In this document: in pieces, positions 1 through 64,000 of the stretch | Position numbering within the stretch: the first letter of the stretch is position 1 | Layout of the letters: each line of letters opens with the position of its first letter | Assembly (NCBI GenBank): GCA_900545925.1 | Contig: URAZ01000001.1 | Location: forward strand, 42,614 to 106,613 | Reading direction: 5' to 3' | DNA from: an uncultured Eubacteriales bacterium | Lineage (GTDB): Bacteria; Bacillota; Clostridia; Oscillospirales; Oscillospiraceae | Length of the DNA stretch: 64,000 bases | Notes under the pieces: generated by a model | Database searches by the model: none | Told to the model about the DNA's origin: nothing | What the model saw: the letters and a program-made list of their open reading frames with translations, nothing else | Position numbers and translations under genes: made by a program

Positions 1-307
1 TTGCCAGCCCCAGCGTCATGGCAAAAAAGATTGCCGCGATCTCCCGCGCGCTTCCGGGCACAGAACGGAACCGAACCAGGCTGAACGCACCTGCAACGGC
101 GACGCCTGCGCCAAGATTCCCGTTCACCAACATGATGACCATCTGAACGGCCAGCGGCAGCAGCGCAATCGTGATGCAGAAACTCTGTGAACTGCAGCTG
201 TTTCTTGTCATGACAAAGGCCGCAGCAATGCCGAGCAGCACAGAGGCTGCCGAACACAGCAAAAAAATTTTCAATGTAATTCCAGTTGTAATGACCGAAT
301 CAAGCAC
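1..307 (-). CDS. DUF4956-like polytopic membrane protein, partial (stop codon lies beyond the window start)
   Basis: Reverse-strand translation from GTG/TTG near 301-307 gives MLDSVITTGITLKIFLLCSAASVLLGIAAAFVMTRNSC...REIAAIFFAMTLGLA, a hydrophobic multi-TM protein. AAAGGAGG lies 8 nt upstream of the start. The plus-strand ORF 171..395 is its antisense shadow. Confidence 0.45.
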   Translation of the reverse strand, partial: MLDSVITTGITLKIFLLCSAASVLLGIAAAFVMTRNSCSSQSFCITIALLPLAVQMVIMLVNGNLGAGVAVAGAFSLVRFRSVPGSAREIAAIFFAMTLGLA

Positions 308-475
308 AGAACGCAGCCTCCTTTCGGGCCTGCTGTATGGCGGGAAGCAGACAAGTGCGGTAAATTACTTTGAAAGCATTTTTAAACAATTTTAAAACCG
401 TACGGGACAAATCTGATTTTGCAGCAGAATAAAAAAACAAGCCCATAAGGCAAACGAACAAAGGAGGATATACGA

Positions 476-820
476 ATGTCGATGAATATTCAGGATATGG
501 CTGCGGTAATGGCCGCAAAAAATGAAGCGTTCCGCGGAACAGAACAGGTACCCGAAAAGGTCACGATATATAATCAGCTTCGCGCACATGCTGCGGCGAT
601 TGCCAAAACGCTTCGGACGCCGATGCACGCAGACAGTCTGGAACTGCGGGAGCAGAACGCGCTCATCTATGTGGAATTTTCGCTCCCCGTCAGCATTCTG
701 AACGACAGCATCCGGAACCGTCTATCCGAATTGTTCCGGCTGGCTGACATGGTGACGTTTGCGGAAGCAAATGGCCGGATCCGCATCAGCTTTTCAGTTG
801 CAAACGTCTGGAAAGCGTAG
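476..820 (+). CDS. hypothetical protein (114 aa)
   Basis: Strong RBS AAAGGAGGATATACGA before the ATG at 476. Ordinary amino-acid composition. No recognisable family. Confidence 0.5.
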   Translation: MSMNIQDMAAVMAAKNEAFRGTEQVPEKVTIYNQLRAHAAAIAKTLRTPMHADSLELREQNALIYVEFSLPVSILNDSIRNRLSELFRLADMVTFAEANGRIRISFSVANVWKA

Positions 821-910
821 ATCGACTGCGGTTTTTATTCTTGATAAATCTGAGAAAACCGTGTATCGTATATAGTGTCAAACCAAATACGATATCAGGA
901 GAGCAGTTCC

Positions 911-2827
911 ATGAAAGATGGTTTTATCAAAGTTGCGGCAGGGACAGTCGATGTCGTGGTCGCGGATGTGCAGTACAATACGGAGCAAATCCTTGCGCGG
1001 ATGCGTGAGGCGGACGCGGCGGGCGTGAATCTGCTGACGCTGCCGGAACTTTGCCTGACGGGCTACACCTGCGGCGATCTGTTTTTCTCTGACTGCCTGC
1101 TCGGCGCGGTCGAACCTGCGCTGGCGCAGATTGTGGAGGCGTCGAAGGGCCTTTACCCAGTCACGGCAGTCGGGCTTCCGCTGCGCTTCGGCGGAAAACT
1201 CTATAACTGCGCAGCGGTCATCCACGCGGGACAGCTGCTCGGCGTCGTGCCGAAGACGCATCTGCCAAATTACGGTGAATTCTATGAACTGCGGCAGTTT
1301 TCCTCCGCGAAAACGCTGGAAGGAAAGGCCTATACAATCCCTCTCTGCGGCCAGAACGTGCCGTTCGGAACAGCCCTTTTGTTCTGCTGCTCCGGCATGC
1401 AGGATTATACCTTCGGCGTGGAACTCTGCGAGGATCTCTGGGTCCCCTGCCCGCCTTCTACCCGGCTCTGTGCAGGCGGTGCGGCGATCATTCTGAACCT
1501 CTCTGCCTCCGACGAGGTGATCGGCAAGGCGGATTACCGCCGGATGCTGGTCGGCGCAACGTCGGCGCGGCTGGCCTGCGGCTATATCTATTGCAGCGCG
1601 TCGCCGACAGAATCCACACAGGACATGGTTTTCTCACGGCACCATCTGATTGCGGAAAATGGGACGGTCCTGGCGGAAAACGAGCCGTTTGCGAGTGCTT
1701 CCCTGACAGTCTCCGAGATCGACGTGCAGCGGCTCATGCACGAGCGGCACCGCACGACGAGTTATGACTCTGTCCCCGGCCTTCAGGTTGTTCCCTTTGA
1801 CCAGCCGCTGCGCGAGACTGTGCTGACGCGGCACATCGCGCCCAACCCGTTCGTTCCGCCGTATGACGAGCAGCTGCGTGCCCGCGCGGAAGCGATTCTG
1901 CGCATCCAGTCGCAGGGACTCAAAAAGCGGCTGGAGCATACACACGCGAAAACGGTCGTGCTCGGTATTTCCGGCGGATTGGACAGCACACTGGCACTGC
2001 TGGTGTGCGTACGCGCATTTGATCTGGCCGGGCGCAGCCGGAAAGAAATTCTGTGCGTCACCATGCCGTGCTTCGGCACGACGAAGCGGACAAAATCCAA
2101 CGCGGTCAAACTTTGCGAAGAACTCGGCGTCAGCGTACAGGAGGTCAATATCACGGCCTCCGTCCGGCAGCATTTCGCGGACATCGGCCATGACGAAGCC
2201 GTGCATGACGTGACCTATGAAAACTGTCAGGCGCGGGAGCGCACGCAGGTCCTGATGGACATTGCGAATCAGTCCGGCGGGCTGGTCATCGGAACGGGCG
2301 ATCTTTCCGAGCTTGCGCTCGGCTGGGCGACGTATAACGGCGACCATATGTCCATGTATGCGGTCAACTGTTCGGTTCCCAAAACGCTGGTGCGGTATAT
2401 CGTACAGTACGAGGCCGGGAGCAGCGCGCCTGCGCTGCGGGACGTGCTGCTGGATATTCTCGATACGCCCGTTTCGCCGGAACTTCTGCCTGCGGATGAA
2501 AATGGGCAAATCGCGCAGAAGACAGAGGATCTCGTCGGCCCGTATGAACTGCATGACTTTTTCCTATATCACCTGCTGCGCTTCGGCTCCCGTCCGCGCA
2601 AGTTGTTTCGGATGGCGAAATACGCGTATGGCGGTAAGTATTCAGACGCAGTAATTCTGCATTGGCTGAAGATATTCTGCCGCCGGGTCTTCCAGCAGCA
2701 GTTCAAGCGCTCGTGCATCCCGGACGGGCCGAAGGTCGGCTCCGTGACGCTCAGCCCCAGAGGCGACTGGCGTATGCCGTCGGACGCGTCGGGCAGCTTA
2801 TGGCTCGCGGAGGCGGAAGCGCTCTGA
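911..2827 (+). CDS. nadE: glutamine-dependent NAD+ synthetase (N-terminal nitrilase/CN-hydrolase domain + NAD synthase domain)
   Basis: GISGGLDSTLALLV P-loop-like ATP-pyrophosphatase motif of NAD synthase. The N-terminal 280 aa resemble a CN hydrolase. ATG at 911 (MKDGFIKVAAG) is preceded by AGGAG. The ORF track start at 875 is probably too far upstream. Confidence 0.9.
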   Translation: MKDGFIKVAAGTVDVVVADVQYNTEQILARMREADAAGVNLLTLPELCLTGYTCGDLFFSDCLLGAVEPALAQIVEASKGLYPVTAVGLPLRFGGKLYNCAAVIHAGQLLGVVPKTHLPNYGEFYELRQFSSAKTLEGKAYTIPLCGQNVPFGTALLFCCSGMQDYTFGVELCEDLWVPCPPSTRLCAGGAAIILNLSASDEVIGKADYRRMLVGATSARLACGYIYCSASPTESTQDMVFSRHHLIAENGTVLAENEPFASASLTVSEIDVQRLMHERHRTTSYDSVPGLQVVPFDQPLRETVLTRHIAPNPFVPPYDEQLRARAEAILRIQSQGLKKRLEHTHAKTVVLGISGGLDSTLALLVCVRAFDLAGRSRKEILCVTMPCFGTTKRTKSNAVKLCEELGVSVQEVNITASVRQHFADIGHDEAVHDVTYENCQARERTQVLMDIANQSGGLVIGTGDLSELALGWATYNGDHMSMYAVNCSVPKTLVRYIVQYEAGSSAPALRDVLLDILDTPVSPELLPADENGQIAQKTEDLVGPYELHDFFLYHLLRFGSRPRKLFRMAKYAYGGKYSDAVILHWLKIFCRRVFQQQFKRSCIPDGPKVGSVTLSPRGDWRMPSDASGSLWLAEAEAL

Positions 2828-2852
2828 TTCCCCATTTTTCGCGTCCGCCCGG

Positions 2853-2881
2853 TTGACAAGCAGCGTCCAGCGTGCTATGAT
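2853..2881 (+). promoter_or_regulatory. sigma-70-like promoter of the aro operon (TTGACA-N17-TATGAT)
   Basis: TTGACA at 2853-2858, 17-nt spacer, TATGAT at 2876-2881. Confidence 0.45.
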
Positions 2882-2912
2882 TGTCACAGATTTTCATAAG
2901 GAGAGTCTTCTC

Positions 2913-2963
2913 ATGTTCACTTCTGTTTTCGCGTCCTATTATTACTTTACTGTCGCCAGATAG
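2913..2963 (+). CDS. aromatic-rich leader peptide MFTSVFASYYYFTVAR (16 aa), candidate attenuation leader for the aro operon
   Basis: RBS AAGGAGAG 7 nt upstream of ATG 2913. Of 16 codons, 3 are consecutive Tyr and 3 are Phe. Stop TAG at 2961. Lies between the promoter and a terminator hairpin, immediately upstream of aroF. Confidence 0.5.
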   Translation: MFTSVFASYYYFTVAR

Positions 2964-3004
2964 TAAGGTCAATTTGTGATGCGCAGAAGAGTTGGTAATT
3001 TGCA

Positions 3005-3036
3005 TGCGGCACAGAATTGACTGTGCCGCATTTTTT
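3005..3036 (+). terminator. intrinsic terminator / attenuator hairpin in the aro leader
   Basis: Perfect 10-bp stem TGCGGCACAG / CTGTGCCGCA, 6-nt loop, then TTTTTT. Sits 22 nt upstream of the aroF start codon. Confidence 0.55.
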
Positions 3037-3057
3037 ATTGTACTGGAGGTCAAAACC

Positions 3058-4062
3058 ATGATTGTCGTATTGAAGCACAACGTCCCGGACGAAAAGCGGA
3101 ATCAACTCATTACCTGGCTGCGGAACCAGCAAATCGATGTGCACCCCTCGCTCGGCGAGTATCAGACCGTTCTGGGGCTGGTTGGCGATACAAGCCGGAT
3201 TGATATGTCCCTTCTGGAAAGTCTGGATATCGTCGATTCCGTCAAGCGCGTTTCCGACCCGTTCAAATGCTGCAACCGTAAGTTCCACCCAGATGATACC
3301 GTGGTTTCGGTCGGGGATGCGAAATTCGGCGGCGGGCATTTTGCGATGATCGCCGGGCCGTGCTCGGTCGAATCGGAGGAGCAGATCGTATACGTTGCAA
3401 AGGCCGTCAAGGCTGCGGGCGCGCAGCTGCTGCGCGGCGGCGCGTTCAAGCCGCGCACGTCCCCGTATGACTTCCAGGGGCTGCATGGCGAGGGCATCCG
3501 CCTGCTTGAGATCGCCAAGCAGGAGACGGGGCTGCCCATCGTGACGGAGCTGATGAACATTAAGCATCTGCCGCTGTTTGAGAACGTCGACGTCATTCAG
3601 ATCGGCGCGCGCAACATGCAGAATTATGATCTTCTGAAGGAGATGGGCTCGGTCAAAAAGCCGATTCTGCTCAAGCGCGGGCTTGCCAACACACTCAAGG
3701 AGTTGCTGATGAGCGCGGAATATATCATGGCCAGCGGCAACGACAATGTCATTCTCTGTGAGCGCGGCATCCGCACGTTTGACGACTATACCAGAAACAC
3801 GCTTGATCTGGCAGCCGTCCCGATGCTGCATGAACTGTCGCATCTGCCGGTCATCGTTGACCCCAGCCATTCCACAGGCATCAACCGACTCGTGCCGCCC
3901 ATGACGCTGGCTGCTGCCGCCTGCGGGGCTGACGGCGTGATCGTCGAGGTGCACAACGACCCCATCCATGCGCTGTGCGACGGTGCGCAGTCTCTGACCT
4001 GTGAGCAGTTTGCCGAGGTTGCTCGCAAGGTGCGCGCGGTGCGCGAGGCGGTGGCAGAATGA
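3058..4062 (+). CDS. aroF: 3-deoxy-7-phosphoheptulonate (DAHP) synthase, type I-beta, with N-terminal regulatory (ferredoxin-like) extension
   Basis: KDO8PS/DAHPS I-beta core ([25 protein letters not shown]). About 70-aa N-terminal extension before the catalytic barrel. RBS GGAGGT. Stop overlaps the tyrA start (ATGA). Confidence 0.9.
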
Positions 4063-4892
4063 CGGTCGGAATTGTGGGTCTGGGGCTGATCGGAGGCTCG
4101 TTTGCAAAAGCCTATCACGCTGCCGGATGGATCGTCTATGGCTATGATACAGACGCAAGCATGCTTGCCTTTGCGCAGCTGGCAGACGCGGTGAACAAAC
4201 CGCTTACGATGGATACGATCGGCTCGTGCGACTTGGTACTCTTGTGCGTCCGGCCGCTCGCCGCAATCGACTATCTGCGCGAGGCTGCGCCGCATATCGG
4301 CAGGAAACCCATCGTGATCGACTGCTGCGGCACGAAGCGCGTGGTTTGCGCGGCAGCGTTCCCGCTGGCGGAACAGTACCGCTTCACCTATCTCGGCGGA
4401 CATCCAATGGCCGGTACGCAGTATTCCGGCTTCGGCCACGCGCGCGCAAATCTTTACCACAACGCACCGATGGTCATTGTCCCGCCGGCTTTTGATAACA
4501 TTGAACTGCTCTCCCGCGTGCAGGAGTTACTGCGACCGGCAGGCTTCGGCAGCTACTCGGTCACGACAGCTGAAAAGCATGACGAAATGATCGCTTTTAC
4601 CTCACAGATGGCGCATCTCGTCTCGAACGCATATATCAAAAGTCCGACGGCAAGGGCACACAAGGGCTTTTCTGCCGGAAGCTACAAGGATATGACCCGC
4701 GTGGCGTGGCTGAACGCGCCGATGTGGTCGGAACTGTTCCTGGAAAACCGCGACAATATGCTCCATGAACTGGACTGCCTGATGGACAGGCTGATGGAAT
4801 ACCGGACAGCGATTGCCGAAGACGACCCCGATGCGCTGACGCAGCTGTTGGAAGATGGAAAAAAGCGCAAGGAGGAGGTCGATGGACGATGA
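4059..4892 (+). CDS. tyrA: prephenate dehydrogenase
   Basis: N-terminal Rossmann motif GLGLIGGS. Family-level similarity to TyrA. Translationally coupled on both sides. Confidence 0.85.
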   Translation: MTVGIVGLGLIGGSFAKAYHAAGWIVYGYDTDASMLAFAQLADAVNKPLTMDTIGSCDLVLLCVRPLAAIDYLREAAPHIGRKPIVIDCCGTKRVVCAAAFPLAEQYRFTYLGGHPMAGTQYSGFGHARANLYHNAPMVIVPPAFDNIELLSRVQELLRPAGFGSYSVTTAEKHDEMIAFTSQMAHLVSNAYIKSPTARAHKGFSAGSYKDMTRVAWLNAPMWSELFLENRDNMLHELDCLMDRLMEYRTAIAEDDPDALTQLLEDGKKRKEEVDGR

Positions 4893-5947
4893 AGACAGTC
4901 TCTATCTCCGCCTCGCGGCAGTATGAGATTTTGATTGAACGCGGACTGCTGCGCCGCGCCGGCGAACTGGTTCGCAGCGTGACGAACGCGGGAACGGTCA
5001 TGCTCGTCTCGGACGATTCTGTATGGCCCTTGTATGGCGAAACAGTACAGAAAAGCCTCGCGGAATCCGGTTTTTCCGTATGCCGGTTCGTATTTCCGCA
5101 CGGAGAGAATTCCAAGTGCGCGAAAACGTATCTGGCGCTTCTGAATGCGCTGTGTGAAAACCGGCTGACAAGGGCAGACGCAGTCGTCGCGCTCGGCGGC
5201 GGCGTAGTAGGCGATCTGACAGGCTTTGCGGCCTCTACCTATCTGCGCGGGATCGGGTTTATCCAGATCCCGACGACGCTGCTGGCCATGGTCGATTCCT
5301 CCGTCGGCGGCAAAACGGCCATCGATCTGCCTGCCGGGAAAAATCTGGCCGGGACGTTTTACCAGCCGTGGCTCGTGCTCTGCGACCCGGACTGTCTGGA
5401 TTCCCTGCCGGACGAAATTTTCCACGATGGCTGCGCGGAGGTCATCAAATACGCGGTGCTTGGAAATGCACCGTTTTTCGAGGAATTGAACTGCACGCCG
5501 CCGCATGCGCAGCTGGAGCATATTATCGAAACGTGCGTGCGGATGAAGCGCGATATCGTCGCGCAGGATGAATTTGACCGCGGCCAGCGGCAGCTTCTGA
5601 ATCTCGGCCATACCTTCGGCCATGGGATCGAGGCCTGCAGCAGCTTTGCCGTCAGCCACGGCTCTGCCGTCGCCATCGGTATGGCGATGATCGTGCGGGC
5701 AGCGGTGCAGTTCGGCTTCTGCACGACCGAAACGCGGGATACGGTGCTGGACCTGCTGCGGCAGTACGGGCTTCCGACCGATTGTGCGTATCCGGCAGAG
5801 CAGATGCTCGGCGTAGTTTTACACGACAAAAAATCCTCCGGCGGATCGGTCAGCCTGATCGTTCCAACAGCCGTCGGACACTGTGAAATCCGAAAAACAC
5901 CGGCCGACGAAATTTCAAACTGGCTGCTGGCCGGAGGTGCACAATGA
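4889..5947 (+). CDS. aroB: 3-dehydroquinate synthase
   Basis: GGGVVGDLTGFAASTYLRGI and PTTLLAMVDSSVGGKTAI motifs typical of AroB. Confidence 0.9.
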   Translation: MKTVSISASRQYEILIERGLLRRAGELVRSVTNAGTVMLVSDDSVWPLYGETVQKSLAESGFSVCRFVFPHGENSKCAKTYLALLNALCENRLTRADAVVALGGGVVGDLTGFAASTYLRGIGFIQIPTTLLAMVDSSVGGKTAIDLPAGKNLAGTFYQPWLVLCDPDCLDSLPDEIFHDGCAEVIKYAVLGNAPFFEELNCTPPHAQLEHIIETCVRMKRDIVAQDEFDRGQRQLLNLGHTFGHGIEACSSFAVSHGSAVAIGMAMIVRAAVQFGFCTTETRDTVLDLLRQYGLPTDCAYPAEQMLGVVLHDKKSSGGSVSLIVPTAVGHCEIRKTPADEISNWLLAGGAQ

Positions 5948-7197
5948 CGCGGACGATACTGCCCGGCTTGCGCACAGGTGTGATTCGGATTCCCGCCTCC
6001 AAATCACAGGCGCACCGGATGCTGATCTGCGCAGCACTCTCTGCATCGCCGTCTCATTTGATTTTGGACGGCTTCAGCGCGGATATTGAAGCGACGATGC
6101 AGTGTCTGGAAGCGCTTGGCGCACGATGCGAAAAAATTTCGGACGGACTTCTTATTTCACCGGTCAGCGTTTGCCCAGCGCAGGCGCGGCTAGATGTAGG
6201 CGAAAGCGGATCGACACTGCGGTTTCTACTTCCAGTGCTTGGGGCACTTGGCATTCGGGCAGAAATTCAGATGCACGGGAGGCTCCCGGCACGTCCTCTG
6301 TCCCCGCTGTGGGAGGCTTTGGAGATGCACGGCATGCGGCTGCAGCAGGACGGGTCTGTCCTGCATACGGACGGGCAGTTGACCGCAGGAGACTATTCCC
6401 TGCCCGGCAATGTTTCCTCGCAGTTTATTTCCGGGCTTTTGTTTGCGCTGCCGCTTCTGAGCGGAAACAGCACGCTGACGGTCACGGGCGCGCTCCAATC
6501 GGCGCGGTACGTCGCCATGACGGAGCAGGCGCTTGCGGAAGCGGGAATTCTTATAAAAAAGGACGGGCCGGTCTGGCAGATCGGCGGTGAGCAGCGCTAT
6601 GCGGCGCCTTCTGTGCAGACGGTCGAGGGAGACTGGTCAAACGCGGCGTTTTTCCTGTGCATGGGCGCGCTGTCGGAGGCGGGCGTGACTGTAACGGGGC
6701 TGAATCCCGAATCGCTGCAGGCAGACCGGGCTATTACGGAAATTCTGACACGTTTCGGCGCAAAGTTAGCCATCTCTGAGCATGCCGTTATCGTGCGACG
6801 CGGAAATCTGCATGGAATCACGCTGGACGCAGGGCCGGTTCCGGATCTCATCCCAGTTGTCTCCTGTCTTGCCGCGCTTTGCAGCGGGGAAACGCAGGTT
6901 GAAAATGCAGCGCGGCTGCGGCTGAAAGAATCCGACCGTTTGCAAACGACGGCAGCGCTCCTTTCCGTGCTTGGCGGATGCGTACATGAATTGCCGGACG
7001 GTCTGGTTATTTTAGGCCGCGACCGCCTTTCCGGCGGAACGGCGGACGCTTGTGGCGACCACCGCATCGCCATGAGTGCGGCTATGGCCGCCTGCGGCTG
7101 CGAAGGCCTGGTTACGGTGTCTGGAAGCGAATGCGTCGCAAAATCCTATCCCGCATTCTGGGAGGACTTTGCTTCTTTGAAGGAGGATGCAGTATGA
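5944..7197 (+). CDS. aroA: 3-phosphoshikimate 1-carboxyvinyltransferase (EPSP synthase)
   Basis: EPSPS fold signatures (PASKSQAHR, GDHRIAMS). 417 aa. Confidence 0.9.
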   Translation: MTRTILPGLRTGVIRIPASKSQAHRMLICAALSASPSHLILDGFSADIEATMQCLEALGARCEKISDGLLISPVSVCPAQARLDVGESGSTLRFLLPVLGALGIRAEIQMHGRLPARPLSPLWEALEMHGMRLQQDGSVLHTDGQLTAGDYSLPGNVSSQFISGLLFALPLLSGNSTLTVTGALQSARYVAMTEQALAEAGILIKKDGPVWQIGGEQRYAAPSVQTVEGDWSNAAFFLCMGALSEAGVTVTGLNPESLQADRAITEILTRFGAKLAISEHAVIVRRGNLHGITLDAGPVPDLIPVVSCLAALCSGETQVENAARLRLKESDRLQTTAALLSVLGGCVHELPDGLVILGRDRLSGGTADACGDHRIAMSAAMAACGCEGLVTVSGSECVAKSYPAFWEDFASLKEDAV

Positions 7198-8273
7198 GCA
7201 GCGTGTATACCGGAAATCTGACCGTTTCCATCTTCGGGCAGTCCCACGCGCCCGCCATCGGCGTTACGATTGATGGACTCCCAGCTGGATTTCCCATCAA
7301 TCTGGATGAATTGCAGTTTTTTTTAAGCCGCCGTGCGCCCGGACAGAATGCGTGGTCAACGCCGCGCAGAGAGGTTGACGCCCCGGAAGTTTTATGCGGG
7401 CTGAAAAACGGAAAAACCTGCGGCGCGCCGCTCACGGCCATCATCCGCAACACCAACACACGCTCCGGCGATTACGAAAATCTAAAGGATGTTCCCCGCC
7501 CTGGCCATGCAGACTACACTGCGCAGGTCAAATTCGGCGGCGCACAGGACGCAAGCGGCGGCGGACATTTTTCCGGTCGGCTGACCGCGCCGATGTGCAT
7601 TGCCGGCGGTATTTGCATGCAGCTGCTGGAACACGAGGGTGTCCGCATCCGCGCGCGCATCTTATCCATTGGAACTGTCACCGACAGCGCACCGTTTGAC
7701 GCGCCGGTCGCGGGAAAGCCGTTTCCAGCCGTTTCTGACGGCGCAGCTACAACCATGCAGGAGGAAATTGCGCAGGCGAAGGCGGACGGAGATTCCATCG
7801 GCGGCGTGATTGAATGTGTGATAGACGGGCTTCCGGCAGGCATTGGCGAGCCGATGTTTGGTGGGCTGGAAAACCTGATTGCGCGTACTGTGTTCGCCAT
7901 TCCGGCGGTCAAGGGCGTGGAGTTCGGCGCAGGTTTTGCTGCCGCGCGGCTGCGCGGCAGCGAGAATAACGATCCGTTCCGCGTGCAAAATGGGCACATT
8001 GTCACGGAAACGAACAACTGTGGCGGTATTTTGGGCGGCATTTCGACCGGCATGCCGGTTGTGTTCCGTGCCGCATTCAAACCGACGCCGTCCATTTCCC
8101 GGACACAGGCCTCCGTCAGCCTTTCGCGGATGGAAAATGAAACGCTCGTCATCCATGGGCGACACGACCCATGTATCGTACCGCGGGCCGTCCCGTGCGT
8201 AGAGGCTGCGGCAGCGATTGCCGTGCTGGATGCGTGGATGGGCCGTAAAAAGGAGACAGGCTATGAATTCTAA
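7194..8273 (+). CDS. aroC: chorismate synthase
   Basis: MSSVYTGNLTVSIFGQSHAP...GGRSSARET-like core. ATG at 7194 after AAGGAGG. Overlaps the aroA stop. Confidence 0.9.
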   Translation: MSSVYTGNLTVSIFGQSHAPAIGVTIDGLPAGFPINLDELQFFLSRRAPGQNAWSTPRREVDAPEVLCGLKNGKTCGAPLTAIIRNTNTRSGDYENLKDVPRPGHADYTAQVKFGGAQDASGGGHFSGRLTAPMCIAGGICMQLLEHEGVRIRARILSIGTVTDSAPFDAPVAGKPFPAVSDGAATTMQEEIAQAKADGDSIGGVIECVIDGLPAGIGEPMFGGLENLIARTVFAIPAVKGVEFGAGFAAARLRGSENNDPFRVQNGHIVTETNNCGGILGGISTGMPVVFRAAFKPTPSISRTQASVSLSRMENETLVIHGRHDPCIVPRAVPCVEAAAAIAVLDAWMGRKKETGYEF

Positions 8274-9498
8274 GACGATGCGCTGCGGTCTGCTCGGCCG
8301 GACACTTGGTCACAGCTACTCTCCTGCCATTCACCGACAGCTTGCGGGATATTCCTACGACTTGTTTGAAACAGAGCCGGAGGCGCTCAGCGCATTTTTG
8401 CAGTCCGGATGCTTTGACGGACTGAACGTGACCATTCCGTATAAAAAAGACATAATCCCCTATTGTGCGGAACTCTCCGAAACAGCCCGTGCCATCGGGG
8501 CGGTCAACACCATTGTCCGCAGGACAGACGGGACACTCTGGGGCGACAACACCGACGCTTACGGCTTTTCCATGCTGGTACAATCCAGCGGCGCGGAGAT
8601 ACGCGGCAAAAAGGCGCTCATTTTCGGCAGCGGCGGCGCATCAGCGACCGCACAGTATGTCCTGCGGCAGATGGGCGCGCGGGAGGTCGTTGTTATTTCG
8701 CGTCACGGGACAAACAGTTACGAGAATCTCGACCGGCACGCGGATACGGAGATCTCCGTCAATACAACGCCGGTCGGCATGTATCCGAACACCGGCGTAT
8801 CGCCTGTTGATTTAAGCCGGTTTCCGAAGCTGGAAGCCGCGCTGGATGTGGTCTACAATCCTGCGCGGACGAAATTTCTGCTTGAGGCCGAGCGGCTCGG
8901 CCTCAAGCGGGCGAACGGACTTTTGATGCTCGTCGCACAGGCCAAGAAAAGCTGTGAGGATTTTCTGGGTGAACCGATTGCGGATGAACGTATCGGCGCA
9001 ATCACAAAAGCGCTGACCGCGCAGATGCAGAATGTGATTCTCATCGGCATGCCGGGCAGCGGCAAGACGACAATCGGCACGAGACTTGCTGCACAGCTGG
9101 GCCGCACATTTCTAGACGCAGACACCGTACTCGAGCAGAAGGCCGGGATCCCCATTCCAGAGATTTTCCGGCTTGAGGGCGAGGAAAGCTTCCGTCAGAG
9201 GGAGACGGCGGTGCTGACGGAACTGGGCAAGCACTCCGGGCTTGTGATTGCCACGGGCGGCGGGTGCGTGACAAGGCCGGAAAATTACCCGCTGCTGCAT
9301 CAGAACGGGACGATTTTCTGCCTGACGCGCGAATTGGATCGGCTTCCCTTGGACGGAAGACCTGTCTCGCAGGCGCTCGGCGCAGAAGAAATTTATCGGC
9401 GCAGGAAGCCTTTGTATGAAAAATTTGCAGATGCTATGATTAACAATGACCGCACGGTAGAGGATGCTGTGCATCAGATTCTGGAGGTGCTTGGATGA
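8263..9498 (+). CDS. aroE: bifunctional shikimate dehydrogenase / shikimate kinase (AroE-AroK fusion)
   Basis: The N-terminal 270 aa match shikimate 5-dehydrogenase (GHSYSPAIH, NVTIPYK, NTDAYGF). The C-terminal 160 aa match shikimate kinase (ILIGMPGSGKTTIG Walker A). RBS AGGAGA. Confidence 0.85.
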   Translation: MNSKTMRCGLLGRTLGHSYSPAIHRQLAGYSYDLFETEPEALSAFLQSGCFDGLNVTIPYKKDIIPYCAELSETARAIGAVNTIVRRTDGTLWGDNTDAYGFSMLVQSSGAEIRGKKALIFGSGGASATAQYVLRQMGAREVVVISRHGTNSYENLDRHADTEISVNTTPVGMYPNTGVSPVDLSRFPKLEAALDVVYNPARTKFLLEAERLGLKRANGLLMLVAQAKKSCEDFLGEPIADERIGAITKALTAQMQNVILIGMPGSGKTTIGTRLAAQLGRTFLDADTVLEQKAGIPIPEIFRLEGEESFRQRETAVLTELGKHSGLVIATGGGCVTRPENYPLLHQNGTIFCLTRELDRLPLDGRPVSQALGAEEIYRRRKPLYEKFADAMINNDRTVEDAVHQILEVLG

Positions 9499-9938
9499 AG
9501 CTGCTGATTTTGAACGGGCCAAATCTTAATCTGCTCGGCCTGCGGGAACCGGATATTTACGGCCGGCAGAATTACGCCGCGCTGGTGCAGTTCTGCGAAT
9601 CAGTCTGCCGTGAAGAAGACATCTCTTGTAAAGTCTTCCAGTCCAACCATGAGGGCACACTGGTGGACGAAATCCAAGCTGCTTACGGCGTGTTTGACGG
9701 TATCGTTATCAATCCGGCAGCCTATACGCACACAAGCGTTGCGATTTTAGACGCATTGAAAGCCGTTGCGCTTCCGGCAGTCGAGGTACACTTGTCCGAT
9801 GTGACGAAACGTGAGGACTTCCGGCAGATCTCCTATGCGCGGCTGGCTTGCGTAAAGACTTATATGGGACTTGGCTTCGAGGGCTACCGGCAGGCAATCC
9901 TGTTTTTGAAGGAATATTTGAATAAAAATACAGTTTAA
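9495..9938 (+). CDS. aroQ: type II 3-dehydroquinate dehydratase
   Basis: MKLLILNGPNLNLLGLREPDIYG and HLSDV motifs of type II DHQase. Confidence 0.9.
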   Translation: MKLLILNGPNLNLLGLREPDIYGRQNYAALVQFCESVCREEDISCKVFQSNHEGTLVDEIQAAYGVFDGIVINPAAYTHTSVAILDALKAVALPAVEVHLSDVTKREDFRQISYARLACVKTYMGLGFEGYRQAILFLKEYLNKNTV

Positions 9939-9956
9939 AGCAATGTCATTCATCTG

Positions 9957-9993
9957 GCGGTCAAAGCTGGCCGCCAGATTTTTTACACCTGTA
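9957..9993 (+). terminator. intrinsic terminator after the aro operon
   Basis: CTGGCGG...CCGCCAG stem followed by ATTTTTT. Confidence 0.5.
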
Positions 9994-10143
9994 TGCAGGA
10001 TTCCTCTTTTATATCCTGCACTATAATGAATCGATTCTTTCTTTTCCGTTCAATTCTTACTGGAATCTAAGTATTTATGAAGGATTTCTGTTGAAATTAC
10101 GAATTTTATAAAAAAAATATTTCTTGAAATGACAAAATACATC

Positions 10144-10172
10144 TTGAAAAATGCAAATTGATGTATTATACT
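10144..10172 (+). promoter_or_regulatory. candidate promoter of the TAXI-TRAP operon (TTGAAA-N17-TATACT) in an AT-rich intergenic region
   Basis: Hexamers read directly from the sequence. A second TTGAAA lies 20 nt upstream. Confidence 0.35.
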
Positions 10173-10206
10173 TTCACACAGCAAATCATTTCAGGAGGGA
10201 ATAGAT

Positions 10207-11250
10207 ATGAAAAAGATTCTTGCATTGCTTCTCGCAGCTGTCCTCGTTCTGGGCATGGCCGCGTGTGCCGCTTCTCCCGCGGCTCCCACGCAGACGACGT
10301 CCGATACGGCTTCTGACGCATCCGATACACCTGCTTCCAACGCTGAAACGCCTGCAGCATCCTCCGGTGCCAAGCTGCGCTTCGTCACCGGCGGCGAATC
10401 CGGTACCTATTATGCCTTTGGCTCTGTCATTGCCCAGCACGCGACAAATAACGCGGGCATTGATGTCGTCGGTTTGGTTGGCAACGGCTCTCAGTCGAAT
10501 ATTTTTGAACTTGAAGACGGCAACGCAGAACTGGCTTTCTGCCAGTCCGACGTCATGGCCTATGCTTACGCCGGCACAAACCTGTTTGCCGATACCGGCG
10601 CTGTCAGCTGCTTCTCCACAGTCGCAGCACTCTACACTGAGCAGGTGCAGATCGTCACGATCGATCCTGAGATCAAGACGGTCGCCGACCTCAAGGGCAA
10701 AAACGTCTCCATCGGCGCGGCCGGTTCCGGCGTGTATTTCAACGCCATGGACGTGCTCGGTGCTTACGGCCTGACGGAGTCTGACATCAACCCGACGTAT
10801 CAGTCCTTCGGCGACAGTGCAGATTCTCTGAAAAACGGCCAGATCGATGCGGCCTTCATCGTTGCAGGCGCTCCGACAACGGCAATCACCGATCTTGCAA
10901 CGACCAAGGATGTCTATCTCGTTTCTCTGGACGACGAGCACGTTGACCAGCTACTTGCCTCTTCCCCGTATTACACTAAGGTCACGATTGGCAAGGATGT
11001 CTACGGTCTTGACACTGACACCATCACCGTCGCCGTCAGCGCAGTCGTTCTCGCCCGCAACGACGTTTCCGAGGATGCAATCTACAAGCTGGTCGCCGAT
11101 ATCTTCGATAACGCCGCCAGCCTCACCGACACCCACGCCAAGTACGCAGAGGTCAGCACCGAATTTGGCGCTTCCGTCACTTCCGTCCCCTATCATCCGG
11201 GCGCTGCCAAGTACTTCGCCGAGAAGGGCTTTGACGTTCCCACCAAGTAA
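10207..11250 (+). CDS. TRAP transporter solute receptor, TAXI family (lipoprotein)
   Basis: Signal peptide plus lipobox (LGMAAC). GGESGTYYAFGSVIA motif typical of TAXI receptors. RBS GGAGGG. Confidence 0.85.
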   Translation: MKKILALLLAAVLVLGMAACAASPAAPTQTTSDTASDASDTPASNAETPAASSGAKLRFVTGGESGTYYAFGSVIAQHATNNAGIDVVGLVGNGSQSNIFELEDGNAELAFCQSDVMAYAYAGTNLFADTGAVSCFSTVAALYTEQVQIVTIDPEIKTVADLKGKNVSIGAAGSGVYFNAMDVLGAYGLTESDINPTYQSFGDSADSLKNGQIDAAFIVAGAPTTAITDLATTKDVYLVSLDDEHVDQLLASSPYYTKVTIGKDVYGLDTDTITVAVSAVVLARNDVSEDAIYKLVADIFDNAASLTDTHAKYAEVSTEFGASVTSVPYHPGAAKYFAEKGFDVPTK

Positions 11251-11324
11251 AGTTTCACGCGTGCTTTACGCATAACCGGCACTACGGCAGGGCTTCCCTG
11301 CCGTAGTTGTCGTACAGAAAAAAG

Positions 11325-13388
11325 ATGAAGGAGAGATGCACCTTGTCCAAAAATCCCGACAAGACAACCCCCGCGACCGCAAACGCCGGTACAGAGCAGA
11401 ATATCGCTGCCGACGTTGACGAGGTCATGCGCAAATACGACCGCGAATCCAACACCCGCATCTGGTCCGGCTGGCGCGCCATTGTCATTAAGGTCTTTAT
11501 GGCGTGCTTCGCCGTGTACTGCATCTGCATGACGCTTTTTTCCACAGCCATGCCGGAGATCCGCCTGCCGCTGTTCATGGGCTTTATCATTCTTGCGGGC
11601 TTTTTGAATTTCCCGGCCAGCAAGCACCATGTAAAGCCCAACTATCTGCCGTGGTATGATATTTTTCTCATGGTGATCGGCGCGGCCTGTTTTTTCTACT
11701 TTGCGCTCAACGCCATGACGATGATTCGGCTTGCAACCCGCATCCAGCCCATTCATGTGGCCATCGGCTGCATTGGTATTCTGATTCTGGTCGAACTCTG
11801 CCGCCGCTGTGTGGGTTTGCCCATTCTTGTGGTCGCAGGTCTTCTGATTGTTTATGCGTTCTATAATCAGCTAAGTTACGGTGCAAGCTTTTATAAGGCG
11901 CTGCAGAATATCATCTACAAGCTGTTTTACACGACCAGCGGCGTGATCGGTACGCCAGTCAGCGTCTGCTATACCTACATCGTTCTGTTTATCATCTTCG
12001 GCGCGTTTTTGGAGCGTACCGGCATTGCGAACTTTTTCATCTCATTCGCAAACCGGCTTGCAGGTTGGTCTTCTGGCGGCCCGGCGAAGGTTGCAGTCAT
12101 TTCTTCCGCGCTGTGCGGCATGGTGTCCGGCTCCTCGGTCGGCAACACGGTCACGACCGGCTCATTTACCATCCCGATGATGAAAAAAACCGGTTATAAG
12201 CCGGAGTTTGCAGGAGCAGTTGAAGCTGCTGCCTCAACCGGCGGCCAGATCATGCCGCCTATCATGGGTGCAGCAGCATTCCTGATGGCAGAGTATATCG
12301 GCATTCCGTATGCGCAGGTCGCGGTCAAAGCGATTCTGCCCGCGATTTTGTATTTCACCGGCATCTTCATCTCTGTGCATCTGGAGGCAAAAAAACTCGG
12401 TCTGAACGGCATCCCGAGAGATCAGCTTCCCAAGTGGCGGCTTCTGGTTCGTGACTGCTATCTGATTTTGCCGCTGATCCTGCTGGTCTGGCTCGTGTCC
12501 TCCGGCGCGAAGACGATGTCGCACTCCGCCGCGTATTCCATCCTCGCGGCCATTGCGGTCGGCCTTGTCAACTTCTTTATGCTCCGCCTGCAGAGCGCGC
12601 AGACGCGCACGTTCCGCACCGTCGGCAAGGCCGCGCTCGGCGCAGCCGGCGATTCCGCGAACTCCGTCTTTGATTCTCTGGAAGCAGGCGCGAAGGGTGC
12701 CATTACCGTCGCGGTCGCCTGTGCGATGGCCGGTATCATCGCAGGCTGCATCACCGTCACCGGTCTTGCCTCCATTCTCATCAACGCCGTTGTGCAGCTG
12801 GCTGGCAATGCAACGTTTATCGGCCTGATTCTGACCATGATCTGCTGCATCATCCTCGGCATGGGTGTTCCCACGACCGCGAACTATTGCATCATGGCCT
12901 CCACGTGCGCGCCGATCCTGATCAAGATGGGCTACCCGCTCGTCGCCGCGCATTTCTTCGTGTTCTACTTCGGCATTGTCGCCGACATCACGCCGCCCGT
13001 CGCGCTGGCCGCCTACGCAGGCTCCGCGATTGCGAAATCGAACCCCATGAAGACTGGCATCAATGCAACCAAACTCGCCATCGCAGCCTTCATCGTCCCG
13101 TTCATCTTCGCGTATAACCCGCAGATGCTGTTTGAGAATGTCACGAGCGTGTTCCAAATCATTCAGATCGTCATTACAGCGCTTCTCGGCATTTTTGCAG
13201 TTGCTGCCGGTCTGGAGGGCTATATCCTCCGGCCCATGCACTGGCCGCTGCGCGTGCTCGCGGTGATCGGCGGACTGACGCTGCTGATCCCGGGCACTGT
13301 TTCGGATTTAATCGGTCTTGTGATCGTTGCCGGGATCATTGCGCTCCAGGTCATGCAGAACAAAAAGGTCGCACGCGAAGCCGTATAA
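11325..13388 (+). CDS. TRAP transporter fused 4TM/12TM permease (TAXI-associated)
   Basis: Long, highly hydrophobic protein immediately downstream of the TAXI receptor. Start uncertain: TTG 11307, ATG 11325, or TTG 11343 (the last has the best-placed GGAGAG). Confidence 0.8.
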   Translation: MKERCTLSKNPDKTTPATANAGTEQNIAADVDEVMRKYDRESNTRIWSGWRAIVIKVFMACFAVYCICMTLFSTAMPEIRLPLFMGFIILAGFLNFPASKHHVKPNYLPWYDIFLMVIGAACFFYFALNAMTMIRLATRIQPIHVAIGCIGILILVELCRRCVGLPILVVAGLLIVYAFYNQLSYGASFYKALQNIIYKLFYTTSGVIGTPVSVCYTYIVLFIIFGAFLERTGIANFFISFANRLAGWSSGGPAKVAVISSALCGMVSGSSVGNTVTTGSFTIPMMKKTGYKPEFAGAVEAAASTGGQIMPPIMGAAAFLMAEYIGIPYAQVAVKAILPAILYFTGIFISVHLEAKKLGLNGIPRDQLPKWRLLVRDCYLILPLILLVWLVSSGAKTMSHSAAYSILAAIAVGLVNFFMLRLQSAQTRTFRTVGKAALGAAGDSANSVFDSLEAGAKGAITVAVACAMAGIIAGCITVTGLASILINAVVQLAGNATFIGLILTMICCIILGMGVPTTANYCIMASTCAPILIKMGYPLVAAHFFVFYFGIVADITPPVALAAYAGSAIAKSNPMKTGINATKLAIAAFIVPFIFAYNPQMLFENVTSVFQIIQIVITALLGIFAVAAGLEGYILRPMHWPLRVLAVIGGLTLLIPGTVSDLIGLVIVAGIIALQVMQNKKVAREAV

Positions 13389-13478
13389 GTTTTGGGCAAA
13401 TCATACCGACTGTCCCCTTGCAAAAAGCGAAGCCGTATAAGTTTTGGGCAAATCATACCGACTGTCCCCTTGCAAAAA
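13375..13478 (+). repeat. perfect tandem duplication, 2 x 52 bp
   Basis: GCGAAGCCGTATAAGTTTTGGGCAAATCATACCGACTGTCCCCTTGCAAAAA occurs at 13375-13426 and again at 13427-13478, 100% identical. Copy 1 contains the last 4 codons and the stop of the TRAP permease gene. Confidence 0.9.
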
Positions 13479-13542
13479 TCCTTGGAATTGGCTATAATAC
13501 AGGCAAAGACATGGATGATTTTTGCAAACAGGAGGTCAGAAT

Positions 13543-13923
13543 ATGAACTGCAAGGTCAAACAGTGCTGCGCAGCGCTGGCAGCGCGGAAGCTTGCCGAGC
13601 GCGATCCTGCCATCGTGGAGATCACACGCGGCGGAAAGAACAAATCGCATCATGTGCTTCGGAAGTCGGACATGAAAAAGGTCGGTCTGATCGCGGGCGG
13701 CGCGTTTATCGCGCTCACGGCACTGAATGCGTACAGCCACTACAAGCTCCATCAGGCCATTGCAGACCGTAAGGTTAAGAAGCAGCTCGAACCCATGCGT
13801 GCTGAGCTTGAAGAGCTGCGTACGCAGAACGAAGCGCTCCGTCAGGCGCTGGCAGAGATCAAGCCCCGCCAGCAGGAGCCCGCGCCGGAAACAAAGACGG
13901 CTGCGGAAAAAACAGCGGAATAA
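13543..13923 (+). CDS. hypothetical small membrane protein (basic N-terminus, one TM helix, coiled-coil C-terminus)
   Basis: RBS CAGGAGGT 6 nt before ATG 13543. Putative promoter TTGCAA-N17-TATAAT (13471-13499) whose -35 lies inside repeat copy 2. Confidence 0.55.
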   Translation: MNCKVKQCCAALAARKLAERDPAIVEITRGGKNKSHHVLRKSDMKKVGLIAGGAFIALTALNAYSHYKLHQAIADRKVKKQLEPMRAELEELRTQNEALRQALAEIKPRQQEPAPETKTAAEKTAE

Positions 13924-13929
13924 CATCGA

Positions 13930-13962
13930 AGCGGCCCCTGTGAAATGCAGGGGCCGCTTTTG
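13930..13962 (+). terminator. intrinsic terminator
   Basis: GCGGCCCCTG tgaaatg CAGGGGCCGC followed by TTTTGTT. Confidence 0.6.
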
Positions 13963-13982
13963 TTCTATGCGAAAAAGCAGTT

Positions 13983-14014
13983 TGCAGGGGCCGATGCCCA
14001 CATCGGCCCCTGCA
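13983..14014. repeat. REP-like palindromic element, copy 1
   Basis: TGCAGGGGCCGATG-CCCA-CATCGGCCCCTGCA: 14-bp perfect stem, 4-nt loop, between convergent genes. Confidence 0.8.
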
Positions 14015-14037
14015 ACTTGTAACCGGGTTCAGGTATA

Positions 14038-14607
14038 TTATTTCTTCAATCTAAAACTCAGGCCATCATATTGTTGCCCGTCGACCTCTCGTGTGCCTAC
14101 GTTGCGATTGCATTCAACAAAGCCGAGCTTTTCAGCACAACGAATCATACGAACATTGCCTGACCAGGTCTGCGTGTAAATTTCGTCCGCGCCGATTTTT
14201 AACTGATAATTTATAAAGGCACACAGAGCGTTTGTGCCGATCCCATTGCCCCACAAATTGGGTTCGTAAAGACAAATTCCGACAGCCAGATGGACCGTCT
14301 GTCCACTCTCGGCTGCTCCGATCCATTCGTAGTTTTCGTCAATGTGATAGGCGTTTACCGAGCCGATATGCCTGCCGTTCCATTCGATCTCAAGCCTGTA
14401 ACGACGGACATCATCCGGACGATCTTTTCTGGATTCGTAGGACTCTGTCCATCTTCTGCGTTCGCTATCTTCGTCAGTATCTTCCTTTTCCCAAGGAGCA
14501 TCCCAGTTTTCCCATTCGCGCTCCACGGTGAACCAGCGTACATAGTCTTCAATGTCGGACTCTATCATATCCCGAAGGATAATGTTTTCAAATTCGATCC
14601 TCATCAT
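14038..14607 (-). CDS. GNAT family N-acetyltransferase
   Basis: RimL-like acetyltransferase fold residues (VHLAVGICLYEPNLWGNGIGTNAL...KLGF). RBS AAAGGAG before the ATG at 14607. Confidence 0.8.
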   Translation of the reverse strand: MMRIEFENIILRDMIESDIEDYVRWFTVEREWENWDAPWEKEDTDEDSERRRWTESYESRKDRPDDVRRYRLEIEWNGRHIGSVNAYHIDENYEWIGAAESGQTVHLAVGICLYEPNLWGNGIGTNALCAFINYQLKIGADEIYTQTWSGNVRMIRCAEKLGFVECNRNVGTREVDGQQYDGLSFRLKK

Positions 14608-14691
14608 GAACTCCTTTGCGTTTAATCCAGAGGCTTGTATACAGTAACTGCTTTGAGATACGCCTTGGCGCACGCGCCGGGCGCGTCTGTT

Positions 14692-14958
14692 TTATATGTG
14701 TGCTGAAATCCAGTCGTACATTTCGTGGTAGGCCGCTTCGTTCAGGGGGAAGGTTTTTTCATCCTCCATCTGGCTTTTTTCGTAGCAGTATTCGCCGTGC
14801 CAGCATTCGCATTTCATGCTGCTCTCGTCGAAGTTGACCTCCTTCTGCGTCAGCATGACGATGTTCGGCGTGACGCGGAAGCGGAGTTTGCCATAGCTTC
14901 CGGTAAAGATGTTGTTGTTTTCAAAGCTGTGCAGCACCGGCAGAAATAACGGTTCCAT
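14692..14958 (-). CDS. hypothetical Cys-rich small protein (88 aa)
   Basis: RBS GAGGAGGG 9 nt before the ATG. Upstream consensus-like promoter TTGCCG-N17-TATGAT on the minus strand. Same orientation as the downstream GNAT gene, likely an operon. Confidence 0.6.
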   Translation of the reverse strand: MEPLFLPVLHSFENNNIFTGSYGKLRFRVTPNIVMLTQKEVNFDESSMKCECWHGEYCYEKSQMEDEKTFPLNEAAYHEMYDWISAHI

Positions 14959-15085
14959 ATGCGTCTGCCCTCCTCTTTTTGTGTATCATACCACAATTTC
15001 CGCCGCACGGCAAGATTGTTTGACTTTGCCCGCGCGGTATGCTATGATTGCTTGGATTCTTTTTTACGATAAAGGGGCAAAGGCA

Positions 15086-15982
15086 ATGCAAAAGCAGACA
15101 AAAGGCAGTATTCTGCTTCTCCTGTGCGCCATGATCTGGGGCGCGGCGTTCGTCGCTCAGAGCGAGGGCATGCAGTATGTTGGACCATTTACGATGGGCG
15201 CGACGCGTTTTTTTCTGGCGGGGCTTGTGCTTCTGCCGGTCATTGCTGTGCTCGACCGCAAGGGTTGGTCGCAGAACCGCGCGGTCACGCAATCGGATAA
15301 GAAAAAGCAGCTGCTGGCCGGCGTGATCTGCGGCGTGCTGCTGTTCGCGGCGACGACGCTCCAGCAGTTCGGCCTTCTTGATACAACGGTCGGAAAATCC
15401 GGATTTGTAACGGCACTTTATATCGTGTTCGTCCCCATTCTGGGTGCGGTCATAGGCAAGCGTGCCGGACTGCGGGTCTGGCTCTGCGCACTGGCTGCTG
15501 TGTGCGGAATGTATCTGCTGTGTGTCGGCTCCGGCTTTTCGGTTTCAGGCGGCGATCTGCTGACGCTTGGGTGCGCGGTACTGTTCGCAATTCATATCTG
15601 CTATGTCGGCGCGGTCGTGCCGCATATGGACGGTGTGCGGCTAAGCTGCGTGCAGTTCCTGGTCTGCTCCGCGCTGTCGGCGGTCGGTATGCTCCTGTTT
15701 GAAGCGCCAGACTGGGGTTCCATTTTACAGTGCTGGTGGCCCATTGTCTATGCGGGTGTTTTCTCCGGCGGCGTGGCATATACGTTTCAGATCATCGGCG
15801 AACGTGACGTGCAGCCAACGTTGGCGTCTCTGCTTATGAGCCTGGAATCCGTCTTTGCCGCCCTGTTCGGCTGGCTGCTGCTCAACCAAACGCTCTCCGC
15901 ACGGGAACTGTTCGGCTGCGCGGTCATGTTCGCGGCGATTATTCTGTCGCAGCTGCCGGAGAGGCGGAAGGGCGCTGTGTAA
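15086..15982 (+). CDS. EamA/DMT family transporter
   Basis: Ten predicted TM segments. Two EamA-like repeats. Promoter TTGACT-N17-TATGAT at 15023-15052. Confidence 0.8.
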   Translation: MQKQTKGSILLLLCAMIWGAAFVAQSEGMQYVGPFTMGATRFFLAGLVLLPVIAVLDRKGWSQNRAVTQSDKKKQLLAGVICGVLLFAATTLQQFGLLDTTVGKSGFVTALYIVFVPILGAVIGKRAGLRVWLCALAAVCGMYLLCVGSGFSVSGGDLLTLGCAVLFAIHICYVGAVVPHMDGVRLSCVQFLVCSALSAVGMLLFEAPDWGSILQCWWPIVYAGVFSGGVAYTFQIIGERDVQPTLASLLMSLESVFAALFGWLLLNQTLSARELFGCAVMFAAIILSQLPERRKGAV

Positions 15983-16083
15983 AGCGACCCGGTACGGTGC
16001 TTCCGTACCGGGTCTTGTTTATTGGAGCAGTTGGCAGGGGCGGGGCTCCGCCTGATGGGCAGTTGAAAATATGCACAGCATTC

Positions 16084-16115
16084 TGTAGGGGCCGATGCCT
16101 ACATCGGCCCCTACA
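16084..16115. repeat. REP-like palindromic element, copy 2
   Basis: TGTAGGGGCCGATG-CCTA-CATCGGCCCCTACA between convergent EamA and ispF. Confidence 0.8.
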
Positions 16116-16159
16116 AACAGATATGTAGGTGCTTACGGATTCGCTGTAAATTTTTTTGC

Positions 16160-16627
16160 TTATTCAATCAGGCAGACAGTGTGGGCGGCGATGCCTTCGC
16201 CGGAGCCGGTAAAGCCGAGGCGTTCTTCGGTCGTCGCCTTGACGCTGATGTTTCCGATATCGGTGCGCAGCGCATCGGCAATATTCCGGCGCATCTGCGC
16301 GATATACGGCGCAAGCTTTGGCCGCTGGGCGATGATGGTCGCGTCGAGATTGCCGAGGCGGTATCCGGCCTCTGCCAGTCTCCGGCTGACCTCGCGCAGC
16401 AGCTCCATGCTGTCCGCGCCGAGATAGCGGTCGTCGTTATCCGGGAAAAGCTTGCCGATGTCGCCCATGGCCGCCGCGCCGAGCAGCGCGTCCATGACGG
16501 CATGGACAAGCACATCCGCGTCGGAATGACCGTCCAGTCCCTTTTCATACGGGATCGTCACGCCGCCGAGAATCAGCACCCGGCCGGATACGAGCCGGTG
16601 AACGTCATAGCCATGGCCGATTCTCAT
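16160..16627 (-). CDS. ispF: 2-C-methyl-D-erythritol 2,4-cyclodiphosphate synthase
   Basis: [12 protein letters not shown]...[11 protein letters not shown]: canonical IspF metal-binding motifs. Confidence 0.95.
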
Positions 16628-17361
16628 ACGCCCGCCCTCCTGCGCAGGATCAGCGCAGCCAGTTCCAGATCGAGCGGCGTTGTAATCTTCAGATTTTCTT
16701 CATCGCCGTCGGTCAGCTGCACGGGCATGCCGAGCGCTTCGACAGCGCTGCAATCATCCGTGATTGCAATTTCCTGTTCTTTCGCATTCTGAAGCGCTGC
16801 GGCAAGCAGATCACGGTCGAAAACCTGCGGGGTTTGGACGGCGTAGAGTTTGCTGCGGTCGGGCGTTTCCTCAACTGCGCCATCTGTCGAGACTTTGATG
16901 GTGTCCTTGACGCGCACAGCGGGCGCTGCTGCACCGAACTTTTTTGCCTTGGAAACAGCGCGGCAGATGACTGCGTCGGTCACGAGCGGCCGTGCGCCGT
17001 CGTGGACGGCAACAAGCTGCGTGCGGTCAGAAACAGCTGCAAGTCCCGCCATGACGGAATCTGTCCGCGTCTCGCCGCCCGCGACGACCATGCGCATTTT
17101 GTCATACGCTTTGAGATACCGGCTGACCTTTTCCAGCAGTTCCTGCTGCGTGACAACGATAATCTCATCGATCATGGCGCACTTATCAAACACGTCAACC
17201 GTCCGGCAGATGACCGGCAGGTTTTCCAGCACCGTCAGAATCTTATTCGTACCGCCCATGCGCGAGGATGTGCCTGCGGCGACGATCACGGCAGCACAGT
17301 AGGACCGCCCAATCTTCTCCTTGATTGCAAGCCCCTTGCGGAGCCTTTCGCTGAGTTTCAT
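16624..17361 (-). CDS. ispD: 2-C-methyl-D-erythritol 4-phosphate cytidylyltransferase
   Basis: [15 protein letters not shown] nucleotidyltransferase motif. ATG at 17361 after CAGGAGAAAACAGGT. Overlaps the ispF start by 4 nt. Confidence 0.9.
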
Positions 17362-17377
17362 ACCTGTTTTCTCCTGT

Positions 17378-18751
17378 TCACAGCCCTTGCACGAGCGTTT
17401 TATAGGTTTCCCCGCGCACCATAAAATTCTTGAACTGGTCAAATGCGGCGCAAGCTGGGGAAAGTGTCACGATATCCCCGGGGACAGTATACTGCTTTGC
17501 CAACCGTACCGCTTCTTCGAGCGTCTGCGCATGCAGAATTTCGGGCTGCCCATTCAAATAGTTCGGCGCAGACTTGACCGCTGCTTCGATCTTCTCCGCC
17601 GTCGCGCCGCAGAGAATCAAAAGGCGCACATGCGCACAGATCTCCGGCCCCAGCACATCAAACGGTATTTTTTTATCATATCCGCCTGCGATCAAAACCA
17701 GCTTCTGATGGAATGAATGCAGGCCCGCGATCGTGCGCGATGGGCTGGAGGCGATGGAATCGTTATAATATTTCACACCGTCCAGTTCCCGGACAAACTC
17801 AATCCGGTGCTCCACTCCCGCGAATGTGCGCGCAATCTCGTCGATATCTTCTTCTGTCGCAAGCCCCTCAACAGCGCAGGCGGCGGCCATATAGTTTTCG
17901 ATATTGTGGACACCCGGGATGCGGATATCCGCAGCGGCCATGATCCGCTTCCCATTTCTGTAGATCACGCCGTCTTCCAGATATACGCCGTTTTCCGGCT
18001 TTGTCTGCCGGGAGAAGTACTCCACTGTTCCGTTTGCATCAGCTGCAAAACCGCGCGTAATAGCATTGTCGTAATTCAGAATAACCTTTCCGGCTTCACT
18101 CTGATGCGCAAAGACGTTTTTCTTGGCCTGCACATACTCTGCCATGTCCTTATGCACATCCAGATGGTTCGGAGCCACGTTCGTCACAACGGCAATATCG
18201 GCTGAGCGCTCCATCGTCATAAGCTGGAAGGAACTGAGTTCGACAACAGCAATGTCTGTCGGCGTCATGTCCGCTGCCTGCGGCAGAAGCGGCGCGCCAA
18301 TATTGCCGCCGAGCCAGACGCGATGCCCCGCATGCTCAAGAATTTTCGCAATCAACGTCGTGGTGGTCGTTTTGCCGTCGGATCCGGTCACGGCGATGAT
18401 ATGGCAGGGGCAGACCTCGAAAAATACCTCCATCTCGCTGGTAATCTCCGCACCGCTTTCACGCAGCTGGCGCAGCGCCGGGATATCTGGGTGCATGCCG
18501 GGGGTGCGGAAGACAATATCGGCCTGCACATCGTCAAGATAATGTTCCCCAACGTGAAGCACAGCACCTGCCTGCTCCAGTTCCAGAACCTCCGCGTCAA
18601 GTTTTTCGCGCGGCGTTTTATCACAGGCCAGAACACAGATGCCGCGCGCAAGGAGCATGCGAATAAGCGGCCGGTTGCTCACGCCAATGCCGAGCACAGC
18701 GACTCTTTTATCGGTAAGGGAATCAAAATACTGATCAACAAGATGATTCAT
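17378..18751 (-). CDS. murD: UDP-N-acetylmuramoyl-L-alanine--D-glutamate ligase
   Basis: VAVLGIGVSNRPLIRMLLARG N-terminal Rossmann domain and GSDGKTTT Mur ligase motif. ATG at 18751 after AAGAGG. Confidence 0.9.
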   Translation of the reverse strand: MNHLVDQYFDSLTDKRVAVLGIGVSNRPLIRMLLARGICVLACDKTPREKLDAEVLELEQAGAVLHVGEHYLDDVQADIVFRTPGMHPDIPALRQLRESGAEITSEMEVFFEVCPCHIIAVTGSDGKTTTTTLIAKILEHAGHRVWLGGNIGAPLLPQAADMTPTDIAVVELSSFQLMTMERSADIAVVTNVAPNHLDVHKDMAEYVQAKKNVFAHQSEAGKVILNYDNAITRGFAADANGTVEYFSRQTKPENGVYLEDGVIYRNGKRIMAAADIRIPGVHNIENYMAAACAVEGLATEEDIDEIARTFAGVEHRIEFVRELDGVKYYNDSIASSPSRTIAGLHSFHQKLVLIAGGYDKKIPFDVLGPEICAHVRLLILCGATAEKIEAAVKSAPNYLNGQPEILHAQTLEEAVRLAKQYTVPGDIVTLSPACAAFDQFKNFMVRGETYKTLVQGL

Positions 18752-18818
18752 ATCCAAAAGCCTCTTTTATCATTTCCTGTCTGTATTATATCCGCGCGGG
18801 AAAGAAATTGCAATCCAT

Positions 18819-18847
18819 TTGACTTTTTCCTGCAAATAAAGTACAAT
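18819..18847 (+). promoter_or_regulatory. promoter of rnpB (TTGACT-N17-TACAAT)
   Basis: Hexamers read directly from the sequence. Predicted TSS about 18854. Confidence 0.5.
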
Positions 18848-18851
18848 ACTT

Positions 18852-19214
18852 CCGCGACCGGGTCGGACAGTCGCGGGCGCAGCGCCGAAAGGCCGCGCAT
18901 GAGGAAAGTCCGGGCTCCGCAGGGCAAGGATAACGGGTAACGCCCGCCCAGAGCGATCTGAGGAAAAGTGCAACAGAAATAAACCGCCGGAGGCAGTGTA
19001 AGCTGTCTCCAGCAAGGGTGGAAAGGTGCGGTAAGAGCGCACCCAATGGCGTGCGAAAGCGTCCATTGCTGTAAACTCTATCCGGAGCAACACCGCAGAG
19101 GAAGCAAGGCTTGCCCGGCTGCTTCCGAGAAGGTGGCTGGAGCGCACCGGCAACGGTGCGCCTAGATAGATGACTGTCGATGACAGAACCCGGCTTATAG
19201 ACCCGATCGTAAAA
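18852..19214 (+). ncRNA. rnpB: RNase P RNA (bacterial)
   Basis: Universally conserved GAGGAAAGUCCGGGCUCC (P4 5' strand) at 18909-18926 and ACAGAACCCGGCUUA (P4 3' strand) near 19182-19196. Terminal helix pairs CGACCGGGUCGG with AGACCCGAUCG. Confidence 0.85.
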
Positions 19215-19250
19215 GCGCCTCCGCTGAAAAGCGGGGGTGTTTTTTTGTTG
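19215..19250 (+). terminator. intrinsic terminator after rnpB
   Basis: CCTCCGCTgaaaAGCGGGGG followed by TGTTTTTTTG. Confidence 0.6.
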
Positions 19251-19468
19251 GTGATTTAAGGACTTTTCTGATGCAATCACTCATATTAGAAATTTGTGAC
19301 TGCCCTTCAGCATTTTCTTTTGCTTCTCCAAAAGAAAACGAGCCCGGATGGATTTCGATTTCCCTCCGGCCCTCCTTGAACCGACCTGAAAAACCTCTTC
19401 GGTTTTTCTGGACTTTTCCCGCGAAATTTGGAGCAGTTCAGAATTTCCGACGCTACTCTTATGCGCTT

Positions 19469-19500
19469 CGTAGGGGCCGATGCCTACATCGGCCCCTACG
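19469..19500. repeat. REP-like palindromic element, copy 3
   Basis: CGTAGGGGCCGATG-CCTA-CATCGGCCCCTACG, 14-bp stem. Confidence 0.8.
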
Positions 19501-19667
19501 GAACTCCGGCGAATTCGTACTACTCTTCACATTTTTAACGCAAGGCGTTTTTTCCGCAGATATTAAATCGTAACTGCTCACAATCTGTTGTACCGTAACC
19601 AGCGCCTCTTTTCTCCCGCTTCTTTTCCGGCAAGGCGAAAAAAAGCGACCGCCGGAGACATGACCAA

Positions 19668-19700
19668 CCGGAAAATGCGCCCGACAAGACTGTCAGGCGC
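19668..19700 (-). terminator. hairpin terminator downstream of clpE
   Basis: AAATGCGCC ... GGCGCATTT inverted repeat flanked by A/T runs. Confidence 0.45.
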
Positions 19701-19708
19701 ATTTTGAA

Positions 19709-22042
19709 TTATACGGTTTCCAGTTTGATTTTCCCGTCCTCGCAGGTTGCTTTGATAGAACTGAACGGATCAACATAGCTTTTGATGATACGTTCGGCGA
19801 TGGGGTCTTCAAGGTCGGTCTGGATGGCGCGGCGGAGATTGCGCGCACCATAGGACACAGAATAGGATTTCTTGACAAGATAATCCTTGACGCTCTCGTC
19901 CCACGCGAATTCGATACCGCGGCTCTCCAGCGACTGCTTGAGTTCCGAGAGCATAATATCTGCAATGCCGCGGAAGTTCTCCTCGCTCAGCTGGTTGAAG
20001 CAGACGATCTCGTCAACGCGGTTGATAAACTCAGGCCGCAGGAACTCACTCAGCGCCTTCATGGCCTTTTCCTTCGACTGCTCGGTCAGGCTGCGGCCAA
20101 AGCCGACGCTGCCGCCCTTCTGGCTGGAGCCTGCGTTGGAAGTCATGATGATGATGGTGTTTTCAAAATTGACGACTCTCCCCTGTGCATCAGTGATGCG
20201 GCCATCATCGAGGATCTGAAGCAGGATATTCAGTACGTCCGGATGAGCCTTTTCTAGTTCGTCAAACAGAATGACGGAATACGGACGGCGGCGGATCTTT
20301 TCGGTCAGCTGTCCGGCCTCGTCATAGCCGACATAGCCAGGAGGCGATCCGATGATCTTCGAGACGCTGTGCTTTTCCATGTATTCGGACATATCAAGCC
20401 GGATGAGCGACTCGACCGACTCAAACATCTCGCTGGCAAGGCGTTTGACAAGTTCCGTCTTACCAACGCCGGTCGAACCGACGAAGATGAAGGAAACAGG
20501 ATGCTTCTTGACCTGAATGCCGACGCGGGAGCGGCGGATAGCAGACACAACGGAGGCAATCGCCTCGTCCTGCCCAACAATATGCTTTTTGAGTTCTGCG
20601 TCGAGGTTCAAAAGCTGCTCATATTCCTGCGCACGGATCTTGCTTGCGGGAATCTTTGTCCAGAGTTCAATGATGCGGGCCAGATTATCAATCGTCAACG
20701 CGGGTTTTGGCAGCTTTTCCAGTTCTGCAATCTCAGAGTCCAGTTGAAGGTTCCGGCTGCGGAGTTCCGCCATGCGGGCATAATCGTCCTGCGTCTTTTC
20801 GGCGTTCTCCGTGAGCATGGAAAGTTCCAGATCGTAATCGGCATGCTCCTTTTTAAGCGCTTCGAGTCTGCCAATGTTCTTATTTTTCAGGTTCACATCC
20901 GAGCATGCTTCATCGATCAGGTCGATGGCCTTATCCGGCAGGAAACGGTCGGTAATGTAGCGTTCGGAGAGCAGAACGGCCTGGCGCGCAATCTCCGGCG
21001 AGATCACGACACCGTGGAACGTCTCATAATAATGGCTGATGCCGCGGATGATGGCGATGGACTGCTCGATGGTCGGCTCGGCGACGGTGACGGGCTGAAA
21101 GCGGCGTTCGAGTGCAGCGTCTTTTTCGATATGTTTGCGGTACTCGTTGAAAGTCGTTGCTCCGATGACCTGGATTTCCCCTCGTGAGAGCGCTGGCTTC
21201 AGGATATTGGCGGCGTTCATGGATCCCTCTGCATCGCCTGCGCCGACGAGATTATGCACTTCGTCAATGACCAGAATAATATTGCCGAGTTTTTTGACCT
21301 CTTCAATGAGGCCCTTCATGCGGCTTTCAAACTGCCCCCGGAACTGCGTGCCCGCGACGAGGGCCGTGAGATCCATGAGATAGACCTCTTTGTTCTGAAG
21401 CTTATACGGGACGTCCTTGTCGGCAATTTTCTGTGCAAGGCCCTCAGCGATGGCAGTCTTACCGACACCTGGTTCGCCGATGAGACAAGGGTTATTCTTC
21501 TGGCGGCGGTTGAGAATCTGGATGACACGCTCCGTCTCCTCTTCGCGGCCGATGATGCGGTCAAGCTTGCCGTCACGCGCTTTCTGCGTCAGATTCTGGC
21601 AGTAGGTGTCAAGGAATTTATGCTTCTTGTTCTTGCTGTTCGGCTTGTCACCGGAGCGCTGGCGGCTCTCGGTTTTTTCCGGCTCCGGGACGGCAGGCGT
21701 ATTATCCTGCCCCTGACCGGCGGCTCCGAAAAGTTTATTGAGGAAGGGGAACGTGGCAGTCTGGCTGTCCGCTTCGTCGTCTTCGCCATCCTCCTCCGGG
21801 TCGCGGCTCTGGCCGAGCAGGCCTTCCAGTCCATTCATCGCCTCGGTCATCTCACCGTTGAGGTTCTCAAGGTCATCCTCGGAGAGTCCCATCCGCTCGA
21901 TCATATCATCGACAGGCTTGATGCCCATCTCCTTGGCGCATTTGAGGCAAAGGCCCTCGTTGACGGTTTTTCCGCCGTCGATCTTCGTTATAAAAATGAC
22001 TGCAAGATTCTTTTTGCATCTTGAGCACAGGGTCGGTTTCAT
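19709..22042 (-). CDS. clpE: ATP-dependent Clp protease ATP-binding subunit, ClpE-type (N-terminal zinc finger + two AAA+ modules)
   Basis: N-terminal CxxC...CxxC (CSRCKK...CLKCAKE). Two Walker A boxes ([16 protein letters not shown]). ClpB/ClpC-family sensor motifs. ATG at 22042 after AAGGAGAA. Confidence 0.9.
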
Positions 22043-22248
22043 AAAAGGCTTCTCCTTATCGCGTTTCCTTAGCGTCGCTTGAAAAGAGCACGCAGGCATA
22101 CCGGCTGTACGTCAAGGACGATAACGCTGCGAAAGGCGTGCCGGAACGTCCAGAGGGCATGTGCGCTCTTGTCAAACGACGCCATAAAGTATATCACAGT
22201 CAGGCCGTCGTATCTTTGCAGAATTGTAAACGTTTTTTGGAAAATTAT

Positions 22249-23412
22249 TTACGGGACATACAGTGCCCCATGGCCATTGGCCAGCAGAATTGCGGAGCCG
22301 TCCTCGCGCATCACAGCGCTGGACGCACCGGTCGTGTTGTCGGAAACATCATATTCTTTCAGATTCTGATCATAAATAGCAAGAGATCCGCTTGTCAGAA
22401 GCGCAAGATACCGGCCGGAAGCAGAAATATCCAAGATCTGCTCGCTGGTTGGGAGCGTGCCCAGTACCGTCCCGTCGTACCCGACAGTCAGGACGGTATA
22501 GCGGTTTCCGGCCTTATAGAGATTCATGACAAGCGTAACAAATCCAGAGCCGTCCAATGTGTAGTCCTTGAGATAGTCATCCTCAAAGGCATAGCTTCCG
22601 AGGCACTGACCATCCAGATCGTAAAAATACAGCGCATCTTCGCACAGGACACAGAGCGCATTTCCGGACAGAAAATGCAGATCGTAGATCAGGGCATTCC
22701 CGATGGGGATGGTGCGGAGAATTTCCTCGGAATCTGTCTGGAAGAGAACGATAGAGGACTGGAACATGCCGTCCTCCTGCCCTAGCGCGGCAGCAGCGGC
22801 GTATTTTGCCCCGGAAGAGACGGTGCAGCGCATGAAATACTGACTCGACGAGAGCCATCGGTAGATCAAAGCCTGCTGGCTATTATAGACATAAAGCACG
22901 GAACGGTATCCGGATTCGCTGGATAAATAGCAGATGCTGCCGTCAGACGCAATATCTGCGTCGAGAATCGGCTTCTGCGAGGAAATATGCAGAACGGAGC
23001 CGTTTTTCTGGCTGGCAGCCTCCAGTGTATTTCCGCCGGTATCATAGGCCATCGCAATTTCGCCGCCGGTTTTCAGGACCGGTGCGGACATGGACGCCTG
23101 AATGGATGCAGTCTCCACACCGTCCTTGTCATAGAGGCTGAGTCCCGTTGCGGAGGCAACAGAAAGTCCGCCGGACAGATCAGCATAGCGGTTGGAGTTG
23201 CTCTCGTCGTAGACGAAGCGCCCCGTTTTGCTGTCCTCGGAGACGTTCAGATAGCGCACATAACGCTGCAGCGCGTCCAGATTCAGCCGGTCACGAAACA
23301 CATAAGCCGCTACACCGCCCGTGACAAGCACAAGCAGGAGCGCAAATACAGCGATCCGCTTCCCAAGTCCCGGATGCTTCTGCGCATGCAGCTGCGAGAC
23401 ATTATCCGACAT
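22249..23412 (-). CDS. hypothetical membrane-anchored protein with repetitive beta-rich (propeller-like) extracytoplasmic domain
   Basis: One N-terminal TM helix (IAVFALLLVLVTGGVAAYVF), then 350 aa rich in Y/D/G/S/L repeats. Overlaps the truA stop. Start could be 23433 or 23412. Confidence 0.6.
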   Translation of the reverse strand: MSDNVSQLHAQKHPGLGKRIAVFALLLVLVTGGVAAYVFRDRLNLDALQRYVRYLNVSEDSKTGRFVYDESNSNRYADLSGGLSVASATGLSLYDKDGVETASIQASMSAPVLKTGGEIAMAYDTGGNTLEAASQKNGSVLHISSQKPILDADIASDGSICYLSSESGYRSVLYVYNSQQALIYRWLSSSQYFMRCTVSSGAKYAAAAALGQEDGMFQSSIVLFQTDSEEILRTIPIGNALIYDLHFLSGNALCVLCEDALYFYDLDGQCLGSYAFEDDYLKDYTLDGSGFVTLVMNLYKAGNRYTVLTVGYDGTVLGTLPTSEQILDISASGRYLALLTSGSLAIYDQNLKEYDVSDNTTGASSAVMREDGSAILLANGHGALYVP

Positions 23413-24168
23413 GGAAAACCGCCCTTCCGTCATCGTACCAAAGCTGTGTCATGTAAAGCCCGCCGGGCGGGACCGTCGGACCGGCTGCCGTCCGATCACC
23501 ATTCAGGAGAATCTGCGCGACAGCCTCCGGCGGGAACTTTCCTTCCGCAGCATAGACGCAGGTACCAGCCATGGCGCGGGCCATGTTATAAAGAAAGCCA
23601 TTGGCACTGACGCGCAGCGAAATCAAATCGCCGTCGCGTTCGACCTTGTAATCGTAGACCGTTCTCACAGTGGATTTCACATCTGTACCAACCGACCGAA
23701 CAGCGGCAAAGTCGTGCGTGCCGATAAAGCAGTCAGCCGCACGCTGCATGATCTTCTCGTTCAAATGCTTGGGATAAAACCACGCGCGATTGACATAAAA
23801 CGGATCGCGGATGCCGGAATTATAGATCAGATATGTATATTCCTTTTTGACGCAGGAGCCGATTGCATTGAAGTCCTCATGCACCTCCATCGCATCCGTC
23901 ACGACAATATCCTCCGGCAAGTGCGTGTTGAGCGCATACGGGATGCGGTCACATGGAATGCGGGCAGAGGTGCGGAAATTGGCGACGTAGACGCGTGCGT
24001 GAACGCCTGCATCCGTGCGGCCGCAGCCGGTCATATGCACCGGATGGCCGACGACGGCAGCTGCCGCCTCTTCAAGCGTCTGTCCGACGGTCGTGACCGT
24101 CTTCTGCACTTGCCAGCCGTGATAGGCCGTGCCGAGATATTTAAGCGTCAGGGCAATATTGCGCATAC
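23402..24168 (-). CDS. truA: tRNA pseudouridine(38-40) synthase
   Basis: MRNIALTLKYLGTAYHGWQVQ and GRTDAGVHA catalytic Asp motif. RBS AAGGAAG. Confidence 0.9.
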
Positions 24169-24227
24169 AAAACTTCCTTATTATCAAAAGTAATTGGCTT
24201 AATGTGAGAACAGTCAAAAAACTTCCG

Positions 24228-25760
24228 TTATCTTGTGTTCTCGCCGCCAAGTTGGAACGAACGGTACTGGACAGCCTCGGCGATGTGCTCGGGGCGGATC
24301 TGGTCGCTGCCCGCAAGGTCGGCAATGGTGCGGGCAACCTTGAGAACACGGTCATAACTACGGGCCGTCATGCCAAGTGCGTCAAACGCCTGTTTCATAA
24401 GGTCGGTGCAGGCCTCGTCCAGCTGGCAGAACGTGCGCAGCTGCGCGGGCTGCATATAGGCGTTGCAGCGAGTCGATGTGCCGCTGTAGCGTGTGTTCTG
24501 GATGTTTCTTGCTGCATCGACTCTGGCCTTGATAGCGGACGACGGTTCTGCCTCTGTCCGGGAACGCAATTCGTCAAACTTAACGGAACTGACCTCGACG
24601 ATCATGTCTACACGGTCGAGCATGGGTCCGGAAATACGGCTCAGATAGCGGTCAACCGCTGCCTGCGAGCAAGTACACCGGCCGCTGGGATCGCCGTACC
24701 AACCGCAGGGACAGGGGTTCATAGCGCAGACCAGCATGAACTCACAAGGGAATGTCTGTGAGCCCTGCACCCGGGAAATGGTGACCTGTCCGTCCTCAAG
24801 CGGCTGGCGCATGGATTCGATGGCATCCCGGCGGAACTCCGGCAGCTCGTCGAGGAACAGCACGCCCTTGTGCGCAAGGGAAATTTCGCCAGGCCGGACG
24901 TTCGCTCCGCCTCCGGCCAGCGCGGCTGCCGAGACGGTATGGTGCGGGCTGCGGAACGGGCGCGATTCGATGAGCGGATGATCCGGGCGCAGAAGACCCA
25001 TGACGGAATAGATCTGCGTGACGTCCAGCTGCTCCTGCCGCGTCATATCAGGCAGGATGGATGGCAGGCGCTTGGAAAGCATGCTCTTACCGGAACCCGG
25101 CGGGCCTACCAGAAGAATATTATGCCCGCCTGCTGCCGCAATTTCAAGTGCCCGCTTGGCATTTTCCTGCCCCTTTACATCCTTGAAGTCCAGAAGCTGC
25201 TGTGTTCTCTGCTCCGGCTGCCAGACGGGTGCGGGATCGATCGGTGTCTGGCCGGTCAGGTGCGCAGTTAACTGCCGGATATCCTTCACGCCGTAGACGG
25301 TCAGACCACCCGCAAGCGTGGCCTCTCGTGCGTTATCCTCCGGGACGTAAAGTTCCTCATAGCCAAGCCGCTTTGCGGCCAGTGCCATCGGCAGCACGCC
25401 CGGGACAGCGCGCAGCACGCCCTCCAGACTGAGTTCTCCGAGGAACGCGCAAGGCTTTTTCGGAAGCTTCACCTGTTCAGAAGCAGCCAGGATGGACAAG
25501 AGAATCGGCAGGTCATAAAGCGTGCCGGATTTTTTCGTCCCCGCCGGAGCAAGATTCACGATAATACGGCTGACAGGAAACCGGAAACCGCAGTTTTTGA
25601 TCGCGGCGCGCACCCGCTCGCGCGCCTCTTTAACGGACGCATCCGGCAGGCCGACCAGATCGAACGCCGGAAGTCCCGTGCCGATGTAGCATTCCGTCTG
25701 CACCTCATATCCGTTGACGCCTGATAGGCCGAGTGAGAGCACCTTACTGAGCATCTGCAT
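24228..25760 (-). CDS. comM: YifB/ComM family Mg-chelatase-like AAA+ ATPase
   Basis: N-terminal Lon-like domain, then Walker A GPPGSGKS and sensor motifs. 510 aa. Start at MQM or MLSKV (GGAGGG RBS). Confidence 0.85.
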   Translation of the reverse strand: MQMLSKVLSLGLSGVNGYEVQTECYIGTGLPAFDLVGLPDASVKEARERVRAAIKNCGFRFPVSRIIVNLAPAGTKKSGTLYDLPILLSILAASEQVKLPKKPCAFLGELSLEGVLRAVPGVLPMALAAKRLGYEELYVPEDNAREATLAGGLTVYGVKDIRQLTAHLTGQTPIDPAPVWQPEQRTQQLLDFKDVKGQENAKRALEIAAAGGHNILLVGPPGSGKSMLSKRLPSILPDMTRQEQLDVTQIYSVMGLLRPDHPLIESRPFRSPHHTVSAAALAGGGANVRPGEISLAHKGVLFLDELPEFRRDAIESMRQPLEDGQVTISRVQGSQTFPCEFMLVCAMNPCPCGWYGDPSGRCTCSQAAVDRYLSRISGPMLDRVDMIVEVSSVKFDELRSRTEAEPSSAIKARVDAARNIQNTRYSGTSTRCNAYMQPAQLRTFCQLDEACTDLMKQAFDALGMTARSYDRVLKVARTIADLAGSDQIRPEHIAEAVQYRSFQLGGENTR

Positions 25761-25895
25761 CCCTCCGCTTTTTTCTTCGCATCTATCATAGCGCATTTCA
25801 CGTTAAAAACCAACAGGTTTTTCAAAACTTGCCGGAACGAGACGCAAAATTTCGTAAGATTTCCGCCAAATCCAAAAAGGTTATTCCAAATTTGA

Positions 25896-25924
25896 TTTAC
25901 ATTGACAAGAAAATGTGATATAGT
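25896..25924 (+). promoter_or_regulatory. promoter of the PFOR gene (TTTACA-N17-TATAGT with TGn extension)
   Basis: Hexamers at 25896-25901 and 25919-25924. TG sits 1 nt upstream of the -10. Confidence 0.45.
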
Positions 25925-25966
25925 CAAGGTGCATGAATATGTAATTACTTTTAGGAGGTAATTGTT

Positions 25967-29590
<3,624 letters not shown>

Positions 29591-29602
29591 TTATCTCCTA
29601 TG

Positions 29603-29645
29603 CAAAACGGGCGGTACCTTCGGGTACCGCCCGCCTTTTATTATT
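29603..29645. terminator. bidirectional intrinsic terminator between convergent genes
   Basis: AAACGGGCGGTACC ttcg GGTACCGCCCG flanked by A-run and T-run. Confidence 0.7.
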
Positions 29646-29654
29646 TTTATAGTA

Positions 29655-31760
29655 TCATTTGTAGGTTTCTTCGAGATACAGCTGGACGCGGCGCTGGATG
29701 CGGTCTGTGATCTGTTTGGCAGTCTGCTCGTCCGCAAAATAATACGGCAGTTCATCGGCAAGAATCCCATCAACAGCTGCATCATAGTCAAATGCGGACA
29801 CAGCCTCCGCCTGCAGTTCGCGCAGGAGATTCTGTGCGGTGGTATCTGTCATGGCATCCGTCTTTTTCTCAAAGTCCGACTGTATCGGCAGCCAGCCGCC
29901 GCGGCTGCGCGCGGCGTAGAGCGGCTCGGTGATCAGGAGCATCAGGAACGCCCACGCGCCCTCCTTTTCCTGCGCATTGACCGGGATGGCCATCGGAAGC
30001 GTCAGATAGAAGCTGGCGCGTCCCGCACCCGGAAAGCCAGGGATGGCAAGCCGGTTCAGACCGTCTTCGTATTCTTCTTCAAAATACTGTGCACGGCCGA
30101 TCATCAGCTGCTCCAGCAGCGCCTGACCGGTCAGCAACGCTTCACGGGGCGATTCTGCCTCCGGCTGCGTCTGCCGCTTCGCGAGCTCCAGCAGACGGAG
30201 AAAATCAGGAGAATCGAAACTCGCCCGCACCGTCTCGTAATCCACAAAGGCATCCGGCGCATAAAGGAGCAGCAGCTGGAGCATGGACGCGCCGTCGTCC
30301 TGCGCGAAGACGGAACCGATCTCCGGATGCGCCTGCGCGGTATCCAGAAAATCCGCCATCGACCATGCCTCCCGGCCGCCGACGATATCCGGCAGACCGG
30401 CGGCCGTCGCAAGCAGGTAGGTCTGCGGCAGGCGGTACAGCGCGCCGTCCGTTTCGAGCGCGCGCAGAAGATTTTGTGTGAAATCTGTACGGGAAAGCGT
30501 TTCGTCCGCGTCGATCCACGTATACAGGTCTTCCAGCAGCCCCTGACGGGCATACTGTGCAAACGGCAGGCCGTTTACAAACAGCAGATCGGGACAATCT
30601 CCGTACAATAGATCCATCAAAAGCTGCTGGTCGGCCTGTTCGCCGTACTGCGCCTCATAATCGACGAATTCGGCCCGATATTCCGGATACAGGGACGAAA
30701 AATCACGAACAGCCATGGAGAAAATGTTGCTGCGGCTGCCTGCGATGCGGATCAGGCGCTTTTCCGAAAAATCACCCTCCGCCGGAGTCAGCCAGAACAG
30801 GCGGTGCTGCGTCCCTTCGTCCTCCGATGGGTAAAACTCCAATCCGAGGTACTGTCCGTTCCCCATGCCGCAGAAGGCTTCGACATCCATGGCGTACAGG
30901 CCGACCGTATCGCAGGCAAACAGCTGCGTCACGGCGTTCTCCGCGATCTGCCAGCCGAAGCAGACGTCGTTGGCAAAGACAAGGCAGTCATACGGCGTAT
31001 TTTCACCCGGATAGAGCATTTCAATCCCGGTGCGGAACAGATCGGGCAGCGGACACAGCGGCTGGATTTCATCATCCGCTATGGAATAAAGCATCTGCTC
31101 ACTCTGTGCCCAGGCCAGAAGCGCACCGTCCCGCACATGGAAGAATCGTTTAATCTCTGTGGCAGGCTGCTTCCAGAGAAGCGTTCCGTCCATGGTGCAG
31201 GCGAGAACGCAGGAACCGTCCGCGGCAAGTAGCAGCGCTTCATTCTGCACCGCCATGGCGGTCAGATTGGAAACGCCGGACAGGGCTTCGTCCAGCACGC
31301 GCGTCTGTCCGTCGGCGTGGAGCAGCCACTGTTCGCCGTCCGGGGTCTGACGCGATTCGATGTAATACAGCCGCTCCCCTGCCAGCGCCGCCTGCACGGC
31401 AAGGCCGTCCGGAGAAATCGGAAGTTCCTGCACGGTGCAGGCGTGTTCCGGCGTGTAATACGCCGCTGCTTCCGTCCGAAGCGGTTCGTCCGCACTGCCT
31501 GTGATCATACTGCCGGTCAGGACGGCTCCGCCGGAATACGGCAGCAGTGCGGTGCCCACCGTCATCCCCTCCGGCTCCGTGCGGGCCAATCGGTACTGCG
31601 CAGCCGGGATGCGGACGGAAACGCCGGAAACAGTCTGCTCCGTCTCCCCTGCCGCTGTCTGTGCGCTGCCGGGCTGCGTTGCAGGCAGTGTTTCTTTTTT
31701 GCAGGCAGTGCACATGAAAAGGATCAACATTGCCAATACGAACGCACGGAATCGCTTCAT
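29655..31760 (-). CDS. large lipoprotein: N-terminal beta-rich domain + C-terminal extracellular solute-binding-protein-like domain
   Basis: Signal peptide and Cys (LILFMCTAC). The C-terminal 400 aa resemble family-1 ABC substrate-binding proteins. RBS AAGGAGG. Confidence 0.7.
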   Translation of the reverse strand: MKRFRAFVLAMLILFMCTACKKETLPATQPGSAQTAAGETEQTVSGVSVRIPAAQYRLARTEPEGMTVGTALLPYSGGAVLTGSMITGSADEPLRTEAAAYYTPEHACTVQELPISPDGLAVQAALAGERLYYIESRQTPDGEQWLLHADGQTRVLDEALSGVSNLTAMAVQNEALLLAADGSCVLACTMDGTLLWKQPATEIKRFFHVRDGALLAWAQSEQMLYSIADDEIQPLCPLPDLFRTGIEMLYPGENTPYDCLVFANDVCFGWQIAENAVTQLFACDTVGLYAMDVEAFCGMGNGQYLGLEFYPSEDEGTQHRLFWLTPAEGDFSEKRLIRIAGSRSNIFSMAVRDFSSLYPEYRAEFVDYEAQYGEQADQQLLMDLLYGDCPDLLFVNGLPFAQYARQGLLEDLYTWIDADETLSRTDFTQNLLRALETDGALYRLPQTYLLATAAGLPDIVGGREAWSMADFLDTAQAHPEIGSVFAQDDGASMLQLLLLYAPDAFVDYETVRASFDSPDFLRLLELAKRQTQPEAESPREALLTGQALLEQLMIGRAQYFEEEYEDGLNRLAIPGFPGAGRASFYLTLPMAIPVNAQEKEGAWAFLMLLITEPLYAARSRGGWLPIQSDFEKKTDAMTDTTAQNLLRELQAEAVSAFDYDAAVDGILADELPYYFADEQTAKQITDRIQRRVQLYLEETYK

Positions 31761-31795
31761 TGTTCTGTCCTCCTTAGGTTTACTTTTGTAAACTT

Positions 31796-31824
31796 ATCAT
31801 AGCATGTAAGTTTACTCTTGTCAA
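31796..31824 (-). promoter_or_regulatory. consensus promoter (TTGACA-N17-TATGAT) of the lipoprotein gene, with a palindrome at the TSS
   Basis: On the minus strand: TTGACA (plus 31819-31824), 17-nt spacer, TATGAT (plus 31796-31801). GTTTAC-tttt-GTAAAC at 31778-31793 and a further GTTTAC at 31810-31815. Confidence 0.5.
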
Positions 31825-31987
31825 CCTTTTAAGACATATCAACTTTCAGACTGATGCAGCGCCCAATGGCTTCCACCGGTGTGCAAAAACGTATGTAGTT
31901 GGCAGGGGCGTGGCTCTTCTCCTCCCGATTGAAAACAGTTTCTTTAACGGCATTTTGGTAAATGCGAATGCAGTATCCCATTCGTTC

Positions 31988-32017
31988 GTATGGGCCGATG
32001 CCTATATCGCCCCGGCA
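31988..32017. repeat. REP-like palindromic element, degenerate copy 4
   Basis: TATGGGCCGATG-CCTA-TATCGCCCCGGCA. The 5' arm is conserved, the 3' arm decayed. Confidence 0.55.
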
Positions 32018-32059
32018 GAATGCACGATTTTACGGAAAATGCAAAAAATTCATATCTTT

Positions 32060-32094
32060 CCAACGGGCCGATGTGGGCATCGGCCCATACAACC
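32060..32094. repeat. REP-like palindromic element, copy 5
   Basis: CGGGCCGATG-TGGG-CATCGGCCC with matching flanks. Confidence 0.7.
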
Positions 32095-32261
32095 AAGCGA
32101 GTAAGGGCACACGAATTCGCCGAATAGCTTCTGTTTTTACAGTTACCTGCCGCTTGACCACTCAAGCACTTCGCGCCAACTCTCCCTTCAGGGGAGCCTT
32201 GGGAAGGGTGCAAAAAACAGGCGCTGCCGGAGCAGCGCCTGTCTGGGACTTGGTTGTGGAA

Positions 32262-33293
32262 TTAGCCCAGTTCGGAGAAGTACTTGATGGTGCGGACCAT
32301 CTGGCTGGTGTAGGAGTTTTCGTTGTCGTACCAGGAAACGACCTGAACCTGGGTGTCGCCGTTCGGCAGGGGCAGAACCATGGTCTGCGTTGCATCGAAC
32401 AGGGAGCCGTAGCGCATGCCGATGATGTCGGAGGAAACGATCTCGTCGGTGTTGTAGCCGAAGGACTCGGTAGCTTCCGCCTTCATCTGGGCATTGACCT
32501 GCTCAACGGTGACAGCACCCTTGACAACTGCGTTCAGGATGGTGGTGGAGCCGGTCGGGGTCGGGACACGCTGTGCGGCGCCGATGAGTTTGCCGTTCAG
32601 TTCCGGGATAACGAGGCCAATGGCCTTGGCAGCACCGGTGGAGTTCGGGACGATGTTGACAGCGGCTGCACGGCTGCGGCGGAGGTCACCCTTGCGCTGC
32701 GGGCCGTCGAGCGGCATCTGGTCGCCGGTGTAGGCGTGGATGGTGCACATAATGCCGGACTCGATAGGAGCCAGATCGTTCAGAGCCTTGGCCATCGGAG
32801 CGAGGCAGTTGGTGGTGCAAGAAGCAGCGGAGATGATGGTGTCTTCCTTGGTCAGCGTCTTGTGGTTGACGTTGTAAACGATGGTGGGCAGATCGTTGCC
32901 GGCCGGAGCGGAGATAACGACCTTGCGGGCACCTGCATCGATATGGGCCTGTGCCTTGGCCTTGCTGGTATAGAAACCGGTGCACTCGAGGACGACATCA
33001 ACGCCAAGCTTGCCCCAGGGCAGATCAGCTGCGTTCGGCATCTTGTAGATGACGATCTTCTTGCCGTCAACAACGATGTAGTTGTCTTCGCCTTCGCCCT
33101 CATGGTACTCAACGGTGTGGCCCTGCGCAACATAGTTGCCCTGCGTGGAGTCGTACTTCAGCAGGTGCGCGAGCATCTTCGCAGAAGTCAGGTCGTTGAT
33201 GGCGACGACTTCGTAGCCCTCAGCGCCAAACATCTGACGGAACGCCAGACGGCCGATACGGCCAAAACCATTGATTGCAACTTTAACAGACAT
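32262..33293 (-). CDS. gap: glyceraldehyde-3-phosphate dehydrogenase, type I
   Basis: [18 protein letters not shown]-binding motif. [10 protein letters not shown] active-site Cys. RBS AAGGAGGAA. Confidence 0.95.
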
Positions 33294-33458
33294 AATGAAT
33301 TTCCTCCTTATTACCTGCCGGCTGGATGCCGGCCAATATACTGTGTGTTCCACAACATTCTGCTAAATTATACCGCATTATTCTTCTGCTGTCCAGTATT
33401 ATTTTACCCAAAAACCAACGGTTTCTGCCTTAAAATCTTTACAATTTCGTCTGTTTGT

Positions 33459-33475
33459 CCAAACAATTTGTTTGG
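33459..33475. promoter_or_regulatory. perfect inverted repeat CCAAACAA-T-TTGTTTGG between divergent gap and ABC transporter genes
   Basis: 8-bp arms, 1-nt spacer. Read directly from the sequence. Confidence 0.35.
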
Positions 33476-33607
33476 CTGGCTGAAAAAGTTTTGAAAGCAG
33501 TAAATTTTCTGTAAACATCGCAGAAATCAGTCTGTGATTCCATAGATTTGTTCATAAATCCAGTGTATTCTAACTCTGTTTATTTTGAATTGAAGGATCG
33601 TGACCCA

Positions 33608-36559
33608 ATGCTCGAACTCAAACAGATCTCGAAGGACTACCAAGCCGGTGACGCTGTAGTTCATGCGCTGAAAAACGTATCTATCCGCTTTCGCAGGCAT
33701 GAATTTGTCGCCGTACTGGGCCCGTCCGGCTGCGGAAAAACAACGCTTCTGAACATCATCGGCGGACTGGATCAGTATACATCCGGTGATCTGATTATCA
33801 GCGGACGCTCAACGAGGGATTTTTCTGCGCGGGACTGGGATACCTACCGCAACCATTCTATTGGCTTTGTTTTTCAAAGCTATAACTTGATTCCGCATCA
33901 GACGGTATTGCAGAACGTGGAACTTGCACTGACGCTCTCGGGCGTAAGCAAGGCCGAGCGGAAAAAGCGCGCCGTGCAGGCGCTGGAAAAAGTCGGGCTG
34001 GGCGACCAGCTGCACAAGAAGCCAAACCAGATGTCCGGCGGACAGCTGCAGCGCGTTGCGATTGCGCGTGCACTGGTCAACGACCCAGAAATTTTGCTGG
34101 CCGACGAGCCGACTGGCGCGCTCGACAGTGAGACGTCGGTGCAGGTCATGGAACTTCTAAAGCAGATTGCGGACGAGAAACTCATTATTATGGTCACGCA
34201 CAATCCGGAGCTTGCCGCGCGCTACGCCACGCGGACGGTGCGGCTGCTCGACGGAAGCGTTCTGGCGGACAGCGTGCCGTATGAAGACGCGGCGGAGCCG
34301 CCGGCGCAGCCGGAATCCGGTAAGCGGCGCACGTCCATGTCGTTTTTTACGGCGCTGGGTCTGAGCCTCAATAACCTGATGACAAAGAAGACCCGCACGA
34401 TCCTGACTGCCTTCGCGGGCTCCATCGGCATCATCGGAATTGCGCTGATCCTGTCCCTCTCCAATGGCATTCAGACCTATATCAACGACGTGCAGGAGGA
34501 CACGCTTTCGTCCTATCCGGTGACGATCGAGGCGGAAAGCGCGGATATGTCCGGCATGGTGACAGCGCTGATGGGCGTACACAGCGAAGAGGCCGGAAAA
34601 ACGCATACGGACGGGCGCGTCTACGCGTCCAACGTCATGTATGATCTGATGCAGAGCCTGAACAAGAACGGCACGCAGACGAACGATCTGGAAGCCTTCA
34701 AGCGCTATCTGGATAACCCGGACAGCGAGATCCACCAGTATCTGACCTCGATCCAGTACGCCTACGACCTGTCTCTGCCGGTTTACACAAAGGATGCCGA
34801 CGGGAATATCGTCAAGGCCGACGTGATGGAGCTGCTGCAGAACATGATGAGCAGCATGTACGGCGGCGATTACAGCAGTTATTTTTCACAGTTCGGCAGC
34901 TATTATTCCGCCATGGACGTCTGGGAGGAATTGCTTCCGGATGAAGACGGAACAGGGATATCCCCGCTTTTAAAGTTGCAATACGACGTGCTCTACGGCA
35001 GATGGCCGGAGTCTTACGACGAGGTTGTGCTGATTGTGAGCGAAAACAATGAGATCTCCGATCTGGTTATGTACGCAATGGGTCTTAAAACCGAACAAGA
35101 AATGACAGACGCCATGCAGGCGGCCATGAATCAGGAAACGATTGAAAAATCGGACGCAAACTGGAGTTATGAAGAACTTTGCGGGCATAGCTTCCAGCTG
35201 ATTCTTCCGTTTGAGACCTACTCCAAAGATGCGGACGGCAGTTGGACGGATTTGAGTCAGACCGAGGCCGGAATGGATTATCTCTACGGCTCTGACGAAG
35301 TCGGCACAACGCTGAAAATCGTCGGTGTCCTGCGCCCGAACCCGAACGCAGCCAACAGCATGGTACGCGGATCGCTGGGGTATACAAGTGCACTAACACA
35401 GTACGTTATTGACGCAGCCGCGCAAAGCACAATCATCCAGCAGCAGCTGGATGATCCGGAAACCGATGTTTTAAGCGGTCTTCCGTTCAAGACCGGCGAA
35501 GAAGAAACGCCGGATGCAGCGCAGATGCGCGAAGCGGTCGAAGCCGTTCTGGCAGATGCAGACACGCAGCGCAAAGCGCAGATGTATACGGATCTGTCGG
35601 AGCAGGCGCCAGACGCGTATCTGGACGGCGCCGTACAGCAGGCTATGGACGGCATGACACGCGAAAAAATCGAAGCGCAGATGACGGACTCTTATGCGGA
35701 GCAGATGGGAACCGATCCGGAAACCGTACGCGGGTACATTGCACAGATGGACGACGAGACGCTGTTCGATTATGTTGCTCAGATGCTGCGTGAGCAGATC
35801 GCCGCACAGTATGCCGAAACCGTCTCTGCACAGCTGGCCGGCCTTTCATCCGAACAGCTGGCCGCCGCAATGGATACGGCAGAACTGACAGATGAACAGT
35901 TTTCGTATCTCTATGACACATATGTTCCCGCCGCTTATTCGGAATCGACCTATGAAGATATGTTGGAAGCGCTTGGGTATGTAGAACGTTCCAATCCGTC
36001 CAAGATCAATCTGTACACCTCCACATTTTCAGGCAAGGACGCCATCGGCGATTGCGTCGAGCGCTACAACAGCGCGCTGCCGGAGGAAGATCAGATCACA
36101 TATACGGACTATGTTGCATTGCTGATGCGTTCAGTCACGACGATTATCAACGCCATTTCGTATGTCTTGATTGCATTTGTCTCGATCTCTTTGGTTGTTT
36201 CGTCGATTATGATCGGCATTATCACATATATTTCCGTGTTGGAACGCACGAAAGAAATTGGCATTCTGCGCGCAATCGGCGCGTCAAAGCACGATGTTTC
36301 ACGCGTATTCAATGCAGAAACGCTGATTGAAGGTCTGATTGCAGGTCTGCTCGGCGTGGGACTGACGCTGGTGCTGATTCTGCCGATCAACGCAGTCGTT
36401 CAGCATTTGACCGGTATTGCCTCGCTCGGCGCCAAGCTGCCGTGGCAGGCCGGTGTGGCACTGATCGCCATTTCGATGCTGCTGACATTCCTCGCCGGGC
36501 TCATCCCGTCGTCGCTGGCGGCAAAGAAAGATCCGGTCGTTGCACTGCGGACAGAGTAA
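33608..36559 (+). CDS. fused ABC transporter ATP-binding/permease protein (MacB/FtsX-like, large extracytoplasmic domain)
   Basis: Walker [13 protein letters not shown] signature [15 protein letters not shown]. Walker B ILLADEPT. Then about 550 aa of acidic extracytoplasmic region and a C-terminal FtsX-type 4-TM permease. Confidence 0.85.
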
Positions 36560-36646
36560 AAAAAGAGCCTGCCGAACCCATTCAAACGGGTCGGCGGGCT
36601 TCTTTTCTATTTCTCCATGAAAAAACCGTGCGGTTAGAGAAATTCC

Positions 36647-38302
36647 TCATTCATAAAGGTAGACGCGGGCTTCGTACGGACGCGTGAGAAAGCTGTTCTC
36701 CTCACAGGTATCGTCGTAATTTGTCAGAAGCAGCTTCATATCGCTGAGGGAGAAGTTATAAGGTGCCTGAAAGCGCACAGGCTTGTCGGTGAACGAACAG
36801 ATCACCAGCAGCTTCTGCTCCTTTGTTTCGCGTGCGTAGACATAAAGCTTGTCAGAACCCTTATAATACTCCTGATAACTCCCGTCACGCACAACGGGCA
36901 GGCTCTTGCGCAGGGCAATCGCTTTCTTGTAAAAATTCAGGATCGAATCCGGGTCATTCAGCGCCTGTTCCACATTGATGCTCTTGTAATTCTCATTGAT
37001 ATAAAACCACGGCGTACCGGTCGTGAACCCGGCGTTTTCGCTGTCTGTCCACTGCATGGGCGTGCGGGCAGAGTCGCGGGACGCACGGTGGTAGAGCGCG
37101 AGACGTTTTTCCTCCGGCCAGTCCGGGTGTTGATTGCGGGTCTGCACGTCCTCGTACATGCTGGTGCTCTCCGGTCGCCAGTTCGTCATGCCAATCTCCT
37201 GCCCCTGATAGATGAACGGCGTGCCCTTCAAAAACAGATAGCTGACGGCCAGCATTTTGCCGCTCTCCACGCGATACTGCTCGCTGCCGTAGCGCGAAAT
37301 GACGCGCGGGTGATCGTGATTTTCGAGATATAGGGCATTCCAGCCGCGTCCATCCAGCTGCGTCTGCCAGCTGGAAAATGCACGGCGCAGGCGCTTTAAG
37401 GAGAATTTTCGCGGCATGTAATCTGTAAAGAAACAGTCAGCGCACATGCACTGGAACTGAATCATCATGTCGATCTCATTGGTGTCCGACTCTTCAATGT
37501 AATCCAGCGCACGCTGCGGCGTGACGAGCGGTGCTTCGGCGATGGTCATGCAGTCGTAATTTTCCAGCACGTCGCGGCGGAATTCCTGCAAATACTCATG
37601 GATGTGCGGGCCGTGATTATAAAACCGGATGCCCTTGAAAACCGGGAACAGGTAATCGTCCGGCAGGCCCTCCTTTTTTGAAATAAAGGTGATGACATCC
37701 TCACGGAAGCCGTCAACACCGAGATCGAGCCAGAACTTGAGAATCTTCTTAACCTCCGTTCTGACAAGCAGATTATCCATGTTGAGATCCGGCTGCTTGA
37801 CGGCAAACAGGTGCAGATAATACTCCTGCCGCAGATCATCCCATTGCCATGCCTTGCCCTCAAAATGGCTGTCCCAGTTATTGGGCAACTTTCCGTTTGG
37901 TTTGGCGGACCGCCAAATGTAATAATCGGTATACGGCGCAATGCGCCGCCGGGATTTCTGGAACCATTCATGCTCGTCGCTCGTATGATTAACGACCAGG
38001 TCCATGACAAGTTTCATCCCGCGCTCGTGCAGGCCGTCCAGAACAGCCCGGAATGCCTCCATGCCGCCGTATTCCGGCGCAATGTCCATGTAATCCGAAA
38101 TATCATAGCCGCAGTCCGCTCCGGGCGACGGATAGAGCGGCGAGAACCAGACACCGTCAATGCCGAGTTCCTTCAGATAGTCCAGCTTCTCTAATACTCC
38201 CCACAGATCGCCGATCCCGTCGCCGTTGCCGTCGCGGAAGCTTCGGGGCCAGATCTGATAAAAAACCTTGTCCTTAAACCATCTTGTATGACGCATATTC
38301 AT
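36647..38302 (-). CDS. GH13 alpha-glucosidase / oligo-1,6-glucosidase
   Basis: WFKDKVFYQIWPRSFRDGNGDGIGDL, GIDGVWFSP, DLVVNHTS, GFREDV: canonical GH13 regions I-III. Start at MNM or MRH (38302/38296). Confidence 0.9.
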   Translation of the reverse strand: MNMRHTRWFKDKVFYQIWPRSFRDGNGDGIGDLWGVLEKLDYLKELGIDGVWFSPLYPSPGADCGYDISDYMDIAPEYGGMEAFRAVLDGLHERGMKLVMDLVVNHTSDEHEWFQKSRRRIAPYTDYYIWRSAKPNGKLPNNWDSHFEGKAWQWDDLRQEYYLHLFAVKQPDLNMDNLLVRTEVKKILKFWLDLGVDGFREDVITFISKKEGLPDDYLFPVFKGIRFYNHGPHIHEYLQEFRRDVLENYDCMTIAEAPLVTPQRALDYIEESDTNEIDMMIQFQCMCADCFFTDYMPRKFSLKRLRRAFSSWQTQLDGRGWNALYLENHDHPRVISRYGSEQYRVESGKMLAVSYLFLKGTPFIYQGQEIGMTNWRPESTSMYEDVQTRNQHPDWPEEKRLALYHRASRDSARTPMQWTDSENAGFTTGTPWFYINENYKSINVEQALNDPDSILNFYKKAIALRKSLPVVRDGSYQEYYKGSDKLYVYARETKEQKLLVICSFTDKPVRFQAPYNFSLSDMKLLLTNYDDTCEENSFLTRPYEARVYLYE

Positions 38303-38492
38303 TTCTCCCCCATGCCGTTTGTTGGTTTCCATAACAACAACATTATTGTAACATAACATCGGGATTTCGCTATATGGAAACCTGAACAGATTTTCAGGTC
38401 CGCTTTCGTCCAAAATTGACACTTGCAGGCGCCCTGAAAAAAACATACAATAAGAACGCGTATATGTAAATGAGAATGAAGGAGGACACCCC

Positions 38493-39779
38493 ATGCGGCT
38501 ACAGTTCCCAGAGGGATTTTTGCTCGGTGTCAGTTCCGCTTCGGCGCAGATCGAGGGCGGGGAGGTCGGCAGCAGCTGGAACGACTGGTATCATCAGGGT
38601 AAGATCAAGGACGGATCCGATCCGGCAGTCGCCAATGACCATTGGAACCGCTGGCGTGAAGACTGCGCACTGATGGCCGGGCTGCATCTGTCTATCGCCC
38701 GCATAGGCGTAGAATGGGCGCGCATCATGCCGTCCCGCGGCGAGGTCGATGAAACGGCGATCGCGCACTACCGCGCAGAGTTGGAATACATGCACCAGCT
38801 GGGCATCCGCCCGCTGCTGACCATCCATCATTTTTCCAATCCCATGTGGTTCGAGCGTCTGGGCGGGTTTGCAAAGCGAGAAAATCTCGATGATTTTCTG
38901 TCCTTTGCTCAGCTTTGTGCCGACCGTTTCGGCAATCTGGTCAGCGACTGGATCACCATCAATGAGCCGAACGTCTATGCCACCAACGGCTATTTCTTCG
39001 GCGACTGGCCTCCCGGACATAAAAGCTTCTCCGAGACGTTCACAGTGCTGGAAAACATGGCCTACTGTCATATCCGCTGCTACCAGATGCTTCACAAGAC
39101 GCGAGAGGCTATGGGCTATTCTGACACTATGGTCGGCTTTGCGAATCATCTGCGCGTATTCGAGCCGGAGAACCCCAAAAATCCCGTACAGGCTGCCACG
39201 GCCAGAGCCGTTGAATGGCTGTTTCAGGGTGCGGTCACGGAGGCCATGTCCACAGGCGTCTTCCGTCTGCCGCTCCGGAACCACTGGAAGCTGCCGAAGG
39301 GCGAATACTGTGATTTCCACGGCGTTAACTATTACACACGTTCAACCGTCACGGGCTTTGCCGACGGTGTTCGGAAAAACAGTCCGCGCAATGATCTCGG
39401 CTGGGAGATCTATCCTGACGGTCTTCCACAGGTCGCAGAAAAGCTGGAAAAGCTTCTGAAGCGTCCCATCTGGGTCACGGAAAACGGAACCTGCGACAAT
39501 CAGGACACCTTCCGTGCCCGGTATATTTACGAGCATCTGAGGGCCATGCTCCACTCCGGTCTGCCGTTCGAGCGGTATTATCACTGGTGCTTCTGCGACA
39601 ATTTTGAATGGCTTGAGGGAGAAAGCGCCCGTTTTGGCCTCATCAACGTCGATTACGCTACTCAGACGCGCACGATCAAGCGTTCCGGCGAATTCTACGC
39701 CGATATGCTCCACAGCGGCGGCGTGACAGACGAGGCCTACGACGCTTATATCAGAGGGGAGGTTTACCACATCGAATGA
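38493..39779 (+). CDS. GH1 beta-glucosidase / 6-phospho-beta-glucosidase family
   Basis: GH1 N-terminal signature FPEGFLLGVSSASAQIEG. TENG nucleophile motif (ITENGT). RBS GAAGGAGG. Confidence 0.85.
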   Translation: MRLQFPEGFLLGVSSASAQIEGGEVGSSWNDWYHQGKIKDGSDPAVANDHWNRWREDCALMAGLHLSIARIGVEWARIMPSRGEVDETAIAHYRAELEYMHQLGIRPLLTIHHFSNPMWFERLGGFAKRENLDDFLSFAQLCADRFGNLVSDWITINEPNVYATNGYFFGDWPPGHKSFSETFTVLENMAYCHIRCYQMLHKTREAMGYSDTMVGFANHLRVFEPENPKNPVQAATARAVEWLFQGAVTEAMSTGVFRLPLRNHWKLPKGEYCDFHGVNYYTRSTVTGFADGVRKNSPRNDLGWEIYPDGLPQVAEKLEKLLKRPIWVTENGTCDNQDTFRARYIYEHLRAMLHSGLPFERYYHWCFCDNFEWLEGESARFGLINVDYATQTRTIKRSGEFYADMLHSGGVTDEAYDAYIRGEVYHIE

Positions 39780-42055
39780 TTACAGTCAAGCATGGCGTAT
39801 TTCATCTGCAAAATGAAAAGAATTCGTATCTGTTCCGCGTCAGGGACGGATTTTTGGAGCATCTGCATTTCGGCGCACGCGTAAGCGCATCCGACGCAGA
39901 CGCACTCGCTGTCCGGCCAGGCTGCGGCTGGGGAGACAGCACGCTTTACCGGGAAGATTCAAATGCCAACTGCATGGACATTTTCCCTCTCGAGTGGAGC
40001 GGCTGCGGGCGTGGAGACTACCGGGAAAGCCCGCTGGAGTTGCTGCAAAACGGTACACCGATCTCTACAGATTTCCGCTATACCGGTTGTGAGGCGCTGA
40101 AGACTCCCCTGCCCTCCATGCTGCCGGCCTCGCGCGGGCAGACGGTTCTTGCCGTCTACCTGGAGGATAAAGCGGCAAAGCTTCGGCTTACGCTTCTATA
40201 CGGCGTTCTGCCCACGGTCTTCACGCGCAGGGCAATTCTAGAAAACTTCAGCGACACGCCTGTCTCTATTCAAAAGTTCATGAGCACCTGTACGGACATT
40301 CCGGGTGATTGGACGATGCACACCTTCTCCGGCGGATGGATTGCCGAGATGCAGCACACAAAAACACCTGTCACCATGGCGCGCTCCTGCTTGGAGAGCA
40401 CGACCGGCGCGTCATCCAGCCGCGCAAATCCCGGCTTCCTGCTTGCCGCACCGGACGCAACAGAGACAAGCGGCACGGTCTGCGGATTCAATCTGCTCTA
40501 TTCCGGCAGTCATTATCTAAGTGCGCAGAAAAGCCTGCAGGGCCTCACGCGCATAATGCAGGGTATCTCTCCCTCGAATTTCAGCTGGCAGCTTGCCCCA
40601 GGTGGCCGCTTTGAGACGCCAGAGGCCGTCATGGCGTGGTCAGATGCGGGCTTCGGCGGCGAGACCGATTGCTTCGGCCGCTATGTGAATGAAACGCTCA
40701 TTCCGCCGTATTGGAGAAACCGGCCCCGGCCCATTGTCTACAACAGCTGGGAGGGCTGCATGTTTGATTTCACAGAGGCGAAGCTTCTGCGACTTGGCAA
40801 AGCCGCAAAGCAGCTTGGCTGCGAACTGTTCGTGCTTGACGACGGTTGGTTTGGAAAACGCGACAGTGATACAAGCAGCCTCGGCGATTATTCCGTGAAT
40901 CCCAAAAAACTCCCGAATGGACTGAAGGGCCTCGGCGAGAAGCTGAACGCCATCGGGCTGCAGTTCGGGCTCTGGTTTGAGCCGGAGTCCGTCAGTCCGG
41001 ATTCAGACCTGTACCGCAAGCACCCGGACTGGGCGCTGCATGACAGTCTTGGCCGTGAGGATCTTCTGGGCCGCCACCAGCTGCTGCTTGACCTCACAAA
41101 GCCGGACGTGCGGGACTATATCGTCGAAAGTGTCGGCAAGGTTCTTGATTCCGCGCCAATTTCCTATGTCAAGTGGGATATGAATCGACATTCCTGCGCA
41201 CTTGGTGCGAAGCAGCATGAATTTGTCCTCGGTCTTTATGATGTGCTGCGCCGCATTTTTGAGCCGAGGCCGGAAATTCTGCTTGAAAGCTGCTCATCCG
41301 GCGGAAACCGGTTTGACTGCGGCATGCTGTTTTTCTCGCCGCAGATCTGGTGCTCGGACAATACTGACCCGGTTGAGCGTCTGCATATCCAGCAGAGCCT
41401 CAGCTATCTATATCCGCCCTCCTGCTTCGGTACGCATGTATCTGCAAGTCCGCACGCACAGACGCTGCGCGCAACGCCGCTTTCCACGCGCGGAAACATC
41501 AGTATGTTCGGATGCTTGGGCTATGAACTGGATTTGACAGAGTTGCTGCCCGTTGAGTTGACGGAGATAAGGGCACAGATCGAGTTTTACAAGGCACACC
41601 GCCGTACGCTTCAATACGGTCGCTTTACAAGAGACAAAACGGACAGCGGCGGAACAATCTGGCAGGCGCAGACGGAAGAAGAGACAGTCGCAGGCGTGTT
41701 CCACGGAATCCAGAGCGCAGCGCCTGGCTACGAACGTCTGCGTGTGGCAGGGCTTGATGCACAAACGCAGTACCAGCTTGACAGCCGCCCGCAGCTGCTG
41801 CGCGTCGGCGATTTCGGTTCGCTTCTGCGCCATGTTCTGCCCGTAAAACTGAATCCAAACGGCCTTGCCGTACAGACGGCGGACAGCTATTACAAGATGT
41901 ATGACGGCCAGCAGACCGTTACGGCCTCCGGCGCAGCCTATTCCGCCGGAATCATGCTTGCACCGCGTTTTTCCGGAACCGGCTATAATGCGGACGGACG
42001 CATGCAGGGCGATTTCGGCTCCAATGTTTATTTCGTTCGGGAGGTGCAGCCATGA
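39776..42055 (+). CDS. GH36 alpha-galactosidase
   Basis: 759 aa. KWDMN and CSSGGNR motifs of GH36 AgaA/MelA-type enzymes. Overlaps neighbours by 4 nt on each side. Confidence 0.85.
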   Translation: MITVKHGVFHLQNEKNSYLFRVRDGFLEHLHFGARVSASDADALAVRPGCGWGDSTLYREDSNANCMDIFPLEWSGCGRGDYRESPLELLQNGTPISTDFRYTGCEALKTPLPSMLPASRGQTVLAVYLEDKAAKLRLTLLYGVLPTVFTRRAILENFSDTPVSIQKFMSTCTDIPGDWTMHTFSGGWIAEMQHTKTPVTMARSCLESTTGASSSRANPGFLLAAPDATETSGTVCGFNLLYSGSHYLSAQKSLQGLTRIMQGISPSNFSWQLAPGGRFETPEAVMAWSDAGFGGETDCFGRYVNETLIPPYWRNRPRPIVYNSWEGCMFDFTEAKLLRLGKAAKQLGCELFVLDDGWFGKRDSDTSSLGDYSVNPKKLPNGLKGLGEKLNAIGLQFGLWFEPESVSPDSDLYRKHPDWALHDSLGREDLLGRHQLLLDLTKPDVRDYIVESVGKVLDSAPISYVKWDMNRHSCALGAKQHEFVLGLYDVLRRIFEPRPEILLESCSSGGNRFDCGMLFFSPQIWCSDNTDPVERLHIQQSLSYLYPPSCFGTHVSASPHAQTLRATPLSTRGNISMFGCLGYELDLTELLPVELTEIRAQIEFYKAHRRTLQYGRFTRDKTDSGGTIWQAQTEEETVAGVFHGIQSAAPGYERLRVAGLDAQTQYQLDSRPQLLRVGDFGSLLRHVLPVKLNPNGLAVQTADSYYKMYDGQQTVTASGAAYSAGIMLAPRFSGTGYNADGRMQGDFGSNVYFVREVQP

Positions 42056-43425
42056 AAAATCTTGACCGCCGCAATAAATATTTCTTCGGCCTCGGCACGA
42101 TCGGCCGCGATATGTTCTATGCCTTCGAGGCAAACGCACTTTTATATTTCCTGTCCAACATTCTTTCCTTACCCATTCATGTGTTCGCAGCGGTAAGTCT
42201 TGTGCTCTCCGTCCTGCGCATCGCCGACGCGCTGAACGACCCCATCACGGGCCTTGTGATTGACAACATTCACACAAAATGGGGCAAGTTCAAGCCTGCG
42301 ATTCTGGTTGGCGGCGTTGTGTCCGTAATCTTTTATCTAATTCTGTTCGGCAATGTCGGCACCGGCACGGCCTATGTCATTTTCTTTGCGGTCGCGTATG
42401 TCCTCTGGGATATCAGCTACGGCATCAACGACATTGCCTATTGGACGCTCCTGCCCGCCCTGACGCAAGATCAGAAGCAGCGCGAGAATTACGGTGCGTT
42501 CGCACGCATCTGCGCGAACATCGGCATGTACATCATCATGGTCGGCTGGCAGCCCATCACCGCCGCCCTCGGCAACACGCCCAAGGCGTGGATGACAGTT
42601 GCCGTCGCGGTGAGCATCGTTTATCTGGCTGGGCTCTGCTTCCCGCTGTTCGGCGTGAAGGAAAACCGTGAGATCAAGGAAGATGAAGAGAAATTCTCCA
42701 TCCGCGATATGTGGAACGCCATCACGAAAAATGACCAACTGATGTGGACGACGCTGGCTATGGCGCTGTTCATGGTTGGTTACTGCACAACGACCGGCTT
42801 TGCGACATATTACATGCAGTATCTCTACGGCGATATCAACATGTACGCCATTCTGGCCGCCGTCTGCGGCGTGGCGCAGCTGGCCGCGCTGATGATCTTC
42901 CCGTTGTTTTCCAAAAAACATGACCGCCGCCAGCTTTATACCGGCGCGACGGTCCTTGTGGTCGCAGGCTATCTGGCCTTCTTCTTTGCCGAACATTCCA
43001 TCGTCCTGATCGCCATCTCCGCAATTTTGATGTTTGTCGGACAGGCGTTTATCCAACTGCTGATGCTCATGTTCCTCGCCGATACCATTGAATACGGCCA
43101 GTGGAAGCTGGGGCGGCGCTCAGAATCCATCACGTTCTCTATCCAGCCGCTCGTCAACAAAATCGGCGGTGCACTTTCGACCGGCCTGATCAGCATCAGC
43201 ATCATGCTGGCTGGGATCAAAACAAAGGGCTCTGATACGGCAGCCGCAGCCATCGACGCATCCGGCAAGCTGACGATCAAGCTGGCTATGCTGGCCATTC
43301 CGCTGGTGCTGATCGTCGCGGGTTATGTGATTTATCTGCGTAAATACAAGATCAGCAAGGAATTCTACGATAGCATGCTTGCTGACATTAAATCACGCGA
43401 AGCAGAAGCGTCAGCTGATCGATAA
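42052..43425 (+). CDS. glycoside-pentoside-hexuronide (GPH):cation symporter, MelB-like MFS transporter
   Basis: 12 TM segments. GPH family N-terminal signature (GxGxxGxDxxY, DxxTG). Confidence 0.85.
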   Translation: MKNLDRRNKYFFGLGTIGRDMFYAFEANALLYFLSNILSLPIHVFAAVSLVLSVLRIADALNDPITGLVIDNIHTKWGKFKPAILVGGVVSVIFYLILFGNVGTGTAYVIFFAVAYVLWDISYGINDIAYWTLLPALTQDQKQRENYGAFARICANIGMYIIMVGWQPITAALGNTPKAWMTVAVAVSIVYLAGLCFPLFGVKENREIKEDEEKFSIRDMWNAITKNDQLMWTTLAMALFMVGYCTTTGFATYYMQYLYGDINMYAILAAVCGVAQLAALMIFPLFSKKHDRRQLYTGATVLVVAGYLAFFFAEHSIVLIAISAILMFVGQAFIQLLMLMFLADTIEYGQWKLGRRSESITFSIQPLVNKIGGALSTGLISISIMLAGIKTKGSDTAAAAIDASGKLTIKLAMLAIPLVLIVAGYVIYLRKYKISKEFYDSMLADIKSREAEASADR

Positions 43426-43440
43426 AACGTATCGTTACAA

Positions 43441-43490
43441 ACAGCCTCCGCCCCGCAGAACACTGCGTGGGCGGAGGCTGTTTGTATATC
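43441..43490. terminator. bidirectional terminator between convergent genes
   Basis: AAACAGCCTCCGCCC ... GGGCGGAGGCTGTTT, a 15-bp stem. Confidence 0.65.
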
Positions 43491-43499
43491 ACAGTTATA

Positions 43500-44198
43500 T
43501 CACAGGAAAAATTTTCGGTGCAGCGATTCGCGCAAAGGCTTGCAGATAGCGATGACGATGAGCATCAAGCCCAGCACAATGCCTGCGACCATCGGATAGA
43601 ACGACCAGAAGAGCGTCTCGTGGATCTGGAAGGTCAGATTGATCAGGAACTCAATGAGCACGGCCAGTCCGCCGCCAAGGATCAGCATACCGCCGTAAAT
43701 GTAAAGATACCCGCTGCGCAGATAGTGCGTCAGGGCAACTGCCGCGCTGATGAGAAGGCCAATCGCACCCGTGACCGGGAAAGCAAAGGACAAGAACCAG
43801 TGCCCGCCGGTAGCAAAGTTGATGTAAAGCAGATAAAGTCCCACTGCGATGAAATCAACCGGCACGAAAATGACAGGATTGGGATGGCGGAACCACATGG
43901 GCAGCAGGATGACGATATACAAAAGACCGATCGCGCCCGCCGCATAACCGGACCAGACGAGCGCTCCGTTGATACGCCAGTCGCAGAGCAGGCACAAAAG
44001 CGCAGGCAGAAGCGCCGCGATGGTCAGCACAAATAAAATACCAGAACGATTCACGTCCTCAGGCCGGATGCGCTTGTCCGGCGGAAAGGGCGGCTCGGAG
44101 AGATTGCGCGGGATATCGGGATGAAATACCGGTGTCCCGCAAAGAGGACATTTTTTCTCGCTGTCGGCGAGTTCAACGCCGCATTTGACACAATACAT
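43500..44198 (-). CDS. zinc-ribbon domain polytopic membrane protein
   Basis: N-terminal CxxC-N13-CxxC (YCVKCG...CPLCG), then about 6 TM helices. Confidence 0.7.
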   Translation of the reverse strand: MYCVKCGVELADSEKKCPLCGTPVFHPDIPRNLSEPPFPPDKRIRPEDVNRSGILFVLTIAALLPALLCLLCDWRINGALVWSGYAAGAIGLLYIVILLPMWFRHPNPVIFVPVDFIAVGLYLLYINFATGGHWFLSFAFPVTGAIGLLISAAVALTHYLRSGYLYIYGGMLILGGGLAVLIEFLINLTFQIHETLFWSFYPMVAGIVLGLMLIVIAICKPLRESLHRKFFL

Positions 44199-44215
44199 GT
44201 TTCACAGCCTCCTAT

Positions 44216-46381
44216 TCATGCCCAACGCTGGTTGCTCTCGACCTTGACGGGCAGCCCCAGCGCGTGCAGCACACGGTAAAAATGAGATTCCAACTCCGGT
44301 TCGCGGATGTTGCGGATCATGTTGATATACATGGTGCCGTTCCAGCTGACAACGCCGCAGTTGTGCGGAGCCTTGGCCTGTACGCCGATGATGAAATCCA
44401 TCCGCGCGACGTACGGGGCCATTTCCTCCGGCAGCTTGACAAGGCCGAGGTTGGACAGGCACAGGCAGGACTTGCACTCACCAACCAGATCGAACACAGC
44501 CTTCATGGCGATATTCTTGACAAACAGCGGCATGGCGCGCAGTACGGCGGAGCGTTCGCTCGCCACGTTCGTTGCGATCTTCGCCGCCATCATCCTGGGG
44601 TCGTTTTCCAGTCCCATCCTGTAATGGACGATCCGGCAAATTTCCGCAAGGGAATAGTCGCCCAATCGCGGGTCGATCTCCGGCGTGACATAGGATGCGA
44701 AATTCCGCATCGTCCGGCTCGGGAACAGTCCGCGCAGATTGACCGGCAACAGAACTTTAACGGGCTTGCGCCGCATGCGGCGCGGAACCTTTTCCGCTTG
44801 CAGGTCGCTGATGGCCTTCATCATAACGGCAGCGATAAACTCCGTTACGCTGACGCCAAATTCCTTTGCTTTTTCCTTCACAGCGGGCACAGGCAGCATG
44901 AGCGTGGTAAGGTTCAGGAAGCCGTCCGGCTCCGGTGTTCCGCTCAGATGATAGGCCGTCTGCTCGGCGCGGCTGGCCGTGATATCGCCCGCGTAGCGCA
45001 GGAAGCTGTCCTCCAGTTCCTCCGGGTCAGGGTCCTCCAGACGGCCCAAAACGCCGTTTCCAGCGGGGATATTGATTTTATATTTCTGGCACAGATATTC
45101 TGCAACCAGCGTCTTGAGGAAGATCAGACCGCCCGTGCCGTCCGTGACTGCGTGGAAAAACTCCACAGCAACGCGTCTGCCGTAAACCAGCACACGGAAA
45201 GCGCATTTGCGTACATCATCAAACGGGACGTGGACAAGCGGATAACTTTTATCCTCTTCGATGGCAGGGGCTTTCGTGATCTCCTCGAGATAGTACCAGA
45301 ACACACCTCGGCGCAGCCGGACAGCGATGGACGGAAAACGCCGCACTGTCACATCCAGTGCCGCGCGCAGCACGCCCAAATCGACGTCTTCCGTCAGCGT
45401 GGCAGACAGGCGGAAATAATTCGTCCAGTTCCGGCGCTTTGCCGCCGGGTATATTTTCGCGGCGTTGTCCAGCCGCATCCAGCGCAGCTTGCGAACCGGA
45501 GAGAGCACGCGCGTCATAAACCGCCCGATTGTATCAAAATCGGACATGTTTTCATTCAGATAATACAGCACATACGCATGCCAGCGCTCCGGTGCAATGA
45601 CGATCTGGCTCTTGCAGCCGGAATCGAGCAGCTTTTTATGGAGCATGCGCGTATCGTCGAGCATGACCTCGTCCCCGCCAACGAACAAAAGCGACGGCGG
45701 CAGGCCCGTCAGATCGCCGAACAGCGGTGAGCAGAGGGGGTTTTTCGGGTCGTCGGTGTAGCAGGCAGCGTAGAATTGCAGCAGTTCCGGCGTCATGGAG
45801 GGATCGATGTCGCGGTTGTCAATATAGGACTGACCGGAGCCTGTGAGGTCTGTCCACGGCGAAATGCCGATCAGACCGCACGGAAGCGGCAGGCGCAGCT
45901 GCTTCAGCCGCAGGCAAAGCGCGTAAATAAGTCCTCCGCCAGCGGACTCGCCGCAGAGCAGAATCTGGCTTGCGGGATATCCCTTGGAGAGCAGATACTG
46001 ATAACTTACGACCGCATCGTCCAGCGCCGCCGGAAAGCGATCCTCCGGGGCCAGACGGTAGGCTGCGCAGAATACACGCACACCGCACTCGTCCGAGAGT
46101 GTGGCAGCAAAACCCTTTGCATAGTCCAGATTGCCGCAGGTATAGCCGCCGCCGTGCAGATAGAGCACAACGCCCTGACGCCGCTCGTCTTTCGGCATGA
46201 TCCACGCGCCCTGAAATGGGCCGAAGTCATGGTCGCGGACGATCACATCGCGCCGGTGGATGGCCTCCATCAACTCGCCAAGCTTGTCCTGCCCCTTCCG
46301 GGTAATCTCCAAAGAACAGTTGGCGACAAATGGTTTAAAGAAATTGAGTTGTGCTCGCACCAGCTTCGCAGGCAGACCCAT
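44216..46381 (-). CDS. fusion protein: alpha/beta-hydrolase-fold esterase (HGGG / GESAGG) + C-terminal HxxxDG acyltransferase (condensation/WS-DGAT/alcohol-acetyltransferase-like) domain
   Basis: N-terminal LYLHGGGY oxyanion motif, GESAGGG nucleophile elbow, HAY His. The C-terminal 430 aa carry FHAVTDGTGG, the HxxxDG catalytic motif of CoA-dependent acyltransferases. Promoter TTTACA-N17-TATACT on the minus strand at 46423-46451. RBS AAAGGAAC. Confidence 0.75.
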   Translation of the reverse strand: MGLPAKLVRAQLNFFKPFVANCSLEITRKGQDKLGELMEAIHRRDVIVRDHDFGPFQGAWIMPKDERRQGVVLYLHGGGYTCGNLDYAKGFAATLSDECGVRVFCAAYRLAPEDRFPAALDDAVVSYQYLLSKGYPASQILLCGESAGGGLIYALCLRLKQLRLPLPCGLIGISPWTDLTGSGQSYIDNRDIDPSMTPELLQFYAACYTDDPKNPLCSPLFGDLTGLPPSLLFVGGDEVMLDDTRMLHKKLLDSGCKSQIVIAPERWHAYVLYYLNENMSDFDTIGRFMTRVLSPVRKLRWMRLDNAAKIYPAAKRRNWTNYFRLSATLTEDVDLGVLRAALDVTVRRFPSIAVRLRRGVFWYYLEEITKAPAIEEDKSYPLVHVPFDDVRKCAFRVLVYGRRVAVEFFHAVTDGTGGLIFLKTLVAEYLCQKYKINIPAGNGVLGRLEDPDPEELEDSFLRYAGDITASRAEQTAYHLSGTPEPDGFLNLTTLMLPVPAVKEKAKEFGVSVTEFIAAVMMKAISDLQAEKVPRRMRRKPVKVLLPVNLRGLFPSRTMRNFASYVTPEIDPRLGDYSLAEICRIVHYRMGLENDPRMMAAKIATNVASERSAVLRAMPLFVKNIAMKAVFDLVGECKSCLCLSNLGLVKLPEEMAPYVARMDFIIGVQAKAPHNCGVVSWNGTMYINMIRNIREPELESHFYRVLHALGLPVKVESNQRWA

Positions 46382-46644
46382 AGATACCGTTCCTTTCAAA
46401 AAACGTTTCAGTCAATTTGTATAGTATAGCATTGACCGGAATTTTTGTAAATACACGAAAACACACCTACGCGGAGAGGTCTTCTTTCGTGCCGATTTTC
46501 GTGTACATTCATCTGTGCTTACACTAATTTATCTTCATAAAATGTTTTGTTTTATTCCTTATAAAAAACATATAACGTTCTGCCGAAGCATTGCCGCGCA
46601 AAGAAAAACCCGTAATCTCCATGATTACGGGTTTTTCTCATTTA

Positions 46645-46736
46645 TGGCGGAGTGGGAGGGATTCGAACCCTCGGACGGCTTTTGACCGTCACACGATTTC
46701 CAGTCGTGCTCGTTATGACCGCTTCGATACCACTCC
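46645..46736 (-). tRNA. tRNA-Ser (anticodon GGA)
   Basis: Minus-strand cloverleaf: acceptor GGAGTGG/CCACTCC, anticodon stem CACGA/TCGTG with loop CUGGAAA, long variable arm, T-arm GAGGGTTCGAATCCCTC, encoded CCA. Confidence 0.85.
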
Positions 46737-46777
46737 ATGATATCGACTGGCCGTGTCAACCCCCGGACAGCCCTAAT

Positions 46778-46806
46778 ATCATACACAAAAGTCCCGCATT
46801 TGTCAA
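46778..46806 (-). promoter_or_regulatory. consensus promoter TTGACA-N17-TATGAT driving tRNA-Ser
   Basis: Perfect hexamers on the minus strand (plus-strand TGTCAA at 46801-46806, ATCATA at 46778-46783). Confidence 0.55.
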
Positions 46807-46809
46807 GGG

Positions 46810-47532
46810 TTACTTTTGAATTTCTTCAAATATTGCATGCAGTTCCGCATCTGTCAGTGGTCGGTACTGACCCGGCTTCAGATTGCCGAGCGAAAGCGGC
46901 CCTTCCTGCACGCGGCGCAGGCGCGTGCAGGCCAGTTCCGCGCGTTCGCAGAGTCTGCGGATCTGCCGGTTGCGGCCTTCGTGGATCGTGATGCGAAAAA
47001 GCGCGGTCGTATCGGCTTCGTGCAGAAGCTGCACAGCTGCGGGAGATGTTTTCCGGCCGTCGATTTCGATGGGCTGTGAAAGGGACTGCTCCTTCCCCGC
47101 TATGTATCCGCTGACCCAGACAAGATAGGTCTTGTCGATGCTCTTTTTCGGGTGCATGAGGGCATTTGCCAGTGCGCCGTCGTTCGTCATAAGCAGAAGA
47201 CCCTCGGAGTTATAATCCAGCCGGCCGACAGGATACACGCGTTCCGGCACGTCCGCGACAAGTTCCGCAACGGAGCGTCTGCCCTTTTCATCGTGCATAG
47301 TGGTTACGAAGCCGCGCGGCTTGCAGAGCATAAGATAGACCAGCTGCGGCTCCTGACGTGTCTTGACGCGCGCGCCGTCCAACTCGATCACGTCCTCCTC
47401 CGCGTCGGCCTGCTCGCCGAGGCGCGCGGTATTGCCGTTGACGCGGACGCGACCCGCCGCGATCAGTTCCTCCGCTTTGCGGCGCGAGACATCTGCACAG
47501 CGCGCCAGAATTTTTTGCAGTCGTTCTTCCAT
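46810..47532 (-). CDS. rsuA: 16S/23S rRNA pseudouridine synthase, RsuA/RluB family
   Basis: N-terminal S4 domain (RLQKILARCADVSRRKAEELIAAGRVRVNG). Catalytic motif VYPVGRLDYNSEGLLLMTNDG. Confidence 0.9.
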   Translation of the reverse strand: MEERLQKILARCADVSRRKAEELIAAGRVRVNGNTARLGEQADAEEDVIELDGARVKTRQEPQLVYLMLCKPRGFVTTMHDEKGRRSVAELVADVPERVYPVGRLDYNSEGLLLMTNDGALANALMHPKKSIDKTYLVWVSGYIAGKEQSLSQPIEIDGRKTSPAAVQLLHEADTTALFRITIHEGRNRQIRRLCERAELACTRLRRVQEGPLSLGNLKPGQYRPLTDAELHAIFEEIQK

Positions 47533-48389
47533 ACAATCCTCCTGTTCTGCGGATAGGCGGGCGTGTCGCTCCCGAGAACGGCAAAGCCGTAGTCCAGAAG
47601 CGCAGCATGATCGCGCCAGTCGTCCGGGTCCGAAATCGTGACGGCGATAAGCATTCTGCCATCACGTTCAGCAGCGCTTACGAGAATGCGGCCCGCGTGG
47701 CGGGTATAGCCGGTCTTAACGCCGATGCAGCCGTCATAGCGCCAAAGCAGCTTGTTATGATTCGTGAGAGTCCTGCCCGCACAGGTTATGGATTTGGTCG
47801 AGACGGCCAAGCGGAACTGTGCGTTTTGCAGTGCAGCCTGTGCAAGATGAGCAAGATCAAGTGCGGTGGAGTAATTTTCACCGCTGTCCAATCCATGCGG
47901 GTTGGCAAAATGCGTCTGTGTCAGACCAAGCGCGCGGGCGCGCAGATTCATCTGCCGGACAAACGCCGCCTCGCCTCCGGATACAGAGATCGCCAGCGTC
48001 AAAGCCGCATCATTGCCGGAATGGAGCATCATGCCGTAAAGCAGGTCCCCGCGTGTCAGCGTCTCGCCCTTTTTCAGATACATACTGGAGCCTTCCAGTC
48101 CGACGGCTGCGTCCGGCACGGTCACGTTTTTTTCCAATTCGCCCGCTTCGCAGACGAGAAGGCCAGTCATGATCTTCGTTGTGCTGGCAATCAGCGCACG
48201 CTGATTGCCGTTCTTCGCGTAAAGGCACTCTCCTGTCATTCCGTCGAGCAGCGCGGCGCTTTTGGCCGACACCTGCGGAGGCGGTGCGATCTGCGCGGCG
48301 CTCGGCATGCACACCGCACCGAGGAAAAAGGCGGCGGCGCAGAGTGCCGCCGCCGCTTTCCAGACTGTTTTTTGAACGCTGCGTTTCAT
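47463..48389 (-). CDS. D-alanyl-D-alanine carboxypeptidase (S11 peptidase, DacF/DacB-like)
   Basis: Signal peptide. STTKIMT (SxxK). SGND (SxN). KTGYT (KTG). The 3' end overlaps the rsuA start by 70 nt. Confidence 0.8.
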   Translation of the reverse strand: MKRSVQKTVWKAAAALCAAAFFLGAVCMPSAAQIAPPPQVSAKSAALLDGMTGECLYAKNGNQRALIASTTKIMTGLLVCEAGELEKNVTVPDAAVGLEGSSMYLKKGETLTRGDLLYGMMLHSGNDAALTLAISVSGGEAAFVRQMNLRARALGLTQTHFANPHGLDSGENYSTALDLAHLAQAALQNAQFRLAVSTKSITCAGRTLTNHNKLLWRYDGCIGVKTGYTRHAGRILVSAAERDGRMLIAVTISDPDDWRDHAALLDYGFAVLGSDTPAYPQNRRIVWKNDCKKFWRAVQMSRAAKRRN

Positions 48390-48431
48390 TCTGCATCACC
48401 CTGCTGGAAGTTTGTGCAGAACGCGCGGACA

Positions 48432-48848
48432 TTATGCGTCTTCCGCTGCCTTTTCAGCCTCTTTCGCAGCCTTCTTTTCCGCAAAATACGCCTCACCCTT
48501 CTCCAAAAGATCAGGCAGCAGTTCAATCAGTCGGTCAACCGATGTGGAGGCTGGTTCGGCGACCGGGAGCATACGCACATTTTCGCCGCGGATGACAAGG
48601 AATGCAACCGGCGTAATCTTAATTCCCGCGCCTGCGCCGCCGCCGAAAGAATTGTCGCGGTTCACGGGCATGTTTTTTGTTGCGAAGTCGCTGCCGCCGC
48701 CGCCATAGCCGATGGAAACCTTGGTCACGGGGATGATCGTCACGCCGCCGGGCGTGGTGATGGGGCTGCCGACGACCGTGTTGACATCGATCATATCTTT
48801 AATCTTGCTCATGGTATTGGTCATCATATCAGACAGAGGATGTTCCAT
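48432..48848 (-). CDS. ytfJ: sporulation protein YtfJ/GerW family
   Basis: Gly-rich GYGGGGSDF...GGGAGAG core typical of GerW/YtfJ. Confidence 0.8.
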   Translation of the reverse strand: MEHPLSDMMTNTMSKIKDMIDVNTVVGSPITTPGGVTIIPVTKVSIGYGGGGSDFATKNMPVNRDNSFGGGAGAGIKITPVAFLVIRGENVRMLPVAEPASTSVDRLIELLPDLLEKGEAYFAEKKAAKEAEKAAEDA

Positions 48849-48851
48849 ACT

Positions 48852-49472
48852 TTACACCGCCTTTTTTCGTTCGTTCAGAATTTTCAGGAACCGGATGCCG
48901 GCGCGCAGCGCCAATGCCAGCGACCGCCCGATGGTGATCGTGGTCACAAGATGCGCGTCTACCTGTGTGTTGCTTATAGTATAATCGAGCGCGGGCCGAA
49001 TGTCACGCTTTTTTATGACGAAAAGACGTTCCAAGGACGGCGTGATGGCACCGATGGCAGCCCATGCCCGGCCATAACCCATGGCAGCCTTTGCCGGATC
49101 GTCGCTGCCGCCGATGTGAACATACAGCGTCAACTCGTTCACACGAAGCTTGCGCCGCAGATTGCCGAGCGTATCAAATGCAAGATCGAGCAGCTGTATC
49201 AGCCCGTCCACACCGCCGGAAAGCAGCGGATTTGGCTTTTTCTCCTGCGGTTCAGCCTTTGCCGGTGCCTTTTCTGCCTTCTTTTGCTGCTTAGGCTGCT
49301 TCTTTTTCTTTTTGGGCTTCTGCGGCAGAAGCTGGAGCAGAAACGGCCCGATCTTTGCCGAAAGAAATACGCCTTCCGCGCTATATCGCGCGTCAACGCC
49401 AATGGGGATACAGCCGATCAGCACGAGGACAACGAAGATCGCAAGGAGCGTCATCCACCATGTCCACGTCAT
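48852..49472 (-). CDS. ytfI: DUF2953 sporulation membrane protein YtfI-like
   Basis: N-terminal TM helix and Lys-rich linker. Conserved ytfI-ytfJ gene pairing. Confidence 0.7.
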   Translation of the reverse strand: MTWTWWMTLLAIFVVLVLIGCIPIGVDARYSAEGVFLSAKIGPFLLQLLPQKPKKKKKQPKQQKKAEKAPAKAEPQEKKPNPLLSGGVDGLIQLLDLAFDTLGNLRRKLRVNELTLYVHIGGSDDPAKAAMGYGRAWAAIGAITPSLERLFVIKKRDIRPALDYTISNTQVDAHLVTTITIGRSLALALRAGIRFLKILNERKKAV

Positions 49473-50083
49473 AGCGGGATCTCCTGCTGTACGGGTGCAG
49501 ACGCATCCGGCTGCGCGGGGTCTTCCTGCTTCTGCTCCAGCGGCTCAACCTGTGAGGGGTCAACGTGCAGATCGACCTTTTCGATCTCAGGCAGTTCGGA
49601 CAGGGATTCAAGGCCGAATACGCGCAAAAAGTCCGGTGTCGTTTCGTAGACGATAGGACGGCCCGGCACGTTCAGGCGGCCGCATTCGCGGATGAGTTTT
49701 TTTGTCACAAGCGCGCTGACGCAGTAGGCGCTGTCAACGCCGCGGATCTGTTCGACGAGCGCTTTGGTCGCAGGCTGGTAATACGCGATGACCGTCAGCG
49801 TTTCCAGCTGCGATGGAGAAAGCTTCGGCGGCTTACGCGTTTCGAGCGTTTTGGTTACATATTCCGCCATTTCCGGCGACGAGCACATCTGATAGGCATC
49901 CTCCAGCCGCACGATGCGGATGCCGCTGCGGTTGAAGCTGAGGTCGTCCATCAGCGCCTTGCACGCTTCATGGATTTCCGTTTCATCGCATTCAAGTGTC
50001 TGGCTCAGGCGTTTGGCATCGACCGGCTCTCCAGCAGCAAACAGAACCGCCATCAGCGCCCGCTGTAAATCATTTTGCTCCAA
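49469..50083 (-). CDS. scpB: segregation and condensation protein B
   Basis: Family-level match to ScpB winged-helix protein. Downstream of and overlapping scpA. Confidence 0.9.
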   Translation of the reverse strand: MEQNDLQRALMAVLFAAGEPVDAKRLSQTLECDETEIHEACKALMDDLSFNRSGIRIVRLEDAYQMCSSPEMAEYVTKTLETRKPPKLSPSQLETLTVIAYYQPATKALVEQIRGVDSAYCVSALVTKKLIRECGRLNVPGRPIVYETTPDFLRVFGLESLSELPEIEKVDLHVDPSQVEPLEQKQEDPAQPDASAPVQQEIPL

Positions 50084-50097
50084 GAGGAACCTCCTTA

Positions 50098-50895
50098 TCA
50101 GGAAATGTCCGTCTGCACATCGGCATCCGGTGCTTTCAAAAATGTAACGGCCATATCGCCGCGTTCATCCTCTCCGATAGAAACAGAGCGGAGCCGGCAC
50201 AGTTCCAGCACAGCGAGGAACGTCGCCACAATCTCCGACCGGCTGCGGCTGCCCTTAAACAGTGCCAGAAAGCGCATGACGCCGTGGGCGAGCAAACGGC
50301 TGATGACCTGTTTGGCCTTCTGCGTCACAGGGTACGGCTCTGCGCCGACGATTCCGGCAAAGTTGGACGCAGGCGGCGGCAGGCGGCGCTCCGTCCGGTC
50401 CTGCATAGCGGCAAGCGCTGCAGTCAGATCGGACTTGTCATGCCGGTAGCGGTAGGTTCTGTCCGGCTGGTACGGCTCCGGCCCCTTGGTGAACAGTCCA
50501 AGTCCCAACTCATTGCGCACAGCCAGCTGCTTTGCCGCCTTCTGGATCTGTTGATAGGCGTCCTGCCGCTGGCGTTTCTGGAGGGATTCGACGAGTTTGT
50601 CCATCTCGCTCTGCGCCTCCTCCTGTTCTGCCTTGGACAGGAGCATGCGCGTTTTGATATACATGAGATAGGACGCCATGGCGATAAACTCGCTGGCGAT
50701 CTCCATATCCATGCGCTTCATTTCGTCGAGATAGGCCAGATACTGCTCCAGAATGGCGGAGATCTGAATATCCTGTATTTCGATTTTATTCTTGCTCAGC
50801 AGCAGCAGAATCACGTCCAGCGGGCCGTCGAAATCCTCAAGCGTTTCGCCCTTCGCGTGCACAACGCTGCCGAGATGGTATCGCGGTTCATCCAT
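50098..50895 (-). CDS. scpA: segregation and condensation protein A
   Basis: ScpA kleisin family (LEDFDGPLDVILLLLSKNKIEI). Confidence 0.9.
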   Translation of the reverse strand: MDEPRYHLGSVVHAKGETLEDFDGPLDVILLLLSKNKIEIQDIQISAILEQYLAYLDEMKRMDMEIASEFIAMASYLMYIKTRMLLSKAEQEEAQSEMDKLVESLQKRQRQDAYQQIQKAAKQLAVRNELGLGLFTKGPEPYQPDRTYRYRHDKSDLTAALAAMQDRTERRLPPPASNFAGIVGAEPYPVTQKAKQVISRLLAHGVMRFLALFKGSRSRSEIVATFLAVLELCRLRSVSIGEDERGDMAVTFLKAPDADVQTDIS

Positions 50896-50921
50896 GCAGA
50901 TTTAACTCCAAAAAGATAGGT

Positions 50922-51611
50922 TCAGCGCAGCGCAAGCAGCAGCTGCACCGGCCATGTGCCGATCGCTTCCAGCCCATTCAAAAGCCCGTCGCGTAGGAAT
51001 TCCAGCGGCGTATCGAGTACACCGGTCAGGAGCAGGAGCATCAAAAGCGCCATGCCGTAGCGCTCATAGCGCATGAGCCAGAGGTAAGCTTTATCGGACA
51101 GGCAGGAAAAGAGCACCTTAGACCCGTCGAGCGGCGGGATAGGAAAAACGTTGAACACAGCCAGTCCCGCCGAAATGATCTCGACGTAATAGAAAAAAAG
51201 TGCAAAGACATAAACGGCTGTTGAGCCGGAGAAATAGTACCAATAGGCAAAGACACCGTAGAGCAGCACAGCCAGATACGCCAGCAGAACGTTGGACAGC
51301 GGGCCTGCCGCAGCGGTGAGCGCCATGTCGCGCTTGGGATGCTTGAAATAACGCATATCGACCGGGACAGGCTTTGCCCAGCCGAAACGGAACAGCGCCA
51401 TCATAAGCAAACCGCCGATATCGACATGCCGCAGTGGATTGAGTGTCAGCCGCCCTGCACGCTTTGCCGTCGGGTCGCCGAGCCAGTAGGCCACAAGCCC
51501 GTGGCACGTCTCATGAAATGTAATGCAGAGCAGCGACGCGGCGACGAGCACTGCCGTCTGCCACACGCCGTCAAACTGAAGCTGCTTCAGCCATGCTACA
51601 AATCCGTCCAA
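50922..51611 (-). CDS. M50 family site-2 metalloprotease
   Basis: HETCHGL (HExxH) in a TM segment plus downstream LDG motif. Confidence 0.8.
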   Translation of the reverse strand: MDGFVAWLKQLQFDGVWQTAVLVAASLLCITFHETCHGLVAYWLGDPTAKRAGRLTLNPLRHVDIGGLLMMALFRFGWAKPVPVDMRYFKHPKRDMALTAAAGPLSNVLLAYLAVLLYGVFAYWYYFSGSTAVYVFALFFYYVEIISAGLAVFNVFPIPPLDGSKVLFSCLSDKAYLWLMRYERYGMALLMLLLLTGVLDTPLEFLRDGLLNGLEAIGTWPVQLLLALR

Positions 51612-51641
51612 ATCAAAACTCCTGTCTGTCGATCATAGTTT

Positions 51642-54600
51642 TCACGCCGCCGGTAACGCAATTTGCTTTGCAGCCGTGCACGGCGTGTTTTTCTCTGCAT
51701 CCAGCTGGAACACGCGGACAAAGCCGGTTTGCGTTCCCCGCAGAACGACAGAAATATGCATATCCAGACTCTGCACGGACACGGATTGGGCATCGACCAT
51801 CCGCCCGTCCGTGTCATAAAGCGCGATCAGGTGCAGGCCGGTACATTCCGGGTCATAGCTGATGCGCACGCCCTCGTCCGAGACGGAAACGTCCGGCGCG
51901 GGACGGGAGACAGAGACAGAATACCGGTAGTCTCTGGTCATGTATTGAAGGCGGACATAGGCGGTCTGTCCCTTCTTGAGTTCCATTCCCGCTACTGCAG
52001 GCGATCCGGACTGCAGTGCGCCACGACGCTCCCAGCGCGTGACGCTCCCATCAGATATATACACCGCAGCATAGGATTCTCCGGCAGCAGTGAACAGATA
52101 GACGCCGTCAGCCGGTGCTGTAAACCGGAAGCAGCGTTCGCTGTCGCCGGTTTTGTAGAGACAGGATGTTGTCTGCCCTAACTCCAACTCTGGTATCGTT
52201 GTAAACCCGATGGTATAGCTGCCCTCCGTCTGAATGCGGATGAGGGTACTTTCGCCCTTTTTCAGATAGAAATTGCGTGCCATCGGATCGTCCGACAAAA
52301 CGCCGGATTGATAAGTGCGGCTCGTTTCATAGACTTCTGCCAATGCGGTCGATTTGAGGGAAAGGACATATACGCCGTCCTCCGGCGCAAAGAATTCCCA
52401 GACTGTTTCCCCCGCACTGCCGGTCTTCTGCGTGTCAAGCGTGAGCAGCTGCGCGGCAGGAGCCGGGCATTCACACCAATCCGTGTAGATTGTCCCGTCA
52501 TCCGCTTCACAGAACGCACGGAAGGAATACTTGGCAGACGCATCGCTCTCAAACGAAATGCAGAAGGATGTGATATATCCCTTGTTCAAATAAAGATTCG
52601 CCGAAACACGGTTTGCCTCCTCCTGTCCGTCTTTCCGGTATTCAACACCGAACGGCAGGCTTCCTTCGGGGCCGCTGCACGCCAGAATGACCGCACAGCG
52701 GCCATCTCCGCGGAACGTCTGCATGACAGAGCACCACGGCTTGTCGGAAACGACGCTCAGGGTGCTGAGTTTCTTGGAATAAACGCCAAGTTCGTCAGTT
52801 GTCTCGGCATAGATGGTATATTGACCGACGGGAAGGTCAGCTTCCCAGCTGGTGACGGTATAAGGCGTGCTTTCCGTCGAATCGCCCCGTTTCATTTCAA
52901 GGGGTTCGCCGCACCAAAGATCCACGCGAAGACCATCCAAGTCACGCAGCGCGTACATGCGCGGTGTAACCGTTATCGGCTGTTTGCTGGTCGTATAGTT
53001 GGAAATATAGAAGCTGAGTTTCTCACTGCCGGTCAATGCGTTCTGGCCATAGGCAATCGCCGAGCAGCTGCTGGTGTTGTCCGTGGTCGAGAGGAGATAC
53101 ATCTTATGGTAGCGCAGTGCCGTCTGTCCTGCGTTGAGCATCACACACGCAAGGCTCTGGTCTACAGGCCGCAGCACCACAAGGGTCTGTACAGACTCTG
53201 TGGTACTCTCGTACCGGACGGTTTCCGGCTGCTCATAGGCTTGATATGCAAGCACCCAGCCCCTAGACGCACTGTATTTTTCATAGACGGACCACGTCAG
53301 TGTTGTTCCGGTTGGGTATAAGGAATCGACACCGGAGAAGGTCAGCGTGCCATAGCCGGCTTCATTTCCGTCAAACTCGGGAATGGATACAGACACAGAC
53401 GCATTCGCGGTATACGGCGCTGCGGTGCCCACGGTAAAGGAAATCGAACGCGTGTTGTTCAGAAGATAGGCTTCCGCTATGCCGCTGGCAGATACGCGGA
53501 TTGTCGCTTCATAGCTGCCGGAGGGAAGGGAATCACAGGTTTCCGAAAGCGCGACATTGGCATACGCCTTGAATCTGCTGATGGAGCGCTGACTGGAACG
53601 CTCCCAGACGACCTCGCCATTTTGTGTGATCGTCGTGACAATCTGAAGCCTTACGCTGCTCAGATTCACCGCGCTGTTGTTCATTGCAATGCCGCTGATT
53701 CTGAACGCCTGATCTGCCGGGATCGTATAGATGCTCAGATTCAGATTATCAAACGTCGAAGTTCGGACGCACAGATCCTGAACGGAAAAATCCGTCGTGG
53801 TATTTTTATTGCGGGTTCCGGCGGTGTCTTTTTCCAGATCCGTGCTGAAGGGCTCCAGAACCGTAAAGCTGTCGATCCGCCATGGGAACCACGAGGGATA
53901 GTCCAATTCCAAGCTGTCGTTGCCAAAACCGTTGAACATCCCGTCCATCATCATCACGCGCAGCCGGTTCGGCGCTTCGCGGCGCAGATTGCCGTCATAT
54001 TTATCCGAATCCGAATCAGAGATAAAAACAGCAGGATATGCTTCCTTGCTATAGGGACTGGCAGCTGTATCGTGCAGATAGCCCCAGAGTGTAATGGCAT
54101 GACCGCCTACGCGGAACGACGAGATATAATTGCCGATAGAAATACCGACGGCACAGTCGCGCTCCAACGCGTCAAAGACCAGCCGCAGATTGTCGATATG
54201 GCCGGATATCTGATAGGTCTGATACAGGCTGTCCGCAGCATACTCGGAAAGATAGCTTCCGGTTTTGCCCGGCTCTCTCAGCTGCGCCCAACCGTCGATC
54301 CCCTGCGGCCGGTAATTGCCGTTAAAAAACCAGTCCAGCGCGTATGTATATGCGCCTCCCGCGTCTGTAAACGCGGAAATAAACGACTCGAACAGGTCAT
54401 CCTCCGTTTGAAATCCTGCTTTACTTCCCCAGCCGCTGAACCGGAGCATATTGGACGCAGCAGCTGCCCAGCAGAGGTTGGCATCCGACGCGATCTCACC
54501 TTCCGCAACCTCTGTGAACTCCTTTTCCGCGTCGATAAAGTCAACGTTGGTAAGGTTGAAGTAGCGGTCCTCCAGCGCGCTGGCCGTCAGTTCGTTCTGC

Positions 54601-55013
54601 ACCTGTTCCAGCGTTGATTCCGTAAGTCCTGTCAGGAAAATCTCACGCGTCTCGTCAACGGAAAATGTGGTTTTATAAAATCCGCTGCACGCAGGCATTC
54701 CGCCGATGCTCATCACAGCGGTATCCGGCGCAGAGAAGCCGACGGGGGTCACGGTCATCAGAAGCCGCCCGTTGTAATAGATCGAATAGGAGTCGATCTG
54801 CGCAGCGTGGCCGAATTCCGCAAGCGCATTTGTATTCGGAACACCGTTTCTCGTAATCGTATTTCCATCCGTGTCTTCGATGCAGGTCGTAAAGCCGGGT
54901 TCCGGGTCGATTCGCATTGGGGCCGCTGATTGCTCCTGTGCGGCAAAGACCTGTATGCAGAGCATAATCAGCAGCGCCGGCAGCAGCAGTCTGCGCAAAA
55001 AACGCCGTTCCAT
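51642..55013 (-). CDS. large secreted protein with N-terminal papain-like (C1-type) cysteine peptidase domain and multiple beta-sandwich / pre-peptidase-C-terminal-like repeats
   Basis: Signal peptide (LLLPALLIMLCIQVFAA). Cys-Trp active-site context NLCWAAAASNML. His motif VGGHAITLWGY, compare papain VDHAVAAVGY. The C-terminal third has about 4 repeats of an LKKGxT...Y module. ATG at 55013 after GAGGAG. Confidence 0.7.
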   Translation of the reverse strand: MERRFLRRLLLPALLIMLCIQVFAAQEQSAAPMRIDPEPGFTTCIEDTDGNTITRNGVPNTNALAEFGHAAQIDSYSIYYNGRLLMTVTPVGFSAPDTAVMSIGGMPACSGFYKTTFSVDETREIFLTGLTESTLEQVQNELTASALEDRYFNLTNVDFIDAEKEFTEVAEGEIASDANLCWAAAASNMLRFSGWGSKAGFQTEDDLFESFISAFTDAGGAYTYALDWFFNGNYRPQGIDGWAQLREPGKTGSYLSEYAADSLYQTYQISGHIDNLRLVFDALERDCAVGISIGNYISSFRVGGHAITLWGYLHDTAASPYSKEAYPAVFISDSDSDKYDGNLRREAPNRLRVMMMDGMFNGFGNDSLELDYPSWFPWRIDSFTVLEPFSTDLEKDTAGTRNKNTTTDFSVQDLCVRTSTFDNLNLSIYTIPADQAFRISGIAMNNSAVNLSSVRLQIVTTITQNGEVVWERSSQRSISRFKAYANVALSETCDSLPSGSYEATIRVSASGIAEAYLLNNTRSISFTVGTAAPYTANASVSVSIPEFDGNEAGYGTLTFSGVDSLYPTGTTLTWSVYEKYSASRGWVLAYQAYEQPETVRYESTTESVQTLVVLRPVDQSLACVMLNAGQTALRYHKMYLLSTTDNTSSCSAIAYGQNALTGSEKLSFYISNYTTSKQPITVTPRMYALRDLDGLRVDLWCGEPLEMKRGDSTESTPYTVTSWEADLPVGQYTIYAETTDELGVYSKKLSTLSVVSDKPWCSVMQTFRGDGRCAVILACSGPEGSLPFGVEYRKDGQEEANRVSANLYLNKGYITSFCISFESDASAKYSFRAFCEADDGTIYTDWCECPAPAAQLLTLDTQKTGSAGETVWEFFAPEDGVYVLSLKSTALAEVYETSRTYQSGVLSDDPMARNFYLKKGESTLIRIQTEGSYTIGFTTIPELELGQTTSCLYKTGDSERCFRFTAPADGVYLFTAAGESYAAVYISDGSVTRWERRGALQSGSPAVAGMELKKGQTAYVRLQYMTRDYRYSVSVSRPAPDVSVSDEGVRISYDPECTGLHLIALYDTDGRMVDAQSVSVQSLDMHISVVLRGTQTGFVRVFQLDAEKNTPCTAAKQIALPAA

Positions 55014-55204
55014 AGGCAACTCCTCAATTTCTTTCCATCTAAATAGTAGTATTATATCACCGGAAGCCTGTAACCGCAAGAGCGGAAATCATGCCGCACA
55101 GCTGCACCGTTTCAGACAAAAACACTCCAGTGCACAGATTGACTTTCCCCTGCTTGTCTGATATTCTTATGGTGTATTCACGCTGCGGCGCAGGAGGTCA
55201 AGCT

Positions 55205-55774
55205 ATGTCCGCTTACACCAAGCAAGCCATTAAAAATTCGTTTCTAAAACTGCTCAATGATCGACCGCTCAATCAGGTCACGGTCAAGGCAATCGTAGAG
55301 GACTGCGGCATCAACCGCAACACGTTTTATTACCATTTTACCGACATTCCCTCGCTTGCGACGGAGATCATTACCGAACGCGCTGACCAGATCATCCGGC
55401 AGTACGCCAATCCGGACTCGCCGGAGGCGTGTCTGAACGCTGCCGTGCAGTTCATGACGGAAAACCGGCGCGCAGTTATGCACATGTACCGTTCGATCAG
55501 CCATGACACTGTTGCATTTTACCTGATGCAGATCTGCCGTCACACCGTTGAGGCCTACGCTTCGGCGGCCTATGGCAATCTGCCGCTCAACAAGGAGGAC
55601 CGGGAAATCCTGACCCGCTTCTGGCAGTGTGAGTGTTATGGACAGATCGTCGAATGGCTGTCCAACGACATGAAATATGACATTCAGGCGCAGTTCAGCA
55701 GACTCTGCGCGCTGTACCGCGGTGGATTTGAGGCGATGGTGCAGCAATGCGTCAATACAGGCATTCCACACTGA
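55205..55774 (+). CDS. TetR/AcrR family transcriptional regulator
   Basis: N-terminal HTH (VTVKAIVEDCGINRNTFYYHFTDI). RBS AGGAGG. Promoter TTGACT-N17-TATTCT upstream. Confidence 0.85.
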   Translation: MSAYTKQAIKNSFLKLLNDRPLNQVTVKAIVEDCGINRNTFYYHFTDIPSLATEIITERADQIIRQYANPDSPEACLNAAVQFMTENRRAVMHMYRSISHDTVAFYLMQICRHTVEAYASAAYGNLPLNKEDREILTRFWQCECYGQIVEWLSNDMKYDIQAQFSRLCALYRGGFEAMVQQCVNTGIPH

Positions 55775-55848
55775 TTGCCCGTTTTCCTCTGCTCCCGCTT
55801 CTGCTATGATGTTAAAGAATATATCATGCTTTCACGGAGGTTCTTGAC

Positions 55849-56754
55849 ATGCGTTCCGGCTTTATTCTTTCCTGTGAATCTACCATTGATCTCCCCTATT
55901 CCTACTGTGAGCAGCGAGAGATTCCCGTTCTGTTTTATTCCTATCAGGTTGACGGTGTCAGCTACGAGGACGACATGGGCCGGGACCCGGAAGCCCTTCC
56001 GCGTTTTTATGGCTTCCTGGATGCCGGAAAGCTGCCAAGCACAGCGCAGTTGAACGAATTTCAGTACGAAACGTTTTTTGACACGCTCCTGCAGCAGGGC
56101 GACGTACTGCATATTGCGTTCGGCTCCGGTATGACGGCATCCGTACAAAATGCACTGCTCGCGGCAGAGGCGCTGCGGGAAAAATATCCGGAGCGGAAGC
56201 TGATTGTGATTGATTCGCTCTGCTCTTCGTCCGGTTACGGTCTGCTGGTTGACGGTGCAGCCGATCTGCGCGACGGAGGAAAGTCCATGGACGAGATTAC
56301 AGACTGGGTGCTTGAAAAGCGCAAAAAAGTCCATCATCAGTTTTATTCCACGGAATTGAAATTCTACCGCCGCAGCGGCCGCATGTCCGGTGCTGCAGCC
56401 GCTATCGGCACGGTTCTTGGCATCTGCCCCATCATGCGTCTGGACGATAAGGGACGCATCATCGCTTATGACAAGGTTCGCGGCAAGAAAAATGCTGTTG
56501 CACGCACAGTCGAGACGATGAAGCGTCACGCTGAAAACGGGGAAAATTATTCCGGCAAGGCGTTTATCTGCCACTCCAACTGCCTTGCAGATGCCAAGGC
56601 GACAAAGGCCGCCGTTGAGGCCGCGTTCCCACATCTGAACGGCGAGGTTCGCATCTGTGATATCGGAACGATCGTCGCATCGCATTCTGGCCCCGGCACC
56701 GTCGCAGTGTTCTTCTTTGGCGACGACCGTGCACCGGAAGGTTCGCCCGTTTAA
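55849..56754 (+). CDS. DegV family fatty-acid-binding protein
   Basis: DegV N-terminal motif ILSCESTIDLP. 301 aa. RBS GGAGG. Confidence 0.85.
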   Translation: MRSGFILSCESTIDLPYSYCEQREIPVLFYSYQVDGVSYEDDMGRDPEALPRFYGFLDAGKLPSTAQLNEFQYETFFDTLLQQGDVLHIAFGSGMTASVQNALLAAEALREKYPERKLIVIDSLCSSSGYGLLVDGAADLRDGGKSMDEITDWVLEKRKKVHHQFYSTELKFYRRSGRMSGAAAAIGTVLGICPIMRLDDKGRIIAYDKVRGKKNAVARTVETMKRHAENGENYSGKAFICHSNCLADAKATKAAVEAAFPHLNGEVRICDIGTIVASHSGPGTVAVFFFGDDRAPEGSPV

Positions 56755-56808
56755 CGTTCTCCAAAATGCTGCCCCGACTCTCCTCACAAGAAAGCCGGGG
56801 CAGTTTTT

Positions 56809-57789
56809 TCATCCCTCCGCTGCCTGTAACATTCTATCTATCAGAATACCGTAGCCCTGTGCGGGGCTGTTGACCAACACATGCGTGACCGCGCCGACCA
56901 GTTTGCCGTTTTGCAGGATTGGGCTGCCGGACATCCCCTGCACGATGCCGCCTGTCTTGGCAAGTAAGGCTTCATCTGTCACAGCGATGAGCAGATTCCG
57001 ACCGTTTTTCGCGTTTGTGTCCACACGGTCGATGCGAATGGTAAAGCGCTGTACCTGATCACCATCAACATTTGAAAGAATTTCAGCCGGACCAGTCACG
57101 ACCGCTTCAGCTGGAGCCGTTTCGACTGTCTGCCCTTGACGCGGATGGGTCATCGTGCCGAAGATCCCGCAGGCCGTATTTTTGTCCACCGTCCCCACTG
57201 TATCCGTCACGTCAAAAAGCCCATGCAACTCGCCCGGCGTTCCGCGCGTACCGGCACGGATCTCCGCCACGCTCGACCGGACCAGATAGCCGGACTGCAT
57301 CATCAAAAGCTGCGTCCCGTCCAGACTGCTGACGCCGTGGCCGAGTGCGCCGTAGCTTCCGGTTTCAGGGTCATAATAGGTGACCGTCCCGATCCCCGCG
57401 ATATGGTCGCGCACCAGAACGCCGAGCCGGTAGCCGGACGATGTTTTTTCCGGCGTCACGAGAAACTCCGCTTCCCTTCCTCCGCGCTCTACACGCACAA
57501 CGACCGGCTCGCTTGTCTGAATGCTTCCAAGCAGTGCCTGCGCACTGTCTGTTTTCTTCCCGCCCGCCATCATGATAATATCGCCCTTCCGGATTCCCGC
57601 TTGCTGCGCAGGCGTACCGCTCTCCACCTCTGTGACCATCAGCCCTTCCGCATAAAGCTTGATGCCGACTGTATATCCGCCCGGCACCAGCGTGCGGCCA
57701 GCCGCGGCAGTCTGGCAGCAAAGCGCGATCGCCAGAACGAACGCAGCCAGCGCAGCCGGTATTTTTTTATAAACAGTATTCCGCCTCAT
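56809..57789 (-). CDS. spoIVB: SpoIVB peptidase (S55), PDZ + serine peptidase
   Basis: PDZ region (GIRKGDIIMMAGG). Catalytic Ser context VQGMSGSPIL. RBS GGAGAGG. Confidence 0.8.
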   Translation of the reverse strand: MRRNTVYKKIPAALAAFVLAIALCCQTAAAGRTLVPGGYTVGIKLYAEGLMVTEVESGTPAQQAGIRKGDIIMMAGGKKTDSAQALLGSIQTSEPVVVRVERGGREAEFLVTPEKTSSGYRLGVLVRDHIAGIGTVTYYDPETGSYGALGHGVSSLDGTQLLMMQSGYLVRSSVAEIRAGTRGTPGELHGLFDVTDTVGTVDKNTACGIFGTMTHPRQGQTVETAPAEAVVTGPAEILSNVDGDQVQRFTIRIDRVDTNAKNGRNLLIAVTDEALLAKTGGIVQGMSGSPILQNGKLVGAVTHVLVNSPAQGYGILIDRMLQAAEG

Positions 57790-58023
57790 GATCTCATCCT
57801 CTCCGCAAAAGTCTCAGCGCCGTTATCTTGACCCACTGAGCCGGAAAGAAACCGCGCGCGGCACATGTAAAAGAAAGTCTGTTTTCCTTGTCATGAATTA
57901 GAAATTCTCCGATTTCCGTGAAAGCAGACGTGTTTATCAGAAAAAATATCCCGCTTTTCCGCAGAAAACCTGAGTTTCCGTTTCTGCCTCAATTTAATTT
58001 CTGCAAAAAAAGAAAAAATAGTC

Positions 58024-58051
58024 TTGACTTTTCAGAATAAATCGTTATAAT
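58024..58051 (+). promoter_or_regulatory. promoter TTGACT-N16-TATAAT driving tRNA-Gln
   Basis: Hexamers read directly from the sequence. Confidence 0.45.
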
Positions 58052-58080
58052 AATCATGCGCTTCAGAGAGAAGCCCAGTT

Positions 58081-58154
58081 AGGGGATTTGTGTAACGGTA
58101 GCACACCGGACTCTGACTCCGTTTGCGGGGGTTCGAATCCCTCATCCCCTGCCA
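58081..58154 (+). tRNA. tRNA-Gln (anticodon CTG)
   Basis: Acceptor AGGGGAT/ATCCCCT. Anticodon arm CCGGA-CUCUGAC-UCCGU, compare B. subtilis tRNA-Gln ACGGA-CUUUGAC-UCCGU. T-arm GGGGGTTCGAATCCCTC. Encoded CCA. Confidence 0.75.
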
Positions 58155-58159
58155 GAAAG

Positions 58160-58197
58160 AAAACCTGTAATCTTTAAGGATTACAGGTTTTTCTTTG
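58160..58197 (+). terminator. intrinsic terminator after tRNA-Gln
   Basis: AAACCTGTAATC tttaag GATTACAGGTTTTTCTTT. Confidence 0.65.
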
Positions 58198-58364
58198 CGT
58201 ATTCTCGGTTTTCGCCTGAAAGCAGGCTTTCAGATTCTCCTACTGGTTTTTCAGTTTTGAAAACGGTTTTTGCTTCAAAATCGGCACGAAATATCAAACG
58301 AAATCCTTTCAGCAAAACGCCCGGCAGACGGCTTGCGCGTCTGCTGGGTTTTTCTTATTCGGAT

Positions 58365-59954
58365 TCATCTTGTCAGAACTTTTCCTGCCATACTGCCGGT
58401 GAAGATACCGTTCAAGATGGCGGGGCGGCCAGCGACGAAGACGGTGTCTATGCCAGTGGAGAATTTGGCCGGGTCAGAATAGGTCGCGCAGGTATGGACA
58501 GCGGAAAGGTCAAAAAGATTCAGGTCTGCGTCCATGCCGGGGCTAAGGATGCCTTTTGTTTTCAGGCCCATGACCTTTGCAGCGCGGCCCGTGCACTTAT
58601 GCACGGCAGATTCAATGGAAAGCGCCCGCTTCTCGCGGACAAAATGCTCCAGAAGCGTTGTATAGGTGCCGTAGACGCGCGGATGGAACATACCAGTGGT
58701 GGGATAGGTACTGTCCGAGATCACGCAGCTATATGCGTCGCGCAGGATATCGCAGATATCGTCCTCGTCGGCAATAAAGTCAATCATGGTCACATCGCAA
58801 TGCGCGGCCTGCAGCAGATCGAACAGCGCGGTAAAGGGCTCCTTCCTCTCCTGCTGCGCGATGGCGGCAATGCTCTGTCCCTCATACTTGCGCAGATCTT
58901 CCAGCGAGATACTGGATGCAACGATATTCTCAAAGCCGACGAGAAGCGAGATATTCTCAAAGTCGCTGCCGGTCAGCATGCGGGCCTTGAGCGCTTCACG
59001 GAACGCGGGGTCGGACAGGTTTTCGGTCAGCGCTTCCAGACCGCCCTTCTGACTCTCCGGCGGCAGGACGTGGACAAGCTGGGTCGAACCGGCGGTATAG
59101 GGATAGACGTCGCAGGCGATCTCGACGCCCTCCTGCCGGGCCTCTTGCATCAGGCGGAGCATTTCCGGGGTGCAGCGGCGCCAGTTGGCCTTGCCGATGG
59201 ACTTGAGGTGGCTGACCTCGACCGGGTTATGCAGAGCCTTTGCGACGGCGATCATTTCGCGGAGCGCATCGACGACGCCGCTGCCCTCCTGCCGCATGTG
59301 GACGGCGATGGGAATGCCGGAATTCTGGAGCGGCTGAAGCGCTTCGATGAGCGTTTCGGTCGAATAGAAGCAGTCCGGCGCGTAGCCGAGGCCCAGCGAG
59401 ACGCCAAGTGCGCCTGCGGCAAGTTCCTGCTCGATCATCCGGTGGATCTCGGCCATCTGCGCCGCATCGAGTTCAGGTGTTCCAAAGCCCGCCGCGCAGG
59501 CGCGGATGGTGCCGCTGCCCGCAAGCATGGCTGTGTGGATGGGGCTGGGCGTCTTTTTCGCGGCGCGCAGATAGGCAGCAAGGCTGGAAAAGTCGGCGCC
59601 GTCCGGCAGCGCACCGGTAACAGGTGTCAAGTATGCCTCAATTTCTTTTTGGAATCTGCCGCCGCAGGGCGTCACAGACAGGCCGCAGTTGCCGTTGACG
59701 ATCGTGGTCAGGCCCTGCTTCAACTCAAGTTCGCCGAAATGCGGACGGAAGAGCGCCGCGTCGGCATGGCGGTGAATGTCGATGAAGCCGGGCGTAACAT
59801 ACTTCCCTGCTGCGTCAAGGCCTGTCCCGGCAGAAGCATCCTTGAGATCACCAACTGCGGCGATTTTTCCGTCTTTAATCGCAACATCGCCTGCGGCCGC
59901 CGGTGCGCCAGTTCCATCGATCAGAGTACCGTTTTGAATCAAATAATCAAACAT
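58365..59954 (-). CDS. N-acyl-D-amino-acid deacylase (D-aminoacylase) family amidohydrolase
   Basis: MFDYLIQNGTLIDGTG...GFIDIHRHAD metal-binding HxH motif of the amidohydrolase superfamily. Confidence 0.8.
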   Translation of the reverse strand: MFDYLIQNGTLIDGTGAPAAAGDVAIKDGKIAAVGDLKDASAGTGLDAAGKYVTPGFIDIHRHADAALFRPHFGELELKQGLTTIVNGNCGLSVTPCGGRFQKEIEAYLTPVTGALPDGADFSSLAAYLRAAKKTPSPIHTAMLAGSGTIRACAAGFGTPELDAAQMAEIHRMIEQELAAGALGVSLGLGYAPDCFYSTETLIEALQPLQNSGIPIAVHMRQEGSGVVDALREMIAVAKALHNPVEVSHLKSIGKANWRRCTPEMLRLMQEARQEGVEIACDVYPYTAGSTQLVHVLPPESQKGGLEALTENLSDPAFREALKARMLTGSDFENISLLVGFENIVASSISLEDLRKYEGQSIAAIAQQERKEPFTALFDLLQAAHCDVTMIDFIADEDDICDILRDAYSCVISDSTYPTTGMFHPRVYGTYTTLLEHFVREKRALSIESAVHKCTGRAAKVMGLKTKGILSPGMDADLNLFDLSAVHTCATYSDPAKFSTGIDTVFVAGRPAILNGIFTGSMAGKVLTR

Positions 59955-60019
59955 CTTTCTTTTTCCTTCGTATAGACGCAGAGCGCAAGACCGGTTCTCA
60001 GGCCCTGCGCTTTGCTTTT

Positions 60020-62353
60020 TTATTTTACAGGCTTGATATGCCAGATATCTTCGGCATACTGACAAATCGTACGGTCAGAAGAGAATTTCCCGGCAGATGC
60101 GACGTTCATGAGGCACTTGCGGCCAAAGGCGATGCGGTCGCAGTAGTCATGATTCACGCGCAGACGAGCCTTCTTATAGCTATCAAAGTCGTAGAAGATA
60201 AAATACTGATCCGGCTTGTGCCAGCTTGCACCTTCGAGCAGGGACGTATAGAGCTCGTGCTGCTCCTCGTCGGTCGGGACAGTCCCGTCGATCAGGGTAT
60301 CGACAGCGCGGCGCAGATTCGGGTTCGCCTTGTAGAAGCTGCGGGCGTTGTAATTGGGCTTCACCATGTTGATCTCCTCGACGGTCGCGCCGAAGATATA
60401 CTCGTTCTCGCTGCCTGCCTGCTCCGCGATCTCGACGTTTGCGCCGTCGAGCGTACCGAGCGTCACTGCGCCGTTCAGCATCAGCTTCATGTTGCCTGTG
60501 CCGGAGGCTTCGGTTCCGGCGGGAGAGATCTGCTCGGAAATATCAGCGGCGGGAATGATGTGCTCTGCATAGGAGCAGTTATAGTTCTGCACGAAGACGA
60601 CCTTCATCACGCTGTCCATAGCAGGATCGCTGTTGATGAGATCGGCCACGCGGTTTACATAATGAATAATTGCTTTTGCACGGCGGTAGCCCGGCGCAGC
60701 TTTTGCACCGAAGATGAATGCGGTGGGCGTAAAGTCCTTGATGCTGCCGTCCTTGATAGACAGATACAGGTCCATGATGCTCAGCGCATTGAGCAGCTGG
60801 CGCTTATACTCATGCAGGCGCTTGACCTGCACGTCAAAGATAAACGATGGGTCAAGTGCAACGCCCTCATGCTCCTCGATCACGCGGCACAGCTGGCGTT
60901 TCTTCTCAAGCTTGATGGCGTTGAACTGCTTGACGGTCATTTCGTCAATACCAGCCTTCAGTCCTTCCAGCTGGTCGAGATGTTTCAGATATCCTGCGCC
61001 GACCTTGCTGTCGAGCAGACCGCAGAGTTCCGGGTTAGACAGGCCCAGCCAGCGGCGGGGCGTAATGCCGTTGGTCTTGTTCTGGAAGCGCTCGGGGTAG
61101 ATGGCATACCAGTCTTTGAACAGATCGTCCTTGAGAATCTGAGAGTGAATCTCGGCAACGCCGTTGACAGCGGTGGACATATAGACAGACAAATTCGCCA
61201 TATGCGCCTGCCCATCCTTGACGATAAAGAGCGTTGTATGCGGGTGCTCCTGCTTGAGTTTGGCATCGATACGCTCGATAATCTCGCAGACCTCCGGCAC
61301 AACAGAACGCAGCAGTTCCAGATCCCATTTTTCAAGCGCCTCTGTCATGACAGTGTGGTTCGTATAGGAAAACACGCGGCGGGTCAGTTCAAACGCGGCA
61401 TCAAAGTCCAATCCTTCGGCCATCAGCAGACGGATCAGTTCAGGGATGGACATGGCTGGATGCGTATCGTTCAGCTGAACAGCGATGAACTCCGGCAGAC
61501 GGTAATAATCCGTGCCGTGCTCTTTGCGATAGTCGCGCAGAATGTCCTGCAGCGATGCGCTGGAGAGAACATACTGCTGCTTGACGCGCAGACGCTTGCC
61601 CTCCCATGTGGAATCGTTCGGATACAGAACGCGGGTAATATCCTCGGCCTTGTTCTTCTTTTCAAGCGCCTTGACATAGTCCTGCGCGTTAAAGGCATCG
61701 AAGTTCAGTTCTTCCTCAGCTTCGCACTGCCAGAGGCGGAGCGTGCCGACCGTCGTTGTCTCATACCCGATGACAGGCATATCATACGGGACGCAGTTGA
61801 CAGTCTGGTCGGCAAATTTGACCTTGACAGCCAGCTTGTCACGGCGGTGACTCCACGGGTCGCCGTATTTGGTCCAGTCGTCCGCGTTTTCACGCTGGCA
61901 GCCGTTTACAAACGACTGCTTGAACAAGCCGAAGCGGTAGCGCAGGCCATAGCCGGTCAGCGGCAGATCGAGCGTCGCGGCGCTGTCAAGAAAGCAGGCG
62001 GCCAGACGGCCAAGGCCGCCATTCCCGAGTGCTGCGTCCTCAATATGCTCCAGACACGCAAGATCGACGCCTTTTTCGGCAAAGGCCGCTTTCATTTCAC
62101 GCAAAATGCCAAGATTGAAGAGATTGCTGTAGACCAGACGCCCAACAAGATACTCCGCAGAAAAATAGAACGCGCGGCGGCCCGGCGCCTGACGGCGCTT
62201 AGTCTTCGTCCAGTTGGCGCTGATCTCCATCATAATGACCTGCCCAAGCGCCTCATGCAGCCGCTCTGGGGTTGTTTCCTGCAGCGTCTCGTCATGCTGG
62301 AAATGCAGCAGCGCTTCCGTCTGCTTTACGATTCGTTCCGAAAATTCGCTCAT
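60020..62353 (-). CDS. glgP: glycogen/alpha-glucan phosphorylase (GT35)
   Basis: PLP-binding EASGTGNMKLMLNGA motif. About 780 aa. RBS GGAAGGAG. Confidence 0.95.
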   Translation of the reverse strand: MSEFSERIVKQTEALLHFQHDETLQETTPERLHEALGQVIMMEISANWTKTKRRQAPGRRAFYFSAEYLVGRLVYSNLFNLGILREMKAAFAEKGVDLACLEHIEDAALGNGGLGRLAACFLDSAATLDLPLTGYGLRYRFGLFKQSFVNGCQRENADDWTKYGDPWSHRRDKLAVKVKFADQTVNCVPYDMPVIGYETTTVGTLRLWQCEAEEELNFDAFNAQDYVKALEKKNKAEDITRVLYPNDSTWEGKRLRVKQQYVLSSASLQDILRDYRKEHGTDYYRLPEFIAVQLNDTHPAMSIPELIRLLMAEGLDFDAAFELTRRVFSYTNHTVMTEALEKWDLELLRSVVPEVCEIIERIDAKLKQEHPHTTLFIVKDGQAHMANLSVYMSTAVNGVAEIHSQILKDDLFKDWYAIYPERFQNKTNGITPRRWLGLSNPELCGLLDSKVGAGYLKHLDQLEGLKAGIDEMTVKQFNAIKLEKKRQLCRVIEEHEGVALDPSFIFDVQVKRLHEYKRQLLNALSIMDLYLSIKDGSIKDFTPTAFIFGAKAAPGYRRAKAIIHYVNRVADLINSDPAMDSVMKVVFVQNYNCSYAEHIIPAADISEQISPAGTEASGTGNMKLMLNGAVTLGTLDGANVEIAEQAGSENEYIFGATVEEINMVKPNYNARSFYKANPNLRRAVDTLIDGTVPTDEEQHELYTSLLEGASWHKPDQYFIFYDFDSYKKARLRVNHDYCDRIAFGRKCLMNVASAGKFSSDRTICQYAEDIWHIKPVK

Positions 62354-62458
62354 AGATTTCTCCTTCCATGGGACCCCGCCGTACAAACTGCCGGCGGCTT
62401 TTAAAGAAGCATCCACCTATCCGGCAAGGACAGGTGGACGCCAGATAACTCGATGGTA

Positions 62459-63940
62459 TTATACACGATTTGAACGCTCTGTCAAACCTGCAATTTTTTT
62501 TGCCAGCGTTTCATTGGCTGCGCCGGGCAGCATACGCCAGCGCCAGTTCGACGGCAGAAGTCTGCCGGGCTCGTTCATGCGGGACTCCTTGCCTAAGCGC
62601 AGATAGTCCTGCATCTGCATGATAAACAGCTGCGCCTTAGACTGCATACCGGCTTCCATGATGGCGTCTGCCAGATCGTCTTCCGGCGTAATGCCGAGAT
62701 AGTTCCGGGCATAGGCGTCCGTTTCCACGTCGATCCCCTCGCACCACTGAATGAGCGTTTCATTGTCGTGCGTGCCGGTGTAGCAGATGGAGTTTTCAGG
62801 GTAGCGGTCGGGCAGATAGTTGCTCGGCTCACGCGGATCAAAGGCAAATTCCAGCACCTTCATGCCAGGGAAGCCGGAATCAATCACAAGCTGCTGTACC
62901 TCCGGCGTCAGGAAACCGAGATCCTCGGCGATAAAATCGGTATCCGGGCAATTCTTCCGGATAGCATTTACAAGCTTCATGCCGGGACCCTTGACCCATT
63001 CGCCCTTGCGGGCCGTGCGGTTGACAGCAGGAATGGCCCAGTAGCTTTCAATCCCGCGGAAATGGTCGATGCGGACAACATCGAAACTCTCCCCTGCTGC
63101 GCGCAGGCGTCGCATCCACCAGGAGAAGCCGTCCTGTTCCATGTGCGCCCAGTCATAGATGGGATTGCCCCAATACTGTCCATTGGCGTTGAAGCCGTCA
63201 GGCGGGCAGCCCGCAACGACGCGTGGACGGCGGGTACGGGTCAACTGGAAATTCTCCGGGTGCGACCAGACATCAGCGGAGTCCAGCGGAACATAGATGG
63301 GGATATCGCCGATAATCAACACACCGTTTTCATGGGCATACTCCCGCAAACGCTGCCACTGCGTGTGGAAGCAGTACTGGAGGAAGCGATGAAAATCAAG
63401 TTCGTCGTGCAGCAACTCCCGATAATGCGCCATCGCCTCGGACTGGTGCATCCGGATATCGAGCGGCCACTCGGTCCACGGGCCGTCGTTATAATATGCC
63501 TTGACGGCCATAAAGAGTACATATTCATCCAGCCACGCGCTCTGCTCACGGACATATTCCGCATAGTCTTCGGTCGGGGCCTTGTGGAATCGGCTCCATG
63601 CCAAATGCAGCACCCGTAGGCGCTGGTCGTACATTTTGGAAAAATCGACCTGATCGGCGCGGCTGCCCCAATCGATGCGGTCCAGTTCCTCCTGCAGAAG
63701 GTACCCGTCCTTAACGAGTGCATCCAAATCGATCAAATACGGGTTTCCCGCAAACGTAGAGAATGCCTGATAGGGGGAGTCCCCGTAGCCGGGCGGGTTG
63801 ATCGGGAGGATCTGCCAGTAGGTCTGCTTTGCCTCTTTCAGAAAATCAATAAAGTCATAGGCTGCTTTTCCCATGCTGCCAATGCCGTAGGGCGAGGGCA
63901 GCGAGGTAATGTGCATCAGGATTCCACTGCTTCTTTTCAT
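62459..63940 (-). CDS. malQ: 4-alpha-glucanotransferase (amylomaltase, GH77)
   Basis: MKRSSGILMHITSLPSPYGIG...WQILPINP N-terminal signature of GH77. Confidence 0.9.
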   Translation of the reverse strand: MKRSSGILMHITSLPSPYGIGSMGKAAYDFIDFLKEAKQTYWQILPINPPGYGDSPYQAFSTFAGNPYLIDLDALVKDGYLLQEELDRIDWGSRADQVDFSKMYDQRLRVLHLAWSRFHKAPTEDYAEYVREQSAWLDEYVLFMAVKAYYNDGPWTEWPLDIRMHQSEAMAHYRELLHDELDFHRFLQYCFHTQWQRLREYAHENGVLIIGDIPIYVPLDSADVWSHPENFQLTRTRRPRVVAGCPPDGFNANGQYWGNPIYDWAHMEQDGFSWWMRRLRAAGESFDVVRIDHFRGIESYWAIPAVNRTARKGEWVKGPGMKLVNAIRKNCPDTDFIAEDLGFLTPEVQQLVIDSGFPGMKVLEFAFDPREPSNYLPDRYPENSICYTGTHDNETLIQWCEGIDVETDAYARNYLGITPEDDLADAIMEAGMQSKAQLFIMQMQDYLRLGKESRMNEPGRLLPSNWRWRMLPGAANETLAKKIAGLTERSNRV

Positions 63941-64000
63941 ACTATCACTCTTATTTCGCTTTCGTTGAAAACAGGCAAAAGCAGCATTGGGGCGCTGTTT

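Follow-up and report, generated by a model that had tools for sequence, protein, structure and literature searches.

A putative ribosome-mediated attenuator with a Tyr/Phe-rich leader peptide upstream of an aroF operon in the Clostridia

The stretch of DNA analysed here (64,000 nucleotides, called the window below) carries on its plus strand an operon for aromatic amino acid biosynthesis (3058–9938), whose genes are assigned by NCBIfam equivalog matches and whose ORFs overlap or abut. aroF (3058–4062) is followed by tyrA (4059–4892), aroB (4889–5947), aroA (5944–7197), aroC (inside an ORF spanning 7050–8273), an aroE–aroK fusion (8218–9498) and aroQ (9495–9938), and a terminator on the same strand, with a 12-bp stem and a T-run (9952–9979), marks the end of the operon. 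An earlier note on this DNA, made from its letters alone, had described an aroF-tyrA-aroBACEKQ operon; the NCBIfam matches confirm that content, with aroE and aroK joined in a fusion. The ribosome-binding site of aroF, GGAGG, is found at 3045–3049. The next gene upstream is nadE, and the nadE–aroF intergenic region is taken up by the regulatory element with which this work is concerned. What does an element of this kind do in front of a biosynthetic operon? The same note had proposed a pheL/trpL-style attenuator, in which the progress of a ribosome on a short ORF decides between termination and readthrough.

The element begins with a sigma-70-type promoter on the plus strand (2853–2881), which consists of a −35 box TTGACA (2853–2858), a 17-nt spacer and an extended −10 box TG-TATGAT (2876–2881). 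It matches the consensus at 11 of 12 positions and is the top-ranked promoter-like site in a consensus scan of 2000–11000, so that the TTGACA-N17-TATGAT promoter of the earlier note is indeed present upstream of aroF. Transcription is predicted to start at about 2888. Further downstream on this strand, a Shine-Dalgarno (SD) site, AAGGAGAG (2898–2905), precedes a leader ORF of 16 codons (2913–2966), with 9 nt between its GGAG and the ATG at 2913; the ORF closes with tandem stops that are both in frame, TAG at 2961–2963 and TAA at 2964–2966. The peptide encoded by 2913–2963 is MFTSVFASYYYFTVAR. Its Tyr codons lie at 2937–2945 and its Phe codons at 2916, 2928 and 2946, and the run TAT TAT TAC TTT (Tyr-Tyr-Tyr-Phe, 2937–2948) is the proposed site of ribosome stalling. 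The ribosome-binding site and the 16-codon, Tyr/Phe-rich ORF claimed previously are therefore both in place. The whole leader folds at −55.5 kcal/mol, compared with −33.9 ± 3.4 kcal/mol for its shuffles (z = −6.4), and this value, together with the recurrence of the leader in 69 of 78 related genomes, argues that the arrangement is not a product of chance. A motif search and a search with the covariance model R1 (see below) found no second copy of the leader in the 64-kb window.

The leader can form three mutually exclusive helices. The first is a protective hairpin (2920–2989, −26.4 kcal/mol), made of a 5′ strand, region 1 (2920–2954), and a 3′ strand, region 2 (2959–2989). In its lower stem the segments 2920–2925 and 2930–2935 pair with 2978–2989 (2978–2983 plus 2984–2989), and in its upper stem 2944–2954 pairs with 2959–2969. 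The Tyr codons sit on the 5′ side of the internal loop between these two stems, and conserved UAAUUUGUG-type sequence occupies the 3′ side. The second helix is an antiterminator, in which a strand within region 2, GUCAAUUUGUG (2968–2978), pairs with region 3 (3010–3021), that is, with the distal 5′ arm of the terminator, its loop and the first base of its 3′ arm. This helix has 11 bp and one bulged A, and the minimum free energy (MFE) of 2964–3021 is −15.7 kcal/mol. The third is an intrinsic terminator, the attenuator proper (3004–3036, −19.4 kcal/mol), with a stem of 11 bp, seven of them G-C, between 3004–3014 and 3021–3031, a loop AAUUGA (3015–3020) and a U-run that extends to 3036. The GC-rich hairpin and U-tract that had been placed at 3005–3036 are thus real, but the stem has 11 bp rather than 10 and starts at 3004; its proximity to aroF also stands, with the exact gap corrected from 22 to 21 nt between the T-run and the aroF start, which lies at 3058 rather than 3059. 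As for the alternative pairing with the 5′ arm of the terminator, folding and covariation both bear it out, but the strand involved is not the end of the ORF, as had been supposed; it is the 11 nt directly past the stop (2968–2978).

How widespread is this leader? With AroF as the query, 80 loci from species-level genomes were retrieved, mostly of Oscillospiraceae- or Ruminococcaceae-type Clostridia, with Hominicoprocola fusiformis and Dysosmobacter segnis as isolates among them. At 66 of these loci the leader could be aligned over its whole length (MAFFT alignment A1), and a covariance model derived from this alignment, R1, detected it at three more (L079, L040 and L016), which brings the count to 69 of the 78 related loci with any upstream sequence. 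In these genomes the ORF, its frame, the SD site and the hairpins are kept together, which answers the conservation check that the earlier note had suggested. A scan with a leader pattern showed that more than 100 metagenome contigs carry the element. The bases around the Tyr codons and in region 2 are themselves conserved, as the stretches UAUUAUUACUUUAC and GUAAGGnUAAUUUGUG.

Could the hairpin simply serve to insulate aroF from nadE, as a terminator that is constitutive or partial, with the short ORF in front of it a coincidence? The location of the element in the nadE–aroF intergenic region would suit such a role, as would the lack of a separate nadE terminator between 2827 and 2853. However, nadE and the hairpin are separated by a strong promoter, and 65 of the 66 aligned loci have a promoter-like site ahead of the leader ATG, mostly at a distance of 28–45 nt; in 49 of them its TTGACA is perfect. 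The leader also accompanies aroF across loci that have no conserved upstream sequence in their aligned flanks, and the degree to which ORF, antiterminator and protective hairpin are conserved goes far beyond chance. Simple insulation is thus left with a next to negligible probability.

A more demanding question is whether the ORF is translated at all. The element might instead be a riboswitch, or an attenuator of the T-box or TRAP type that binds a tRNA or a protein, the Tyr/Phe ORF being a by-product of a conserved A/U-rich loop. Strong nucleotide conservation around the Tyr codons and region 2 would be in keeping with a binding RNA, and so would the position of these codons, which occupy an internal loop with covarying stems on either side, an arrangement often found in ligand pockets. 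The reading frame speaks against it. With the conserved TAC-TTT codons as the anchor, every ATG preceded by an SD site within 100 nt upstream was counted, and 64 of them fall in the Tyr/Phe frame, compared with two in the +1 and two in the +2 frame; frame, SD and ATG are conserved, and an open in-frame SD plus ATG is present in 63 of the 66 loci. The aromatic run measures 7, 10, 13, 16, 19 or 22 nt, so that indels in this loop come only in steps of three, and the two Tyr codons are used equally (TAT 115 times, TAC 110 times). Both observations speak against an ORF that is a by-product of the loop.

The peptides themselves vary considerably. There are 64 distinct leader peptides of 16–31 amino acids, in which Phe, Tyr and Trp make up 37% of the residues (Tyr 19.6%, Phe 17.1% and Trp 0.4%), and each leader has 3–8 consecutive aromatic codons; at L032, L035 and L048 the aromatic run includes Trp codons. 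Translation ends at one of three conserved sites, TAG just before GUAAGG (30 leaders), TAA inside GUAAGG (21 leaders) or UGA in UUUGUGA (7 leaders), all of which are immediately before or inside region 2. Conservation of Phe-Ala and Tyr-Phe-Thr in the peptide may have been imposed by the RNA, given that the same bases form the 5′ strands of two RNA stems.

Comparisons with known RNA families give the binding-RNA alternative no help either. At gathering thresholds, a cmscan of the window against Rfam 15 has RNase P RNA and two tRNAs as its only hits, and a permissive scan of 2780–3120 returns only L20_leader, at 23 bits against a gathering threshold of 58.7, a hit driven by the terminator. The leader families of Rfam (Trp_leader, Phe_leader, His_leader, the leu-phe leader and others) do not match the leader. 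T-box RNAs bind uncharged tRNA directly, are 200–300 nt long and have a conserved T-box sequence, a specifier loop and a characteristic stem I. Neither the window nor the permissive scan yields a match to the T-box model (RF00230), the leader measures no more than about 150 nt, and T-boxes are also absent at the aroF loci that do not have the element. Tyr- and Phe-specific T-box leaders resemble this element in being 5′ leaders of aro, tyr or phe genes that choose between a terminator and an antiterminator in response to tRNA charging; the difference is that the leader described here would read the charging through a translating ribosome. A TRAP-type array, which requires 9–11 (G/U)AG triplets with spacers of 2–3 nt, was considered and rejected, as 2888–3057 contains five triplets and the longest properly spaced chain is one.

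All three helices are supported by covariation in A1. Across the loci, pairing reaches 77% in helix 1 and 92.5% in helix 2, the two stems of the protective hairpin, and nine of their 14 pairs change on both sides; the terminator (helix 3) is 90.4% paired, with compensatory changes at eight of 12 pairs. The protective hairpin and the terminator taken together are 88% paired and 17 of 26 pairs change on both sides, a result equalled by 0 of 500 shuffles (the sequences are phylogenetically related, so that this and the other shuffle statistics, as well as the Fisher test given below, overstate independence). When the helices are slid out of register as a control, pairing drops to 35–50%. The figure of 77% for the lower stem is based on six well-aligned pairs, as A1 splits this stem inconsistently where the Tyr run varies (columns 45–59), and the helix is probably stronger than scored. 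The antiterminator is 90.8% paired, seven of its 12 pairs are compensatory, and its covariation score is equalled in 0 of 500 shuffles. One of these pairs appears across the loci as AU (10), CG (10), GC (9), GU (8), UA (6) and UG (4).

Because the register of the antiterminator shifts between clades by a one-base bulge, it was also evaluated by an alignment-free comparison of duplexes. Region 2 and region 3 from the same leader form duplexes with a mean of −13.4 kcal/mol, compared with −9.7 kcal/mol for non-cognate combinations, and none of 2000 permutations gave a value as low. The loop of the terminator is conserved because it pairs in the antiterminator. In the same way, the pairing of region 2 with the terminator already explains its conservation, and a ligand or a binding protein is not needed to account for it.

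Does the position of a ribosome change the fold? In silico, the ribosome was represented by masking 30 nt, and for the stalled case the RNA was ended before the 3′ arm of the terminator emerges. Full-length RNA with no ribosome folds into the terminator in 65 of the 66 leaders and into the antiterminator in none. If the footprint covers the aromatic run and the RNA stops short of the 3′ arm, 65 of 66 leaders adopt the antiterminator; if it is placed at the stop codon, only two do so and 65 form the terminator. The choice of truncated RNA matters here: with the footprint on the aromatic run of the full-length RNA, the terminator forms in 50 leaders and the antiterminator in 16. A purely thermodynamic switch can thus be rejected, as the equilibrium fold of the full-length stalled RNA favours the antiterminator in only those 16 of 66. 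At equilibrium the antiterminator (−15.7 kcal/mol) loses out to the terminator (−19.4 kcal/mol) even with the mask, and the switch must therefore be kinetic, set while the RNA is being transcribed. Such a kinetic switch needs a ribosome that follows the polymerase at a distance of about 60–90 nt or less.

These elements can be assembled into a mechanism in which a ribosome would translate the 16-codon leader shortly after transcription has begun near 2888. When Tyr and Phe are plentiful, it would reach the stops (2961–2966) and cover about 12 nt beyond them, which amounts to most of the antiterminator strand of region 2 (2968–2978). With this strand covered, the terminator (3004–3031) and its U-run would fold and the polymerase would halt before aroF, with the RNA presumably ending at about 3036. 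With Tyr or Phe in short supply, the ribosome would stall on UAU-UAU-UAC-UUU (2937–2948) and keep both stems of the protective hairpin open. Region 2 would then be free to pair with 3010–3021 once this has been transcribed; the antiterminator would claim the loop of the terminator together with the distal part of its 5′ arm, no terminator would form and the operon would be transcribed. And what if the leader is not translated? The protective hairpin would in that case hold region 2 between its two stems, and termination should prevail. Truncated RNA with no ribosome has the antiterminator in its MFE structure in 33 of 66 leaders, and in this model termination without translation may consequently be leaky.

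The scaffold is also found in front of a second gene of aromatic biosynthesis. A pattern scan of metagenome contigs recovered at least 120 stretches and, among the matches listed, 82 have aroF downstream and 25 have pheA. The pheA genes are of two types, one coding for a 381–385-aa protein with chorismate mutase, prephenate dehydratase and ACT domains (CM_2+PDT+ACT) and the other for a PDT-only protein. R1 was trained on aroF leaders only, which places the pheA leaders outside its training set; it scores them at 90–100 bits before the CM_2+PDT+ACT genes and at 51–62 bits before the PDT-only genes. The peptides of the pheA leaders, for example MYVSILFAFLFTFTGLQ and MNRAFFTTSVFFFFAFTSDRCKGDL, contain on average 4.9 Phe and 0.6 Tyr, compared with 2.9 Phe and 3.7 Tyr in the aroF leaders (Fisher p = 1e-7). 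Although the sequences share ancestry, this shift from Tyr to Phe is seen in two independent pheA lineages. Further copies include a Tyr-rich one before a gene for an ABC-transporter binding protein (L122) and one before aroB-aroA (L172).

A fixed scaffold whose codons track the regulated branch is a prediction of ribosome-mediated sensing, not of an RNA that binds a ligand or a protein. It is difficult to see why the loop of a binding RNA should exchange its Tyr run for a Phe run before pheA with the rest of the scaffold kept constant and, with this added to the frame and the steps of three, we consider a riboswitch or a T-box- or TRAP-type attenuator highly improbable here.

Codon content also bears on what a stalled ribosome would be reporting. 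Several of the ribosome-mediated attenuators that have been tested experimentally in Firmicutes sense antibiotics (PMC4191407, PMC9226507, PMC6851288), and the leader could likewise depend on ribosomes yet respond to general translation stress, be it an antibiotic or a global slowdown, as do the ermC, bmrCD and vmlR leaders. In favour of this reading, region 2 would be set free by a stall anywhere on the 5′ strand. However, the genes under control are those of aromatic biosynthesis, the leaders devote more than a third of their residues to aromatic amino acids, in unbroken runs, and codon identity tracks the branch, with Tyr and Phe for aroF-tyrA and Phe only for pheA. A general stress sensor is accordingly very unlikely.

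We therefore conclude, with considerable confidence, that the element is a leader-peptide transcription attenuator of the aroF operon, mediated by the ribosome, that would gauge charged tRNA-Tyr and tRNA-Phe. The pheL/trpL-style reading of the earlier note is in this way upheld by the conserved ORF, the covarying terminator and antiterminator, the dependence of the fold on ribosome position in silico and the codon content. The anatomy of the leader, its conservation, its reading frame and the match between codons and genes are direct observations, as are the covariation of the three helices and the behaviour of the masked RNAs; termination at about 3036, a response to Tyr and Phe supply, and a polymerase and ribosome moving in synchrony are what the model predicts from them.

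How does the leader compare with the attenuators of E. coli? trpL and pheL have the same layout of promoter, SD site, ORF with cognate codons, 1:2 hairpin, 2:3 antiterminator, 3:4 terminator with U-run and biosynthetic genes. Also common to both systems are a stop codon placed so that the terminating ribosome masks region 2, an antiterminator weaker than the terminator, which makes the choice kinetic, and a distance of about 90–100 nt that separates the regulatory codons from the terminator's end. The functional analogue of pheL is the Phe-only leader before pheA. There are clear differences too. The leader described here has no similarity to trpL or pheL in sequence or by covariance model, it appears to sense mainly Tyr and Phe, and it precedes a single operon that unites the entire common pathway with tyrA. 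In its region 2, the core lies in an internal loop between two stems and not in a continuous 1:2 helix, and region 2 pairs with the loop of the terminator in addition to the 5′ arm. The hosts are also distant, the E. coli systems being proteobacterial and this one belonging to a lineage of the Clostridia (Oscillospiraceae).

Closer in its target is the aroR leader (Phe-Tyr-Phe) before aroF of Corynebacterium glutamicum, which according to a summary of Neshat et al. 2014 (in PMC11802643) acts by ribosome-mediated attenuation and responds to Phe but not to Tyr. Going by that description, the two have in common a leader peptide with aromatic codons before a DAHP-synthase operon. The same description puts aroR in the Actinobacteria and gives it three aromatic codons, whereas the leaders of the Clostridia have runs of 3–8, with Tyr as the commonest residue.

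The earlier note also called a leader-peptide attenuator of a whole aromatic operon unusual for a Clostridia-type genome, and such attenuators are less uncommon in Firmicutes than this implies. His leaders have been predicted in the Bacillus cereus group, in relatives of C. difficile and in Erysipelotrichales (PMC2965389, PMC9413887), and the Leu-rich attenuator peptide of ilv-leu in S. aureus has been tested experimentally (PMC5794164). These share with the present leader the phylum and the principle, namely an ORF with cognate codons and alternative hairpins instead of the more usual T-box, and differ from it in amino acids, operons and RNA sequences. Tyrosine genes are described as regulated at the RNA level by T-boxes (PMC1262725). 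A search of the literature, with a coverage that leaves out most subscription journals, turned up no account of a leader with Tyr and Phe codons before aro or pheA genes in the Clostridia. The mechanism is of the textbook trpL/pheL type, and the novelty lies in a conserved and apparently undescribed family, open to annotation, that combines an unusual specificity for Tyr with clear re-coding. To our knowledge, Tyr-rich leader peptides are rare.

Taken together, the observations tip the balance slightly towards a broader reading, in which the leader belongs to an undescribed, widespread and programmable family of attenuators in Oscillospiraceae-type gut Clostridia. One scaffold would have been re-coded for one aromatic amino acid or another, with Tyr and Phe for aroF-tyrA, Phe only for pheA, additional Trp codons in certain lineages and many Tyr codons for the ABC-transporter binding protein, and it may include the first dedicated tyrosine-sensing ribosomal attenuator. 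If this is true, a large group of abundant gut anaerobes (Oscillospiraceae, Ruminococcaceae and relatives) would control in this way the synthesis of Tyr and Phe, which are precursors of many host-active aromatic metabolites. A gap in annotation would be filled as well, as gene callers and Rfam overlook both the 150-nt regulatory element and the small ORF. The leaders would moreover form a naturally re-coded series of attenuators on one scaffold, of use for studying how specificity evolves and for building amino acid sensors.

The kinetic nature of the proposed switch has a further implication. The leading ribosome would have to stay near the RNA polymerase in these Firmicutes, unlike the uncoupled picture drawn for B. 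subtilis, for which an absence of transcription–translation coupling was reported in 2020 (Johnson et al., Nature 585:124). The leaders would thus offer a test case for coupling in Clostridia. In many leaders, the 30–70 nt linker from region 2 to the terminator contains an extra hairpin.

The attenuator scaffold that lies 5' of the aroF operon in the window (protective hairpin, antiterminator and terminator) also precedes pheA, the chorismate mutase/prephenate dehydratase/ACT gene, in the compared loci L090 (9773-9919, minus strand), L108 and L134 and in at least about 20 more metagenome loci. The leader peptide of these copies is Phe-only, MYVSILFAFLFTFTGLQ. At locus L150 a transposase gene of the IS200/IS605 type sits within the terminator of the pheA-type leader (5242-5384 and downstream) and breaks it. 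Family members of a more divergent branch, scoring 51-62 bits against the covariance model built from 66 aligned aroF leaders, are found upstream of PDT-only prephenate dehydratase genes at L091 (3468-3632), L158 (2756-2915, minus strand) and L177 (9927-10093, minus strand). The peptides of this branch are very Phe-rich with the C-terminal end ...FTSDRCKG(D/N)L, and their stop codon is a UGA within region 2, the segment that includes the antiterminator strand. And how does the leader ORF end in the window? Here (2961-2966), as in 30 related leaders, it ends in tandem in-frame stops, UAG UAA, the second of which belongs to the conserved GUAAGG stem sequence; this same UAA is the sole stop in 21 other leaders.

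At L122 (1142-1291, minus strand) a Tyr-rich leader of the attenuator family, MNRMHNSYYYAYFYFTGSFSKGNL, stands upstream of a lipoprotein gene of the ABC_sub_bind family (PF04392), which may belong to a similarly controlled system for taking up aromatic amino acids.

Three aroF-type leaders, L119 (7699-7861), L164 (2959-3121, minus strand) and L130 (8271-8382), have one Tyr codon replaced by CAC (His), and no aroF was found within 1.6 kb downstream of them. The L130 copy is also missing its terminator. These copies may be relics of rearrangements. The aroF loci L047 and L053 carry no family element and share a different upstream small ORF (about 2016-2280 and about 2746-3000, respectively), with many aromatic codons and ending W-R-W-R-K-F; no clear terminator was seen there, and this ORF could be an unrelated aromatic leader. 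Clostridia-type aroF loci with the leader also occur on contigs under non-Firmicutes MAG names (L008, L046 [titled Thermoguttaceae] and L026 [Alloprevotella]), probably because contigs were misbinned or misnamed when the source assemblies were made.

Elsewhere, the window holds a class A bacterial RNase P RNA (18855-19213, plus strand, 265.6 bits) and tRNA genes at 46648-46736 (minus strand) and 58081-58151 (plus strand). The gene directly downstream of the aro operon (10207-11250) encodes a TRAP transporter binding protein of the TAXI family and is preceded by a cluster of overlapping promoter-like sites (10091-10172).

Follow-up and report, generated by a model that had tools for sequence, protein, structure and literature searches.

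A probable GTAG-class REP family of Oscillospiraceae and related Clostridia, and RAYT-like genes that contain its hairpins

Hairpin copies and their surroundings in the window

Five copies of a short GC-rich hairpin are found at four loci in the window (the whole 64-kb stretch of DNA that was analysed). Copy 1 (13982–14015, plus strand) lies between a gene for a 126-aa protein (plus strand, ending at 13923) and a convergent GNAT acetyltransferase gene (minus strand, stop codon at 14038), copy 2 (16084–16115, plus strand) between the convergent EamA (plus strand) and ispF (minus strand) genes, and copy 3 (19469–19500, plus strand) between the RNase P RNA gene (18855–19213, plus strand) and a clpB-like gene (minus strand). 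Copies 4 (31987–32013, plus strand) and 5 (32065–32091, minus strand) stand together between two co-directional genes on the minus strand, which encode a solute-binding protein (29655–31760) and GAPDH (32262–33353). An earlier note on this DNA had described all copies as intergenic, which is true of five out of five, and had placed two loci between convergent genes; the actual number is three, the third being the locus of copy 3. Canonical terminators, separate from the hairpins, adjoin copies 1 and 2 (13928–13960 and 15986–16014).

When the 64-kb window was searched with the pattern GGGCCGATGNNNNCATCGGCCC, allowing at most two mismatches, exactly five matches were obtained (13988, 16089, 19474, 31992 with two mismatches, and 32065). 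None of 100 dinucleotide-preserving shuffles contained a match (chance expectation 0), and the number and coordinates of copies in the earlier note are thereby confirmed. A broader scan of the whole 64 kb for GTAG-headed hairpins gave no additional copy, and all five are confined to 18 kb; the hundreds of copies per genome suggested in the earlier note are an extrapolation. Four copies retain GGGCCGATG-N4-CATCGGCCC exactly and one is decayed. Copy 1 reads TTGCAG-GGGCCGATG-CCCA-CATCGGCCC-CTGCAA, with GCAG replacing GTAG as the head at both sides, while copy 2 (TGTAG-GGGCCGATG-CCTA-CATCGGCCC-CTACA) and copy 3 (CGTAG-GGGCCGATG-CCTA-CATCGGCCC-CTACG) have a GTAG head at both sides. The 14-bp perfect stem with a 4-nt loop, noted before in three copies, is present at 16084–16115 and 19469–19500, and at 13982–14015 the stem even extends to 15 bp around a loop of the same length. 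The decayed copy 4 reads CGTAT-GGGCCGATG-CCTA-TATCGCCCC and copy 5, in reverse complement, TGTAT-GGGCCGATG-CCCA-CATCGGCCC, the head being GTAT in both. Folded as single-stranded DNA, copies 1–3 reach -18 to -21 kcal/mol (z about -9). Copy 4 alone has lost its folding (z = -0.16) and copy 5 alone folds at -12 kcal/mol; jointly the two form one long hairpin (-30.3 kcal/mol, z = -5.9). None of the copies was matched by an Rfam covariance model, whether gathering scores were applied or E-values up to 1 were admitted.

Copies 1–3 occupy identical positions in six of the seven conspecific strains examined. The seventh (L206) lacks a 460-nt segment holding copy 3 and keeps copies 1 and 2. This segment is the only presence/absence polymorphism; an insertion polymorphism of the hairpin alone, that is, a clean empty site which would define its ends or a target-site duplication, was not found among the seven. 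In a sister species (IspF 85–86% identical) no copy is present in the syntenic clpB-RNase P-murD-ispDF block, where the intergenic DNA is too diverged, and synteny broken at the 3' end of ispF, for the exact ends of the element to be defined. The two absences speak for turnover of the copies and so favour a REP family; the identical positions in the six strains weigh against it.

The family and its doublets in other genomes

The hairpin is not particular to this window, since the same core is present in at least 118 stretches from at least 89 species-level assemblies. Among the matches listed, the carriers are mostly Oscillospiraceae, Ruminococcaceae or other Clostridia, several assemblies each supply two to four separate loci, and cultured strains are included (Flavonifractor plautii ATCC 29863, Lawsonibacter hominis NSJ-51 and Pseudoflavonifractor sp. 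MSJ-30). The oriented consensus of 144 copies across genomes is 5'-Y-GTAG-GGGCCGATG-CCCA-CATCGGCCC-3', and conservation ends beyond about 27 nt. A perfect GTAG is found at exactly one side in 113 of the 144 copies. After orientation by this head the loops are directional as well (CCCA 60, CCCT 19, ACCA 14, CCTA 9, TGGG 1). In other genomes, then, the unit is no symmetric 30-bp palindrome, as described in the earlier note, but is asymmetric, about 27 nt long and headed by GTAG at a single end. Two-sided heads of the GTAG...CTAC type, as in copies 1–3, were found in only 7 of the 144 copies elsewhere, so the variant of this species may behave differently. The hairpin is under selection in the family: at the two variable positions of the stem, 27 of 27 variants are compensated by Watson–Crick changes within the same REP. 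An extragenic bias is also seen across loci, in that the median length of the longest ORF over a REP is 591 nt, as against 1182 nt at random positions.

REP copies are often paired as head-outward inverted doublets, with a spacing of 41 or 73–79 nt (20 doublets at 72–80 nt among the 52 REP pairs listed at 25–200 nt), and different genomes have a conserved doublet spacer in common. The two copies near 32 kb had been regarded as tandem and about 45 bp apart; instead, they are mutually inverted (loops CCTA and TGGG), with starts 73 nt apart, and form the left and right arms of a head-outward doublet. Their 51-nt spacer (32014–32064, without strand) is homologous to the conserved spacer of the doublets of about 73–79 nt elsewhere, and the whole doublet matches the doublet profile with an nhmmer E-value of 3.6e-19. 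Next to copy 2, a remnant of the doublet spacer (16116–16185, plus strand, containing TACGGATTCGCTGTAAATTTTT; nhmmer E-value = 4.8e-10) was detected; 16084–16185 matches model positions 2–86, no second REP is left to the right, and the match extends at its end into the 3' end of ispF. Copy 3 is joined to 19501–19657 (plus strand), which contains a spacer-like module with GGCGAATTCGTA at 19508–19519. A further 130 nt or so of this flank can be aligned, at about 80% identity, with a locus from another genus (L058) where the neighbouring genes are different, and the flank therefore belongs to a longer mosaic element. Judged from their sequences, copies 4 and 5 are a decaying doublet and copies 2 and 3 look like former doublets from which one arm is gone. 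Copy 1 consists of the bare REP.

An inverted REP pair with a short spacer that folds into one long hairpin also characterizes the REPINs (Bertels and Rainey, 2011, PMC3116915) and the BIMEs of E. coli, and singlets resembling decayed doublets are likewise known from REPIN-RAYT systems. In contrast to those elements, the spacer here is long (about 50 nt), asymmetric, conserved between genera and equipped with a palindrome of its own (GGCGAATTCGCC). Besides, compensatory changes maintain the stem of each REP and not the pairing between REP 1 and REP 2 that is seen in the consensus structure of the doublet. As to the doublet being the replicating unit, as in REPINs, the signs are mixed: the conserved spacer and its remnants at copies 2 and 3 speak for it, the commonness of singlets and the compensation within each REP against it. 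RAYT groups 2 and 3, those associated with REPINs, are proteobacterial (PMC5581495).

RAYT-like genes and the hairpins inside them

The earlier note had suggested looking for an associated transposase gene elsewhere. Neither a RAYT-like gene nor a transposase gene is present within the 64-kb window, and the link to an enzyme therefore rests on other genomes, in which REPs and RAYT-like genes are physically associated. In one of them (L195) a RAYT-like gene is flanked at both sides by doublets containing GGGCCGATG REPs. In three others (L034, L036 and L125) the exact REP occurs twice inside the RAYT-like ORF, in frame, on either side of the HUH motif. Two further loci with nearby inverted REP pairs (L108 and L043) were considered as candidates for an enclosed RAYT gene and rejected, the intervening genes encoding an XRE-type regulator and a DegV protein.

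The encoded proteins score 49–71 bits against NCBIfam NF047646 (REP_Tyr_transpos; E-values 1e-13 to 1e-20), under its curated equivalog cut-off of 80 bits, and fall below the gathering score of Pfam Y1_Tnp, which is why we call them RAYT-like. H78, H80, Y143, N147 and P148 are invariant among them (the HUH and Tyr...NP motifs). A structure was modelled with AlphaFold for P0001, which is 97% identical to the L034 protein (pLDDT = 83.5). Both by sequence profile (E-value = 5.5e-10) and by fold (Foldseek E-value = 1.8e-7, TM = 0.57), the best PDB match is 4ER8, the E. coli TnpA-REP (RayT) bound to its REP hairpin (Messing, 2012, PMC3479197); TnpAs of the IS200/IS605 type are the second-best structural matches. 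The RAYT-like proteins are accordingly predicted to be Y1/HUH enzymes with the TnpA-REP fold, sharing with the E. coli protein the HUH motif and the catalytic Tyr at an identity of only about 23%. In a large clade they differ from E. coli RayT and from proteins of the L195 type by two extra loops, which are encoded by the REP hairpins.

The homologues number 1251; among 82 diverged RAYT-like relatives, 37 possess the two internal hairpins. The 37 genes contain 27 different stems (GGGCGATT is one from another RAYT-like gene), and the two stems of one gene match, so that sites 1 and 2 change in step from gene to gene. The hairpins are inverted with their heads outward, one on each side of the catalytic HUH strand: site 1 begins about 130 nt before HUH, with GTA read as Val, and site 2, in inverted orientation, ends about 65 nt after it. 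The protein covaries with them (A..G versus G..A at site 1, P..A versus A..P at site 2).

A probable reading is that the REP family is part of a self-embedded REP/RAYT system, in which the cognate hairpins of the enzyme are kept in its own ORF; as part of the same reading, and with the same confidence, the embedded hairpins would be retained as nucleic-acid structures and would impose the covariation on the protein. Probably they are sites at which the enzyme acts in cis on the gene that encodes it; their function could be self-control, or they could be rewritten time and again by the copy process that homogenises the genomic REPs. This gene architecture seems to be undescribed, as no description of it was found. 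The nearest parallels are the Rickettsia palindromic elements and intragenic REPs (PMC3733652), which are also palindromic repeats in frame in coding genes and translated as surface loops. In contrast to these, the hairpins here reside in the gene of their own cognate enzyme, at two sites that keep the same position and frame throughout a diverged family, and they co-vary with one another.

Two other ideas about the hairpin-bounded segment were rejected. If the doublets were its internal-deletion derivatives, their spacer should resemble these genes, but the spacer profile found no significant match in the 82 RAYT-like genes (best E-value = 0.099). If the segment were an invertible switch with an alternative frame, inversion should leave an ORF; in silico inversion introduced stops in 35 of the 37 genes, and no alternative ORF was found among them.

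Origin and significance of the hairpins

REP/RAYT biology has been worked out almost wholly in Proteobacteria, and GTAG-class REPs typically exist in more than 100 dispersed copies per genome. The words "Firmicutes" and "Clostridi" are absent from the text of both REP surveys (PMC2817692 and PMC3733652), and in the REP/RAYT literature examined Clostridia are mentioned in a single line (PMC5581495). The present hairpins share with the proteobacterial GTAG-class REPs of E. coli, Pseudomonas and Stenotrophomonas (Nunvar, 2010, PMC2817692; Di Nocera, 2013, PMC3733652) the 5' GTAG, the GC-rich stem-loop of 20–35 nt, the extragenic position, mostly between convergent or co-directional genes, the inverted dimers and the association with RAYT genes. 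They differ in that the host belongs to a family of Gram-positive anaerobes (Oscillospiraceae), that their perfectly palindromic stem lacks the bulges usual in E. coli REPs, that an exact 22-nt core is common to at least 89 species-level assemblies, and that units of the window (copies 1–3) are headed at both sides.

The proposal of a REP-like family in the earlier note is thus supported by the GTAG head, the GC-rich hairpin, the extragenic position, the unrelated flanks, the inverted doublets and the RAYT-like link. We consider it likely that the five copies represent a GTAG-class REP family common to many Oscillospiraceae and related Clostridia and spread by a RAYT-like enzyme encoded elsewhere, which is probably a new family of a known kind of element. 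The unit is directional and about 27 nt long (5'-Y-GTAG, a 9-bp GC-rich stem with GGGCCGATG, a CCCA-type loop and the return stem), and it occurs singly or, like REPINs and BIMEs, as head-outward inverted doublets whose conserved spacer measures about 50 nt. It would work in its hairpin form, whether in RNA or in single-stranded DNA. By analogy with E. coli TnpA-REP, for which the GTAG head is needed for binding and cleavage (PMC3479197), a RAYT-like Y1/HUH enzyme would bind the hairpin, and the head would guide it to cut and rejoin single-stranded DNA, which may spread, maintain and homogenise the copies. On the same analogy, such an enzyme is presumably present and active in the source genome. 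IS200/IS605 elements (IS608 and ISDra2) likewise combine a Y1/HUH enzyme with imperfect single-stranded hairpins and a short guide at the hairpin foot; here, in contrast, no tnpB takes part and the hairpins are scattered at a distance from any transposase gene.

Alternatively, the hairpins might be RNA or DNA structures selected by the host independently of any transposase, as terminators or barriers to 3' exonucleases at convergent transcript ends. Although convergent transcription units enclose three of the four loci and the hairpins are very stable, we regard this explanation as unlikely. Copy 1, read on the minus strand, is followed by the T-run CTTTTT, has a terminator-like score and lies 22 nt past the GNAT stop codon; however, it is the only one of the five copies in which a T-run directly follows the hairpin, as in an intrinsic terminator, and the consensus of the 144 copies shows no T enrichment 3' of the stem. 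Copies 1 and 2 adjoin canonical terminators of their own, the doublet is located upstream of a gene, termination requires neither the invariant GTAG head nor the directional loop, and the same sequence flanks or sits within RAYT-like genes. Such a role is compatible with a REP family as a secondary, co-opted one, and the copies may benefit the host in this way, copy 1 being a candidate terminator of the GNAT gene.

That the copies are palindromic operators, bound as double-stranded DNA by a dimeric regulator, is highly improbable: the core is indeed a 9-4-9 palindrome and one locus (copies 4 and 5) lies upstream of a gene start, but most copies lie between the 3' ends of genes, the adjoining genes are functionally unrelated, the element is asymmetric with its one-sided GTAG and directional loop, and the stem variants are compensated in 27 of 27 cases, where an operator would keep base identity instead. 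Relics of degraded RAYT-like genes or of one segmental duplication, suggested by the same 26–30 nt within RAYT-like ORFs and by the longer conserved stretch around copy 3, are less credible still and largely refuted, since in an alignment with 50-nt flanks conservation is limited to the core and the spacer module with otherwise unrelated flanks, the doublet spacer lacks a significant match in the 82 RAYT-like genes, and no RAYT-like ORF fragment surrounds any window copy. CRISPR-like arrays were considered and rejected on the grounds given for these rival explanations.

With a REP family spread by a RAYT-like enzyme as the likely explanation, a REP-type element is common in abundant Clostridia of the human and animal gut, culturable strains included. 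Its hairpins break assemblies and create spurious ORFs, with translated motifs such as VGADAHIGP and GPMGTSAPT, and may mark transcript ends. The element itself is of an ordinary kind; what is unusual is the matching transposase-like gene of related genomes with two copies of the hairpin in its own coding sequence. Whichever role the embedded hairpins have, they would provide a natural table in which each enzyme variant is paired with its DNA target, and the dozens of natural enzyme/target pairs in these genes would make RAYT-REP recognition and co-evolution directly testable.

REP copies in the window

Searching the window for GGGCCGATG-N4-CATCGGCCC with at most two mismatches returned five matches, at 13988, 16089, 19474, 31992 (two mismatches) and 32065, and none in 100 shuffles of the window sequence. 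This search and reading of the sites bear out the five copies of the earlier note, in position and in sequence. In copies 1-3 the stem is perfect over 14-15 bp and the loop is 4 nt long; their folding energy as single-stranded DNA is -18 to -21 kcal/mol, with z about -9. The decayed copy 4 has no fold left by itself, and in copy 5 a 9-bp stem persists. Scanning the 64 kb more generally for GTAG-headed hairpins turned up no further copy. Because alignment with 50-nt flanks revealed homology limited to the core and a short right-hand module, the copies are independent insertions and not a duplicated segment.

Genes were called using conspecific contigs, Pfam and Rfam. Copy 1 is bounded by a 126-aa gene (+, ends 13923) on one side and a GNAT gene (-, stop 14038) on the other, copy 2 lies between EamA (+) and ispF (-), copy 3 has the RNase P RNA gene (18855-19213, +) to its left and a clpB-like gene (-) to its right, and copies 4-5 separate a solute-binding lipoprotein gene (29655-31760, -) from GAPDH (32262-33353, -). 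Three loci are thus convergent and one is co-directional; the earlier note had two copies between convergent genes after terminators, and that count is too low, while canonical terminators do adjoin copies 1 and 2. A T-run follows copy 1 on the minus strand. A secondary host role at transcript ends is possible.

The RNase P RNA is of bacterial class A (265.6 bits), and the 164-aa ORF overlying its gene (18786-19280, -) is spurious. So is the long ORF at 31962-33494 (+) over copies 4-5: what is truly encoded there is GAPDH, followed by a terminator at about 32205-32245. In translation, REPs yield peptides like GPMPISP and ADVGIGPY, from which false protein predictions can arise. Directly upstream of the solute-binding protein gene start, an imperfect 21-nt inverted repeat (AGGTTTACTTTTGTAAACTTA / TAAGTTTACTCTTGTCAACCT, 31776-31827) is a candidate operator. 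Two hairpins that resemble each other and are perfect or nearly so, AGAAAAACCCGTAATC... (46602-46638) and AAAACCTGTAATC... (58160-58191), adjoin tRNA genes at 46648-46736 (-) and 58081-58151 (+) and are probably shared tRNA terminators.

A GTAG-class family and its doublets

With each species represented by one genome, a scan found the exact core in at least 118 stretches from at least 89 assemblies, so copies occur beyond the window. Among the matches listed, nearly all carriers are Oscillospiraceae, Ruminococcaceae or Clostridia, and the few taxonomic outliers lack the GTAG head. A perfect GTAG stands on exactly one side in 113 of 144 copies compared; the both-sided head of copies 1-3 is uncommon (7/144 elsewhere). 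Once oriented by this head, the loops are CCCA (60), CCCT (19), ACCA (14) and CCTA (9), as opposed to one TGGG, and conservation stopped at about 27 nt. The element is directional, with the consensus unit 5'-Y-GTAG-GGGCCGATG-CCCA-CATCGGCCC-3', which has the same anatomy as GTAG-class REPs (PMC2817692, PMC3733652). The TnpA-REP enzyme of E. coli needs GTAG as a guide sequence for binding and cleavage (PMC3479197). Variants at two variable stem positions were Watson-Crick compensated within the same REP in 27 of 27 cases; what is kept up is the local hairpin. Furthermore, ORFs covering REPs were shorter than those covering random positions.

REP pairs are often head-outward, an arrangement named 'HH' in PMC3733652, with start-to-start spacings of 41 or 73-79 nt, and like a REPIN the doublet can fold into a single long hairpin. 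The spacer of the 73-79-nt doublets is conserved between genomes (...TTRCGAATTCGCCGAAGATTTCCGTAAAAAC...) and contains a perfect palindrome, GGCGAATTCGCC (in stretches L003, L020, L050, L089, L098 and L101 from other assemblies), which by analogy with E. coli BIMEs may be a protein-binding module. Near-exact, partly truncated versions stand right of copies 3 and 5 in the window (19508-19519 and 32111-32121; GGCGAATTCGTA; ACGAATTCGCC). A doublet profile matched copies 4-5 (E 3.6e-19), copy 2 together with 70 nt to its right (E 4.8e-10), and copy 3 with part of the spacer; from these matches, copies 4-5 are a doublet in decay, and copies 2 and 3 resemble half-doublets. The stretch made up of copy 3 and about 185 nt rightward (19474-19657) is ~80% identical to L058 457-750, from another genus and a different gene context, which suggests longer BIME-like mosaics with the REP as one end of a mosaic repeat. 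With its head, directional loop, compensated stems and inverted doublets, this is a real REP family, as first read, and belongs to the GTAG class; it is new for these bacteria and of a kind already known.

Gain and loss among strains and species

The source organism, an uncultured member of the Oscillospiraceae, is common in gut metagenomes. Copies 1-3 are kept in six conspecific strains. One conspecific strain lacks a 460-nt segment (window about 19248-19707) with copy 3 and a clpB-side terminator hairpin in it, and there one bidirectional terminator stands between clpB and the gene for RNase P RNA; TTTTG is common to both junctions. In a sister species (six stretches, L208-L213; IspF 85-86% identical), the syntenic clpB-RNase P-murD-ispD-ispF block contained no REP at all, and synteny with the window breaks off precisely at the 3' end of ispF, the site of copy 2. 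Downstream of ispF, the sister-species strains are told apart by an insertion of about 1 kb that carries a TnpV fragment. Neither the conspecific strains nor the sister species yielded a clean empty site. Because copies 1-3 are kept in conspecifics and REPs are absent from the sister-species block, copies were gained or lost on a species time scale.

RAYT-like enzymes and hairpins within their genes

There is no Y1/HUH gene in the window. A phmmer search of the fetched REP loci with E. coli RayT identified RAYT-like ORFs in L034 (Lawsonibacter), L036 and L012. Against NCBIfam REP_Tyr_transpos the proteins reach E 1e-13 to 1e-20, which falls short of the curated cut-off; HUH and Tyr...NP do not vary among them, and 4ER8, the structure of TnpA-REP of E. 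coli with a bound REP hairpin, is the best solved relative by sequence and the best match by predicted fold. Most likely, by analogy, a RAYT-like enzyme encoded outside the window would recognise the single-stranded REP hairpin and cut and rejoin DNA there.

Both REP copies of L034 lie inside the RAYT-like ORF (4092-4580), and embedded inverted pairs also occur in L036 (1932-2405) and L125 (346-828). In L034, site 1, before HUH, reads GTA GGG GCC GAT GTC CTC ATC GGC CCG (V-G-A-D-V-L-I-G-P); site 2, an inverted copy just after HUH, reads G-P-M-G-T-S-A-P-T. In the predicted structure, site 1 is a beta-hairpin tip and site 2 a low-confidence loop. Among the best 120 of 1251 homologues of the L034-type protein, the site 1 peptide was VGADVLIGP in 60 and VGGDVLIAP in 24; residue pairs were A..G (72) and G..A (31), never G..G, at site 1, and P..A (95) and A..P (10) at site 2. 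Base pairing in DNA or RNA accounts for this covariation of amino acids. Four homologues (P0035, P0022, P0036, P0033) carry extra REP-coded peptides at site 1, with in-frame tandem duplications of half-hairpins (DVPIAPH two or three times), suggesting slippage or repeated REP insertion.

A metagenome scan added 80 more distant relatives (32-50% identical), and 82 genes were surveyed altogether. GTAG-headed hairpins, with a background density of 0.13/kb, occurred at site 1 in 43 and at site 2 in 53, in a fixed reading frame in 41/43 and 42/53; 37 genes (loci among L125-L204) had both, as a head-outward, inverted, in-frame pair flanking HUH. These 37 have 27 different stems, 95% identical between the two hairpins of one gene vs 44% between genes. 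Some genes repeat the hairpin just outside the ORF or far off; others have flanking copies only, or a single double-headed copy at site 2. Embedded hairpins are a general feature of these genes.

The RAYT-like gene of L195 has doublets containing the window-type REP on both flanks, the arrangement of a classical 'REPtron'. Its protein lacks both site peptides, which shows the two REP-coded peptides to be insertions. Separately, L012 has three head-to-tail REP copies (5957-6076; 49-nt period, identical spacers) 1 kb from its RAYT-like gene (7033-7803, -), whose site-1 peptide, IVGRGLAPAE, is unlike the motif of the GGGCCGATG type and hints at a different specificity. No description of the embedded-REP arrangement was found in the literature searched; this architecture of the enzyme gene is an unexpected by-product, worth following up.
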